In this document: piece by piece, positions 1-26,143 of the stretch | How positions within the stretch are numbered: position 1 is the stretch's first letter | Layout of the letters: each line of letters starts with the position of its first letter | Assembly: GCA_039198915.1 (NCBI GenBank) | Contig: JBCCTE010000001.1 | Span: forward strand, 1 to 26,143 | Length of the DNA: 26,143 nucleotides | Origin: Cyanobacteria bacterium P01_D01_bin.73 | Lineage (GTDB): Bacteria > Cyanobacteriota > Cyanobacteriia > CACIAM-69d | Direction of reading: 5' to 3' | The notes under the pieces: model-generated | What the model was told of the DNA's origin: nothing | The model's input: only the letters and a program-made list of their open reading frames with translations | The model's database searches: none | Translations under genes and position numbers: made by a program

Positions 1-798
1 CTAATCTTAGGGAGATTATTACACTCTAGTAGAGCCAGCGACTATTTATCTCCAAGTTTTACACATCATTTGAGACAGCAACATGCAAAAACCTCTTGTC
101 ATCAAGAGTTAGAGTACCACATAATAACTTCTGTCGATATCGGCTTCATCTTGCTGGGTTTTCCCAATCTACAAAAGCCCTATAGCATGACAAAACTGTT
201 GAGACTGTGCTAGTGATATTAGCAGATAGCCTTCCTTAAAATCGACCTTCAAGTAATATTACTTGGACCGAGATGAGAAACGGAGAACTTTATGTTGCCG
301 AGTCTGATGCTAATTTGTTTTATAGTTTTAACTTACGACGTCTGTAGCTGTTGAGTTTACAGGGAGCAGATTCGATATCCAGGTTGGTCATGTATGTAAG
401 CCCAGCAGTGACGAATCCTTGACTAGCATCCTTGAATGGAATGGTCCAATAAAAGCTGTGTGTATCTGTAAAATAAAAAAAAAATTGAAGGCTAAAGACG
501 AACACCAAATTTGGCTTCTTTTATGAAACATGGGCATTAAATCATCCATAAAAAAGTAAACTTGAAATTAGGAGATGATTTTTAGACTTGCTTTTTTTTC
601 CAAATGATCAAAGGTTGACAAAAATGATTTCGGGTCTGATTATGGTCATGATTACACAGACAGGCTAAAGCTTACCGTTTTTGGGAATAGGTCCACATTT
701 CTCATCACGATCTCTGTATATTCTGGTCCACTCTCTCAGAGCCAAGTTCTGAATTTTAGACAGCGCTTTGCTCAAACTGAGCTGGTTGTCTCCTCCCT

Positions 799-1071
799 CT
801 AAGAAGACCGCCGGAACATATACCCCACGGCATTGCCAGCGGTAAGGGCGATGGAGCTGGGGACAATCTGATCAGCCGGCAACTTCCCAGTGGCGGCAGC
901 TACCACCAAAGCAGCGGGGGCTCCTAGTGCCATCACTGCATGTTGATTGGCGATCGCCTGAGTCCGTTGTTTCTTAGTGGGTTGGGGCGATCGCTTAGCC
1001 GTGCTTTTGGTAGCAGTATTCTTTTTGGAGGCTCTGGGCTTAGGATTCCGAGTTTTTCTGGTAGTTGCCAT
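799..1071 (-). CDS. Small protein with basic K/R/T-rich N-terminus and hydrophobic C-terminus
   Basis: ATG at 1071 overlaps the upstream stop (TAATG), indicating translational coupling. C-terminal hydrophobic segments ALGAPAALVVAAA and SSIALTAGNAVGYMF. Confidence 0.65.
   Translation of the reverse strand: MATTRKTRNPKPRASKKNTATKSTAKRSPQPTKKQRTQAIANQHAVMALGAPAALVVAAATGKLPADQIVPSSIALTAGNAVGYMFRRSS
809..927 (+). repeat. 119-bp direct repeat, copy 1
   Basis: cgccggaacatatacccc...gcagcgggggctcctag is identical to 26025-26143. The left flanks differ (aagaagac vs cttgggag). Confidence 0.97.
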
Positions 1072-1391
1072 TAGTGACCCGCTGCCTTGCAAAATGCCTC
1101 AATCTGTTGATTCTTAGCGGCGGCTTCAGATTCTAAAGATGCAACCTTAGCGGCACTACCAGAAGCCCCAGCGGATATCCCGGCGCGGTACATGGTGAGT
1201 CCCACGGCGCCGGTGCCAAGCAAAATCATCAGGGTATAGGCGATCACCAACTTTGGGCTACCCTTTGGCGCTGGGGTTGTTGCTGGCTGAAGCTTCTGGC
1301 GATAGATCGGTATAGGTTGCCACGCTACGGAATCGGGAATGTCAGGGTGCTGCTGCGATGCCTGAGGCGTTGGTGGTGATGTAGTGTACAT
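1071..1391 (-). CDS. Hypothetical single-pass membrane protein
   Basis: 106 aa, TM segment LVIAYTLMILLGTGAVGLTMY, P/Q-rich N-terminus, operon context. Confidence 0.7.
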   Translation of the reverse strand: MYTTSPPTPQASQQHPDIPDSVAWQPIPIYRQKLQPATTPAPKGSPKLVIAYTLMILLGTGAVGLTMYRAGISAGASGSAAKVASLESEAAAKNQQIEAFCKAAGH

Positions 1392-1447
1392 GTGAATTTA
1401 AGTTGATTGGCTTGGATTCAGGCGGACTGGGCTGAAAGGTAAGAGAG

Positions 1448-1669
1448 TTAGCCTAGTCCGCTCAAAATGATGGTTTTGCGCCTGCCAGAGCCTCGAATTT
1501 CTACGCTGTATGGCGGGCGGTATCGACGTCGGGGTGCCACCATTCCTAATGGGGCTAGGTTGTGGTGATAGGCCATGTCGGTAGCTTGGGGCGATCGCGA
1601 AAGAACCAGAGATTGAATTCCGGCGGTTGCCAGGGCGATCGCACATGATGCGAGGAAGGTTTTAAGCAT
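1448..1669 (-). CDS. Small secreted-type peptide with RGSGRR motif (PatX-like)
   Basis: From ATG 1669 (overlapping the upstream gene end): MLKTFLASCAIALATAGIQS signal-like N-terminus and IRGSGRR near the C-terminus (codons at 1481-1495). Confidence 0.55.
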   Translation of the reverse strand: MLKTFLASCAIALATAGIQSLVLSRSPQATDMAYHHNLAPLGMVAPRRRYRPPYSVEIRGSGRRKTIILSGLG

Positions 1670-1949
1670 CGGTATTTTGATCAGTTTCAGAAGAGTTTGG
1701 GCGGGGGGACCGGTCAGGTAGAGTGTCGATTTTGCCAACCATGTAGTCAGCGATCGCCCGCGCTTGCTCGATGGTTTCGTCGCCGGTTAACGCCAACAAT
1801 AAGAGCTTCTCCGGCAGGGCGTGACCCTGCTGAAACAGCCCAGAGAAGAAGCATCGGCGGGAGAGCCTACGCTGGACTATTTGCTCAGCGGAGGCAATTG
1901 CAGCGCGAAATCGAGGGGAAATGGGGAAAATTGCGTTATCTGAGTCCAT
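1662..1949 (-). CDS. Hypothetical protein
   Basis: 95-aa ORF tightly packed between co-oriented genes; no recognisable motif. Confidence 0.6.
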   Translation of the reverse strand: MDSDNAIFPISPRFRAAIASAEQIVQRRLSRRCFFSGLFQQGHALPEKLLLLALTGDETIEQARAIADYMVGKIDTLPDRSPRPNSSETDQNTDA

Positions 1950-2003
1950 GGGAATTTGAGCATTAGTTTTCTGAAGTAGATGCCCATGGTTGGATTTTTT
2001 GAA

Positions 2004-2249
2004 TCAATCGAAAAGCGAATCCAGAGCTTTGCCTGCGTCAAAGGGTTCGGATGGGGCGGCGGCGATCGCCGGGGTGTTGGGAACTGATGGAGCGCCGCTT
2101 ACCCAGGCATCGGTCTGAGTGCGGATCACGCCCTCCACCACAGCGCGGGGATTTACACCTTTTTTCAGCGCCGCCTCGATTACCGTTTCCCAGCAATCCG
2201 GTGCAAGCTTCATGGCTTTGTTGGCGGGCATGGTCAGGGTACGGGGCAT
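2004..2249 (-). CDS. Small partner of the ParM-like protein (candidate ParR-like adaptor)
   Basis: ATG at 2249 overlaps the actin gene stop (TAATG). 81 aa with a flexible P/A-rich tail ending ALDSLFD. Position matches type II partition adaptors. Confidence 0.55.
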   Translation of the reverse strand: MPRTLTMPANKAMKLAPDCWETVIEAALKKGVNPRAVVEGVIRTQTDAWVSGAPSVPNTPAIAAAPSEPFDAGKALDSLFD

Positions 2250-3283
2250 TAGGCGGCACCTCCCAAACGTTGAGCGTGTACCCACTGCCAATTGCCGATG
2301 CAGTTGGCACGGTGTGGGGCATCGGGAATCATGAACCGGGGCTTACCCGCCACCAGGTCGGATACCAAATTCGCCCCGCCGCCGGTGACCAGAATGCGGT
2401 CTACCATCCCCATCTGCGCCTGAAATTCAGCAGTAGTGGACGTGATAAACGACTTGAACCAGCGATCGCGAATCGGTCGCCACCAATCACCCCAGCTAAT
2501 CCCGGTGGATTCATAGCTGTGGGAGCCGTCCTGCAAACCTTCGAGAATGGCAGCCACTTTAGGGTGGGTGATGCCGTGGGCTCGTAGGGGCTGGGATAGT
2601 TTTGAGTTTTGGGCGATTAGATACGCCAAGCGCAGAACGCCATTTTTATCGCTGGTGAGCGATCGCACGGTGATTCCATTGGCATCGATAAGCCGCGCCA
2701 ACACAGTCCCACATCCCAGATCCAGCCCCAGAGTTAGCCCGCTACCCAAGCGCCCCTGGTTACGGCACAATGCCCAGCTCCCAAATAATTCGTCCAACAC
2801 TGTGACGCTGCGAATATCGATGCTGTAGCCAACGCCGTTGCGGCGGAATAAGAATGGTCCGGTTAAGTCTGCTGTAATTTGCTCACGCACCAGGTCATGA
2901 GAGTGGTGGCATAACACCAGATCAGCCTGATTAGTTTTGGATTTTGTGGGTAGCCCAGCCGCTACGAACAGGCGGATTAGTTCGGTTTTATTGCCGGTGG
3001 CAGCTACCTGGCAGGTGTCGTAGTAGGAAGCCTGTTGACCAACGTGGTACCGGGCACCGTCTACCTCGACGACGGGGGAATTTTTGACCGCTTGGATGGT
3101 TGGAGCGCCGTCGGGAATGGGAGCATACAGCGCCCGGATTAAACCATAGGAGCGCCCGTCGTAGATTTTGACGGCGGCGTTACCGGCGTCGATGGAAACC
3201 AAGGGTACTGGGGAAGCTGGGGCAGAAAATTGCGCAGGCGGCGGCGCGGGGGCGATGGTTGCCCCCTGTCGGGATGTGGTCAT
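2249..3283 (-). CDS. ParM/StbA-family actin-like ATPase
   Basis: Phosphate-1 VSIDAGNAAVK, phosphate-2 LGLDLGCGT, adenosine motif ILVTGGGAN. Likely start MTTSRQ at 3283 (ORF extends to 3448). Confidence 0.88.
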   Translation of the reverse strand: MTTSRQGATIAPAPPPAQFSAPASPVPLVSIDAGNAAVKIYDGRSYGLIRALYAPIPDGAPTIQAVKNSPVVEVDGARYHVGQQASYYDTCQVAATGNKTELIRLFVAAGLPTKSKTNQADLVLCHHSHDLVREQITADLTGPFLFRRNGVGYSIDIRSVTVLDELFGSWALCRNQGRLGSGLTLGLDLGCGTVLARLIDANGITVRSLTSDKNGVLRLAYLIAQNSKLSQPLRAHGITHPKVAAILEGLQDGSHSYESTGISWGDWWRPIRDRWFKSFITSTTAEFQAQMGMVDRILVTGGGANLVSDLVAGKPRFMIPDAPHRANCIGNWQWVHAQRLGGAA

Positions 3284-3534
3284 TGGATGTACTTGAAAGC
3301 TGTAATTGCGCGGGTGAATCACTAGAACAGCCGGTGATGCTTCTATCGCAGGAACCGGTATCCGTTCGTTTGCAATCGAATCCGCTTTAGATTCCTTCAC
3401 ATTTAGCCAGCGGATAAGAAGAAAACGCTGGAACAGCAAGCGGAGCAACGGTTTCGCGGGCGTGTGGGTCTTATCCAGGGACGCCTAGCGCGATGGGTAC
3501 GTTCGTTTACCATTGAACCAATACTATCACAAAA

Positions 3535-3636
3535 ATATCTATTTAGATATCAAAAAGATATTAATGCGATGATAGAATTTATATGCCAGGGAGAAATCGG
3601 CAATGATGCGAGAATTATTGATATCTAGATAGATAT
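3535..3636. promoter_or_regulatory. Two ATATCT-N4-AGATAT palindromes in the AT-rich divergent intergenic region
   Basis: 3535-3550 atatct-attt-agatat and 3621-3636 atatct-agat-agatat, plus a half-site agatat at 3556-3561. Confidence 0.6.
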
Positions 3637-3648
3637 GGTTTGCACATC

Positions 3649-3900
3649 ATGCCGAAGCAAAGCCCTGACCCTACACCTTCTAAGCCAGAATCTGAGCGTT
3701 TGCTGGTGACCTTGCCCGGATTTACCGCTGGGCGGTTTAAGTTGCTTTCAGAAAAAATGGGAGGTGAAGCGCTGGCGTCTCTCGTCAGACGAGCTGCTGA
3801 GGAGTGGGTTGTTTCAGACAACTATGATCGACTGCTTAAAGCGGCGATCGAACAAGAGCAATCCCAACCTGGCGATACAGGTCAGTTAGTTAAGGAGTAA
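3649..3900 (+). CDS. CopG/ribbon-helix-helix-like regulator
   Basis: ERLLVTLP strand followed by two helices (ALASLVRRAAEEW). Divergent from the ParM-like operon. Confidence 0.65.
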   Translation: MPKQSPDPTPSKPESERLLVTLPGFTAGRFKLLSEKMGGEALASLVRRAAEEWVVSDNYDRLLKAAIEQEQSQPGDTGQLVKE

Positions 3901-3903
3901 GCC

Positions 3904-4125
3904 ATGGAGAAGGCTAAACGGGCCACGATTCAGTTGGGCGATCGCGAATTGGAAGTTTTCCAGTTGCCCGACGGCTCGTATCGACTTAGCCAGTCCCAGG
4001 TTGCTGAGGCAGTAGAAAAGCCGGAAGCGAATTTCCCAGACTTTTTAGGCAAAAAATGACTGGAATCCTTACCTGGACTGGATCGTTCTAGTCATACTTT
4101 TTTGAAAATTGAGTACGAGGAATAG
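3904..4125 (+). pseudogene. Truncated antirepressor/P63C-like N-terminal fragment with in-frame TGA
   Basis: MEKAKRATIQLGDRELEVFQLPDGSYRLSQSQVAEAVEK..., TGA at 4057-4059, then the frame continues LESLPGLD...EYEE* into the dinD start. Confidence 0.55.
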
Positions 4126-4972
4126 TGTGGAATCTGAAACCATCAATCAACTATTTGAAGTTTTCGAATCTCATGCTCAAACCACAGAATCTGGCATTGA
4201 GTATTGGCTAGCACGCGACTTGCAGCATCTACTTGGATATTCCAAGTGGTCTAATTTCCTCAATGTGCTTTCCAAGGCAAAAACGGCTTGCGATGTCTCT
4301 GGAAACAACGTCTCAGACCATTTTGCCGACGTCGGTAAAATGGTCCAGCTCGGCTCTGGCGGGCAACGAGAGATCAGCGACGTTATGCTCACTCGCTATG
4401 CCTGTTACCTAGTGGCTCAAAATGGCGACCCTCAAAAACAAGAAATCGCATTTGCCCAAACCTACTTTGCAATCCAAACTCGTAAAGCAGAATTAGTAGA
4501 AAAGCGTGTATTAGAAGCGGAGCGGCTCTCGGCACGACAAAAGCTGACAGCAACGGAAAAAGAGCTCTCGCAGGTTATCTACGAAAAAACCGGCGGCAAC
4601 CGTAACTTTGGGTTAATTCGAAGTAAGGGTGATCAGGCGCTATTTGGTAGCAGTACCAAGGCGATGAAAGCCAGGTGGAACATTCCTGACAGGCGTCCTT
4701 TAGCGGATTTCGCACCCACCATCATTCTCAAAGCCAAGGACTTTGCTGCTGAAATCACAATTTTCAATACTCGAGCCAACGACCTCGACACAGAGCCACA
4801 AATATCCAGTGAGCACGTAACCAACAATCAGGCGGTACGCAAGACGCTGCTAGACCGAGGAATCCGCCCAGAGACCCTGGAACCGGATGAGGATATCAAA
4901 AAGGTGGAGCGACGGCTCAAATCTGAGAATAAGAAAACGTCAAAAGATCCACCCGCCTTAAATACGGAATAG
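4109..4972 (+). CDS. dinD: DNA damage-inducible protein D (BRO-like N-terminus)
   Basis: EYWLARDLQHLLGYSKW, LTRYACYLVAQNGDP, FAQTYFAIQTRKAE, PLADFAPTI and EHVTNNQAVR are characteristic DinD blocks. Confidence 0.9.
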   Translation: MSTRNSVESETINQLFEVFESHAQTTESGIEYWLARDLQHLLGYSKWSNFLNVLSKAKTACDVSGNNVSDHFADVGKMVQLGSGGQREISDVMLTRYACYLVAQNGDPQKQEIAFAQTYFAIQTRKAELVEKRVLEAERLSARQKLTATEKELSQVIYEKTGGNRNFGLIRSKGDQALFGSSTKAMKARWNIPDRRPLADFAPTIILKAKDFAAEITIFNTRANDLDTEPQISSEHVTNNQAVRKTLLDRGIRPETLEPDEDIKKVERRLKSENKKTSKDPPALNTE

Positions 4973-5772
4973 TACGGTCCCATCACGTTTACAACCAGTG
5001 GGATTTTCTCCTGAATTATGAACTGGTTATCGCTAATGGACCACCAACCAAAACAGCAATGTTTTTTTCATGATTTCTATTATCTTTCTCGTGTTTTATC
5101 AACCTTTTTAAAACACAGAGTATTTATCCTAGGTCAGGTCACTTCCCAGAGAAAAAACGTTCTTTAAATAATGGGTACTCAACCCAATTAAAGTACGTTT
5201 AAGCAATTAAAGATGACTTTAGATCCAGATAGGATCTATTTGCGTAAATACAATTTTGATCGGCTAATATAAAACCAAGAAAAAATTGGTCTCGAGAACT
5301 AGAAAGCGAACCCTGGTTGTCCCCAAGGTCCGCTTTCACAAAAACTGAAGTTTCGCCGCTTCAAAGTTATGGAATTATTCTACTCGCAAAAAATCATTTC
5401 TCCCACCCTTGCCTGGCAGCTATGCGCAGCAGCTCAGGGGTGGGTTTGTTCGTTTATTGAGGGTCAAACCATGACCGCTTCATTGAAAAACTGCCTAAAA
5501 ACGGTGAAGACCCCTAGGGCTGGATAGCTCTAAGGGCCTTGCAAAACCTTTCCCTGTCATCGCGATCAAAGTTTGCCGACTCAAGACGCGATGCGGGGGC
5601 TCTAGCCCAACTCCAAACCGCTGCTACCAACAGCAACCTGGACCAGGCTTTTATCCAACCGAATTGGAGACCGATTGAATTCAGCAAAAACGACATCAGA
5701 AATGGCGCTTTTGCATGAACGGCATAAGAAATGCCGCAAACCACCTGTACACACGTGTAAACAGAGGTCTAA

Positions 5773-7608
5773 GTGAATCATAGCGCATGTACACACACAC
5801 CTGGTACCAGTGAACCAGCAGCACCGCTTCAGGCGATCCAAAGCACCCTAATTCCCCTATTTCCCCAAAGATCGCCCCAGCGCCGGATCCAGCTCCGGGA
5901 CTACCAAACGCAGATGCTTCGGGAAATTTATCGAGCAATTCGTGGGAACCAGTCCCGAGTGTTGGCGATCGCCGTCATGGGCGCGGGCAAGACGGTCCTA
6001 GCTAGCAAAATTATGTCCGACGCCGTGAGCAAGGGACGGCGGGCGCTATTCCTAGTCAGCCTCAACTGCCTGCTGGACCAGGCGGCGGGCACCCTAGAAA
6101 AATTTGGGATCCGTTGCTCAGTCTTGCAGGGCGATCGCGATTTCGACACCGGCGCACCGGCGATCGTCGCCAGTCTCCAAACAATCGCCGCGCGGCAACG
6201 GCGGGGGCAGTCTCTGGGCCAGATCCTAGGGCGCAATTTTGGGGTGGTATTCCTCGATGAGGCTCACATCACCGCATGGGATAAAACCTACACCGCCATT
6301 TCAGACTGGCTTCCTAACACCGCCATCATCGGGCTCACTGCAACTCCATGGCGGCTCAGTAAAAAGCAATGGCTAGGGCAGCAATTTGAGAGTGCTGTTA
6401 TTGGACCCCAGCCCCTAGACATCATCAAAATGGGCGGCGCGGTCCCGGCTCGCATTTTTCGCTTGGACGGGGCAATCAAGGAAACCGAGCTAAAGGTGCG
6501 CCAGGGTGAGTACGCCGACAGCTCCATTGCTCGACAAGCAACAACGCCAGAAAGCCTCGCAATCGTATTGAACGGGTACCAAGAACATTGCAGCGATCGC
6601 CCGGCGCTAATGGTGGGGGCCACCGTCTCTCAGGCTCAAGCAACAGCCGACCATTTCAATCAGCACGGGATAAAAGCTGAGGTAATTACCGGCAAAACCA
6701 GCCACCGCGATCGCCAGGCAATCATCGCTCGCTTAGCCAGCGGTGCCACCCAAATCATTTGCTCAGTGGGTTGCCTGACCGCCGGTTTCGATTGCCCGCC
6801 AGTGTCAGCAATCTTATTTGTACGGAAAACAAAAAGCCGAGCATTATTCCATCAGGTGTGCGGTCGCGGCTCCCGTCCCCACCCTGGCAAAACCGACTAC
6901 CTAATCCTCGACTTTGGCAATAACCAAACCCATGGCAACCCCATGGCAGCTCAGGATTATTCCATCGCCGAACCGGAGCAGCATGAGCTGGTGACGGTGG
7001 ATAAAGCCTGTCCCGCTTGCTTAGAAGTGGTGAGCATCTTCGTTCAGATTTGCCCCAACTGTGGGCATGAATTTAGCGCCAATACTGCTGCGGATGATGG
7101 TACCGAGGAATTAATCCAAGGCACTCTTTCCGAGCGATTCACGAAACAACAGCTCGCGCAACGACAATGGCTACGTGATGTGCGACGGCGGGCATTTGCG
7201 CAGGACGAAAACCCTAGCCGGTGTATTCAGCAATTTATCGATACCCACGGCTTTACACCACCAAAAGACTGGACCCACGGCGCAGCTCTAGGGCGCACCA
7301 ACGCCAGCGTTAGCCGCCGCTTGCAATACGTTGAATATCTAGAACGCCATTGCACTGAAGCAAAAGACGTTGAGGGCTGGCTTGCCTACCACTGCCAGCT
7401 TGAATTTGGCTGCGATTTTGAGCGACTGATGGAGCTACCTGGGTGGTGGGACGTTTTGCGAATACCCCCTGACTCGGGACCGGAAGAGGTCAGGGAAGCC
7501 TATCGCCGGGCATCACTAATGGCTTCCACCCAGGCAGATTTCCACCAGTTGAACACGGCGATCGCGTCGGCTAAGGCAGATTTGCAGGGGGTACCTGCAA
7601 ATGGCTAA
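5773..7608 (+). CDS. DEAH-box SF2 helicase (RadD/YejH-like) with Zn finger and C-terminal J-domain-like region
   Basis: LRDYQ, MGAGKT, DEAH, TATP, TAGFDCP, QVCGRGSR, CPAC/CPNC. C-terminal WWDVLRIPPDSGPEEVREAYRR. Start codon uncertain. Confidence 0.9.
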   Translation: MNHSACTHTPGTSEPAAPLQAIQSTLIPLFPQRSPQRRIQLRDYQTQMLREIYRAIRGNQSRVLAIAVMGAGKTVLASKIMSDAVSKGRRALFLVSLNCLLDQAAGTLEKFGIRCSVLQGDRDFDTGAPAIVASLQTIAARQRRGQSLGQILGRNFGVVFLDEAHITAWDKTYTAISDWLPNTAIIGLTATPWRLSKKQWLGQQFESAVIGPQPLDIIKMGGAVPARIFRLDGAIKETELKVRQGEYADSSIARQATTPESLAIVLNGYQEHCSDRPALMVGATVSQAQATADHFNQHGIKAEVITGKTSHRDRQAIIARLASGATQIICSVGCLTAGFDCPPVSAILFVRKTKSRALFHQVCGRGSRPHPGKTDYLILDFGNNQTHGNPMAAQDYSIAEPEQHELVTVDKACPACLEVVSIFVQICPNCGHEFSANTAADDGTEELIQGTLSERFTKQQLAQRQWLRDVRRRAFAQDENPSRCIQQFIDTHGFTPPKDWTHGAALGRTNASVSRRLQYVEYLERHCTEAKDVEGWLAYHCQLEFGCDFERLMELPGWWDVLRIPPDSGPEEVREAYRRASLMASTQADFHQLNTAIASAKADLQGVPANG

Positions 7609-10600
7609 TCAATTCCACTACTACCGCCAAGGCGACTGCCCAATCTGTGGAGGTGCTGGGCATAAATCCAATAAAGTTTGCCGGTCCACCACCACCGATG
7701 ACGGACGCATTAAGGTCCATTGCTGGGGTGGTGGCGACGCTCTTAAAGGCTGGGGATATGTGGGCGATGATACTCACGGCATGGCCCAGTACATCGAAGG
7801 CTGGGGCGATCGCCGGGATATGGACCGGGATGCCAGAGAGCGCAAAGCAACGGCGGCGCGGGCACAGGCGGAAAAGGAGCGGCTGGGGCGATCGCTAACC
7901 ATTGAACGGGATGCCACTTACCGGAAATGGCAGGACAATCAACGTCTGAACCAGCGGGACCGGGACGAATTAACCCGGCGTGGTCTCTTGCCCAATGAAA
8001 TTCAATTAGCGCAGGAGCTGGGCTGGTTACGCCGCTGGGAGAAAGGGTCACAGCTATTTGGTCCTGCCAATATTCCCGGCGTAAATCATTGGGGGCTTGG
8101 TGGGCAATCGGGACTGGCGATCGCAGCGCCTAATTCTGACGGGCTAATCGCAGGCTTCCAAGTCAAGCCGGATAGCCAGGGCGATGGACCCAAATATCGC
8201 TGGCTAGCTGGCTGCGCCCTGCGTAATAATGAGCAGCCCATTCCGGTATTTCAGCATCCAGATCGCCGTGGGGATGTGGAAATCTGGATTACTGAGGGTT
8301 TTCTAAAGGCACTCGTTACAGCGTTTCTGGCATGGCGGCTAGGGCTCACCCATGTCGTAGTGGTGGGCTGTGGCGGTTCCAACTGGGCAAGCGCACCGGC
8401 GCAATGGGAACGCACCCTGCAGCGCCTCAATCCCACCGCAATCTACCTGTTACCCGACGCCGGCGCGGCCCAAAACGAAAACATCCTGGGGCAAGCGGAT
8501 AGGCTGCGATCGCTCCTACGCGGGCTGGGACATACTCTCAAATTTAAGTGGTGGGGGCAATTCGATAAATCGGGCAAGGGCAACCTAGACCCTGACGAAG
8601 TACCCACCCAAACCATCATCGATGCACCGGCGCTACCCGCTATCCCCGCCGGCGCGATTCAGCTTTGGAGCGAAACCCCCCAGCGACAGGCGTTACTGGT
8701 ACCCGGCGTAGGAATGCCATTGCTGTATGAGCCGGGCGATCGCCAGCGGGTGTGGGAGGGCATGGAAGATCGGGCGATCGCCAGTGGGCAGTCGTTAGTG
8801 GTGCTAGATACTAGCGAAGCCGGAAGCGGCAAATCGCGGGACGCCGGAATATTTCTGCACAACGCCCCCAATGGCACCCAGCGAGTGTTTGCGTCTCAGG
8901 AATATCGCAACCCATCGGATCCCACGTTAGATGCCCTGCCAGAGCTAGAAGCGAAGCACCTGGGCTTGGTCGGCAACGACATCGATGGGCGGTATATCCG
9001 TCGCACCCCTAAAGCTGGTGAAGAGCCCAACATTGAGCCGTCATGCGCCAAAGCACCCTATTTCCACAAGGCTCACTCCATGGGAGTGCAGGCGATCGCC
9101 GGTGCGGATTGCCATGCCTGTCGTACTTGCCCCATGGCAGATATCACCTATAGGGAAGGGGAGGTAGTAGCTCTAACCTGCCAACACCTAAATCGTAAGC
9201 GGGCTACCAAAGATACCCCCGCCTACCGGTGCCATCCCAGCACCATAGCCAAGCCCAGCGAGCGCTACGATTCCCAGACCGTAATCATTGATGAAGCCAC
9301 ACCGGCGCTATCAGCGGTGCAATCCCAAAGCTTTAGCCCTAATGATCTAGCCCAAGATTTTCAGGCACTCAAGGTAACGGCACCGGAGCCGGCTGCCATC
9401 ATTGAACCCCTTGTAGATGCCGATATTTTGGCGCTCCACAAGCTTTCTGCCAGCAAAGACCCAGAGGATTACTACGGGCTATCAAGTTACGCCCTGATGG
9501 AATCTCAAGCTCAGGCTGTTAAAGCTGTGGAGAGCCAACTAGAGGCATCTCCACACTTCGACTACATCTCCGCTGCCACACCGTGGGAATGGCTTGCCAA
9601 ACGCCTGGATAAAGCAACCCGCACACTACCTGATCATCACCTGGGCTCCACCCTGGAAGAGCACCTATGGGCACTGGATAACCTGGCCCGAGCACGATTT
9701 TTTGGAGAGCGGTTACGAGCAACAACCGGGCAACACAGTCGAGCCACCATGCCCCGCACCAACATTGCCAATGGTGATCGCCCGGCAACTCTACAGCTAA
9801 GCAATGCCAACGCCCGCACTAAGGCGCAATTCAAAACTGCTAACCGGCTGTCGATACTGTTAGATGCAACCGGCTCTCCCGCGCACCTACGACGCATCAC
9901 GGGACAACCGGTGTTCTGGATTCAGCAGCGGCGATCGCAGTTTCCCAACCTCACCATCAAACTCATCACCGGCACCGACAAGCTGAAGGTAAATCGTGAG
10001 CAATCAACGCGCGACCGCGCCCGATTATTGGCCCAGCGAGTTGCGGATGCTCATCAAGGACAATCCATCGGGCTTATTGATTACCAGCGCTACCGGGACG
10101 ACTATGACGGACTGGGCTTCAAATTCCTGTCCCGATTTGTCGAGTCCCGTGGCACCAACCGGGCTAAAGATTTGGATGCGATCGCCCTAATGGGTGTCGG
10201 CGTTTCTAACCTGGGGCAGCTGGCCATTCAGTATGAGTTACTGCACCGGTGCACTATTGCTGACCTTGCCCATGACCGTCGATTCCTCGCGTGGGTACGA
10301 AGGCGATCGCTGGACCTGACCGTTCAGGAAATTTCCAGACTTCGAGCCCAATGGTCATCTACGTCCCAGACGGTGTACGTCGCCGGGGCGAGCAAGACGG
10401 CGATCGCCCGACTGCAAAAGGAGTTTCCAGGGGCAACCGTCGAAGTGGTGGACGTAATGCGAATCAGCCCCCAATCGGCAACAGAGAAAGCCCAGCGTAC
10501 TGCCAACGCGGTTATCGATAGTGCAATAACTACCGCTAAAGACACCGGAGTGATGCCTTCCCAACAAGCCTTAGCGAAGGCGACCGGACGCTCGCTGTCC

Positions 10601-10966
10601 ACGGTACAACGAGCAGTTAAGTCTGTTTGCGGACAAGGCTACCGAGCATTTTCCAAAGTGGTCAAACGGCTATTAGAAACCATTAATAGTGGTTTGACCA
10701 CTTTCCAAAACAGTCTTGAATTGGAGACTTTGCGTCAGGAATTAGACGCTATTGGCTGTGGGCATTTCTTTGGCAGCGCCAACGCTTTAGAGACCATGGC
10801 CACATTGGAGGAGCATTTTAAGAATTACGGGCAAGCTCAGTTTCTACGGGCAATCGAAGGCGTTTCGACTTATGGGCGTGCCGGTATAGATCGGGCGATC
10901 GCAGCTGCGGCTGTAGACCAGGCGATCACCGCTCCAAAACCGGTGCTCATATTGCCACCGGAATAA
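7601..10966 (+). CDS. Plasmid replication primase-helicase (ZnF-Toprim/DUF3854-like-helicase-HTH; cyanobacterial CyRepA-like)
   Basis: N-terminal CPIC...C...HC, Toprim IWITEGFLKA and YLLPDAG, P-loop EAGSGKS, VIIDEA, LLDATG, C-terminal HTH SQQALAKATGRSLSTVQRAVK. Overlaps the helicase gene by 8 bp. Confidence 0.75.
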   Translation: MANQFHYYRQGDCPICGGAGHKSNKVCRSTTTDDGRIKVHCWGGGDALKGWGYVGDDTHGMAQYIEGWGDRRDMDRDARERKATAARAQAEKERLGRSLTIERDATYRKWQDNQRLNQRDRDELTRRGLLPNEIQLAQELGWLRRWEKGSQLFGPANIPGVNHWGLGGQSGLAIAAPNSDGLIAGFQVKPDSQGDGPKYRWLAGCALRNNEQPIPVFQHPDRRGDVEIWITEGFLKALVTAFLAWRLGLTHVVVVGCGGSNWASAPAQWERTLQRLNPTAIYLLPDAGAAQNENILGQADRLRSLLRGLGHTLKFKWWGQFDKSGKGNLDPDEVPTQTIIDAPALPAIPAGAIQLWSETPQRQALLVPGVGMPLLYEPGDRQRVWEGMEDRAIASGQSLVVLDTSEAGSGKSRDAGIFLHNAPNGTQRVFASQEYRNPSDPTLDALPELEAKHLGLVGNDIDGRYIRRTPKAGEEPNIEPSCAKAPYFHKAHSMGVQAIAGADCHACRTCPMADITYREGEVVALTCQHLNRKRATKDTPAYRCHPSTIAKPSERYDSQTVIIDEATPALSAVQSQSFSPNDLAQDFQALKVTAPEPAAIIEPLVDADILALHKLSASKDPEDYYGLSSYALMESQAQAVKAVESQLEASPHFDYISAATPWEWLAKRLDKATRTLPDHHLGSTLEEHLWALDNLARARFFGERLRATTGQHSRATMPRTNIANGDRPATLQLSNANARTKAQFKTANRLSILLDATGSPAHLRRITGQPVFWIQQRRSQFPNLTIKLITGTDKLKVNREQSTRDRARLLAQRVADAHQGQSIGLIDYQRYRDDYDGLGFKFLSRFVESRGTNRAKDLDAIALMGVGVSNLGQLAIQYELLHRCTIADLAHDRRFLAWVRRRSLDLTVQEISRLRAQWSSTSQTVYVAGASKTAIARLQKEFPGATVEVVDVMRISPQSATEKAQRTANAVIDSAITTAKDTGVMPSQQALAKATGRSLSTVQRAVKSVCGQGYRAFSKVVKRLLETINSGLTTFQNSLELETLRQELDAIGCGHFFGSANALETMATLEEHFKNYGQAQFLRAIEGVSTYGRAGIDRAIAAAAVDQAITAPKPVLILPPE

Positions 10967-11056
10967 TCATTGCCACCACTTCAAAATCGCTGCCCCCTGT
11001 GTTAGGGGTAGCCGCTGCATGGACAATAGGGTGAATCACACTTAGTTCAGGTGTAG

Positions 11057-11419
11057 GTGATGAAGACCAAAGGCAAAAATGGCATTGATCCTTTCCCCCG
11101 CTACGTTATTGAGGAGGCTGTGAGGGCATATGGACGGCTAGAGAGTGCTAGGGAGATCGTCTCAAGCCCGCCCCCAGAAAATGCTGCTAGACCAGTCTCC
11201 ATTGAGCTTGAGCCCGGACTCATTCATGCGGGATTAAGGCAGGCTTTTGAGCAAATGTGCAAGGGCGAGGAAATAACTCTGACGGTCAACGTGACGCTGC
11301 CACTTTCCGAGGAAGATCTATTGAGCTGCATTGAGGAGTGCTTGGGAGAGCAGGAAAGCTCTTCACTCGTTACTTCTTTACCGGCCTTTCAGCTTGGCTC
11401 TCTGATCCAAGACAGTTAA
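11057..11419 (+). CDS. Hypothetical acidic protein
   Basis: 120-aa ORF downstream of rep; no recognisable motif. Confidence 0.55.
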   Translation: MMKTKGKNGIDPFPRYVIEEAVRAYGRLESAREIVSSPPPENAARPVSIELEPGLIHAGLRQAFEQMCKGEEITLTVNVTLPLSEEDLLSCIEECLGEQESSSLVTSLPAFQLGSLIQDS

Positions 11420-11501
11420 ATACGATTTGCATTGTGACGATTGCTCTCGCGCGGGGGACATTTTGAGGGTGTGTGTCTTGAGGATGCGCTTTATACATCT
11501 C

Positions 11502-12459
11502 TGGATTTCAGCGACCCCATCCTCGTCTGGTCAATGGACAGCTTAGACTTTCAATCCCTAGGAAGGATTCCGATGGATTTCAGCCAACGCTTTTAAGTTA
11601 AGGCGACCTTCTTTTTCAACTTTCAATCCCTAGGAGGGATTCCGATGGATTTCAGCAGATCCAAACAACCGAAAAAACGGGGCAAATCTCGCCTTTCAAT
11701 CCCTAGGAAGGATTCCGATGGATTTCAGCTGTAACCGAACCACTGAAAAGTCAGCGCATTGAACGCTTTCAATCCCTAGGAAGGATTCCGATGGATTTCA
11801 GCCATACGCTGCGTCGTTAAACGCCCGAGGGAAGGACTTTCAATCCCTAGGAAGAATTCCGATGGATTTCAGCGATAGTTCGCCTAGAGGGCACATGGTC
11901 CCAAACTCACTTTCAATCCCTAGGAAGAATTCCGATGGATTTCAGCGTCCCCTTAAGCCCATCACCCCTACAGAGGTATTTCTTTCAATCCCTAGGAAGG
12001 ATTCCGATGGATTTCAGCCCATCAGGTCCAGGTACCTGATCAGGATTCAAGTCCTTTCAATCCCTAGGAAGGATTCCGATGGATTTCAGCTTTGCACCAG
12101 GGCGGCGCTAATCCACCAAGATTTATCGCTTTCAATCCCTAGGAAGGATTCCGATGGATTTCAGCGGCTTGGCGTTTGGCGGCTAATTGATCCTCTTGTT
12201 CACTTTCAATCCCTAGGAAGGATTCCGATGGATTTCAGCTTTCATTCAGCTTCTCGGGGGTGAGGTTTAACAGTCTTTCAATCCCTAGGAAGGATTCCGA
12301 TGGATTTCAGCCAAGTTGAGGATCACTCTCCCGCAATTTAGGAGAACTTTCAATCCCTAGGAAGGATTCCGATGGATTTCAGCGCAGCTGGATGCTCCTA
12401 ATGGTTGGGTTTATCTCGAATCCTTTCAATCCCTAGGAAGGATTCCGATGGATTTCAGC
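11502..12459 (-). CRISPR. CRISPR array: 13 full 37-bp repeats plus a truncated terminal repeat, 13 spacers of 34-39 bp
   Basis: Minus-strand repeat GCTGAAATCCATCGGAATCCTTCCTAGGGATTGAAAG. Plus-strand starts at 11548, 11620, 11693, 11766, 11837, 11910, 11982, 12054, 12129, 12203, 12275, 12347, 12423; 11-nt remnant at 11502-11512. Orientation inferred from the 3' hairpin, the ATTGAAAG end and the degenerate left terminus. Confidence 0.98.
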
Positions 12460-12480
12460 TGTGGTGTCCTATAGCCCAAG

Positions 12481-14373
12481 CTATATCGGTGATTGAGCCT
12501 CCTTTTGCGCGGATTGATTATTAGCTGATATTCCAAAGGTGTCGGAAGTGGGATCGTGCGATCGCTCAGCCTGTGGCGATCGCAGATGTGTTGGGCTTTC
12601 CGCGACTCGCGCGGACCCTTTAGGCTGCACTTTTCGCCGTCTGTCCCGCGTAGCGGGGATTTCGGGATGATTCACCAAGTTGGACGAGAGAATATCCCCC
12701 GACTCGCGCACCAGAGTACGAACCTGACTATCACCGCTCTCAGGCGAACTACATAGGCCGTCAAAACGGCTAGGGGCATCGCTCACCGACACGAGCGCAC
12801 CCTTCTTAGACATCACTGGCGATAAGCTCAGTGGCTTTAAGCGTCCCGGTAGAATCCGGGATTTAGAATCAAGCGCATCGCTCAAGATGTTGGCGGCACC
12901 AACCCCATCACGATCACCTGTCCATCCGCAGCTACGGCAGACGTAGAGTCGTCCCCGTGGTTTGCGTCTAGCCCCGCACTTGGGACAAGTTTGAGAGGTA
13001 TAGCGCTCGCTTTGTAGCGATAGCGTTGCGCCATGTTCCTCTAATTTCTGCTGTAAAAGATCGCGTTGACGTCCAACCTCCCATAGGGCATTTCGCTTAG
13101 ATTGAAGCTTGCGAGTTTCCCCCTTTTTACGTCCCTTAGGGATGTTGAACACATCTCCAAAGTAAAGCGTTCCAACATCCTGGGCGATGCACCAATTAGC
13201 AATTCGCTTAGTCACACAGTGGTTTGCATAACGTAGCTTTCGCCGGGCGATCGCGTTATGGCGCCCAAGGGCATGCTTCAGTTTCCAATCCCTATTTGAG
13301 TAACGACGACGATACCGAAATGTCTCAGGAGAATTGCCCGCTGCAACGTGGCGCTCTAACTGTTCTCTGCGACGGTGGGCTGCAATGCGTTGGTGGGCGT
13401 ATTTCGTACCCGCCCCTGAAGACTTCGCCTCCATAGACGTCATTGTTTCCCGTTCTTCTGAGGAAAGGTAATAGCGCACTTGTCCACGGAACACCCGCGC
13501 CCTTTTTCGGTTAATAGCCTTTTGTGATCGTTCCCTCTGGCGCTTAACAGCAAGGATGTCATGCCCCGACACCGAACGAATACGCCCTTTGCTATCAGCT
13601 ACAACCATCGCTCGAAGCTGACCAGGATCGACCGCTGCCACATTAGTCAGCGCTTTCACCTCATCTGCATCTGGCTTTGGTAAGGAATAGGAAAGGTGAA
13701 TCCATGCATCTCCCCCGTCATCAAAAGAGATGGATGCTTGCAAGACTTCCATTCCTACCATCTTGGGAGGAACTGATACGGTGACAAAACCACCAATCTG
13801 AGTTTTAGACCCCAGCTGCAGGTGAGTACCGACCCACCGACACTCTGCCTTCAGGACATCCCACTTACGCCCTGATGGCTTACGAACAGAGCGGAACCGC
13901 ATCGGCAACTGAGCCCGGTAATTTCCCTTCTTGCGATGAGTCCAGAAGCCTTTGATTTGACCACGCATCCCCCGGCAGAGTGCGGATACTTGCTTAGAGC
14001 TAATGCCATACTTGCACCCGGCATCGAATGGAGCTGGTTGCCGGTCCGTCAAAGCTTTCAGGTACGGCCATGGCTCTAGCATGGCGTCCTTCCGGTACTC
14101 AGCTACCGGTACCCCAGCTATTACTTCACCTGTGTCCGCAAAAATACGGCGGGCTCGCTCAGCTCCTTTTCCTTTGATAAAGCAATGTCGAACTGCATCC
14201 CCATTAGCAATTGGGAATATTGGCTGTGAATGCAACCTCATTGCATTAACCAGCTCGTTGTAACACCATCGTTGAGCAGCCATTAGCGCCGCAACCTGTG
14301 CCCGCTTCTTTCTCGTCAAGCGCACTGGCGTGACGACAGTTCGCGACAGTTTAGTGGTTTTATCTTTCGCCAT
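12481..14373 (-). CDS. tnpB: CRISPR-adjacent TnpB/Cas12f-like RNA-guided RuvC protein
   Basis: N-terminal helix AQRWCYNELV, RuvC-I AAVD249PG, RuvC-II LYFG406D, QSE456RYTSQTC, Zn finger C463/466/479/482, RuvC-III DRD489GVGAANI. Stop codon 21 bp from the first repeat. Confidence 0.9.
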   Translation of the reverse strand: MAKDKTTKLSRTVVTPVRLTRKKRAQVAALMAAQRWCYNELVNAMRLHSQPIFPIANGDAVRHCFIKGKGAERARRIFADTGEVIAGVPVAEYRKDAMLEPWPYLKALTDRQPAPFDAGCKYGISSKQVSALCRGMRGQIKGFWTHRKKGNYRAQLPMRFRSVRKPSGRKWDVLKAECRWVGTHLQLGSKTQIGGFVTVSVPPKMVGMEVLQASISFDDGGDAWIHLSYSLPKPDADEVKALTNVAAVDPGQLRAMVVADSKGRIRSVSGHDILAVKRQRERSQKAINRKRARVFRGQVRYYLSSEERETMTSMEAKSSGAGTKYAHQRIAAHRRREQLERHVAAGNSPETFRYRRRYSNRDWKLKHALGRHNAIARRKLRYANHCVTKRIANWCIAQDVGTLYFGDVFNIPKGRKKGETRKLQSKRNALWEVGRQRDLLQQKLEEHGATLSLQSERYTSQTCPKCGARRKPRGRLYVCRSCGWTGDRDGVGAANILSDALDSKSRILPGRLKPLSLSPVMSKKGALVSVSDAPSRFDGLCSSPESGDSQVRTLVRESGDILSSNLVNHPEIPATRDRRRKVQPKGSARVAESPTHLRSPQAERSHDPTSDTFGISANNQSAQKEAQSPI

Positions 14374-14473
14374 CTAGATAAGTGGCTCAGCCGGTCATAT
14401 CTAATGAAAATTGATACTGATTTCAGAATAGCAATGTTCCAGGAGAGAGTGGTCGGGTCTGCCTTAACTAGCT

Positions 14474-14875
14474 TTATTTGTTGGCTTCGGTGTCTAGCCC
14501 TTCAGCCGCAATGCGCAGAGATTGCTGGTTGGGGCATCGGTCAATATCGCTTTCGTCAATGGCTGCCAAGCCGCGCAACAGAAGCTCTGCATTCAAGTGA
14601 ATTTCTAGCTCGGAATCAGTAGGGATGAAAATTTCGACCTGATTATCACTGCCTAAAACCACAACTTGATCGCCGAAGCTTACCAGTTTTTCTAGCTCAG
14701 CTTTAGCGCCCGGCTTAGGGGAAACGCCACACAGCTTTACTGGCTGGTTTTGCCCGTTGATTTGGACCACCAAAGTTTCACCATCGATGATCTCAGAGAG
14801 AAAGCCGCTCTGGCTGCTGTAGTTCTGATCGCAACTCAGTAGCAGTAGAGCCAGCAAGGTTATCCAGGATTTCAT
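14474..14875 (-). CDS. Thermonuclease (SNase)-like lipoprotein, catalytic motifs degenerate
   Basis: Lipobox LLLSC; EIIDGETLVV...VKLCGV...LNAELLLRGLA. Canonical DGDT, GIDAPE and YGR motifs are altered or missing. Confidence 0.7.
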   Translation of the reverse strand: MKSWITLLALLLLSCDQNYSSQSGFLSEIIDGETLVVQINGQNQPVKLCGVSPKPGAKAELEKLVSFGDQVVVLGSDNQVEIFIPTDSELEIHLNAELLLRGLAAIDESDIDRCPNQQSLRIAAEGLDTEANK

Positions 14876-15135
14876 CGCTGTGCGATCGCCCCCGCCACTG
14901 TTAACAACGTTTTTTCGAGTTGCTTCATTCTGTTCTCTAAATCGGCAACTTTGCTTTGGAGGCTTGCTCCGGTTTCTCGTTTTAGCTCGCGCAAAACAAT
15001 TTTTTTTAGCAAACCAGCGCGGGTTGTCCCTTGTTCATTCGCTAGCTTGTCAAATTCATCAATGGTTGTCTGGTCAAGACGGCAACCGACAGGGATGGAA
15101 CTCATTTTGAAAACGGCGTTAACGTGCGCCGCCAC
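14872..15135 (-). CDS. CopG/RHH-like regulator with C-terminal coiled coil
   Basis: IPVGCRLD-helix-TTRAGLLKKIV, then heptad LQSKVADLENRMKQLEK. ATGA overlap with the next gene. Confidence 0.7.
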   Translation of the reverse strand: MAAHVNAVFKMSSIPVGCRLDQTTIDEFDKLANEQGTTRAGLLKKIVLRELKRETGASLQSKVADLENRMKQLEKTLLTVAGAIAQR

Positions 15136-15223
15136 TAAATTTCATTCTCAATAATTGGCACCTGTTTTCAACAGCCGCGATTAATAAATTGCCGCCTGCC
15201 TACAATCCTTGTATTTACTGCTA

Positions 15224-15251
15224 ATGTTAGATAATACTAATTATCTCATAT
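15224..15251. other. dif/Xer-like 28-bp recombination core site
   Basis: ATGTTAGATAA-TACTAA-TTATCTCATAT: 11-6-11 architecture, arms 9/11 inverted, with inner ATAA/TTAT as in Xer sites. Ends 7 bp before the recombinase ATG. Confidence 0.65.
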
Positions 15252-15258
15252 TAAAATT

Positions 15259-16080
15259 ATGGGACCGATTTACCACGATTGGATCAGTCGAGCGCGATCG
15301 CCTCATACGGCTCGGATCTACCAACAGAGTTTGGATAAGTGGAAATCGGTGTTTGGGAGGTTGCCGTCTGGAGAAACGAGGGCAGCTAATTTAGATCGGT
15401 TTCTTAGATCGATGGCTCATTTGTCGCCAGCAACGAAAGCAACCCATATACGGAATATCAAAACGTTGTTGCGCTGGGGGCATGATGAGGGGCATTGGCG
15501 TTGTCCCCCGTCGGTGTTGAAATATCGATTGCGATCGCCGGGGACTGCTGCTGCGTCGCGATTCTTAAGTCCTGACGATGCCCGAGCCATCATTACGGCG
15601 GCTGGGAATGAGCGGGACCGGTTGATGTTGCAGTGCTTGTTTTCTTTAGGACTTAGGAATGCTGAGTTGCGGGGGCTGGAATGGTCCGACCTATACTATG
15701 ACCGCCTTACGGTGCGGGGTAAGGGGGAGAAGGTGCGATCTCTGATGGTGCCGGAAGAGCTGCTGAAGCAGTTGAATGTGTGGCGAGCTGCTAGCAGTGG
15801 TAAGGGGCTGATTTTCCGTAGTCATCGTAGTGGATCAAGACTGGAAGGGCAGCATGTGTGGCGGGTGGTGAAGGAGGCGGCGGCGATCGCCAGGGAGGCA
15901 GATCCGAGTATTCCCGATGCGAGTCCCCACTGGTTCCGTCATGCGTTGGCGTCAGCGGCTTTGCAGGGAGGCGCGACGGTTAAGCAGGTACAGGTGTATT
16001 TAGGGCATTCGTCGGGGCAAACGACGTTGGATACCTATGCCCATGTAATTGGGGATGTGGCGATTGCGGATTTTGTTTAG
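15259..16080 (+). CDS. Tyrosine recombinase (XerC/D-like; likely multimer resolvase)
   Basis: GLRNAEL, RGKGEK, HWFRH, LGHSS, TYAH: the catalytic R-K-H-R-H-Y set is intact. Confidence 0.93.
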   Translation: MGPIYHDWISRARSPHTARIYQQSLDKWKSVFGRLPSGETRAANLDRFLRSMAHLSPATKATHIRNIKTLLRWGHDEGHWRCPPSVLKYRLRSPGTAAASRFLSPDDARAIITAAGNERDRLMLQCLFSLGLRNAELRGLEWSDLYYDRLTVRGKGEKVRSLMVPEELLKQLNVWRAASSGKGLIFRSHRSGSRLEGQHVWRVVKEAAAIAREADPSIPDASPHWFRHALASAALQGGATVKQVQVYLGHSSGQTTLDTYAHVIGDVAIADFV

Positions 16081-16244
16081 GTAGTGTAGAAGTAAATTTC
16101 ATTACAGATATTCCCTAACGAATAACAGTATGGGGATAAAACATAAATAATTGACTTCGAATGTAGAAAGTTCTTGAGTTGAACAAGACAGCAGTTCTCG
16201 GAAATTAATCTATCGATTTTTGACATGTCAAATAGGCTTAAAAA

Positions 16245-16412
16245 ATGTCCATAGAAAACAAAAATAAAAAATCTTCTTCCCTATCCGTAGAATCTATCTC
16301 TAGTGATGATTCCGAATTAGAAGAAAAAGAAAATTTGTCAGGAATTTTTTCTCGAAGAAGCATTAAAGAAAAGCTTAAAAGATATACTCAGTATGACAAT
16401 TTACAAGGATAA
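16245..16412 (+). CDS. 55-aa peptide missed by the ORF track (possible precursor/leader peptide)
   Basis: My translation: MSIENKNKKSSSLSVESISSDDSELEEKENLSGIFSRRSIKEKLKRYTQYDNLQG*. Ends 29 bp before the peptidase-like gene. Confidence 0.5.
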   Translation: MSIENKNKKSSSLSVESISSDDSELEEKENLSGIFSRRSIKEKLKRYTQYDNLQG

Positions 16413-16441
16413 GAATTTGATAAAGAACTATCTTCTAGAAA

Positions 16442-17515
16442 ATGATTTTTTTGTCTGATCTGATTTCAATTTTTGGCGATGAATTTGGGGACATTTTATT
16501 TCTTGTTGCTTCACACGAAATTCGAAAATTTATTCATGTCTCTGAAGCCTTAAGAGATATTGTTGAAGTGACTGAAATAGAGTGGATAGATTTTCAGTCT
16601 CGTAGAAAAATAGCCGATCAAATTTTATCGTTGAAACAAGATGGGCGCTATTGTTCAGTGCTAATTATTTCTGAAGATGATTATAGTCATTTCGATGAGA
16701 TCGAAATACTTAACGCCAAAATTGCAGCTATTTCCTTCTTTTCAACCTCCTTTAGTTTGCAAGCACTTTCGAGGACGGCTGAAATTATAAAGAACACTAA
16801 TTACGCTCTTCAGTTAAAAACAGAATTAGCTCTGGTGGAAAGGTTAGACGAGGCAGATGTGACTATTTTTCGAGATGAAGATTATGGTACGGAGTCTGTC
16901 TTCCAGCATCATGAAAGTGATAATTGGTTTTCTCTGCATGGACCTCTTTCCTTTGGGCAACAAGCAGTTCTCCCAACAGGAGAGTTATCTGTATTAACAG
17001 ATGAATCTGGTCAATTCTCCGATCAGTCTAAATTTCGTTTAGATGGAAAATTACTTGTTAAAGGGGTACCTATTATTCATCGAAGTGACTTTAATGTCTC
17101 ACTGAAAGAAACCATAGAGACTTACGATAAATTATCTTCTATGAAGACAGAATCTATTATTTTTAATGTTAAGGATGGAGAGATTGTAAGTATTGCGGAT
17201 GCGAGTATGCGTAACACCAGTCTTTTGCAAGAGTTTGAAGAATTGCTTTCATCAGATAGTAGATATTGTAAAATCCATGAAATTGGATTTGGCAGTAATC
17301 CCAACTGTGCTGATCTATTTGATGAAAACTACTTCCCTAATGAAAGATTTCCCGGCGTCCACTTCGGTTTAGGGTTGGGGAGCTTTACGAAATATCATAT
17401 AGATTTAGTCTGTGAAAATACCAAGGTTTTTATTGGTTCAGGCAACTCGTATGAATTAAGAGAAGTTTATGATACTGCTGCTCTCCAGTTTCGGGAGAAT
17501 TCATCTTTGTACTGA
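16442..17515 (+). CDS. M29 aminopeptidase-like metalloprotein (CgnB/CgnE-like)
   Basis: LPTGEL, HEIGFGSNP, PNERFPGVHFGLG and HIDLV parallel the M29 metal-ligand motifs. AT-rich, no HIP1. Confidence 0.65.
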   Translation: MIFLSDLISIFGDEFGDILFLVASHEIRKFIHVSEALRDIVEVTEIEWIDFQSRRKIADQILSLKQDGRYCSVLIISEDDYSHFDEIEILNAKIAAISFFSTSFSLQALSRTAEIIKNTNYALQLKTELALVERLDEADVTIFRDEDYGTESVFQHHESDNWFSLHGPLSFGQQAVLPTGELSVLTDESGQFSDQSKFRLDGKLLVKGVPIIHRSDFNVSLKETIETYDKLSSMKTESIIFNVKDGEIVSIADASMRNTSLLQEFEELLSSDSRYCKIHEIGFGSNPNCADLFDENYFPNERFPGVHFGLGLGSFTKYHIDLVCENTKVFIGSGNSYELREVYDTAALQFRENSSLY

Positions 17516-18441
17516 CCGAATTGAGGCCAATTTCTTGAAGAAAGTATTTCTATTCGTCTGACTTCTTTTACTTTGACATTACTTAATGGCTCTAGTCGCA
17601 TACTTCGAAGGTGAAATTTAAGAGCACAAAGTATAGTATAATTTTCGGCTTCAACTAAGTATTGAATCGGATCCAGCTCACTTTTAGATAGAGATTCCCT
17701 TATCCTGACAACATCAATCCTCTTCCATTTTGAAGGGGCTAGGATAAAAGCTATATCATTCGAGTCATCGAAATTGAATCCATTTACATTGTGCGTGTTG
17801 TGCCGAACTAGAAAGTTATTTAGAGATGCTCTTTTTATCTCATCGTTTTCTCCTGCATCAAATTCTCTCTCTCTGTAGTAAAGTCTACTGGCAAGAATAG
17901 TTGAATCTTTTGCTTTTCTCTCTAGTTCATTAGAAAATTTTCTAAACTCAATATTAGGAATTGAACCATAGCTAGATAACTTGGAAGTGGCAATATAAGC
18001 ATATCCATACCCTAAATCTTTTACGATTTCACTCATAAGTAGATATGCAGGAGTCAAGTTATCAATCTGCATAATTTGAGTTTCATCTGTGATGTGATTG
18101 ACAATTGCCATGGCACTGTCAGTTATATATTTATAGGTATAGTCTCCAAAAACTTTGCTGGTCGTTTGAAGATATTGAGGCTTTTTACTAACAGAGTGTC
18201 TATTTATTTTTGAGATTACATGCCCCATATCGTTGTCTATTTGCTTTTTCATGCTACTTACTTGCAAATCGACACGTGTAATCTTTATCCCAACACCTGA
18301 CAAGAATAATCCTGTTGAAATAGCTGATGCAACTTTTGAAGCCGAACTTTCTTTAATATACGGCTCTAGTACTGAAGTAATTACTGTAAGGGCAATCCCA
18401 CTAAATATTAAAAATGCATCTATCTTGTTTAGAAAATTCAT
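17467..18441 (-). CDS. Hypothetical protein with two N-terminal TM helices and a soluble C-terminal domain
   Basis: 324 aa; FLIFSGIALTVITSVL and AISTGLFLSGVGI. AT-rich, convergent with and overlapping the peptidase-like gene by 49 bp. Confidence 0.75.
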   Translation of the reverse strand: MNFLNKIDAFLIFSGIALTVITSVLEPYIKESSASKVASAISTGLFLSGVGIKITRVDLQVSSMKKQIDNDMGHVISKINRHSVSKKPQYLQTTSKVFGDYTYKYITDSAMAIVNHITDETQIMQIDNLTPAYLLMSEIVKDLGYGYAYIATSKLSSYGSIPNIEFRKFSNELERKAKDSTILASRLYYREREFDAGENDEIKRASLNNFLVRHNTHNVNGFNFDDSNDIAFILAPSKWKRIDVVRIRESLSKSELDPIQYLVEAENYTILCALKFHLRSMRLEPLSNVKVKEVRRIEILSSRNWPQFGQYKDEFSRNWRAAVS

Positions 18442-18657
18442 AAGCGTAGAAAACTTTTGACGATCAAAAAGTCTTGTTTTTGAGTAGATGAATGGAAATT
18501 AAACTTCAATTGAAATTGAATTAATCTCAAAATTTTTTAGAAAATAATTTTGAGGTAAAAACTTAACTGTTTTTTGTTCTCCAGTTATATCGACATGTTT
18601 TTTTGAGGCGAAATCTCATGAGAATCTCGCTAATTGGCCATGCTCTTGAATTCTGTT

Positions 18658-18891
18658 TCATAGACTAAAAGAGCATGAACTTTCTCTTGATTTCTGCTGA
18701 AAGAGAGCTTCATTAACAGCTTTACGCACAAACTCTTGCCGATCACTTCCCATTGCTCGCAGCGCCTCATCTGCTTCAACTGAGAACCTGACAGCGATGG
18801 GCTTCTTCGCTAATTCCAGCGTGTCGTGCTTAGGCTTCTTGAACTGATCCCACTCCGCTGGTTTTTTGGGGCTTGGATTGCCTTTAGCCAT
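18658..18891 (-). CDS. Small RHH-like DNA-binding protein
   Basis: MAKGNP...KPIAVRFSVEADEALRAMGSDRQEFVRKAVNEAL. Likely start at 18891. Confidence 0.65.
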   Translation of the reverse strand: MAKGNPSPKKPAEWDQFKKPKHDTLELAKKPIAVRFSVEADEALRAMGSDRQEFVRKAVNEALFQQKSRESSCSFSL

Positions 18892-18894
18892 TGT

Positions 18895-18980
18895 TTTTCC
18901 CGGTATACACTCTCTTGCCAGTATACCGGGAAAATCTACCTGTGCAGGCATTTGACATTATGCCGGTATACTGGCATAAT
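18895..18980 (+). promoter_or_regulatory. Sigma70-like promoter with palindromic operators
   Basis: TTGACA (18952-57), 17 bp, CATAAT (18975-80). A 24-bp near-perfect palindrome spans 18957-18980, and a 14-bp perfect inverted repeat lies at 18895-18908/18921-18934. All share a GTATAC core. Confidence 0.75.
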
Positions 18981-18996
18981 AGAATCAACGCAAACA

Positions 18997-19036
18997 ACAA
19001 CCCCTGCGATAGCCTAGGAACTCGCGCAGGGGTTGT
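18997..19036 (+). other. 5'-UTR hairpin
   Basis: acaacccctgcg / cgcaggggttgt, perfect 12-bp arms with a 16-nt loop, between the promoter and the ATG at 19063. Confidence 0.6.
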
Positions 19037-19062
19037 GTAAAACCTTCAATGAGGTCATCCCA

Positions 19063-19677
19063 ATGATCGCACACTTACCTCAACCCGCCACCCAAATCAC
19101 CAACATTGAGTCCCGTGGCAGCGCTGCCTATCCCCAGGTCACAAAGAAAGATTTCATGGCTGGCGTGGTGCTGTACACCGCCGGGCGGGCGTTCCCTTCC
19201 AAGTTCGTGGAGGGGCAGATGGACTCCAATATCGTCGTCACCACCGCCCACGGGGAAATTAAGGTCTGGGGCGAAATTAATCTGCTGAAGACCCTGCACA
19301 AAGGGCGTACCGTACTGTTGGAGAAAAGCCCCCGCGCTAAAAACTGGAAGCTGGCGGTGGATTCACAAACGGGACAGGTTATCGAAGGACACCAATCCCA
19401 GCAGTCCACCGCACCGGGGCAACAGGCTCAGGTGCCGGTAGCAGCTCAGTATCAGCGTCCCGCCACCAGTAACGCGATCGCCAGTGAAATCAGCGCGATG
19501 GCTGCCCTGTATACCGACTGCTATAAAGCTGCCCAGCGGAATTTGGGGGCGATCGCGCCGGCGGAAACTATCCAGGCAGCGGCGTCTTCGGTATTCATTC
19601 AGCTAAATAAAAATCACGACAGCGATACGTTGCTGGGTGCGGCGGCTGAAAGTGCTAAGGCGGATCTGGGATTCTAA
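19063..19677 (+). CDS. Hypothetical protein (beta-rich N-terminus, Q-rich linker, helical C-terminus; possibly ssDNA-binding)
   Basis: Good promoter and a strong ORF. The function guess rests only on domain layout. Confidence 0.7.
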   Translation: MIAHLPQPATQITNIESRGSAAYPQVTKKDFMAGVVLYTAGRAFPSKFVEGQMDSNIVVTTAHGEIKVWGEINLLKTLHKGRTVLLEKSPRAKNWKLAVDSQTGQVIEGHQSQQSTAPGQQAQVPVAAQYQRPATSNAIASEISAMAALYTDCYKAAQRNLGAIAPAETIQAAASSVFIQLNKNHDSDTLLGAAAESAKADLGF

Positions 19678-19802
19678 GAACATCGAAATGGGGCTCTATT
19701 TCGGAGCTCCGCTGCGCGTCAACATGTCGAAAACCCTGGTTTTTTGAGGTGAAAAAATCGATACCTGCAACCAAGCCAGGGAATATTCTGAGGGAGATAA
19801 AT

Positions 19803-20081
19803 ATGGCTTTAATTTCAAAAGAAACGGTGCTGGAGCACGCATCACCTGGCGCTATTGTAGAGGGGGCGATTGAGATTCCTGTTGATGGTGTTGTGTATTC
19901 CGTGTTCAGGCTTCGTTCTACGGGTGGTACAACGACGTGGCACGCATGGAAGGGTGAACAGAAGATTGATTGCTCTGGTTGTTTGAATGTGTTGGATGTG
20001 GCGTCCGTGCTGTTTCCTGATTTCAAAGATAGAGCGGCGCGGAACTTGATGTCCCTGGATTGGATGTCGCGGAATAATTAG
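19803..20081 (+). CDS. Hypothetical protein
   Basis: ORF from ATG 19803 (MALISKE), followed by a terminator. Confidence 0.55.
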   Translation: MALISKETVLEHASPGAIVEGAIEIPVDGVVYSVFRLRSTGGTTTWHAWKGEQKIDCSGCLNVLDVASVLFPDFKDRAARNLMSLDWMSRNN

Positions 20082-20110
20082 GGCGCAGCGATTAATTGAA
20101 TCATTTCGAC

Positions 20111-20138
20111 GGGGGCCTCTACTAGGTCCCCATTTTTA
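20111..20138 (+). terminator. Rho-independent terminator
   Basis: gggggcct-ctact-aggtcccc 8-bp stem followed by attttta. Confidence 0.6.
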
Positions 20139-20542
20139 TGCCTGGGCGATCGCTCCGGCGGAAACTATTCAGGCGGCTTCTTAAAAGTTGACGCTTGCAG
20201 TCTTGCTCCAAAATTTAGTGCTTGAGGTTAAGTTGCCAAGGGATGAACATTCATCAGGAAGATAAAGTTTACGAAAAGTTATTTAACCCGTTTCTGTTTG
20301 GATTGGAGATAACTGCTATTGGGATGGGCATGTCCATTGATGATTGCGTCCTGACCTTATAGCAAGTTTAGAAATTATTGAATGAGTTCGATAGTCTCTT
20401 ACATCTTGACGAAAGAGGCGATGAATATCTATTTTGGGGAAGCGGAAATCGTTAGCGGACGGGAAAGGGAATGATAAGCTTATGAATTTTCCCGATTTTC
20501 AGCATTTTCGCCTACAATTCAATTGACTTTGTACAAGCAAAA

Positions 20543-20646
20543 GCGGAGCTACCAACTGCAGCTTGACAATACAAAAAGCTCAGACCTAGTATTTTAGGGT
20601 CTGAGTTTTTTGTACGTTTAGGCATATTCGTAGTTGGTAGCTCCGC
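20543..20646. ncRNA. Nested long hairpin / bidirectional terminator upstream of a small hydrophobic ORF
   Basis: Outer 15-bp perfect arms 20543-57/20632-46. Inner 17-bp arms 20570-86/20598-614 (one G-U), flanked by A and T runs. Confidence 0.5.
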
Positions 20647-20702
20647 ATGGTCTTCTCTACACACAACTAAGACGCTTGTACAACTGAAATAGGGTTAGCC
20701 TT

Positions 20703-20783
20703 ATGGTCTTTGAAGAATTAATGGTGCTTGCTTTCACTTGCTCGATTTTGGCGAAAGCTATTGAGAAATTGTGGAAAGCGTGA
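20703..20783 (+). CDS. 26-aa hydrophobic peptide, candidate type I toxin
   Basis: My translation: MVFEELMVLAFTCSILAKAIEKLWKA*; hydrophobic core with a basic, Trp-containing tail. Confidence 0.45.
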   Translation: MVFEELMVLAFTCSILAKAIEKLWKA

Positions 20784-20884
20784 GTTAACTAGCTGCGCTA
20801 AAGCAGTTTAAATTTCATACAACTGAATAGCTTTTATACGAAAAATGGTTGTTTGACCTGCCGCCGAGAGTGGAAAAGGAGATA

Positions 20885-20917
20885 AGCCCTGGCAGATGCT
20901 AGGGCTCTGTCTTTTTT
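20885..20917 (+). terminator. Rho-independent terminator
   Basis: agccctggc-agat-gctagggct stem followed by ctgtctttttt. Confidence 0.55.
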
Positions 20918-21459
20918 ATGAATGTAGATGCGCACAAGAAAGGGGTAATTGAAAGGTGACTGCGTCGTCACGGTTTCTTAGTCCTGAGCATGCCCGATTG
21001 ATTATCGATTCCACTACCAGAGACAGGGACGAGCTAATGCTGTAATGCTGAGCTACGGGGGATGGGACGAGGGAACCTATGCCATGGGCGCTATCTCTTT
21101 CTTATGGCACTTCGTTGCAGCTACCCTTCAATTACCCCTATGAGGAACATTAAAATGACTCGCCCCGCTCAAAATCCCCGTGATGTGCCAATCCTGTTTG
21201 TTGTTCTCAAGAAAATGGCTTAGTTTTTTTGATTCCGGCAATTTTCACGTCAAAAACAGCCGAAACCTTTGGTAGGCAAAGGATCTGATTCCGGCAAAAT
21301 TCGTCGCCTCCTCCTAAAAGTCTGACAAGAACAGCCGTTACGGGGTAAGCATCCAGGGCGATTTCAGTCGAAAAAGTTTGCGAAAAGCGCCTGGCTTTTT
21401 CTTTCAATCGCGCTCCGACCAGAAGATTGCCATCTTGGCAACTCAACGAGGTTTTGAAA

Positions 21460-21723
21460 ATGGCTAGTAATCTTTTCGATCAGCTCTACGCCAATATTGA
21501 TTGTGAAAAGGGAATTTATTCTTGGACGGTGGCTGAAACGGCCATCGAACAGAATTGCCTCCCCTGGTATGATCCACGCTTCATCAAGGGCTACCACGAG
21601 CTACTATTTGTCTGCTTCATCAGTACTCATTCAACTCAACACTGGGGCGCTAGTCTTTTCTTGTGGCACTTCGCTGCAGCTACCCAGCAGGCGCAGCTGA
21701 TTGCAAGATCTAGATTCGATTAG
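21460..21723 (+). CDS. Hypothetical protein or gene remnant
   Basis: 87-aa ORF from ATG 21460. The upstream frame is interrupted by stops. Confidence 0.3.
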   Translation: MASNLFDQLYANIDCEKGIYSWTVAETAIEQNCLPWYDPRFIKGYHELLFVCFISTHSTQHWGASLFLWHFAAATQQAQLIARSRFD

Positions 21724-22225
21724 CAGATTGCTGAAATACTAATTGCCCATCTCGATAGGCCCACACTGACAAAATATTATTTTGGACAGTAGCTACATAT
21801 GTACTGCCGCTGTTAAACCATGAGAAGTAACGCTTCCCATTTTGATCAGATTCAGAAGCGCCAGTTAACTGAGTTGTACCTCGCCCATTAGTAGCTGTGT
21901 ACACGAGTTTTTGATCACGACCAAGACTCAGGTTGACTTGCCAATTGCCACGACGGTAAGTACCAACTACTGAACTTGCACTAGACTGCAAAGCTGGGCG
22001 AGAAGCAGGACGAGTGCGGGAACTACCTCCCGTTCCTGTGGAAGGAGTTCGGCGAAAAGATCCACCACTAGAAGACCCGCTGCCGCTGTTATGGCAGTGA
22101 TAATCCCCTGTGCGAGTGTTGTTGTGACAACCTGAAGCGTTGGTTCTGCCAGAGTGAGCATCTGCAACACTAGATAAAGCGCTCAATATCGCAATACTTA
22201 TCCCAATGTGCAAAACCCACTTCAT
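21710..22225 (-). CDS. Secreted YHYH-domain protein
   Basis: Signal peptide, AHSGRTNASGCHNNTRTGDYHCH, G/S-rich linker, beta-rich C-terminal domain. Confidence 0.85.
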   Translation of the reverse strand: MKWVLHIGISIAILSALSSVADAHSGRTNASGCHNNTRTGDYHCHNSGSGSSSGGSFRRTPSTGTGGSSRTRPASRPALQSSASSVVGTYRRGNWQVNLSLGRDQKLVYTATNGRGTTQLTGASESDQNGKRYFSWFNSGSTYVATVQNNILSVWAYRDGQLVFQQSANRI

Positions 22226-22429
22226 AGTTCATCTCCTAGATCTAGAAACCTATGTAAGCTCTCTTTTATCAAGGTATAGATCACAGTTGTGTATTCAATC
22301 TAGCTATGGAAGGAGAATTACAGCTCCTCGTAGTTTTTAGGTTGAAAGAGCATGCACACCTCAATTCTCCAATCTCTTGGCTCTTAACTGAATGCACGCA
22401 TCAGTATCTTCAGCCGTCTCAACCCTCCA

Positions 22430-22810
22430 CTACCGCCCCCCACTCCGCTCTGAGGCCGCTCTCCCTCCACAACGGCTTCCATCAGCAGCCCTGGAGCTTG
22501 CAGTAGGGCAATTACCACCACTACTAGAACCACCGCTGCTGGCTCCACTGCTTGAACTACCTGTAGACCGATTGGATCCAAAAGGGGTGGCAACGCGGTT
22601 CATGATCGCCCGTTGCCGTGTTCCGTCGCACATGGAGCGTAGGTCTAATCCCCGCCCGTCGGCAGTCTGCATAAAGCACCTGTACCGTTCCACGAGTTCT
22701 GGGGGACGCTCCGCTGGATACCCGTAAGGACGTGGGACCTGATTGGGTGGTACAGACTGAATAGGCAGAGCAATTACGCTAGCCAAAACAAAGGCGCTGG
22801 CAGTAGTCAT
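22430..22810 (-). CDS. Secreted Cys-pair protein of cyanobacterial type
   Basis: Signal-like N-terminus, CFMQTADGRGLDLRSMC, S/G linker, CPTASSRAADGSRCGGRAASERSGGR. Confidence 0.75.
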   Translation of the reverse strand: MTTASAFVLASVIALPIQSVPPNQVPRPYGYPAERPPELVERYRCFMQTADGRGLDLRSMCDGTRQRAIMNRVATPFGSNRSTGSSSSGASSGGSSSGGNCPTASSRAADGSRCGGRAASERSGGR

Positions 22811-22985
22811 GTTTCAGTCCTACCTGAGTAGGCGTTGTGGCATGAATAAGCGATCTAGAAATAAATACGACTTGGGTACCGCATAAAGACTTCGTGTCCA
22901 TTGGCTACCGTATTTTTCACTGGCATTTTACCGATCAACTTGCCAGTAGAGAAAGAGAAATTGATGCGTCCAGACGTTTAGATGC

Positions 22986-23258
22986 TTAAACATCTGAGCG
23001 TTTAGACTCAAGCCATTCTTCTACAAGGCTCTGTACGACCTCGCTTATCTCGCGCTCACCTTCCATCGCAGCAATTTTTAGCTGCCGGTGCAAAGTCTTT
23101 GGCAGGTAAATTGTAGTCCGCTGATATGCGGGGTCTTTTGACTTGGAAAGCTTGGATGTCTGAACATCCAAGCTTTCCAAAGTTTGAATGTCTGGATTTT
23201 TGGGTGTTGAACGAGCGGCAAATAACTTACCAAAATCACCCGCTTTTTGATCAGCCAT
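22986..23258 (-). CDS. ParG-like RHH partition adaptor
   Basis: QRTTIYLPKTLHRQLKIAAMEGEREISEVVQSLVEEWL; overlaps the parA stop. Confidence 0.82.
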   Translation of the reverse strand: MADQKAGDFGKLFAARSTPKNPDIQTLESLDVQTSKLSKSKDPAYQRTTIYLPKTLHRQLKIAAMEGEREISEVVQSLVEEWLESKRSDV

Positions 23259-23847
23259 TGACTATTTCCTTCCCTATCTCCTGGTAACAGCTCCACGCGA
23301 TCGCCGCCATACGATCACCCTTCACTTGATTTACAGGTACACCCTCAAGAGCCGCTTTTTGGAACGCAGACAAGCGACGGATAGCTCCTTTAAACACGGG
23401 TAAGCCAGCATCTTCAATTGCCTTTCTTGCTTTGTCTCCTACTGCTGATGGCTTGGGCGGAACTATGGTTAGCAGCACCTTGAACTTGGCATCTAATCCC
23501 TTTAGCACTTCCACCATTTGAATCATTGCCGACATAGCTAAGGCGTCTGGTGAAGTTGGGAGGATTAGCAAATCACACCCTTCAGCAACTGTCTTCAATT
23601 CGTCAGGATCGGGGCGTGCGGCTGTATCTATAACTATGTGCTCATATTGCCGAGCAAATTTAACCGCCTGCTTTTCATCACATACCTTACACGGCAGTGA
23701 ACCGCGATCAGACCACCCCAATGCAGACCGATTAAGGTCACCGTCTACGAGCAGTGTTGTAGCGCTTTCATTCAGGTATGCAGCCAGGTGCAGGGCAGTC
23801 GTTGACTTGCCCACACCCCCCTTAAAGCTAGCAATGGTTAGTATCAT
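23251..23847 (-). CDS. parA: Type Ib partition ATPase (short ParA/ParF-type)
   Basis: Deviant Walker A KGGVGKST, LVDGD, IVIDT; 198 aa with no N-terminal HTH. Confidence 0.95.
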   Translation of the reverse strand: MILTIASFKGGVGKSTTALHLAAYLNESATTLLVDGDLNRSALGWSDRGSLPCKVCDEKQAVKFARQYEHIVIDTAARPDPDELKTVAEGCDLLILPTSPDALAMSAMIQMVEVLKGLDAKFKVLLTIVPPKPSAVGDKARKAIEDAGLPVFKGAIRRLSAFQKAALEGVPVNQVKGDRMAAIAWSCYQEIGKEIVNG

Positions 23848-23934
23848 TTGAGTGTTTGGACATCTAGATGTTTGAACTTTCAGCTGTCCAGGCTTTTAGA
23901 TTCCTGTAGCTTACTCGCCTTTCCCCCTCTCTCC

Positions 23935-24297
23935 GTGACTTATTCATTTACGCTCACCGGCGCGATCACTCCCAAAGCCCGCCCCAGAGTTACCCGTAAC
24001 GGCACTTTTATGCCTCGGAAATATCGAGAATGGAAAACACAGGCGATCACTTCCTTGCAACTGCAATGGAGCAACGCACCACCAATATCGGAGCCCGTGG
24101 GAATCGAGATTCTGCTGACGGGCAAGCACCCGCGCCGGGGCGATAGCGACAATGTAGCGGGGGCAATCTTGGATGCTTTGCAGGATGCGGGGGTACTCAA
24201 AAACGACAATTTAAAGGCGGTTCCACGGCTTGCCATTCAGTTGAAGTGGGATAAAGACAGAGACCCGATAGCAACCGTAGCTTTGACAGCAATTTAA
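23935..24297 (+). CDS. rusA: RusA-family Holliday junction resolvase
   Basis: PKARPRVT, YREWK, GDSDNVAGAILDAL, LKNDN. Likely start GTG at 23935. Confidence 0.88.
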   Translation: MTYSFTLTGAITPKARPRVTRNGTFMPRKYREWKTQAITSLQLQWSNAPPISEPVGIEILLTGKHPRRGDSDNVAGAILDALQDAGVLKNDNLKAVPRLAIQLKWDKDRDPIATVALTAI

Positions 24298-24331
24298 AAT
24301 CCCGGTGGCGTAATCTTGCTACCGGGATTTT
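24296..24331. terminator. Bidirectional terminator between convergent rusA and ATPase genes
   Basis: aaaatcccggtggc-gtaatctt-gctaccgggatttt, 14-bp stem with one G-U. Confidence 0.75.
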
Positions 24332-24334
24332 TGG

Positions 24335-24446
24335 TGTTGACGGAGGATTGTTGGTTATGCCCCGTTGACGGTCTGTTGTCAGAGTTGTTGACACCCCGTT
24401 GACGCCCGTAATTACTAGCTGTTGACGCTGTTGTCGCCTGTTGACG
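24335..24446 (+). repeat. Cluster of eight co-oriented YGTTGWCR octamers
   Basis: GTTGAC at 24336, 24364, 24387, 24398, 24421, 24440 and GTTGTC at 24375, 24430. Confidence 0.8.
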
Positions 24447-25737
24447 GTGGGTACCATTTCAGCCCCGTTTCGCCGCCTTTGAGGCTGCCAACGCCTCGAC
24501 CTGCCAACTTTTCCAATAAGGCGTTAATCGCCTCGCTAGGCAGCTCTCTGAAAGCTCGTTTTCCTTGTTTCAGTGCCCGCGCTGTTACTTCTCTTTTATC
24601 GGACCCAAACTCCTGAATTCGGTTGAGCAGTTGTTCATCCTCATCCCGTCCAACGACGACCGGCTCGTCCAATTCAAATAATGAATTTAGGTTAGCTACA
24701 AAGGGATTCGATGATCGCTCTGGAGTGGCGATCACTGTTTCTGTAGGGCGCACTGGCGGCAACAGAAGTGGCGGGATCCATTGGTCGATTGCTACCGATT
24801 CCGCATCCTTCAGTTTTACCGCTGGGCGCTTCAGCTCACCCAAAAATGCAGGGCGCACGCCGTTGGGAGCGTTAGGGTCTGGGGTAGCCAGTAACTTTAG
24901 TTCCAGCAACGCATCATCGCGGGTTTGGGCCATTCCTTTCTTGCCACCGACGCAATCGAGCGATCGCCCATGGCTTACGAATATCACCGCCATCCCCACT
25001 TTGCGAATGTCGGATAGAGCCACGCCTAGGAAGACAGCGGCGGCTTTGCAACGACTAGCCCAGTGGGTAAATTCCTCGCAAACAATGGTGATGGGTGAAA
25101 AGCTTGTAACGCCCTGTGACCGGGCTTCATAGCGCTCTTTTACCGTCTGTGCGAATTCAGCGATCGCCCCATCTACAGCGGGATAATCCATGCCCGCACC
25201 AACGATGGCCACGCCAGGGTATTCCCAATCACCCTTAGACCAATGAGGATCGCAGACGATAACCTGATGCCCACCTTGCAAGCGCTCAATCACCAGGCGA
25301 TGCGCTTGGGTGGTTTTACCGCTTCCCTGTGGGCCCCAAATGAGGACTGACGGATAACTGCGGAATAGTGCCCACCACTGGGATTGTGGCGTGGGTCCAT
25401 CTTCCAAAAGCGGCTGCTCAGCTGGGGCTAATTGGGCTTGTACCGTAGTCCACATTCCAGATACGGCGGCTAAAGACATATCACTTTGGGTTTGGAGGAA
25501 TTGCCCAAAGGCTTGCAACTCATGTTGAGCGTAAACACCACCAAGGGGCGCATAACGCTTGTGCTGGCGGCGCTGAACCCACGCTGCACTTAGGCATAAT
25601 CCAGCCGCACCGGTGGTGATCGCCTTAGCCAATCTGCCCAGCTGCGGCGGGGTGCTCACCAAGAACAGCAACACCGACAATCCCAGTAGACACCGGCTCT
25701 GTAGCAGAAATCGGGCGCTAACCTCTCTGGGATTCAT
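24415..25737 (-). CDS. Membrane-anchored FtsK/HerA-like P-loop ATPase with probable C-terminal winged helix
   Basis: Two N-terminal hydrophobic segments, Walker A GPQGSGKT, VIVCDPH, Walker B-like IVCEEF, IRKVGMAVIFVSH. Likely start at 25737 (ATGA overlap). Confidence 0.8.
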   Translation of the reverse strand: MNPREVSARFLLQSRCLLGLSVLLFLVSTPPQLGRLAKAITTGAAGLCLSAAWVQRRQHKRYAPLGGVYAQHELQAFGQFLQTQSDMSLAAVSGMWTTVQAQLAPAEQPLLEDGPTPQSQWWALFRSYPSVLIWGPQGSGKTTQAHRLVIERLQGGHQVIVCDPHWSKGDWEYPGVAIVGAGMDYPAVDGAIAEFAQTVKERYEARSQGVTSFSPITIVCEEFTHWASRCKAAAVFLGVALSDIRKVGMAVIFVSHGRSLDCVGGKKGMAQTRDDALLELKLLATPDPNAPNGVRPAFLGELKRPAVKLKDAESVAIDQWIPPLLLPPVRPTETVIATPERSSNPFVANLNSLFELDEPVVVGRDEDEQLLNRIQEFGSDKREVTARALKQGKRAFRELPSEAINALLEKLAGRGVGSLKGGETGLKWYPPSTGDNSVNS

Positions 25738-25979
25738 AGCGTTATCCCCCCTGCAATTCCAAGGGCGATCGCCAACGCATCCAGCAGCCATTCCGATAGC
25801 CGAAACTTAAGCAGCATCGCCACACCAATGCCCACCAACAGCACCGCAAATACAGCACCGAACCACAGCCCTAAGTCGGAGTTGTGGTGTAGAAGAAAGC
25901 CGATTAGTTGGGTAATGATGCTGGTGCCTATGGCGATTGCACCGGCACGATAAAGGTGTAATTCCAAATTCATAGTCAA
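25734..25979 (-). CDS. Small multi-pass membrane protein
   Basis: 81 aa, mostly hydrophobic (2-3 TM), coupled to the ATPase gene. Confidence 0.75.
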   Translation of the reverse strand: MTMNLELHLYRAGAIAIGTSIITQLIGFLLHHNSDLGLWFGAVFAVLLVGIGVAMLLKFRLSEWLLDALAIALGIAGGITL

Positions 25980-26011
25980 AGCCCCGGCGGATGCCAGGGC
26001 GATAGATGGGC

Positions 26012-26143
26012 TTAGGCTTGGGAGCGCCGGAACATATACCCCACGGCATTGCCAGCGGTAAGGGCGATGGAGCTGGGGACAATCTGATCAGCCGGCAACT
26101 TCCCAGTGGCGGCAGCTACCACCAAAGCAGCGGGGGCTCCTAG
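26012..26143 (-). CDS. 3' part of a second copy of the 799-1071 gene (ends ...GYMFRRSQA*)
   Basis: The repeat encodes LGAPAALVV...GYMFRR, then SQA and a TAA stop at 26012-26014. Confidence 0.6.
   Translation of the reverse strand, partial: LGAPAALVVAAATGKLPADQIVPSSIALTAGNAVGYMFRRSQA
26025..26143 (+). repeat. 119-bp direct repeat, copy 2 (truncated by window end)
   Basis: Identical to 809-927. True length is unknown because the window ends here. Confidence 0.97.

Follow-up and report, generated by a model that had tools for sequence, protein, structure and literature searches.

In Cas12n (type V-N, formerly V-U4 / C2c9), a compact effector is followed by a CRISPR array, and the tracrRNA sits in the unstructured C-terminal tail of the effector (bioRxiv 10.64898/2026.03.27.714800). 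In RIIr TnpBs (Altae-Tran et al. 2023, PMC10691335), a Glu-to-Gly change in RuvC-II (RIIr-5) with a compensating Glu has been described, and the site has been read as compensated and probably active (PMC10691335 section 8). In TranC and the type V-U* systems (Jin et al. Cell 2025; V-U6 to V-U45, PMC10691335), TnpB lineages have independently become linked to arrays, and the omega RNA has been split into tracrRNA and crRNA. The locus analysed here resembles all three.

The locus lies in the window, the whole 26,143-nucleotide stretch of DNA that was analysed. We read it, with a probability of roughly 0.8, as a genuine minimal type V CRISPR-Cas module with an ORF-embedded tracrRNA, carried on a plasmid-like circle of ~25 kb in a marine cyanobacterium. 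The module is made up of three contiguous, co-oriented parts: an effector core of ~518 aa, a tail RNA of ~340 nt and an array of 13 spacers. It is supported by the array linkage across the family, by the conservation of the tail RNA and by the covariation of its anti-repeat with the repeats.

Organization of the locus

The anatomy of the locus is established (Table 1). The TnpB-like effector gene and the array are co-oriented, and the stop codon TAG (12483-12481) is followed, after a gap of 21 nt, by the first repeat (from 12459). The repeat unit, read on the minus strand, is 37 nt long (GCTGAAATCCATCGGAATCCTTCCTAGGGATTGAAAG). The 13 spacers are all unique and 34-39 nt in length. The earlier note had described an ORF of 630 aa ending 21 bp before a co-oriented array of 13 repeats; the coordinates agree, and a truncated 14th repeat is added at the leader-distal end. 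A 533-aa gene-caller model (P0002) is N-terminally truncated, the first 97 residues of the full ORF being conserved among homologues. As that note had also stated, cas1, cas2, cas4, cas6 and tns genes are absent from the window, as is tnpA.

The contig has the shape of a lasso, with positions 26025-26143 identical to 808-927. This implies a circle of ~25.2 kb, in line with the 25-kb circle put forward earlier. A Logan contig of 24,323 nt with a collapsed array is consistent with a circle of this size; Logan contigs collapse the array, so that spacer turnover between samples is not readable from them. The effector gene and the scaffold RNA are each present in one copy in the MAG. No conserved accessory genes are found upstream of the effector, and promoter and terminator scans gave nothing above chance. 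A search for RNA runs with the locus found none, the runs containing the element being DNA metagenomes only.

Table 1 Features of the effector-array locus in the window.
Feature	Position	Strand	Remarks
Effector gene, 630 aa (P0001)	12481..14373	-	Core residues 1-518 TnpB/Cas12f-like; tail 519-630 disordered
RuvC-I Asp249 codon, motif AAVDPGQ	13627..13629	-	Family-invariant (alignment)
Gly406 codon at canonical RuvC-II Glu position, motif YFGDV	13156..13158	-	Invariant in family
Relocated Glu456 codon, motif SERYTSQTCP	13006..13008	-	Predicted catalytic; invariant
Zinc finger CxxC...CxxC (C463, C466, C479, C482)	12928..12987	-	
RuvC-III Asp489 codon, motif GDRDGVGA	12907..12909	-	
Conserved structured RNA, tracrRNA/omega-RNA-like scaffold (predicted)	12460..12802	-	Overlaps last ~112 codons and the 21-nt gap
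Anti-repeat CGATCCC	12550..12556	-	Pairs with GGGATTG, repeat positions 27-33
Degenerate remnant TAGCTTGGGCTATAGG of the family CAGCTT...TGGG element encoding QLxLW	12468..12483	-	Gln codon replaced by stop TAG; 6 nt missing
CRISPR array, 13 x 37-nt repeats with 12 spacers between	11548..12459	-	
Spacer 13, after the last full repeat	11513-11547	-	
14th repeat, truncated and degenerate, GCTGAAATCCA	11502..11512	-	Leader-distal array end

Array linkage in the effector family

The effector belongs to a small, monophyletic family (100/100 support) of about 14 clusters at 50% identity. Its nearest sequence relatives outside the family are RIIr-type TnpBs, and a long branch sets it apart from them as a clade of its own. 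The gene-array linkage is established family-wide. Homologues, whose linkage to arrays the earlier note had left to be checked, carry an array downstream in 12 of the 14 other loci examined, with repeats that differ among the linked loci. In ten of them (L001, L002, L003, L004, L005, L007, L009, L018, L019 and L021), the first repeat overlaps the stop codon, starts at it or begins no more than about 25 nt away. The array is ~350 nt downstream of the gene in L008; L022, in which the gene end is unmapped, is counted among the 12. The remaining two, L006 and L020, have one repeat-like unit only. The earlier note had proposed a candidate nascent system. Because the family is diversified and both of its subclades include array-bearing members in the tree, the system is not nascent.

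Judged from these loci, gene and array are not side by side by chance. If it were, an IS1341-type tnpB with its own omega RNA would stand beside an orphan type I-D array, which would be used, if at all, by a host I-D system. The repeat is identical at 27 of 37 positions to a type I-D repeat of Leptolyngbya, and both have a 3' ATTGAAA(C/G) end; the spacer lengths are typical of I-D arrays, and a hairpin in the repeat would suit Cas6. These features would fit such an adjacency, which we nevertheless consider very improbable: the array is directly or closely downstream in the 12 linked loci despite their differing repeats, and the gene lacks an accompanying tnpA and upstream repeats and occurs only once in the MAG. 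The MAG, 72% complete, yielded no Cas1, Cas2, Cas4, Cas6 or type I-D genes. Moreover, the covariation of the tail anti-repeat with its cognate repeat, described below, already contradicts it.

A conserved but rearranged catalytic site

As is typical of type V, there is one effector, and its RuvC domain is of the split, TnpB-like kind; the protein matches Pfam Cas12f1-like_TNB with 63 bits. AF2 models the core with confidence and leaves the tail disordered, with a pLDDT of about 28-30. Foldseek of the model matches AsCas12f (E 1e-14) and also TnpB, Fanzor2, Cas12m (Cas12m2) and LaTranC. The ESM Atlas gave generic TnpB clusters only.

Residues D249, E456 and D489 and the zinc finger are invariant or nearly so, although members of the family are only 30-64% identical. 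The position of the canonical RuvC-II Glu is taken by Gly (G406) in the whole family and in 60 of the 62 nearest TnpBs, and E456 is the relocated Glu before the zinc finger; both parts of the RIIr hallmark are present and invariant. This combination of Gly and relocated Glu is also found in 60-61 of the 62 nearest TnpBs. By alignment, the catalytic site of the family is conserved but rearranged (D249 / G406 / E456 / D489), and the effector descends from a TnpB clade with a rearranged RuvC site. The plausible catalytic triad proposed in the earlier note stands as regards the conservation of D249, E456 and D489, in a site that is rearranged, with the RuvC-II Glu replaced by Gly406.

Cleavage would depend on the predicted activity of this rearranged site, from which the canonical RuvC-II Glu is absent. 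With the same architecture, a non-cutting effector could bind crRNA-specified DNA and block transcription or replication of rival elements, as in a Cas12m-like system, or could act as a TldR-like regulator. The presence of Gly406 in every member and of Cas12m2 among the structural matches would suit such an effector, and sites that are altered or inactivated have been noted for V-M and for several of the V-U groups (PMC10691335). However, D249, E456 and D489 are kept across a divergent family, the four-residue pattern is kept in 60 of the 62 nearest transposon-type TnpBs, and the pattern has been interpreted as compensated and probably active (PMC10691335 section 8). A non-cutting effector is therefore unlikely, and a cutting one is preferred.

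A structured RNA embedded in the C-terminal tail

The dS of the tail is 0.08-0.47, 3-4 times below that of the core (0.33 to 1.5), and dN/dS is 0.7-0.9 in the tail versus 0.13-0.16 in the core. Judged by these rates, the last ~112 codons are constrained at the nucleotide level, not at the protein level. The constraint acts on an RNA. RNAalifold predicts 88 pairs, of which 48 show compensation, and pairing is canonical in 91% of cells, compared with 36-43% in slid controls. In L006 and L008, the same RNA motifs are non-coding, being located downstream of the stop codon and outside the ORF. No Rfam family matches the scaffold.

The scaffold contains an anti-repeat of 7-9 nt at a conserved distance from the array (-97 to -91 nt). 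Between it and repeat positions 25-33, covariation is complete across 11-12 loci. In addition to the pair in the window (Table 1), CGACCCC pairs with GGGGTTG in L003, CGACACCGA with TCGGTGTCG in L005, CGACGATC with GATCGTTG in L007, CAGCAACT with AGTTGCTG in L009, CAACCAGC with GCTGGTTG in L021, CAACCGTT with AACGGTTG in L022, and CAACCCTTA with TAAGGGTTG in L018. Cognate helices have a mean of 7.9 bp versus 5.5 bp for non-cognate ones, and a value as high as that observed arose in none of 20,000 permutations. The anti-repeat surfaced only through alignment and covariation analysis; an energy-only search with RNAduplex, pairing the repeat with the 500 nt upstream, did no better than with shuffled repeats. 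The window repeat can also fold on itself through the same GGATT segment. Such a self-fold would be in competition with the anti-repeat helix, and it would lend itself to processing by Cas6.

The proposal of the earlier note, that the TnpB-derived effector uses the crRNAs of the adjacent array, is supported in silico, both by the array linkage in 12 of 14 loci and by the covariation of the tail anti-repeat with each repeat. A tracrRNA was no part of that proposal.

Proposed mechanism and implications

From these features we infer how the minimal type V module would be transcribed and processed, what it would target and cleave, and how it would adapt in trans. The gene and the array would be transcribed together, and the tail RNA would serve as the tracrRNA, i.e. 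as a split omega-RNA scaffold. The CGATCCC segment would pair with positions 27-33 of each repeat, leaving four unpaired nucleotides (AAAG) before the spacer. The duplex-loaded effector would bind rival plasmids or phages where their DNA is complementary, and would most probably cut them. Protospacers were not found in INPHARED phages, PLSDB plasmids, the MAG, all fetched loci or IMG/VR, the last searched with three exact 22-nt seeds. Since the repeat is I-D-like, a type I-D-like Cas1-Cas2-Cas4 module acting in trans would have to supply new spacers, and I-D-like repeats suggest how such systems piggy-back on the adaptation machinery of the host. The earlier note had suggested that Cas1-2, and perhaps Cas6, of the host might be borrowed in this way.

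The family represents a separate, well-supported case of a TnpB lineage that became a CRISPR effector, and it comes from the clade with the rearranged site. Its sequences still show how the omega RNA was divided into tracrRNA and crRNA: the scaffold lies within the gene and runs directly up to the first repeat, and there are relatives with one repeat unit only. The core of ~518 aa, with a defined scaffold and anti-repeat, makes a candidate compact editor that is directly testable, with a PAM range and an active-site chemistry that may prove unusual.

Most relatives of the effector end in QLxLW, which resembles beta-clamp-binding motifs; the window copy is without it. We propose tentatively, and at slightly less than even odds, that in this family, and in some related RIIr TnpBs, the protein is tied to the beta sliding clamp of the replisome via a C-terminal QLx(L/I)(W/F), located at the end of a disordered linker whose codons double as tracrRNA. 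The tether may be inherited from replication-fork-coupled IS200/IS605 biology. The window effector would work untethered, because its motif has been lost through a CAG-to-TAG change and a 6-nt deletion. If the proposal is true, the relatives would be natural RNA-guided nucleases that couple their search for targets to DNA replication, for instance by attacking replicating plasmids or phages preferentially. The clamp-binding-like C terminus, if real, would then link RNA-guided nucleases to the replisome.

Comparison with known systems

Like Cas12k (type V-K CAST), which is about 640 aa in length, the effector is cyanobacterial and tracrRNA-dependent, the latter here predicted. V-K repeats end in a GGGTTGAAAG-like sequence. 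Unlike Cas12k, the family keeps the catalytic residues D, E and D, has long arrays with unique spacers and is without tns genes. No PDB chain named Cas12k was matched by the single sequence or by the family profile. The earlier note had set the locus apart from Cas12k, and we agree.

The same note had called the effector Cas12f/V-U-like, which the sequence does not bear out for either Cas12f or V-U2. Against Cas12f (V-F), NCBIfam CRISPR_Cas12f2 gives 17 bits versus a cut-off of 450, and the structural likeness is at 11-15% identity. V-U2 (C2c8) systems, such as vB_AphaS-CL131 gp061 (PMC6293099), likewise occur in cyanobacteria or cyanophages and pair a small TnpB-like effector with an adjacent array, other cas genes being absent. 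However, BLASTP against gp061 aligns only 42 residues, and the hhalign match (E 9e-9) reflects generic similarity. The gp061 stretch reads IVMEDL, with an apparent canonical RuvC-II Glu where the family has Gly, as judged by eye with the hhalign register offset by a few columns. The gap between gene and array in CL131 is about 256 nt.

With RIIr TnpBs, the family shares the D/G/E/D pattern, the zinc finger and a guide-RNA scaffold that overlaps the 3' end of the gene. It differs in being 100-250 aa longer, single-copy and without tnpA, and in having a multi-spacer array rather than a single guide. A mobile IS200/IS605 or IS607 TnpB (OMEGA) is rejected on the absence of tnpA, the single copy, the 13 spacers and a score against NCBIfam guided_TnpB of 91.8 bits, below the cut-off of 100. 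TranC and V-U* systems are often on plasmids and without other cas genes, as here, in a comparison made by description. LaTranC (9JFQ) ranks only 32nd in Foldseek, at 15% identity.

The layout is like that of Cas12n. Both have a compact effector followed by an array, no adaptation genes, a tracrRNA encoded in the codons of an unstructured C-terminal tail, and an anti-repeat directed at the 3' part of the repeat, so that a few bases stay unpaired before the spacer. In contrast to Cas12n, RuvC-II is rearranged in the family, the tail is longer (about 112 aa) and mostly ends in QLxLW, and the systems occur in cyanobacteria and in the plasmids and viruses of these. A single-sequence search for Cas12n gave no match, and the family profile matched PDB 9J09 only with E 9e-6 over 72 residues (positions 451-522), covering the zinc finger and RuvC-III; membership in Cas12n is therefore rejected. 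On sequence comparison, the system is a separate branch of an already known kind, with a Cas12n-like layout and without specific kinship to Cas12n, V-U2, Cas12f or Cas12k.

The effector and its family

The earlier note placed a 630-aa ORF 21 nt from a co-oriented array of 13 repeats and saw no cas1/2/4/6, tnpA or tns genes. All of this is confirmed within the window, which carries no cas, tnpA or tns genes beside the effector. The gene caller's model (P0002, 533 aa) begins at Met98 of this ORF. Residues 1–97 (14083-14373) are conserved in homologues and are modelled as the first β-strand and helix. Therefore, the 630-aa ORF (P0001) is the right model.

In an exhaustive HMMER search, E falls below 1e-30 for just 14 clusters (500–850 aa), beyond which the matches drop sharply to ordinary TnpBs of ~400 aa, aligned only from RuvC-II to RuvC-III. 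No full-length relative of P0001 is present in PLSDB or INPHARED. The profile search and phylogeny that the earlier note proposed set the family apart from ordinary ~400-aa TnpBs: in the maximum-likelihood tree it is monophyletic (100/100), with two subclades, on a long branch away from the RuvC-II-rearranged (RIIr) TnpBs. The family loci come from the cyanobacterium Floridaenema evergladense, two viral contigs (74 and 114 kb) and metagenomes, and no conserved accessory gene was found among them.

The AF2 model of P0001 is confident for residues 1–518 (the core) and disordered for residues 519–630. Foldseek matches it to AsCas12f, ISFba1 TnpB, ISDra2 TnpB, Fanzor2, Cas12m2, Cas12h, Cas12p and LaTranC, at 11–15% identity throughout. 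The Pfam match is Cas12f1-like_TNB, and the NCBIfam guided_TnpB model scores 91.8 bits, under its cut-off of 100. In a 17-member alignment, D249 (RuvC-I), E456 and the zinc-finger residues C463 and C466 are invariant, and C479, C482 and D489 (RuvC-III) are kept in at least 90% of members. Where RuvC-II canonically has its glutamate, all members have glycine (G406). This D/G/E/D pattern is common to 60–61 of the 62 nearest TnpBs. Altae-Tran et al. (section 8 of PMC10691335) describe a RuvC-II rearrangement with a compensating relocated glutamate; judged by sequence, the site of the P0001 family is that rearrangement.

Linkage to CRISPR arrays

The window array has 13 spacers, all unique, of 34–39 nt. 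Fourteen further loci were surveyed, L003 and L004 of which encode one protein (P0005). The earlier note had asked whether close homologues are array-linked and keep this repeat family. The linkage holds, with an array downstream of the effector gene in 12 of the 14 loci (L001–L005, L007–L009, L018, L019, L021 and L022, the last counted although its gene runs past the locus start and the gene end is unmapped). The repeats, 36–37 nt long, differ in sequence between loci but have 3' ends in common (for example ...GGGATTGCAAG or ...GTTGCAAG). The first repeat lies at, overlaps or is a few nt from the stop codon in 10 of the 12 (L001–L005, L007, L009, L018, L019 and L021); L008 has a shorter ORF, with its array ~350 nt downstream.

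L006 and L020 have a single repeat-like unit only. There the scaffold RNA is kept and is followed by one repeat-like unit and one putative guide (L006:1686-2072, L020:7497-7595), an omega-RNA-like single-guide form. Because both loci are nested among array-bearing members in the tree, we read the single unit as a secondary reduction.

The effector-proximal first spacer is usually 2–8 nt longer than the others (37–43 versus ~35 nt; window, L001, L002, L005, L007 and L018). Outside the family, both contigs of the RIIr TnpB P0031 (595 aa, ending QLSLF) stop 35–39 nt past the gene (L028:2703-2737, L029:2586-2624), and the end sequence starts CTTGCAAC, like family repeat 5' ends. P0031 may belong to a further lineage linked to arrays, with the array as the cause of the assembly break.

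The gene tail as a probable RNA gene

The last ~112 codons of the P0001 gene (the tail) evolve unlike the core. In close locus pairs, dN/dS is 0.13–0.16 in the core (dS 0.33–1.5) and 0.7–0.9 in the tail (dS 0.08–0.47), indicating that the tail is constrained on nucleotides, not amino acids. Tail nucleotides remain alignable between members whose cores are only ~33% identical, and L006 and L008 carry the same tail motifs downstream of the stop codon. For the tail together with the first repeat, RNAalifold predicts 88 pairs, with compensatory changes in 48, versus 10–22 in controls with partners slid 1–3 columns; canonical pairs fill 91% of cells versus 36–43% in the slid controls. The scaffold matches no Rfam family, and it and P0001 are each single-copy in the metagenome-assembled genome (MAG).

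A 7–9-nt segment, 97–91 nt upstream of the array, pairs with repeat positions 25–33, leaving four nt between the helix and the spacer. This anti-repeat helix covaries completely across loci. Its mean length is 7.9 bp for cognate and 5.5 bp for non-cognate combinations, and the observed value was reached in 0 of 20,000 permutations. Such covariation is a signature of a tracrRNA, which we predict the tail to encode.

Coordinates and sequences of the features
Feature	Locus	Position	Strand	Remarks
Effector ORF, 630 aa	window	12481-14373	minus	stop TAG 21 nt from first repeat
CRISPR array	window	12459-11548	minus	13 repeats of 37 nt; starts 21 nt past effector stop
Truncated repeat	window	11512-11502	minus	after spacer 13
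Motif remnant	window	12468-12483	minus	Gln codon CAG to stop TAG, 6 nt missing
Plasmid-like backbone	window	2249-10966, 15259-16080, 23251-25791		ParM-like, DinD/Bro-N, SF2 helicase, XerC-like recombinase, ParA, RusA, 458-aa P-loop ATPase
Anti-repeat CGATCCC	window	12556-12550	minus	pairs with repeat GGGATTG
Anti-repeat CGACCCC	L003			pairs with repeat GGGGTTG
Anti-repeat CGACACCGA	L005			pairs with repeat TCGGTGTCG
Anti-repeat CGACGATC	L007			pairs with repeat GATCGTTG
Anti-repeat CAGCAACT	L009			pairs with repeat AGTTGCTG
Anti-repeat CAACCAGC	L021			pairs with repeat GCTGGTTG
Anti-repeat CAACCGTT	L022			pairs with repeat AACGGTTG
Anti-repeat CAACCCTTA	L018	-302		tail longer; pairs with repeat TAAGGGTTG
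Type I-D adaptation module, complete (cas6-cas4-cas1d-cas2), and 90-repeat array	L024, NZ_CP046159.1			Leptolyngbya sp. BL0902 plasmid

A clamp-binding-like C terminus

The ORF stays open over 110–330 tail codons despite weak protein-level constraint. In 14 of 19 family proteins, the disordered tail is followed by a terminal QLx(L/I)W, 0–12 residues before the stop, and the same element is present in six DNA-only loci (L018–L022, and L006, where it is a non-coding remnant whose Trp codon reads TGA). P0001 is without the motif, since in the window its Gln codon is the stop TAG and 6 nt are deleted. Among 144 non-family RIIr TnpBs, the C terminus is QLSLF, QLTLF or QLGLW in five (P0031, P0038, P0042, P0051 and P0075); the strict motif occurs nowhere else within those proteins, and the motif codons differ in P0031 and P0075, for which DNA is available.

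QLx(L/I)W resembles a β-clamp-binding motif and is putatively one. The 40-residue C-terminal peptide of the family protein P0006 docks in silico in the canonical pocket of the DnaN encoded by the MAG itself (ipSAE 0.70, 0.70 and 0.74 versus 0.06 for the best control). In the calibration of the tool, which this job does not resemble, 55 of 80 solved complexes passed the mark, as did 3 of 110 mismatched pairs. The docking pass may reflect memory of solved clamp–peptide complexes. IS608 TnpA binds DnaN (PMC5027513); we found no description of a clamp-binding TnpB or Cas12 in the literature.

Within the family, the Gln-Leu codons are always CAGCTT (12 loci), though synonymous codons exist. This constancy suggests an additional nucleotide-level role for the hexamer, for instance in RNA processing or in a tertiary contact. 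It lies just upstream of the first repeat and is unpaired in the consensus fold.

The element, adaptation and targets

The window is the entire contig C1 of the MAG (completeness 72%; 573 contigs, 3.3 Mb). HIP1 (GCGATCGC) is present at a cyanobacterial density, 2.2 per kb genome-wide and 1.5 per kb within the window. The final 119 nt of the contig (26025-26143) repeat 808-927 rather than the contig start, indicating that the assembly is a lasso around a circle of ~25.2 kb; the 807-nt lead-in may represent either a variant or a misjoin. This circle agrees with a Logan contig of 24,323 nt from a different sample, in which the array is collapsed. Marine metagenome runs of 2016 and 2024 carry the element in identical form. 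The SF2 helicase gene overlaps the next gene, whose 1121-aa product matches an HTH weakly. A Bro-N gene near the effector is also seen in L002 and in cyanophage CL131.

The window repeat is identical at 27 of 37 positions, in the same orientation, to the type I-D array repeat on the Leptolyngbya plasmid. This likeness makes adaptation in trans by I-D-like machinery plausible, and perhaps Cas6 processing of the window array. Cas1, Cas2, Cas4 and Cas6 were not found in the incomplete (72%) MAG. No protospacers were found in INPHARED phages, PLSDB plasmids, the MAG, any of the loci retrieved or IMG/VR (three exact 22-nt seeds).

Comparison with known systems

Cas12f2 identity is rejected by the NCBIfam model (17 bits versus a cut-off of 450). 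The earlier note's view that the effector is not Cas12k-like is borne out, the defining Cas12k features being absent. The 'V-U2' effector of CL131 has only generic TnpB similarity to the family, and its aligned stretch IVMEDL carries an apparent canonical RuvC-II glutamate (by eye, the hhalign register being offset there). Existing catalogues list about 50 independent TnpB-to-type V transitions (PMC10691335, PMC12669027); the window lineage may be among the V-U6 to V-U45 or TranC clades. The closest architecture is that of Cas12n, whose tracrRNA is likewise reported in an unstructured tail (bioRxiv 10.64898/2026.03.27.714800), although the family profile matches Cas12n (9J09) only marginally. 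The omega-RNA-splitting model proposed for TranC fits the scaffold of the window family, which is contiguous with the first repeat.

Follow-up and report, generated by a model that had tools for sequence, protein, structure and literature searches.

Cas12n (type V-N, formerly V-U4) carries a tracrRNA gene that overlaps the 3′ part of its open reading frame (ORF) (PMC12216341), and its guide consists of three to four stem-loops, an anti-repeat:repeat stem, a few unpaired bases and the spacer (bioRxiv 10.64898/2026.03.27.714800). A passage in PMC12721324, citing the original Cas12n study, reports for AcCas12n that removal of the corresponding flexible region does not significantly impair nuclease activity. 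The tracrRNA of Cas12f has been sought between gene and array because Cas12f has no unstructured tail, and in TranC clades 11 and 20 the tracrRNA is not located in the C-terminal region (bioRxiv 10.64898/2026.03.27.714800). Both the placement of a tracrRNA in a disordered C-terminal tail, as in Cas12n, and the overlap of an omegaRNA with its ORF, as in TnpB, are already published. What is new in the locus described here is a frame that stays open up to the CRISPR array, together with relatives that end in a motif resembling a DNA sliding-clamp hook.

The locus belongs to a cyanobacterial plasmid, lies within the window (the whole stretch of DNA that was analysed, 26,143 nucleotides) and encodes a small CRISPR nuclease whose ORF stops 21 nt before the first repeat of the array:

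12481..14373, minus strand: effector ORF, 630 aa, TnpB/Cas12f-like (P0001), assigned from PF07282, NF040570, and profile and fold matches
12484..12834, minus strand: predicted disordered tail, codons 514–630 (pLDDT ~30, codon pattern of non-coding type, frame open)
11548..12459, minus strand: CRISPR array, 13 repeats of 37 nt with the 3′ end GGGAUUGAAAG and spacers of 34–39 nt, co-oriented with the effector

The effector and its relation to described systems

The effector matches PF07282 at 2e-17 in the Pfam scan and NF040570 at 92 bits in the NCBIfam scan, the latter score lying under the family cut-off. Its best fold matches are AsCas12f (8j12), ISFba1 TnpB and ISDra2 TnpB, with AsCas12f the top solved match by profile (8e-10) and by fold (E 1e-14, TM 0.64 by target) and LaTranC (9jfq) a weaker fold match (E 6e-9). 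In the 630-aa chain, D249 forms RuvC-I and D487/D489 form RuvC-III, with Gly406 occupying the usual RuvC-II Glu position. Beyond RuvC-III, AlphaFold2 assigns residues 514–630 a pLDDT of ~30 and no secondary structure, so the description of a disordered tail of ~120 aa holds, in agreement with the low-complexity stretch that the initial annotation had read at this point. The locus is single-copy: the host MAG has no second copy of the effector tail and no other array with the same repeat. The array spacers have no match in the host MAG. A search of IMG/VR returned no relative; one locus was added from a metagenome scan and one from a GTDB genome scan.

The locus resembles Cas12n in its miniature TnpB-derived effector, its disordered C-terminal region, its putative tracrRNA overlapping the ORF, its downstream array and, among the ORFs scanned, its lack of an adaptation module. 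It differs in that the effector-family profile has no match to the Cas12n chain 9J09 at E ≤ 0.01, with 9J09 not among the top fold matches listed; in the Gly at the usual RuvC-II Glu position; in its hosts, which are cyanobacterial mobile elements; in the scaffold, ~310 nt against 170 nt for the Cas12n tracrRNA; and in an ORF that reaches or enters repeat 1 and ends in QLxLW in relatives. The common ground between this effector and Cas12n is architecture only, with no detectable sequence kinship.

The position of the element had been likened to the slot of the TnpB omegaRNA, and this equivalence is borne out by the comparison. As in the omegaRNA/reRNA of IS200/IS605 elements, a sense-strand scaffold with a pseudoknot would lie on the 3′ end of the nuclease ORF, with the guide 3′ to it, and the folds of the proteins are close (8iaz, 8h1j, 8exa). 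Unlike in TnpB, the guide would come from a 13-repeat array through an anti-repeat and would not be fused to the scaffold, the array replaces the right end, the protein has 630 aa, there is no second genomic copy, and no TnpA match was found, ORF 14474–14875 being without a family match in Pfam and NCBIfam. AsCas12f (8j12) likewise has a pseudoknotted tracrRNA as its guide, with a stem formed by repeat and anti-repeat, whereas the RuvC-II Glu of Cas12f is canonical in the profile alignment. The locus resembles Cas12k (V-K, cyanobacterial CAST) in its cyanobacterial host, its ~630-aa effector, its 37-nt repeats ending in GGGAUUGAAAG, where V-K repeats end in GGGUUGAAAG, its putative long tracrRNA a short way upstream of the array and, among the ORFs scanned, its absence of adaptation genes. 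It differs from Cas12k in that ten ORFs scanned against Pfam and NCBIfam, drawn from the larger ones in the window, include no match to Tn7-type (Tns) families, and in that no Cas12k chain was matched by profile. TranC (LaTranC 9jfq) shares a TnpB-like effector, a split guide (tracrRNA and crRNA) and a short array, often on phages, but LaTranC gives no profile match and a weaker fold match than Cas12f.

A putative scaffold RNA within the tail-coding sequence

Comparison of 13 homologous loci suggests that the tail codons also specify a structured RNA in the sense orientation. Its proposed elements, taken from the alignment, are:

12523..12832, minus strand (sense): tracrRNA-like structured RNA of ~310 nt with seven co-varying helices and an anti-repeat, from the 13-locus comparison
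12815..12832, minus strand: helix H1, hairpin ACUG / CAGU, from the 13-locus alignment
12757..12770, minus strand: helix H2, hairpin GCCG / CGGC, with a closing pair that varies as CG, GC or UA between loci
12633..12748, minus strand: long-range helix P3, 12743–48 with 12633–38, compensatory changes in 5 of 6 pairs
12609..12709, minus strand: pseudoknot helix, 12701–09 (motif 3) with 12609–17 (overlapping motif 2), crossing P3
12686..12700, minus strand: helix H5, hairpin immediately 3′ to the 5′ strand of the pseudoknot, the weakest helix with 71% of cells paired
12645..12657, minus strand: helix H6, the CCCGC-N3-GCGGG hairpin
12557..12584, minus strand: helix H7, 8 bp, formed here with the two HIP1 sites as arms, compensatory changes in 8 of 8 pairs
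12523..12557, minus strand: anti-repeat, 34 nt, core CGAUCCC (12550–56) with repeat nt 27–33; the full segment forms 22 bp with repeat nt 1–34
12504..12513, minus strand: block 8, UCCGCGCAAA (motif 1), which resembles the pseudoknot 3′ strand and changes in step with it

The motifs that first drew attention to this DNA are found on direct reading: the GCGCG-core motifs at 12504–13 (TTTGCGCGGA) and at 12604–12 and 12701–09 (both GACTCGCGC), the CCCGC-GTA-GCGGG hairpin at 12645–57, and two HIP1 sites (GCGATCGC) at 12558–65 and 12577–84. The minus strand of the 26-kb window contains exactly two copies of the 9-mer GCGCGAGTC, each of them in the tail region, against 0.2 expected, and 1 of 100 shuffles reaches two. 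A CRISPR leader, suggested by a likeness to cyanobacterial I-D/III leaders with repeated GCGCG motifs, had been offered to explain these motifs, an account that gives way to the proposed fold, in which two GCGCG motifs are the strands of the pseudoknot, the hairpin is H6 and the HIP1 sites are the arms of H7.

The structure was scored on alignment A2, a structure-blind MAFFT alignment of the 13 homologous loci. Over the 40 pairs of the seven helices, 88.2% of cells are paired, compared with 35–42% when the partners are slid by 1–3 columns, and the covariation score is 0.569, compared with 0.10–0.14 in the slid controls; none of 500 shuffles matches any of these measures. The initial annotation had proposed a covariance analysis across homologous loci, and the helices indeed co-vary, with compensatory changes on both sides of 28 of the 40 pairs, where the kinship of the loci (L024 and L001 are close) makes the independent events fewer than the counted cells. 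G-U cells outnumber A-C cells in the paired columns (59 vs 16), which points to the sense strand as the RNA. Helix H2 is misaligned in one subgroup, and block 8 can take the place of the 3′ strand of the pseudoknot for 5 bp, so that the fold may not be unique. Single-sequence folding of window positions 12515–12835 is no better than that of shuffles (z = −0.49), and an Rfam scan of 10500–15500 gave no match at E ≤ 1; the case for a putative structured RNA is built wholly on comparison among loci.

The columns directly 3′ of H7 are complementary to repeat nt 25/27–33 in all 10 array-bearing loci, and the distant Floridaenema locus L003 has the identical register, making 11 loci. The core of the anti-repeat differs by locus (CGAUCCC, CGACACCGA, CAGCAACU, CAACCAGC and others) while complementarity to the locus's own repeat is kept, and three to four bases at the repeat end are left free beside the spacer, four of them in 9 of 10 loci. 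Energetically, the full segment pairs with its cognate repeat at a mean of −27.0 kcal/mol and with non-cognate repeats at −18.0 kcal/mol; in 7 of 10 loci no repeat pairs better than the cognate one, and control segments show no cognate-repeat preference. The anti-repeat was located through ungapped helices mapped to alignment columns, a histogram of 6-bp matches by column being too noisy; plain RNAduplex of the repeat against the 600 nt upstream could not be separated from shuffles in any locus. A 7-nt anti-repeat-like match noted earlier at 12511–17 is present, but its position is not conserved, and the conserved anti-repeat occupies 12523–12557 instead.

The codon signature flips at residue ~510–515 (estimates 505–520), from a third-position deficit before the boundary to equal conservation of all positions after it. 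Specifically, identity between the window and L023 at codon positions 1/2/3 is 0.68/0.80/0.36 in the core and 0.53/0.54/0.58 in the tail. For L024 against L001, dS falls from 0.36 (core) to 0.08 (tail) at a dN of 0.06 in both parts, and for L023 against L024 it falls from 1.38 (core) to 0.43 (tail); tail dS is 3–4 fold below core dS, with a tail dN/dS of 0.6–0.9. Amino-acid conservation with synonymous bias, named beforehand as the pattern that would speak against an overlapping RNA, is absent from the tail save for the terminal QLxLW of the relatives. At the same time the reading frame avoids stops. A count across 2123 tail codons gives 8 stops in frame, each either terminal or located in L036, a decayed chromosomal copy, compared with 83 and 139 in the other frames; every intact relative stays open up to, or into, repeat 1, for which the chance is at most 0.016 per locus. 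The proposal that translation-transcription coupling keeps the frame open, against Rho termination before the array, was set aside, since cyanobacteria are not known to have Rho.

From these comparisons, the minus-strand segment 12523–12832 very probably represents a tracrRNA-like scaffold wholly within the coding sequence of the effector's disordered tail, its bases being also translated. The dual-use sequence envisaged at the outset, an ORF overlapping a leader or scaffold RNA, is supported as a scaffold RNA rather than a leader, given the nucleotide-level constraint, the co-varying helices, the repeat-matched anti-repeat and the open frame. The effector mRNA, scaffold and array would be sense transcripts, and the anti-repeat would pair with the repeats of the pre-crRNA. 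The duplex would then be processed, and the TnpB/Cas12f-like effector would take up scaffold and crRNA and target DNA, as Cas12n, Cas12f and TnpB do; that a discrete RNA species forms, where it ends and how it is processed are inferences. The tail polypeptide would serve as a flexible linker conserved only at its terminal QLxLW, which the window copy has lost to two TAG codons.

The terminal QLxLW motif and the sliding clamp

Across 12 relatives, no residue other than Q, L and W is invariant in the final ~60 aa. In the window the motif is decayed:

12469..12483, minus strand: decayed QLxLW codons, TAG CTT GGG CTA TAG, aligned with CAG CTT nnn nTn TGG in relatives; the first TAG is the ORF stop

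The window's own protein therefore lacks QLxLW, with TAG at the Q codon and at the W codon, while the 13-repeat array is retained. The QL codons are CAA TTG in L003 and CAG CTT in the other loci, and at motif position 4 the Leu/Ile codons vary (CTT, TTG, ATT, ATC, CTC). The synonymous sites of CAGCTT are invariant in 13 loci, and the hexamer is fixed 24 nt before repeat 1.

The terminal QLxLW is most likely a beta sliding-clamp-binding motif, as judged from its composition and from predicted complexes. It resembles the QL[SD]LF class of clamp motifs (Pol IV, Pol V, MutS, Hda) as a Q-L-x-L-aromatic peptide that ends a disordered tail and is predicted to dock between clamp domains II and III. 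The predicted complex of the host DnaN with tail ends scores 0.64, the best of three controls reaching 0.04; clamp–peptide complexes have already been solved, so that this 0.64 measures likeness to a clamp motif, not binding, and may reflect such complexes as memorised by the predictor. Of 80 solved complexes, 58 attain the same mark, as do 2 of 110 mismatched pairs. Across the DnaN–tail runs, at least 64% of contacts agree, with a partner pLDDT of at least 42. Tail residues 41–49, including QLALW, are placed against DnaN residues 173–178, 247–252 and 369–377, which form the canonical peptide cleft.

Against the clamp reading stands the last motif position, which is W here, whereas the textbook motif has F or L; the window's own copy is also without the motif. 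The fixed synonymous sites of CAGCTT and the fixed distance to repeat 1 would also fit a role at the nucleotide level. In the literature searched, nothing relevant came up on QLxLW strings or on clamp motifs of TnpB, Cas12 or CRISPR effectors, and no RNA-guided nuclease bearing such a motif was found.

Competing explanations and implications

A CRISPR leader, whose motifs would act in DNA as a promoter and as Cas1-Cas2/IHF-type docking sites while the ORF runs through by chance, is improbable. Such a leader would suit a region that lies just ahead of repeat 1 when read in the transcribed direction, whose final 24 nt lie at a fixed distance and are partly invariant (CAGCTT...TGG), and which contains one sigma-70-like site (−35 at 12545–40, −10 at 12522–17, ~50 nt before repeat 1); moreover, the 13 different spacers imply that some acquisition occurred. 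However, the conserved blocks pair with one another and show compensatory and G-U changes, which sites acting in DNA would not require, the promoter scan gave 1 site against 3.1 expected by chance, and inspection of the alignment by eye showed no comparable −10 hexamer there in relatives. In addition, none of the ten ORFs scanned with Pfam and NCBIfam, all among the larger ones in the window, matched cas1, cas2 or cas4. At most, the last ~60 nt (12460–12522) could be leader or promoter. A somewhat more doubtful idea is that the RNA is an unsplit, omegaRNA-like scaffold in cis, working only as one transcript with repeat 1 and spacer 1 and leaving the other repeats as passengers. Scaffold, ~63-nt linker and repeat 1 are contiguous on one strand, and the decayed L036 retains the scaffold and one repeat-like unit followed by a T-run; against this, most homologous loci keep arrays of 4–13 near-identical repeats with unrelated spacers, the linker would need to be looped out, and anti-repeat pairing over the whole repeat is a hallmark of pairing in trans. 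An ordinary conserved protein domain, of which the nucleotide motifs would simply be the codons, is scarcely credible for the tail. BLASTP coverage of 98–99% in several relatives and the recurring peptide strings LKPLSLSPVM, SPRNP and VRAKRESL would favour such a domain, but third positions are conserved like first and second ones with a dN/dS of 0.6–0.9, no fold is predicted for the tail, the conserved blocks pair with one another, and in L036 the nucleotide blocks survive despite in-frame stops and a frameshift.

The remaining alternative accepts the RNA and questions the polypeptide: the tail would be a functionless relic as for Cas12n, with QLxLW and the open frame as by-products of nucleotide constraint at the junction of scaffold or leader with repeat 1. 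This is rather unlikely, though it draws on the AcCas12n truncation, after which nuclease activity was not significantly impaired according to the cited passage (PMC12721324), on CAGCTT, fixed at synonymous sites and in its distance from repeat 1, and on the stops at the Q and W codons of the window copy. Stop avoidance over ~120–240 codons in 12 of 13 loci, by contrast, is not explained by RNA structure alone; in the AT-rich L003 the frame is open for 241 codons, against 26 stops in another frame. L003 also retains QL through different codons, the Leu/Ile codon variation at motif position 4 is as expected under selection on the residue, and the peptide docks in silico into the clamp cleft (0.64 vs 0.04 for the best control). 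A bolder reading is that this small type V effector family, borne on cyanobacterial plasmids and phages, is tethered to the beta clamp of the replisome through QLxLW at the end of a tail whose translation passes through the family's tracrRNA gene. In that case the overlap would be indispensable to RNA and peptide alike rather than a relic, and the linker would bring the nuclease to replicating DNA, for example to incoming or rival replicons. This tethering is a tentative proposal, to which we give a little less than even weight.

In this locus two forms of selection act on a single stretch of DNA, and the codon signature flips sharply at residue ~510–515. The comparison yields a putative guide-RNA map, covering scaffold, pseudoknot and the register of the anti-repeat, for a miniature type V family that appears to be uncharacterised and whose RuvC site is rearranged; such a map is needed for reconstitution. 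The locus would also extend the layout of a tracrRNA inside the tail beyond Cas12n, which would speak for an origin of such layouts in the omegaRNA overlap of TnpB. If QLxLW is indeed a clamp hook, it would account for an open frame across an RNA gene, and it would be the first link found between a CRISPR/TnpB-type nuclease and the replisome clamp.

Effector gene, CRISPR array and relatives

The 26,143-nt contig, which constitutes the entire window, derives from a cyanobacterial MAG of 3.3 Mb (72% complete) and carries mobile-element gene content, comprising a ParM-like protein, Bro-N, a helicase and an integrase. Its minus strand holds three adjoining features:

14474-14875 (-): 133-aa ORF directly upstream of the effector, without a Pfam or NCBIfam match
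12481-14373 (-): TnpB/Cas12-like effector ORF, 630 aa, matching PF07282 (TNB domain)
11548-12459 (-): CRISPR array of 13 37-nt repeats, co-oriented with the effector; repeat ends, GGGAUUGAAAG

The effector scores 92 bits against NF040570 ('guided_TnpB'), under the model's cut-off. Its best solved relatives are AsCas12f, OsCas12f, ISFba1 TnpB and ISDra2 TnpB, with Fanzor2 and LaTranC more distant, and its Gly406 aligns opposite the RuvC-II Glu of AsCas12f. Lacking any family match, the upstream ORF is not recognisable as TnpA; in relatives its place is taken by other small ORFs without annotation or by HTH genes. The 13 spacers (34–39 nt) gave 0 matches to the rest of the host MAG, and thus no self-targeting was seen.

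An exhaustive profile search returned only ~15 cluster representatives above 220 bits, followed by ordinary ~400-aa TnpBs at no more than 180 bits. DNA of 13 loci besides the window was compared. The array starts 21 nt past the effector stop in the window, at most 4 nt past it in L023, L024 and L001/L002, and ahead of it in L026, L025, L027, L028, L003 and L040, where the stop codon lies inside repeat 1; an array next to the stop was found in every further locus except those cut by a contig end. Since the array abuts or overlaps the stop, relatives have no intergenic space for a tracrRNA or leader, and these roles, whatever serves them, must therefore lie under the ORF. Three contigs (L037, L038 and L039) end 26–56 nt past the gene, within the first repeat, which fits assemblies that break at arrays; array presence in the family is thus probably under-counted. 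A mini-array at L040:2205-2330 has its repeats 1 and 2 only 13 nt apart, separated by a truncated spacer.

A candidate scaffold RNA beneath the translated tail

Sequence comparison supports a tracrRNA-like scaffold at 12523-12832 (-), beneath the translated effector tail; the initial annotation had proposed that the ORF here overlaps a leader or scaffold RNA. Conservation by codon position changes sharply along the gene. On codon alignments the core (residues 100–505) shows a normal coding pattern, with dN/dS of ~0.1–0.15, saturated dS and, between the window and L023, identities of 0.68/0.80/0.36 at the three codon positions, whereas the tail shows 0.53/0.54/0.58, with dN/dS of 0.6–0.9 and far lower dS; in a sliding-window analysis the pattern changes at residue ~505–520. 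L024 and L001, the closest pair, have the same dN of 0.06 in both parts, but a dS of 0.36 for the core and only 0.08 for the tail. Amino-acid conservation with synonymous bias, which the initial annotation had named as evidence against an RNA role, is thus the opposite of the flat codon positions observed.

The tail reading frame is nevertheless maintained despite this RNA-level constraint, as judged from stop codons: among 2123 tail codons, frame 0 contains 8 in-frame stops versus 83 and 139 in the other two frames, and these 8 comprise terminal stops plus 3 within L036. By chance alone, a frame would stay open with a probability of at most 0.016 at each locus, and of ~0 in L003, which is AT-rich. 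Residues 514–630 have no predicted structure (AlphaFold2 pLDDT ~30). L001 and L002 carry a duplicated 26-nt stretch, 96% identical (L001:3828-3853 and 4114-4139), which codes for some of the conserved SIPKGRKK segment close to RuvC-II; its second copy, just past RuvC-III, adds ~11 residues at the tail start of the effector P0005.

RNAalifold and a scan for conserved stacked pairs, applied to a MAFFT alignment of 13 tails (A2) built blind to any structure, yielded seven helices. Standard pairing occupies 88.2% of cells, versus 35–42% with partners slid by 1–3 columns, and no shuffle reached any of five measures. The covariation across homologous loci that the initial annotation had called for is present, with both sides changed in 28 of 40 pairs. 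The principal elements, mapped onto the window from A2 (helices) or by column mapping and duplex energies (anti-repeat), are:

12743-48 with 12633-38 (-): helix P3
12701-09 with 12609-17 (-): 9-bp helix, crossing P3 and so forming a pseudoknot
12557-12584 (-): H7, the best-supported helix, 8/8 pairs compensatory
12523-12557 (-): anti-repeat

G-U cells outnumber A-C cells (59 vs 16), placing the folded strand as the sense strand of ORF and array. Folded alone, the window sequence is not unusually stable (z = -0.49), so the structural evidence is comparative only. The two HIP1 palindromes (GCGATCGC) of the window form the two arms of H7, and relatives have unrelated sequences at these columns. 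Only two copies of the 9-mer GCGCGAGTC exist in the contig, and both lie inside the tail.

When the ungapped helices that each tail can form with the repeat of its own locus were mapped onto alignment columns, a recurring site emerged in every locus: 7–9 nt directly 3' of H7, differing in sequence, pair with repeat nt 25/27–33, leaving 4 free repeat bases ahead of the spacer in 9/10 loci. In the distant Floridaenema locus L003 (tail of ~240 codons), CAACCCUUA pairs with repeat nt 25–33 in the same register, and a second stretch past it pairs with nt 8–16. The next ~40 nt favour the 5' part of the cognate repeat (-17.3 vs -11.0 kcal/mol), a preference absent from three control segments. The whole segment forms 21–28 bp with repeat nt 1–34, averaging -27.0 kcal/mol for cognate and -18.0 kcal/mol for non-cognate duplexes. 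The anti-repeat-like match suggested earlier, at 12511-17, is not the conserved one.

All motifs listed previously are present at the stated coordinates when the sequence is read directly, and several acquire a place in the fold: the CCCGC-N3-GCGGG hairpin is helix H6, the GCGCG motif at 12701-09 is the pseudoknot 5' strand and that at 12604-12 overlaps the 3' strand, so that they can be accounted for without the proposed leader. The remaining motif, block 8 (12504-12513; A2 columns 521–530), reads UCCGCGCAAA, or GCUUGCAAA in the L027 group. It resembles the 3' strand of the pseudoknot helix and varies together with both strands of that helix; by pairing with the 5' strand over 5 bp it could take the place of the 3' strand, suggesting a switch or an alternative pairing. 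It may instead be a signal for processing or belong to a leader. A promoter may also lie in the 63 nt from the anti-repeat to repeat 1, where one sigma-70-like site was detected, no more than chance would give.

A decayed copy on a chromosome, L036 (P0007, L036:1497-2040), is also short at its N-terminus; in-frame stops and a frameshift interrupt its tail, yet the nucleotide blocks are retained. Downstream lie one repeat-like unit and a T-run, without an array, and the locus looks like a solo scaffold-plus-guide remnant.

The terminal motif and its resemblance to clamp-binding peptides

Within the last ~60 aa of 12 relatives, the only invariant residues are the Q, L and W of a terminal [YF]xQLx[LI]W[DG], resembling the bacterial beta-clamp-binding motif QL[SD]LF. 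Several Leu and Ile codons occur at its fourth position, and QL is encoded by CAA TTG in L003 versus CAG CTT in the others, both arguing for selection on the peptide. CAGCTT is also invariant in 13 loci at a fixed 24 nt from repeat 1, which would allow a role at the nucleotide level too.

Complex prediction with the MAG's own DnaN (L041:1501-2634; alignment A3) and the tail ends (A4) scored 0.64, the best of 3 controls reaching 0.04; 58/80 solved complexes and 2/110 mismatched pairs attain that mark. Runs share at least 64% of contacts, with partner pLDDT of at least 42, and tail residues 41–49, including QLALW, contact DnaN residues 173–178, 247–252 and 369–377, the canonical cleft. Because clamp–peptide complexes have already been solved, the prediction shows likeness rather than binding; the tail end of relatives may bind DnaN.

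In the window, 12469-12483 (-) reads TAG CTT GGG CTA TAG, versus CAG CTT nnn nTn TGG in relatives. Amber codons at the Q (12481-83) and W (12469-71) positions, each one transition away, leave its protein without the terminal motif, and could reflect real motif decay or a MAG consensus error.

Relation to known systems

The TnpB omegaRNA overlaps the 3' end of tnpB, and the layout of a tracrRNA under the effector's tail is already published for Cas12n. A PNAS survey (PMC10691335) describes 40 uncharacterised Cas12-U groups, mostly array-only, and the effector family may be one of them; by sequence it is neither Cas12n nor Cas12k. A literature search of such systems found no published description of an ORF reaching or entering repeat 1, of a scaffold of ~310 nt or of a terminal clamp-like motif. 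We infer tracrRNA expression, its RNA ends and processing, and nuclease activity of the effector. The locus represents a variation on a known arrangement, with one possibly new feature, a clamp-like hook.

Follow-up and report, generated by a model that had tools for sequence, protein, structure and literature searches.

The analysed DNA, a window of 26,143 nucleotides, encodes a protein of the TnpB/Cas12 superfamily that adjoins a CRISPR array and is probably a crRNA-guided DNA endonuclease with a single RuvC site of the Ealt (Fanzor/TnpB2) type. Glycine (G406) occupies the position of the canonical RuvC-II glutamate in this effector, and a glutamate 50 residues further on (E456) is predicted to be the relocated catalytic residue. 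This type of active site is already known, and the effector is a CRISPR-linked addition to it. The features discussed below are collected in Table 1.

Table 1. Features of the effector locus, with positions in the window.
Feature	Position	Strand	Details	Basis
Effector gene	12481..14373	(-)	630 aa + TAG stop	ORF
RuvC-I motif D249-P250-G251	13621..13629	(-)	D249 predicted catalytic Asp; codon GAT, 13627-13629, context AAVDPGQ	alignment, conservation, model
G406 at canonical RuvC-II glutamate position	13156..13158	(-)	codon GGA, context LYFGDV	AsCas12f alignment, conservation, DSSP
E456, predicted relocated (alternative) catalytic glutamate	13006..13008	(-)	codon GAG, context QSERYTSQTC	conservation, ApmFanzor2 alignment
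C4 zinc finger	12928..12987	(-)	C463-x2-C466 ... C479-x2-C482	sequence, conservation, Pfam
D489, predicted RuvC-III catalytic Asp	12907..12909	(-)	codon GAT, context GDRDGVGAANI	ApmFanzor2 alignment, conservation, model
Low-complexity C-terminal tail	12484..12861	(-)	residues ~505-630	model pLDDT, alignment
Relic of the family QLxLW(D/G) motif	12463..12483	(-)		codons, homolog loci
CRISPR array	11548..12459	(-)	13 repeats, 12 spacers	
Degenerate fragment of a 14th repeat	11501..11512	(-)	12 nt, effector-distal array end	

The effector and its rearranged RuvC site

The protein has the predicted WED, REC, RuvC and zinc-finger (TNB) domains of a TnpB/Cas12f-like RNA-guided nuclease. A Pfam search returned PF07282, the Cas12f1-like TNB domain, at residues 435-496 with 63.4 bits (cutoff 26.3), and NF040570 ('guided_TnpB') matched residues 122-497 with 91.8 bits, under its cutoff of 100. 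Both its domains (RuvC plus zinc finger) and its fold place it in the TnpB/Cas12 superfamily. The AlphaFold (AF2) model has a pLDDT of 90.3 and a pTM of 0.85, and its top Foldseek matches are AsCas12f (E 6.7e-15). When residues 1-504 of the model were aligned structurally with VIA-align, the scores were Z 20.2 for ISDra2 TnpB (rmsd 3.1 Å, 329 residues aligned), 17.6-18.5 for Cas12f, 16.7 for ApmFanzor2 (rmsd 4.3 Å, 383 residues aligned), 12.9-13.2 for Cas12m2 and about 12.8 for Cas12k. The C-terminal tail, poorly conserved in the family alignment apart from short patches, is likely disordered, since pLDDT drops to 88 and then to 50 past residue 510; the model stops at 530.

A script check of residues and codons found D249, G406, E456 and D489 all as the initial annotation had placed them, its span of 12907-13629 running exactly from the D489 codon through the D249 codon. 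The initial annotation had also observed that the canonical glutamate is missing at LYFGD and that a glutamate 50 residues on, in QSERYTSQTC, takes a column where canonical TnpB typically has proline or asparagine, and both observations held. Because phmmer pairs LYFGDV with IQMEDL of AsCas12f, G406 falls on the canonical glutamate; because it pairs sERYTSQTC with dpQYTSQRC of solved Cas12f, E456 falls on a proline, a residue found in the same column of ISDra2 TnpB, CnCas12f1 and SpCas12f1. The solved Cas12f and TnpB chains that we aligned thus combine the canonical glutamate with proline at the E456 column, whereas the effector has G406 and E456. In a pairwise alignment with ApmFanzor2 (the mimivirus Fanzor2, chain 9b0l_P), E456 lies on Glu467 and D489 on Asp501. 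For the RuvC-I region (residues 205-300) a local phmmer search of the PDB gave noise only, and we therefore assigned D249 through a profile alignment to ISDra2 TnpB and not directly to Asp324 of 9b0l. In the family profile the RuvC-I motif of the effector lines up with aGVDvG in ISDra2 TnpB, which we take to be the RuvC-I motif (D191) of that protein. E456 stands six residues ahead of the first CxxC (E456-x6-C463), and neither the zinc finger nor the DRDxxxxNI motif is disrupted. Judged by sequence, with glycine at the canonical glutamate and a glutamate six residues ahead of CxxC, the site belongs to the rearranged RuvC-II class.

The clade RIIr-5 is defined by glycine in place of the catalytic glutamate, and in its AlphaFold models the compensating glutamate faces the active site from beta5 instead of beta4 (PMC10691335); this signature of glycine plus relocated glutamate has been described as RIIr-5, TnpB2 or Ealt (PMC10691335, PMC10530073, PMC10711439). 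DSSP of our model assigns beta1 to residues 244-250, beta4 to 400-407, beta5 to 450-455 and a helix to 488-501, so that in the prediction D249 lies at the end of beta1, G406 ends beta4, E456 comes just past beta5 and D489 opens the helix. The strand topology of the model agrees with the published rearranged layout, and pLDDT is 95-98 at all four positions (97 for the D249 block, 97 for E456 and 98 for D489).

All four residues are invariant in nine family members of 32-58% identity. Among 89 full-length relatives, D249 is retained in 88, G406 in 87, E456 in 88 and D489 in 87, and the four zinc-finger cysteines in 85-88; the full expression E-x6-CxxC-x12-18-CxxC-x4-8-D is matched by 66 of the 89. 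Almost all of the nearest 88 full-length relatives have glycine at the canonical position and a glutamate six residues ahead of the first CxxC, and the best ~70 TnpB-size matches all combine glycine with the alternative glutamate. A four-residue pattern retained in this way is not due to chance. The suggestion that the protein comes from a rearranged-RuvC lineage is borne out by these relatives, which nearly all carry the RIIr-5/TnpB2/Ealt signature.

The CRISPR array and its genomic setting

The array lies directly downstream of the effector gene, beginning 21 nt past the stop codon. Its repeats are 37 nt long (10 of 13 identical, the other three with one mismatch each), and its 12 spacers, all unique, measure 34-39 nt. 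Arrays are present in all five homolog loci that have downstream DNA, where they start right at the gene's 3′ terminus or overlap it; three further homolog contigs stop at most 33 nt from the effector stop codon. The homolog arrays contain five (L001), four (L016 and L004) or two repeats (L002 and L003) with a period of ~72 nt, and their repeat sequences differ from locus to locus. TRF overlooked three short arrays (L002, L004 and L016), which a separate repeat search picked up. Array linkage is conserved across diverged family members. The initial annotation had framed the protein as a TnpB, which is incomplete, since the array that adjoins the gene and is kept in homolog loci makes it a CRISPR-array-linked effector.

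The locus sits on a cyanobacterial plasmid-like contig, and no Cas1, Cas2 or Cas4 was found among the ORFs scanned. The effector gene is single-copy and the genome, which is 72% complete, has no other PF07282 gene; within that completeness the gene is immobilised and not a multi-copy IS element. Across 399 other genomes of the class there was no effector match at E ≤ 1e-30, and the public names for its relatives are 'transposase' only. A blastn search of the whole array against phages and plasmids gave no match, nor did exact 25-26-nt cores of four spacers searched against IMG/VR. None of the spacers had a protospacer in the genome itself or in same-order genomes, where the one match (26/29) spans a repeat-spacer junction and is probably due to chance; a same-genus genome contains two degenerate repeat-like units. 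We found no tracrRNA or anti-repeat within 10900-15300 and no Rfam family in 11300-14700, and the repeat hairpin shows no stability beyond that of shuffled controls (z -0.73).

A beta-clamp-binding-like QLxLW motif ends 12 of the 12 homologs that keep their C-terminal end. In seven homolog loci QL[STEN][LI]W is encoded at exactly the same place, with synonymous differences among the loci. The window copy has a relic there, with the codons TAG CTT GGG CTA TAG GAC ACC (stop, L, G, L, stop, D, T): the stop codon of the gene is the TAG at the position of the motif's Q, and a second TAG stands in place of the W codon. This loss of the motif to a stop codon could mean relaxed selection.

Relationship to Fanzors, rearranged TnpBs and type V effectors

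The effector family forms a well-supported branch of its own (SH-aLRT 99, stem length 0.79). Like ApmFanzor2 and other Fanzors, the effector has a DPG RuvC-I motif, a non-acidic residue at the canonical position, a glutamate six residues before CxxC and a DRD..N RuvC-III motif. Fanzors, however, are eukaryotic or viral, transposon-borne and omega-RNA-guided, with an NLS, whereas the effector is bacterial, single-copy and CRISPR-array-linked; identity to them is just ~15%, and in the effector RuvC-I and the glutamate stand ~65 residues further apart (a spacing of 204 versus 138-146 in TnpB-size relatives). It carries the DPG plus Ealt 'Fanzor fingerprint' (D249-P250-G251 with E456), and the strict pro-Fanzor search expression, with 120-160 residues from DPG to the glutamate (PMC10711439), fails on it because of that longer spacing. 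Within the CRISPR-linked family DPG is confined to the P0001/P0003-5 subclade, the other members having DLG, DMG or DFG, and on the 89-row tree it requires at least nine changes; the fingerprint of the effector arose independently within its family. No serine recombinase of the IS607 TnpA type was found in the window, the sole recombinase being a tyrosine integrase (15259-16080). The longer spacing, the place in the tree and the lack of an IS607 TnpA led us to reject membership of the pro-Fanzor/Fanzor clade.

The rearranged TnpBs (RIIr-5; TnpB2, such as TvTnpB; Ealt or 'pro-Fanzors') share with the effector the glycine for the canonical glutamate and the alternative glutamate, and some of them also have a C-terminal QLSLF-type motif. 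They are ~400 aa long and reside in IS200/IS605 or IS607 elements, whereas members of the effector family have 500-850 aa, and the effector is present in one genome copy without an adjacent TnpA and has a CRISPR array where rearranged TnpBs have omega-RNA.

Like the small type V systems (Cas12f, V-U variants and TranC intermediates), the locus combines a compact TnpB-like protein with an array immediately downstream, lacks adaptation genes and is carried by a mobile element. Among the PADLOC profiles Cas12f scored best (E 2.5e-22) but matched residues 353-498 only, and none of the PADLOC Cas12 profiles (Cas12f, u2, u3 and u4) covered the full length of the protein. V-U2-4 were rejected on the partial coverage by Cas12u2-4, and V-K was rejected because Cas12k gave only a weak, partial profile match in the PDB search. 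TldR, Cas12k and part of Cas12m have the same superfamily fold and, like the effector, are encoded by non-mobile single-copy genes; they have lost catalytic residue(s) or the zinc finger, whereas in the effector D249, the relocated E456, D489 and the four cysteines are present and conserved, and we rejected the nuclease-dead class of the TldR and Cas12k type. A 2026 structure-led mining preprint does not mention rearranged sites. Tentatively, the effector family may represent an undescribed type V subtype from the relocated-glutamate branch, with an ancestor tethered to the replisome by its C-terminal clamp motif and a tether-less copy in the window; our comparison covered Cas12f, V-K and V-U2-4, and PMC10691335 catalogues V-U6 to V-U45.

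Predicted activity and its alternatives

That the protein is probably an active nuclease, as the initial annotation had it, gains support from the alignment of E456 and D489 with Glu467 and Asp501 of ApmFanzor2, the intact zinc finger and DRDxxxxNI motif and the strand topology. The solved triad of ApmFanzor2, Asp324/Glu467/Asp501, coordinates Mg (PMC11832414), and its cleavage activity is abolished by E467A and by D324A (PMC10530073). Fanzors including ApmFanzor2, and TvTnpB, a rearranged TnpB that cuts DNA in a TAM-dependent way, have this active-site layout and cleave target DNA; dependence on the alternative glutamate is known for ApmFanzor2 (E467A), and TvTnpB is represented by wild-type activity only (PMC10530073). 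Since its site is of the Fanzor type, with the glutamate 50 residues after the glycine, the effector most likely cuts DNA under RNA guidance and is no dead binder. We propose that D249, E456 and D489 would come together as a metal-binding triad, with G406 at the canonical beta4 position making room for the side chain of E456 to reach across. The 13-repeat array immediately downstream is the likeliest source of guides, and the system, carried by a plasmid-like element and lacking adaptation genes, probably acts against rival mobile DNA. The analogy with Fanzors and TvTnpB suggests that target cleavage may not be accompanied by collateral cutting of ssDNA.

Some Cas12m proteins keep an intact triad and bind DNA without cutting it. 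The argument that the effector is not of the dead TldR/Cas12m type therefore stands as far as the retained catalytic residues and zinc finger go, but an intact triad is also compatible with a Cas12m-like binder. Such a crRNA-guided DNA-binding or silencing effector would use its RuvC domain only for pre-crRNA processing or nicking, and would block replication or transcription of a target plasmid without double-strand breaks. A plasmid-borne, stand-alone effector with an array and no Cas1, Cas2 or Cas4 among the scanned ORFs fits the V-M/V-U lifestyle (PMC10691335), Cas12m2 is among the structural matches, and no spacer target was found that could show what targeting leads to. We nevertheless consider binding without cleavage unlikely, given that the closest experimentally tested proteins of the same layout (ApmFanzor2, other Fanzors and TvTnpB) cleave DNA (PMC10530073), that TnpB, Cas12f and Fanzor2 all clearly outrank Cas12m by sequence and by structure, and that neither the triad nor the zinc finger varies across more than 60% sequence divergence.

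It is very improbable that the window gene is a decaying, inactive remnant whose motifs are kept only by recent descent. The QLxLW motif cut off by the TAG at its Q codon, with a second TAG in place of W, would fit decay, as would the public gene model, which starts at M98 and is shorter (533 aa) than the ORF. However, the 97 residues upstream of that start align with homologs, residues 8-49 being folded at pLDDT 96-98, the 630-aa frame is free of stops and shifts throughout all folded domains, only the last ~7 residues are affected by the motif loss, and the array has kept 10 of 13 repeats identical and 12 of 12 spacers unique. We give hardly any credence to the idea that D407, E432, E446 or D487 completes the site with E456 merely structural: these residues are invariant (E432 and E446) or common in the close family and E467A also lowered the expression of ApmFanzor2 (PMC10530073), which suggests a structural role too for the Glu467-equivalent residue, but E432, E446 and D487 are retained in just 41, 24 and 19 of the 89 relatives (His being commoner at the D487 column) versus 88 for E456, the counterpart of D407 in the canonical E-D-L motif is a D without a catalytic role, and the equivalent Glu467 sits in the metal-coordinating triad of solved Fanzor2 (PMC11832414).

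Our preferred reading, a crRNA-guided nuclease with a relocated glutamate, bears on annotation, for a canonical D-E-D check would label the effector dead, as the initial annotation had warned, and recognising the relocated glutamate corrects that call. Collateral ssDNase activity is absent from rearranged-site enzymes (PMC10530073), so that a family member programmable by crRNA could be a clean, compact editor. Most family members end in a clamp-binding-type tail, which suggests that RNA-guided nucleases may be linked to the replication fork, an idea open to testing. A census has concluded that CRISPR captured TnpB many times, branches with altered catalytic sites included, and a CRISPR-linked family with a relocated glutamate fits this claim (PMC10691335). 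Should the family prove to be the tentative type V subtype from the relocated-glutamate branch, CRISPR-guided interference would also have recruited the 'Fanzor-type' site, which is said to be separate from Cas12; a conserved CRISPR-linked family with this site would be a counter-example to that separateness.

Rearranged active site of the effector

The interval 12907-13629 is bounded precisely by the codons for D489 and D249, both in a single minus-strand ORF that encodes the 630-aa effector P0001. A script check of the translation confirmed the four residues named in the initial annotation: D249 in AAVDPGQ, G406 in LYFGDV, E456 in QSERYTSQTC and D489 in GDRDGVGAANI. In a phmmer comparison with solved structures, AsCas12f carries IQMEDL opposite LYFGDV and dpQYTSQRC opposite sERYTSQTC. 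This places G406 at the canonical glutamate position, as had been proposed, and E456 in a normally non-acidic column that also holds proline in ISDra2 TnpB, CnCas12f1 and SpCas12f1. The zinc finger (CPKC...CRSC, residues 463-482) lies in a Pfam Cas12f1-like TNB domain (residues 435-496). The NCBIfam 'guided_TnpB' match (residues 122-497, 91.8 bits) falls under the cutoff of 100 bits; the best PADLOC profile, Cas12f, covers residues 353-498 only, and the Cas12u2, u3 and u4 profiles match partially. The public gene model P0002 (533 aa) starts at M98 and lacks residues 1-97 (window 14083-14373). Since homologs align across this stretch, and its residues 8-49 are confidently modelled as a strand and a long helix (pLDDT 96-98), the 630-aa ORF is the better gene model.

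In clade RIIr-5, as defined in PMC10691335, glycine replaces the catalytic glutamate and a compensating glutamate sits on beta5, not beta4, as in RuvX. All Fanzors and 'TnpB2' carry the alternative glutamate ~45 residues further downstream, cleavage is abolished in ApmFanzor D324A and E467A, DNA cutting by the rearranged TvTnpB depends on a TAM, and rearranged enzymes lack collateral activity (PMC10530073). In the structure of ApmFanzor2, the Fanzor2 of Acanthamoeba polyphaga mimivirus, an Asp324/Glu467/Asp501 triad holds one Mg2+ (PMC11832414). Pairwise alignment of P0001 residues 395-505 with this protein (PDB chain 9b0l_P) matches Glu467 with E456 and Asp501 with D489. This alignment is the strongest single evidence for the earlier proposal of a probably active nuclease from a rearranged lineage, which it supports.

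AlphaFold2, run on residues 1-530 with an 89-row alignment, produced a model with a mean pLDDT of 90.3 and a pTM of 0.85, with pLDDT 95-98 in the four 10-residue blocks holding D249, G406, E456 and D489. By DSSP, D249 lies near the end of beta1 (244-250) and G406 near the end of beta4 (400-407), E456 directly follows beta5 (450-455), and D489 starts a helix (488-501) after the zinc ribbon. The predicted strand order is thus that of the published Ealt (relocated-glutamate) topology; it is topology and homology that would place E456 in the D249/D489 pocket. With VIA-align, the model superposed over 329 residues on ISDra2 TnpB (Z 20.2, rmsd 3.1 A), over 383 residues on ApmFanzor2 (Z 16.7, rmsd 4.3 A), and on Cas12f with a Z of about 18.

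Nine close homologs (32-58% identity) all keep the four residues unchanged. A HMMER search run exhaustively against 1.8 billion representatives returned 1580 matches; this and one further homolog search supplied a set of 89 proteins of at least 380 aa, in which the columns are conserved in 88/89 (D249), 87/89 (G406), 88/89 (E456) and 87/89 (D489). Judged by these counts, the whole sequence-space neighbourhood of P0001 belongs to the class with glycine at the canonical site and glutamate before the zinc finger, in line with the lineage first suggested.

A CRISPR-linked family

P0001 is not a transposon TnpB. A CRISPR array begins 21 nt past its stop codon and comprises 13 repeats of 37 nt (10 identical, three with one mismatch) and 12 unique spacers of 34-39 nt, with a degenerate repeat fragment at the distal end. 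The repeat was not found elsewhere in the 72%-complete genome, in which the effector is the only PF07282 gene. Arrays are present at all five homolog loci with downstream DNA; three further homolog contigs end at most 33 nt past the stop codon. These mini-arrays (2-5 repeats of ~37-42 nt, ~72-nt period), three of which Tandem Repeats Finder overlooked, start at or overlap the last codons or 3' end of the effector gene, the place where an omega-RNA would lie. Their repeats are unrelated between loci, many ending in TTGCAAG, TCGCAAG or TTGAAAG. No Cas1, Cas2 or Cas4 domain was detected among the ORFs scanned. A same-genus genome (G004, contig C379, L059 1432-1532) holds two degenerate units, CCCTTCC(A/C)AGGGATTGAAA, spaced 69 nt apart, that resemble the 3' half of the window repeat; no array or effector was found there, and the units may be the remnant of a related array in this sister genome.

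In a maximum-likelihood tree of the 89 proteins, 17 family members and one fragment group on one branch (stem length 0.79, SH-aLRT 99), outside which fall ~70 TnpB-size Ealt proteins. The family has a D-to-E spacing of 188-235 residues versus 138-146 in the TnpB-size relatives, which agrees with inserted helices at 271-397 of the model. At E<=1e-30 the family has only 14 representative clusters in metagenomes, and a homolog was found in none of the 399 other genomes sampled from the class.

According to PMC10711439, the combination of a RuvC-I DPG with Ealt is 'exceedingly rare' and restricted to Fanzors and the IS607 'pro-Fanzors' of cyanobacteria. P0001 carries D249-P250-G251 (window 13621-13629) and E-x6-CxxC, and escapes that study's regular expression because its D-to-E spacing is 204 residues, not 120-160. 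Within the family DPG is confined to P0001 and its three closest relatives, the others having DLG, DMG or DFG, and it is homoplastic, the 89-row tree requiring nine or more changes. Its presence here is thus a local, independent acquisition outside the pro-Fanzor clade, and the fingerprint is no evidence of pro-Fanzor membership, which we rejected.

Features of the window and of homolog loci
Feature	Locus	Position	Strand	Basis
Effector ORF (P0001), 630 aa	window	12481-14373	minus	ORF translation
Small-gene regions upstream of effector	window	14872-15135; 14474-14875	minus
Tyrosine integrase gene	window	15259-16080
Mini-array	L001	8146-8471
Mini-array	L016	3326-3587
Mini-array	L004	4985-5245
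Mini-array	L002	4551-4650
Mini-array	L003	2911-3010
Upstream small-gene region	L001	5425-6129
Upstream small-gene region	L018	400-684
Upstream small-gene region	L019	710-946
Xre-type HTH gene upstream of effector	L001, L018, L019
RHH_5 + GIY-YIG protein upstream of effector	L001
C-terminal motif region	L016	3300-3341
C-terminal motif region	L004	4960-5007
C-terminal motif region	L002	4520-4547
C-terminal motif region	L001	8120-8164
C-terminal motif	L017, L018, L019	gene ends

C-terminal motif and genomic surroundings

The 12 homologs that still have their C-terminus all end in a beta-clamp-binding-like motif, QL[STENDA][LI]W plus a D, G or S, which closes a low-complexity tail; the synonymous codon differences between them show selection on the protein. 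QLSLF or QLTLF, present at the end of some TnpB-size Ealt relatives, matches the beta-clamp-binding consensus. A putative motif at the C-terminus of cyanobacterial IS200/IS605 OrfB had been described earlier (PMC3971601). When DnaN from the window's own genome (32-row alignment) was co-folded with the tail of the homolog P0006 (12-row alignment), the pair scored 0.75 against 0.00 for the best of three controls, a mark reached by 58/80 solved complexes and 2/110 mismatched pairs, with at least 53% contact agreement between runs and partner pLDDT of at least 45. The predicted contacts join tail residues 35-43 and 45 (including motif Q39-W43) to clamp residues 173-178, 247-252, 353-355 and 369-376, which we take to be its canonical peptide-binding pocket. 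As solved clamp-peptide complexes are numerous, the score indicates a likeness, possibly to those structures, and does not amount to proof of binding. The window copy has lost the motif: at 12463-12483 a TAG, the gene's stop, falls exactly at the Q codon and another at the W codon, leaving the recognisable relic * L G L * D T.

The neighbouring genes are plasmid-like (ParM-like ALP_N protein, ParA, Bro-N, tyrosine integrase, RusA), and HIP1 sites, whose abundance is a cyanobacterial hallmark, number 40 versus 0.5 expected. Directly past the integrase gene, an AT-rich island (16001-19000; GC 0.35-0.37 versus about 0.52 elsewhere) contains none of these sites and two large ORFs matching no Pfam family. 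Several family members have small DNA-binding genes immediately upstream; in the window this place is taken by an 87-aa ORF with a weak RHH_1 match (E 0.027) and then a 133-aa ORF of no family. Such genes may regulate the effector. On the plus strand (5773-10966), a 611-aa ResIII/Helicase_C protein overlaps the beginning of a 1121-aa protein with only a weak HTH_36 match. The helicase has its best PADLOC matches among profiles for type IV methyl-directed restriction helicases; the pair ends ~580 nt from the distal array end and may be a second defence module.

Novelty and likely mode of action

The Ealt active-site type is already known, and P0001 is newly added to it. In the literature examined, we found no conserved CRISPR-array-linked family with this site. 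PMC10691335 mentions altered catalytic sites in V-U variants, PMC11832414 treats the rearranged branch as separate from Cas12, and public sources name relatives of P0001 only 'transposase'.

The main rival reading, a Cas12m-like binder retaining RuvC solely for RNA processing, would be compatible with the intact triad, and the searches gave no protospacer for the window spacers that could reveal a target; we consider this reading unlikely. That the gene is a decaying copy is highly improbable, as its 630-aa frame is open, the N-terminus folds with confidence and the array is uniform. Also highly improbable is another acidic residue as third catalytic ligand, since E432 and E446, although invariant glutamates within the close family, are kept in only 41/89 and 24/89 relatives versus 88/89 for E456. 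P0001 is probably a DNA endonuclease guided by crRNA, with D249, E456 and D489 as its active site; it would be plasmid-borne and act against other mobile DNA, and it may lack collateral activity.

Follow-up and report, generated by a model that had tools for sequence, protein, structure and literature searches.

The window, i.e., the whole stretch of 26,143 nucleotides analyzed here, contains a gene for a TnpB-like protein that is followed, 21 nt past its stop codon, by a CRISPR array in the same orientation. Both lie on an element that is probably a circular plasmid and that encodes ParA, an actin-like protein, a XerC-like recombinase, a helicase and RusA. The main features of the locus are:

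806..26143, no strand assigned: probable circular plasmid-like element of ~25.2 kb, with a 122-nt repeat at 806-927 and 26022-26143
12481..14373, minus strand: TnpB-derived type V effector of 630 aa, with WED/REC, a rearranged RuvC, a CCCC zinc finger and a disordered tail of ~130 aa
11548..12459, minus strand: CRISPR array of 13 repeats of 37 nt and 12 spacers of 34-39 nt, with a type I-D-like repeat
11502..11547, minus strand: 13th spacer (35 nt) and truncated terminal repeat, at the trailer end, distal to the gene

Elsewhere on the element, the helicase gene is followed by a gene for a 1121-aa protein with a weak HTH match (5773-10966, plus strand), likely forming a replication module. A pair of convergent ORFs of apparently low GC content (16442-18441; 357 and 324 aa), without a Pfam or NCBIfam match, is possible cargo.

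The top fold match of the effector is ISDra2 TnpB (Z 14.7), and the residues of the RuvC site and the zinc finger were located as follows:

13627..13629, minus strand: RuvC-I catalytic Asp, D249
13153..13158, minus strand: RuvC-II G406-D407, with Gly in place of the canonical Glu (RIIr-5 type)
13006..13008, minus strand: alternative catalytic Glu, E456, six residues ahead of the zinc finger
12928..12987, minus strand: zinc finger CxxC...CxxC (C463-C482)
12907..12909, minus strand: RuvC-III catalytic Asp, D489

A Gly at RuvC-II combined with a Glu six residues before the CxxC, here G406, E456 and C463, characterizes the RIIr-5 rearrangement, which is regarded as active (PMC10691335; PMC10711439). 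On these grounds the D249-E456-D489 site of the window effector, with its residues intact in the rearranged form, is probably active. The triad reads D/alternative E/D, and not HDD as in Cas12m2. Pro-Fanzor status (DPG plus the alternative Glu) was considered and dropped as uninformative, the DPG being patchy across the clade described below.

The preliminary description of this DNA had proposed an insertion of ~60 aa between RuvC-I and RuvC-II, and this is borne out by our analysis. The segment (window 13303-13488, minus strand) corresponds to residues 296-357 of the 630-aa ORF, between RKRARVF (289-295) and YSNRDWKL (358-365). In the alignment, D249 to D407 spans 159 aa in the window protein, vs. 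mostly 97-98 aa in ~90 short TnpB relatives (nearly all 94-105, maximum 123). The insertion, of about 61 aa, replaces the K-K/G-S-R (KKGS-type) turn that occupies this site in the short relatives, at the tip of the bridge-helix hairpin (RuvC alpha1/alpha2), as indicated by both the alignment and a structural model. In an AlphaFold2 model of residues 240-412 alone (mean pLDDT 94.5), the first long helix (RuvC helix 1) is extended to residue 302, and two additional helices are predicted at 305-317 and 321-344, with the second long helix continuing from residue 360. The insertion is basic (14 K/R vs. 7 D/E) and consists of two parts:

13357..13488, minus strand: conserved core of the insertion, aa 296-339, extending RuvC helix 1 and adding two helices, with invariant R300, L303, Y325 and R334
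13303..13356, minus strand: variable part of the insertion, aa 340-357, which several clade members lack and others have in longer form

All of the ~20 long homologues that we identified carry the insertion, in lengths of 45-91 aa, and none of 91 short relatives does. As these homologues share its invariant residues, and G297, Y302, G320 and K/R324 are near-invariant, the insertion reflects neither a frameshift nor chance. The conserved residues are mostly Arg/Lys and a hydrophobic core, a composition typical of nucleic-acid binding. Alignment and modeling together show the insertion to be a real, conserved module, predicted to fold as helices, that is grafted on the tip of the RuvC alpha1/alpha2 hairpin.

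Searches returned about 20 long homologues, followed by a sharp drop to TnpBs of ~400 aa. In a quick tree, built from an alignment with the insertion and the tails cut out, the long homologues are monophyletic (SH-aLRT 100) on a stem of 1.26 substitutions, and the window effector is 22-26% identical to its nearest short relatives. The only named host of the clade is Floridaenema evergladense, and two members are found on viral contigs. No further full-length members were found in 60 relatives, 401 genomes of the phylum, and annotated plasmid and phage sets; the clade is rare. The insertion thus has a single origin, in the common ancestor of a small type V clade, derived from IS605/RIIr-5 TnpB, on cyanobacterial plasmids and phages.

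At least two repeats follow the effector gene at 11 of the 15 clade loci for which DNA is available (11 of 13 informative loci), namely at the window, L001, L002, L003/4, L005, L006, L007, L009, L027, L032 and L034. The contigs of L035 and L069 break within the first repeat, and L008 and L033 have a single repeat only. Both L008 and L033 branch from within the array-bearing members and still have the tracr-like RNA described below. The clade is array-linked throughout, and the earlier claim that effector and array are not neighbors by chance therefore stands. The clade thereby shows one of the published hallmarks of a type V effector, namely an array that lies downstream of the gene for a TnpB-like RuvC protein, in the same orientation, and is conserved in two or more clusters (PMC10691335). 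A linked transposase is lacking as well: no Y1 TnpA was found in 14 clade loci or in the window, and no recombinase among the called neighbors of the clade effector genes, several contigs being short. The tracr-like RNA and single repeat of L008 (1685-2030) and L033 (5008-5045) may reflect array loss or a reversion to a single fixed guide. L008 was considered as an IS-borne counter-example, having a tail hairpin that resembles an IS right end, and was rejected: homologous sequence occurs in array-bearing members, the tracr-like RNA and one repeat are kept, and there is no TnpA.

The preliminary description held that the same insertion in IS-borne homologues would speak against it. The short relatives P0012 and L037 adjoin Y1 TnpA and do not carry the insertion. 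L037-L039 end in IS605-type hairpins, L037-L040 are without an array, and all lack the insertion. The proposal thus withstands this check. The marks of an IS605 element, a Y1 TnpA and/or a right-end hairpin closing the omega-RNA, are present at L037 and P0012, whereas the window has the array after the gene.

A second insertion, specific to the clade, was identified in the REC lobe:

14074..14235, minus strand: REC-lobe insertion of ~55 aa, about aa 47-100, boundaries approximate, within the N39-G123 span

This span measures 85 aa in the window protein and 81-161 aa in the clade, vs. a median of 33 aa in short TnpBs; the insertion itself reaches ~130 aa in the Floridaenema protein. In the window model it has low confidence and a mixed alpha/beta character, with no long coiled coil modelled. 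It is the positional counterpart of the Cas12m REC2 and the Cas12n REC expansion (PMC10442227; PMC12216341), and lies positionally closer to the Cas12m REC2 than does the bridge-helix insertion. Apart from the two insertions, every segment is as long in the clade as in the short relatives.

At the protein level, the effector ORF tail of ~130 aa shows little conservation. The underlying DNA can be aligned throughout the clade, even with L034 and L008, in which it is non-coding, and contains two predicted features:

12550..12709, minus strand: predicted tracr-like RNA in the ORF tail, with four to five covarying stems and an uncertain 5' boundary
12550..12556, minus strand: 7-nt anti-repeat that pairs with positions -11 to -5 of the repeat and shows compensatory changes within the clade

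RNAalifold on seven members predicted several stems, with double-sided changes in 22 of 48 pairs, and unprompted paired the 7-nt segment (12550-12556) with the 3' part of the repeat. In the aligned register, cognate anti-repeat:repeat pairs outperform shuffled ones (p below 1/20,000); as these position-aligned tests were set up after the pairing had been seen, and on related sequences, we rely more on the compensatory pairs. An unrestricted duplex-energy test of the anti-repeat was not significant (p 0.20). Scans of single locus sequences found nothing, there was no Rfam match, and the window region folded alone gave a modest signal (z -1.5). No similarity was detectable between the tracr-like RNA of the clade and the 3' ends of its IS605 relatives. 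Covariation thus shows a split guide, in which a predicted tracr-like RNA in the gene tail pairs with the repeat. The anti-repeat covaries with very different repeats across the clade. Repeat copies also differ within one array (L002:4578-4885, L027:3353-3676 and L034:2395-2790), the ends and the part that pairs with the anti-repeat being better kept. The split guide, the array directly after the stop codon and the REC-lobe insertion were gained on the same branch as the bridge-helix insertion, and this stem of 1.26 substitutions is compatible with more than one order of events.

Cyanobacterial array repeats agree with that of the window at 26-29 of its 37 positions, and one such array adjoins cas1d-cas2; neither cas1 nor a Y1 tnpA was found in the assembly, which is 72% complete. 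With such a repeat and no cas1, the spacer length is more simply explained by acquisition in the host: the 34-39-nt spacers probably reflect the host type I-D acquisition machinery rather than reading by the effector. The length of the insertion (45-91 aa) does not track that of the spacers (~33-43 nt in intact arrays of the clade). No credible protospacer was found for the window spacers (best 24/35), and hence no PAM, and the flanks of four spacer matches in relatives disagree. At L007, two spacers match adjacent stretches of one small gene on the same element (34/36 and 31/35; L007:3826-3894), and the mismatches lie mostly at the 5' end. One Floridaenema spacer matches a phage-like region (33/34) and another matches (34/42) a gene beside an ATPase that is 44% identical to the P-loop ATPase encoded in the window (24415-25791, minus strand). 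The spacer matches of the relatives would fit competition between mobile elements.

We then compared the modelled region with known structures. A Foldseek search with the insertion segment gave Fanzor1 as the top, weak match (E 0.009); these searches found no strong match to the module itself, which does not imply a new fold. The segment that matches the 173-aa model does not exceed 112-133 aa in Cas12a, e, f, k and p, whereas it measures 145 aa in LaTranC, 151 aa in SpuFz, and 231-253 aa in Cas12j and Cas12o1. The largest, though weak, overlap of the model is with LaTranC, at 129 aligned residues (rmsd 5.0, Z 6.9), vs. 100 residues for ISDra2. The module did not superimpose on the insertion of CasPhi (Cas12j), with 108 residues aligned over the 231-aa span (Z 6.2).

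In the literature, the STP domain of Cas12j3 lies between BH-I and BH-II and restricts the length of the hybrid to 17 nt (PMC8298400), and the Cas12j STP domain contacts the distal duplex (PMC8298400; PMC12141684). Kinked helices of the non-CRISPR nuclease Fanzor1 embrace the duplex from the same site (PMC10711439), and Cas12b has its helical-II there (PMC12204704). The REC2 of Cas12m2 is inserted in REC1 instead (PMC10442227). The general statement that Cas12 effectors gain a REC2 at this position is therefore not supported, although an insertion here that contacts the distal duplex has precedent in Cas12j and Fanzor1. The true counterparts of the insertion are the Cas12j STP, the Cas12b helical-II, the enlarged bridge helix of TranC and the Fanzor1 helices. 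As these are elaborated at this site and Cas12a, e, f, k and p are not, we consider it a recurrent place for elaboration, and not a general mark of Cas12 or CRISPR.

We favor a reading, to which we give an even chance, in which the insertion is a clamp for the PAM-distal duplex. By analogy, the basic extension would reach along the guide:target duplex past the ~12 bp read by TnpB, and cap or clamp it at around 17-20 bp, in the manner of the Cas12j STP or the Fanzor1 kinked helices. This might improve specificity or couple R-loop completion to cutting. The targets of the system are probably rival phages and plasmids, and its spacers would be provided in trans by the Cas1-Cas2 of the host. Consistent with this reading are the presence of the insertion throughout the clade, its invariant Arg and aromatic residues, its confident model (pLDDT 94), the duplex-contacting insertions at the same position in Cas12j3 and Fanzor1, the weak overlap with LaTranC, the arrays at 11 of 13 loci, the anti-repeat helix, and the relatives' spacers that match phage-like and plasmid-like DNA. 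Against it stand the failure to superimpose on the CasPhi insertion, the single origin, the lack of a window protospacer, and the omega-RNA contacts around the turn in ISDra2 TnpB, where Q227, R231, R232 and R238 (numbering from an alignment) flank the turn and bind stems 2 and 3a (PMC10097598). In addition, the REC-lobe insertion of the clade could do the distal-duplex job instead. These last two points lead to the main alternative, doubtful but not negligible, in which the module clamps a remodelled scaffold (tracr stems and the 7-bp repeat:anti-repeat), offsetting the split of the omega-RNA, and the REC-lobe insertion reads the distal duplex. The clade's own tracr-like RNA, dissimilar to the 3' ends of its IS605 relatives, agrees with this, but the extensions of this tip in Cas12j and Fanzor1 go to the duplex, and Cas12n and Cas12f have split guides without an insertion here.

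It is unlikely that the module is a surface for protein interaction (with a second copy in a dimer, or with a host factor), or that it marks the lineage without bearing on guide length, having been gained in an ancestor without CRISPR prior to the capture of an array. Such an order of events is compatible with the long stem, L008 and L033 retain the insertion with one repeat, and Fanzor1 shows that an extension is possible without CRISPR; the nested position of these two loci, their retained tracr-like RNA, the absence of a TnpA-linked member (14 clade loci and the window), and the Arg/Lys and hydrophobic core argue otherwise. Least probable by far is the strict form of the earlier proposal, in which the insertion would be homologous to the REC2 of Cas12a or Cas12m and would have been selected for reading the 34-39-nt spacers in full. 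It accounts for the perfect co-occurrence with the array-bearing clade, and some authors do call these double helices 'REC2' (PMC10711439). However, the Cas12m REC2 lies within REC1, Cas12a has no insertion here, and the compact effectors Cas12m2, Cas-lambda2 and CasPhi read 17-18 bp, vs. 12 bp for TnpB. With insertion and spacer length uncoupled, an I-D-like repeat and an extension in non-CRISPR Fanzor1, adaptation to spacers of this length is not upheld; the clade effector is not a reader of 34-39-nt spacers. Insertion and array fall on one long branch and count as a single event, from which neither a statistical link to CRISPR nor an adaptation of one to the other follows.

RIIr-5 IS605 TnpB shares with the clade the RuvC-II Gly, the alternative Glu before the zinc finger and the segment lengths outside the two insertions, whereas the clade has these insertions (~55-60 aa each), an array, a tracr-like RNA and no Y1 TnpA. 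Cas12j (CasPhi), also borne on mobile elements and without adaptation genes, carries a domain on two long bridge helices, inserted after RuvC-I and before RuvC-II (PMC8298400). Its STP domain comprises about 115 aa with a beta-sheet, vs. ~60 all-helical aa in the clade. Cas12j is also not known to require a tracr, and has the canonical Glu. The TranC proteins, intermediates from TnpB to Cas12, resemble the clade in TnpB-like size, split guide and an enlarged bridge helix (named as such for TranC clade 3; LaTranC 9jfo/9jfq), but identity is 14% and the profile E-value 0.014. As described, TranC clades have no tracr-bearing unstructured tail, and the repeats of clade 3 are 32 or 36 nt (bioRxiv 2026.03.27.714800). 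Cas12n (V-N, V-U4) likewise has a tracrRNA in a disordered C-terminal coding tail (predicted by covariation in our clade), an array directly downstream and a REC expansion. However, RdCas12n has the canonical span of 100 aa (D287-E386) without a bridge-helix insertion, vs. G406-D407 at 158 aa in the window protein, and the sequence match is weak (9j09, E 1.2e-4; PADLOC Cas12u4, weak and partial). Cas12m (V-M) is of similar size with a REC-lobe insertion after the first REC helix, but its REC2 is a coiled coil away from the bridge-helix site and its catalytic site is HDD. Fanzor1 shares the alternative-Glu RuvC and a kinked extension of the same double helices (PMC10711439), but is eukaryotic, transposon-borne, without CRISPR and of independent origin.

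By the features tested, the clade is not Cas12m or Cas12n, and probably not Cas12j. It is probably an unnamed TnpB-to-Cas12 lineage, as judged against the systems compared above, and may coincide with one of the published V-U6 to V-U45 or TranC clades. We tentatively raise the possibility, somewhat short of even, that it represents an undescribed independent type V subtype on cyanobacterial plasmids and phages, with an active rearranged-RuvC effector (~500-aa core), two separately gained guide-extending modules, an intragenic tracrRNA co-evolving with very divergent repeats, and a C-terminal motif like those that bind the clamp. If so, it could serve as a compact editor and for testing the way in which TnpB turned into Cas12. 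Cas12 has evolved from TnpB on about 50 occasions (PMC10691335), and one question is which protein changes accompanied this switch. Just two discrete insertions distinguish the CRISPR clade from its IS-borne relatives in segment length, which allows a direct test of the bridge-helix vs. the REC module, and the clade offers compact nuclease candidates with a predicted tracr. Several other Cas12 lineages independently came to grip a longer guide-target duplex, and the additional piece in this clade probably does likewise; the clade is one more case of a known evolutionary pattern, and not a new principle.

The C-terminal motif, of QL-x-LW type, ends all 12 other full-tail proteins of the clade that were checked, and we take it to resemble a beta-clamp-binding motif. 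The window copy is without it, with stop codons at the Q and W positions (window 12460-12483, minus strand). Small genes for HTH or ribbon-helix-type proteins are often located just upstream of the effector gene (L009:1010-1330, L007:4256-4960, L069:400-684 and window 14872-15135).

Follow-up and report, generated by a model that had tools for sequence, protein, structure and literature searches.

The gene module described here, a plasmid-borne cyanobacterial ATPase gene with an array of short repeats at its own 3' end, is in our estimation a relaxase-independent translocase of double-stranded DNA that carries its own docking site in the manner of the TraB/clt systems of Streptomyces; we place the probability of this reading at roughly 0.55, with both DNA binding and transfer being inferred. 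The evidence that carries it consists of the folds predicted for motor and tail domain, a repeat array that is unique within its genome, the retention of that array at the same place in relatives in which the repeated word is lineage-specific, the modular inheritance of tail and array, and the absence of detectable relaxase or VirB4 genes. An initial annotation of this DNA had proposed a module of this kind, and that reading is supported here in that each of its predictions open to testing in silico was borne out. We found no paper on a TraB/clt-like layout in cyanobacteria.

The plasmid and the membrane-anchored ATPase

The window, by which we mean the whole 26,143-nucleotide stretch of DNA that was analysed, ends in 122 bp (26022-26143) that repeat positions 806-927, and as such the plasmid closes into a circle of about 25.2 kb at 26143=927, with bases 1-805 of the contig forming an AT-rich spur. 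On this circle the ATPase is the last gene of its operon, in the position that the initial annotation had given it, albeit through a join that differs from the one assumed there; the gene order of the operon is contiguous in a related genome. The features discussed in this work are collected in Table 1.

Table 1. Positions of the operon genes, the ATPase domains and the repeat array in the window
Feature	Position	Strand	Remarks
Hairpin flanked by an A-run and a T-run	24296..24331	none	common to the convergent RusA and ATPase genes
Putative docking array (clt-like; no binding data)	24335..24446	+	eight co-oriented 8-bp repeats, YGTTGWCR; GTCAAC/GACAAC in gene orientation
Membrane-anchored FtsK/TcpA/TraB-like ATPase	24415..25737	-	440 aa from ATG at 25737; ORF open to 25791
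Coding tail PSTGDNSVNS	24418..24450	-	spelled by three repeats; in relatives the tail changes along with the repeat word
C-terminal winged-helix domain of ATPase	24451..24648	-	residues 382-447 of P0001, helix-helix-helix-hairpin (AlphaFold)
P-loop motor core of ATPase	24787..25386	-	residues 136-335 of P0001 (AlphaFold)
N-terminal membrane region of ATPase	25543..25731	-	predicted helices, residues 21-83 of P0001 (the ATPase ORF product)
79-aa protein, two predicted membrane helices	25734..25973	-	translationally coupled to ATPase (ATGA overlap)
97-aa basic single-pass membrane protein, 3' end	26012..26143	-	continues from 928-1092 on the circle; second end copy 799-927
106-aa single-pass membrane protein of operon	1071..1391	-	conserved in G002:C29
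73-aa signal-peptide protein, RGSGR motif at end (PatX-like)	1448..1669	-	conserved in G002:C29 operon
Actin-like (ParM/ALP) ATPase	2249..3283	-	first gene of operon; a ParM-like gene heads the operon also in G002:C29 and pNPUN05

In relatives a membrane partner occupies the same position as the gene for the 79-aa protein. The small operon proteins, whether of the window or of the Nostoc plasmid pNPUN05, matched no Pfam family, and comparison with the Spd/Kil proteins of pIJ101 revealed no similarity; that the small membrane proteins might be Spd-like in role is a suggestion by analogy only. Elsewhere on the plasmid, a palindrome pair distinct from the array lies upstream of the ParM operon, ParA and RHH genes are found about 0.6-1.4 kb from the array, and phage-like genes (Bro-N, RusA and an integrase) are also present. 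Analysis of GC skew located no origin on the plasmid. The ORF at 7601-10966, which is Toprim/primase-like by its Atlas features, is the probable replicase. The possibility that the 1121-aa ORF might be a hidden relaxase was considered and, on its Atlas neighbors alone, which are Toprim/primase and CyRepA-like proteins, judged unlikely.

The ATPase itself likely starts at the ATG indicated in Table 1, given the overlap with the upstream gene and a resulting length equal to that of its homologues. It displays a Walker A motif (GPQGSGKT) followed by a DPH motif and a Walker B motif (IVCEE), and its membrane helices are predicted at residues 21-46 and 53-83, with a hydropathy segment at 27-52. When the modeled motor core was compared with known structures by VIA-align (Foldseek was also run), the best match was TcpA of pCW3 (Z 16.5, rmsd 3.1 Å over 190 residues), and FtsK (Z 14.8) and EssC/EccC (Z about 14) were also retrieved. 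The tail domain, modeled with a core pLDDT of about 85, returned winged-helix domains in all of its best 50 VIA-align matches (Z up to 8.9), and FtsK gamma (2j5p) was among its Foldseek matches, with an rmsd of 2.2 Å over 63 columns. Structure prediction thus yields the FtsK/TcpA-type motor, with a C-terminal winged helix, that had been read from the DNA as a membrane-anchored FtsK-like ATPase.

Relationships at the level of sequence are considerably weaker. Searches of Pfam, NCBIfam and PHROGs with the single ATPase sequence gave P-loop-only or weak matches, and searches of the PDB by sequence and profile matched the Walker A motif alone. The ATPase product P0001 did not match PF01580 (FtsK_SpoIIIE) at E<=0.01, and its relative P0007 gave a value of 8e-4, below the cut-off; pIJ101 Tra and TcpA reached 9.3e-10 and 5.2e-18. 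Because these two proteins reach the family and the ATPase does not, shared ancestry with TraB specifically is not demonstrated. As judged by its sequence the ATPase is not a member of the FtsK_SpoIIIE family, and it is analogous to TraB without demonstrable family membership. Alignment of profiles was more informative, in that hhalign paired the ATPase family with pIJ101 Tra at a probability of 90% (E 1.5e-6, 131 columns) over a span from Walker A to the sensor region that includes the DP(K/H) motif, and with TcpA at 71%. The Pfam scan of the ATPase listed neither T4SS-DNA_transf / TraG-D_C nor Ftsk_gamma, and VirD4/TrwB structures were absent from the best 50 structural matches of the core, an absence that is not decisive alone. 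A grouping with VirD4/VirB4, which on relaxase-bearing plasmids would have refuted the proposal, was not seen, as the structural matches and the pIJ101 Tra profile attest.

The repeat array and its conservation in relatives

Exact matches to YGTTGWCR begin on the + strand at 24335, 24363, 24374, 24386, 24397, 24420, 24429 and 24439, so that eight octamers with start-to-start spacings of 28, 11, 12, 11, 23, 9 and 10 are packed into 112 bp. Co-orientation, positions and spacings are as originally claimed, as is the overlap with the 3' end of the ATPase gene: the last three octamers lie inside the coding tail, where the array covers the final 32 bp of the gene (stop codon 24415-24417), and the remaining five fall between the stop and the hairpin. 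The window contains 11 matches, against 4.5 expected over its whole length; eight of them make up the array, which is the sole site in the 3.3-Mb assembly with at least three co-oriented copies within 100 bp. The hairpin has the appearance of a terminator for both directions, and in the ATPase transcript it follows the array. A function at the RNA level was entertained and rejected. The array has no match in Rfam, and the z-score of -3 for the folding of its region probably owes most to the terminator hairpin, whose stem dominates the predicted fold. Inverted copies occur in many related arrays, and this speaks for recognition as double-stranded DNA.

Relatives were gathered from genome searches and from PLSDB. 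Homologues occur in many cyanobacteria, including the Nostoc plasmids pNPUN05 and pCC7120delta, and the array is kept at the same place with a word that is specific to the lineage. The word is GTCAAC in the window, TGACAA in G001:C664, CACCAA(C/T) in G002:C29 and two G001 contigs, GTCCACA in G056, and AGACAC(C) in Nostoc pNPUN05, pCC7120delta and UHCC0926 pn5; GTCTTG, ACCCGTCAC, TTACGGCA, TTGCTAC, CGACCCA and GGACAG are found in other genomes. By an exact 6-mer scan, at least seven copies of a hexamer were present just 3' of the gene at 12 of 36 loci, vs 2.1% of 1168 control windows, and the expectation of repeat clusters at this position in homologues was borne out. At about half of the homologous loci, including most members from genomes without HetR, there is no clear array within 300 bp, which counts against a TraB/clt-like reading.

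Comparison of individual relatives indicates that the array belongs with the winged helix. P0003 shares 93% of the core and 64% of the winged helix with P0001 and has a different tail, and P0007 shares only 21% of the core, with 77% of the winged helix and an identical repeat-encoded tail. Winged helix and array, the latter judged in P0007 from its coding tail, are inherited as a unit separate from the motor core; since the two are physically adjacent, their co-inheritance could reflect linkage alone. A relative in which the C-terminus is a GIY-YIG nuclease (L041, one locus) has no array. The gene downstream of the array varies by locus (RusA, an unknown protein, an integrase or a response regulator), and as such the constant partner of the array is the ATPase gene.

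The family comprises 344 representatives at 50% identity (E<=1e-30) and is unannotated. Among 400 sampled cyanobacterial genomes, 44 carry homologues, and these are divided into 36 of the 210 genomes with HetR and 8 of the 190 without it. An exclusive tie to filamentous hosts cannot be upheld as an absolute, given these eight HetR-negative genomes and an array at no fewer than one such locus.

Relaxases and comparison with known DNA pumps

The claim that relaxase and T4SS genes are lacking holds for the scanned ORFs of the window, and it extends to five module-bearing genomes (G000, G001, G002, G056 and G032), none of which matched the relaxase families PF03432, PF01076, PF08751 and PF03389 or the VirB4 family PF03135. 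Completeness is 93-100% for four of these genomes and 72% for G000, and a relaxase of a novel kind might escape these models. Searches by tblastn with the relaxase and MobC of pNPUN05 likewise found nothing. Distant homologues from Nostoc do reside on relaxase-bearing plasmids without a T4SS, the relaxases being of classes MOBP, MOBV and MOBF (pNPUN05 carries MobC and a MOBP relaxase). Among 36 PLSDB plasmids that carry distant homologues, MOB-suite assigned 24 to the mobilisable class. Some homologues bear the NCBI name 'type IV secretory system conjugative DNA transfer family protein'.

The Streptomyces proteins TraB, TraA and Tra (pSVH1, pWTY27, pJV1 and pIJ101), which convey entire double-stranded plasmids from cell to cell, resemble the ATPase in architecture: an anchor in the membrane at the N-terminus, a motor of the FtsK type and a winged helix at the C-terminus. 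Their clt loci consist of direct repeats of 7-9 bp, to which TraB binds through its C-terminal winged helix, and on pWTY27, where TraA has two N-terminal membrane helices, clt comprises 16 bp within traA and 159 bp beyond it (PMC3583192, PMC4447253, PMC12857230). The array resembles clt in its short direct repeats, which are sometimes inverted and differ between plasmids, and the window resembles pWTY27 in that the repeats sit at the 3' end of the gene and in part within it. Co-transcribed small membrane proteins and filamentous hosts are further common traits, and the Streptomyces systems lack a relaxase, of which none was detected in the five genomes with the module. In TraB, exchange of the tail domain reportedly exchanges the DNA specificity as well. 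Against these likenesses, BLAST finds no significant similarity between the ATPase and the proteins of pIJ101, and the core matches at the profile level only; TraB is longer (650-770 aa vs 440 aa); the ATPase gene comes last in its operon, after the actin-like gene, whereas its Streptomyces counterpart comes first; and the host is a diderm cyanobacterium, TraB homologues having been reported in Actinobacteria only (PMC3548315).

TcpA of Clostridium perfringens pCW3 is alike in its motor core. It also has two N-terminal membrane helices, but its partners are, by annotation, the relaxase TcpM and an ATPase of the VirB4 type, neither type of which was found for the module in window or genome, and its annotation shows no C-terminal winged helix beside a repeat array. 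FtsK/SpoIIIE is a membrane-anchored pump of double-stranded DNA in which a C-terminal winged helix reads 8-bp words, and its gamma domain superposes on the ATPase tail; in contrast to the single local array on a plasmid, KOPS are dispersed and polar along the chromosome, and the ATPase gene is plasmid-borne with no FtsK_SpoIIIE or Ftsk_gamma match listed. In ParMRC the centromere is an array upstream of parM that is bound by ParR, unlike the array of the window at the far 3' end of the operon, inside the ATPase gene. Thermus thermophilus TdtA is described as a mobile-element ATPase that acts in DNA donation without a classical T4SS, and transjugation as a process in which the donor pushes DNA out and the competence system of the recipient takes it up (PMC5365140). 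In this TdtA parallels the role proposed for the ATPase. To our knowledge, TdtA has neither a winged helix nor a cis-acting repeat array.

Proposed function, alternatives and significance

Based on these observations it is reasonable to postulate the following. The 440-aa protein would be anchored in the cytoplasmic membrane through its N-terminal helices and would probably assemble into a ring-shaped FtsK-like motor, the C-terminal winged helices of which may dock on the 8-bp repeat array at the 3' end of their own gene. Once loaded, the motor would pump the double-stranded plasmid across the membrane or septum into a neighboring cell or along the filament, with the co-transcribed small membrane proteins helping to build the passage or to set its position, and perhaps with the actin-like protein bringing the plasmid to it. 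Binding of the array by the winged helix, double-stranded DNA as the substrate and cell-to-cell transfer as the outcome are each inferred only. We know of no precedent in which a single ATPase and a handful of small proteins cross two diderm envelopes, and this counts against transfer. The actin-like partition gene at the head of the operon fits a segregation role too, and this also counts against transfer.

Segregation is indeed the main rival explanation. The ATPase would in that case operate at the closing septum in the manner of FtsK/SpoIIIE, reading the array as a signal for loading or polarity (compare KOPS/SRS), and would clear or deliver plasmid copies to the daughters together with the ParM-like protein and without horizontal transfer. 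The ParM-like gene that heads the operon in the window, G002:C29 and pNPUN05 suits this role, as does an FtsK-like motor fold with a winged helix able in principle to read short DNA words, and a plasmid-borne substitute for FtsK is conceivable because PF01580 stays below the cut-off in G000 and G002 and one review lists only HerA-clade proteins as cyanobacterial 'FtsK' homologues (PMC7766704). We nonetheless consider it unlikely, as the plasmid already has a ParA and RHH pair as well as a ParM-type gene, a single local array is not a dispersed polarity signal (copies outside it show no significant strand bias, 12 vs 6), and partition would not be expected to involve several small proteins that are secreted or lie in the membrane. 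It is distinctly unlikely that the ATPase is instead the coupling protein of a relaxase-dependent, single-stranded conjugation or mobilisation system like that of TcpA, with the array as an accessory binding site. TcpA is the best structural match, some homologues bear conjugative T4SS names and most of the typed PLSDB plasmids, such as pNPUN05, are called mobilisable, but the four relaxase families and VirB4 were not found in the five genomes, no Pfam coupling-protein domain is reported for the ATPase, and the relaxases of the Nostoc plasmids are of three classes and therefore look like independent modules.

The array might also serve another protein, as origin iterons or as a centromere for ParA/RHH or ParM, and adjoin the ATPase by chance. 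Short phased direct repeats are typical of both, and the nearby ParA and RHH genes could be invoked in support; this we find very doubtful, since the array stays with the ATPase where the downstream genes differ and no ParA adjoins, it invades the ATPase coding tail in several subfamilies, the probable replicase is 13 kb distant, and a separate palindrome pair lies upstream of the ParM operon. Viruses of the PRD1 type are packaged by FtsK-HerA ATPases with small membrane proteins, and together with weak PHROG matches (one of them a terminase) and the Bro-N, RusA and integrase genes this speaks for an ATPase that packages the genome of a membrane-containing virus, or of a hybrid between plasmid and virus, and for which the array would be a pac-like site. 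Such an origin is barely tenable when no capsid or virion gene was recognised in the window, the module is found on Nostoc replicons deposited as plasmids, and the ATPase has a membrane anchor of its own.

Preferring the relaxase-independent translocase, we put forward a broader proposition only tentatively, holding it to be somewhat short of an even chance: that filamentous diderm cyanobacteria possess a relaxase-free conjugation or intrafilament spread of double-stranded plasmids in which a membrane FtsK-like pump docks on a clt-like array, equivalent in function to Streptomyces TraB/clt/Spd and either separately evolved or diverged beyond recognition. The hypothesis can be put to the test directly, since pCC7120delta of Nostoc/Anabaena sp. 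PCC 7120, a strain in standard use as a laboratory model, carries the same module and array. TraB-type conjugation of double-stranded DNA is regarded as peculiar to mycelial Actinobacteria (PMC3548315), and about 88% of 424 cyanobacterial plasmids have been judged 'likely immobile' in one survey for want of a relaxase or of the full set of conjugation genes (PMC8600333). If the proposal is true, many cyanobacterial plasmids classed as 'non-mobilisable' would be self-transmissible, and if this family does move plasmids, it would change the view of gene flow in cyanobacteria and may offer a transfer tool for cyanobacterial genetics.

The ATPase

The ATPase at the end of the window likely starts at ATG 25737, as this codon overlaps the upstream stop (ATGA) and gives a protein of 440 aa, the length of its closest relatives. 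Single-sequence searches recognised its P-loop and nothing more. An AlphaFold model with 23 homologues as input (pLDDT 73, core >90) predicts two N-terminal membrane helices, a RecA-like core (residues 136-335), a disordered linker and a helix-helix-helix-hairpin domain. The best structural matches of the core were TcpA of pCW3, an FtsK-like coupling protein (Z 16.5), the FtsK motor (Z 14.8) and EssC/EccC (~14), with PilT and RecA ranking after these. Folded separately, the tail domain adopts a generic winged-helix fold; its 50 best matches were winged-helix domains without exception (Z <=8.9), and E. coli FtsK gamma (2.2 A over 63 columns) was not a privileged match. Structure prediction thus bears out the membrane ATPase with FtsK-like core and C-terminal winged helix proposed in the initial annotation. 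A family profile matched Streptomyces pIJ101 Tra with a probability of 90% (E 1.5e-6, 131 columns), in an alignment that starts at Walker A, takes in a DP(K/H) motif and ends at the sensor region, and TcpA with 71%. Both Tra and TcpA meet the Pfam FtsK_SpoIIIE cut-off, which the window protein misses. The cut-off was reached nowhere in the whole genomes of the host (G000) or its 99%-complete congener G002, which fits a review placing cyanobacterial 'FtsK' homologues in the HerA clade as YjgR proteins.

As judged from sequence identities, the ATPase of the close clade is a mosaic. The homologue P0003 shares 93% of the core and 64% of the winged helix with the window protein and has a different tail, while P0007 shares 21% and 77%, respectively, with an identical repeat-encoded tail; both keep the N-terminal membrane part. 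These patterns argue that the specificity end (winged helix and array) and the motor have been exchanged separately. With winged helix and array side by side, however, their being inherited together might be due to linkage and nothing else. Tail-domain swaps reportedly switch clt specificity in TraB. The near-identical ends, membrane part at the N-terminus and winged helix at the C-terminus, are found joined to two very different motor-core types (~21-26% identity).

The repeat array and its counterparts

The YGTTGWCR cluster initially claimed beside the ATPase gene is present with identical spacings. The pattern has 11 matches in the window against 4.5 expected, and no second site with at least three co-oriented copies per 100 bp exists elsewhere in the 3.3-Mb assembly (573 contigs, 72% complete). 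The array extends into the 3' end of the ATPase ORF, whose final codons (KWYPP-STGDNSVNS-stop) are encoded by three of the copies; the other five occupy the stretch from the stop codon to a hairpin.

Features of the plasmid (window coordinates)
Feature	Position	Strand	Remark
Spur	1-805		38% GC; no HIP1 sites; no convincing ORF
97-aa protein gene	799-1092	-	
Terminal duplication	806-927 and 26022-26143		122 bp, 99% identity
Signal-peptide protein	1448-1669	-	ends ...RGSGRR...
Palindrome ATATCTAnnTAGATAT	3535-3550, 3621-3636		16 bp; upstream of ParM-like operon
Helicase/1121-aa ORF region	5773-10966	+	ResIII/DEAD helicase gene overlaps ORF start
1121-aa ORF	7601-10966	+	
Hairpin	24296-24331		flanking A-run and T-run; common to ATPase and convergent RusA gene
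Octamer array	24335-24446	+	eight copies, all co-oriented, in 112 bp
ATPase ORF	24415-25791	-	440 aa from likely start

Repeat clusters at the same position in homologues, which the initial annotation had suggested looking for, were sought at the 3' ends of homologous genes from genome searches and PLSDB plasmids. They were found in many, each with its own word: GTCAAC/GACAAC in the window, TGACAA in G001:C664, CACCAA(C/T) plus inverted copies in G002:C29, G001:C461 and G001:C80, GTCCACA in G056, CCTGACA in G032 (all cyanobacterial genomes), AGACAC(C) in 8-10 copies in pNPUN05, pCC7120delta and UHCC0926 pn5, and GTCTTG, ACCCGTCAC, TTACGGCA, TTGCTAC, CGACCCA and GGACAG in other families. At least seven copies of one hexamer, counted in either orientation over 360 bp around the stop codon, occurred at 12 of 36 loci; control windows taken at these loci numbered 1168, of which only 2.1% reached this count. 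The 36 loci are phylogenetically non-independent, though they differ in repeat word. The first copies fall within the last codons in several subfamilies, where the C-terminal peptide consequently varies with the word. The gene 3' of the array is variable (RusA, an unknown 499-aa protein, an integrase, a response regulator or a small ORF), which argues against the array being a site of the neighbouring gene. In the subfamily P0016-P0019 a C-terminal GIY-YIG nuclease domain replaces the window-type winged helix; at the one such locus examined (G318:C17) no array follows the gene.

Plasmid, operon and mobilization genes

At the window's end, the C-terminus of the 97-aa gene product is encoded a second time on the minus strand, and a membrane protein of 79 aa with two helices follows, then the ATPase. 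In G002:C29 the order is contiguous (ParM-like, signal-peptide, 106-aa, 97-aa and 2-TM proteins, ATPase); the rest of this 54-kb contig bears no further resemblance to the window. From this order and the terminal duplication we infer that the plasmid is a ~25.2-kb circle closing at 26143=927, on which the ATPase is, as first claimed, the last operon gene. The spur is perhaps a variant junction or assembly branch. Operon and array constitute a self-contained module. Nostoc punctiforme pNPUN05 repeats this layout in its annotation: after a divergent ParG-like gene come ParM, genes for six small proteins, one for a multi-pass membrane protein and the ATPase. On pCC7120delta the layout is similar in a comparison that leaves out its first gene; in both, the counterpart is a 575-600-aa 'ATP-binding protein' translationally coupled to the multi-pass membrane protein.

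Several further features were observed. The signal-peptide protein carries a PatX/PatS-like HetR-inhibitor motif; RYRP..Y...RGSGRR is kept in its G002:C29 orthologue (~13277-13456), and HetR is encoded in all five host genomes tested. The ATATCTAnnTAGATAT palindromes may represent an operator or centromere distinct from the array. The helicase gene and 1121-aa ORF are probably the replication module, given the ORF's resemblance (Atlas features) to Toprim/primase and CyRepA-type proteins.

No relaxase or T4SS component was matched among the window ORFs scanned, and pNPUN05 relaxase and MobC as tblastn queries found nothing in the window, C29 or the whole genome. Pfam Relaxase, Mob_Pre, TrwC, MobA_MobL and CagE_TrbE_VirB gave nothing in five module-bearing genomes, four of them 93-100% complete; within these limits the reported absence of such genes holds. 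Distant Nostoc homologues reside on plasmids typed mobilisable by MOB-suite (24 of 36 PLSDB plasmids with distant homologues). As three relaxase classes (MOBP, MOBV, MOBF) are represented on the Nostoc plasmids and no T4SS was called, we read the relaxases as modules separate from the ATPase.

Distribution and relation to TraB systems

PLSDB matches were all cyanobacterial, and a library-wide profile search returned 344 representatives at E<=1e-30. At E<=1e-12, 44 of 400 sampled Cyanophyceae genomes have a homologue, with none in two small-genome families. With HetR taken as a marker of filamentous lineages, the module occurs in 36/210 HetR-positive versus 8/190 HetR-negative genomes. HetR-negative loci mostly lack an obvious array, with one having it. 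A clade of 435-445-aa proteins from such genomes (family f5; loci L057, L058, L026, L051, L056) has the same membrane anchor and winged helix; mostly there is no obvious array, and the stop codon is immediately followed by a further gene. L057 has AAGTTGTAC x4-5 ~110 bp downstream, and L058 two TGTCTCAAGACA palindromes.

TraB pumps unprocessed dsDNA, its C-terminus binds plasmid-specific 8-bp direct repeats (clt), and spd membrane-protein genes are co-transcribed in such systems (PMC4447253, PMC12857230). The clt of pWTY27, whose TraA has two N-terminal membrane helices, spans 16 bp within traA and 159 bp beyond, with four 7-bp direct repeats; in pJV1, nine repeats of 9 bp are accompanied by inverted repeats (PMC3583192). 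The window matches this Streptomyces anatomy almost point for point. By sequence, its protein falls outside the TraB/FtsK Pfam family. TraB homologues are described as confined to Actinobacteria and TcpA to Firmicutes (PMC3548315), and a full-text literature search found no description of such a module in cyanobacteria.

Every in-silico test available supports the initial TraB analogy. The mechanism is inferred: the ATPase would dock on the repeat array and, once docked, would export dsDNA. Its main rival is a segregation pump cooperating with the operon's ParM-like protein. The protein is best described as a new, cyanobacterial form of those FtsK-like translocases that come with a cis-acting repeat site. 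MOB-suite in PLSDB types pIJ101 (NC_001387.1) as 'non-mobilizable'; its conjugal transfer by its own tra gene and clt is documented. Typing of this style would overlook plasmids with TraB-type transfer.
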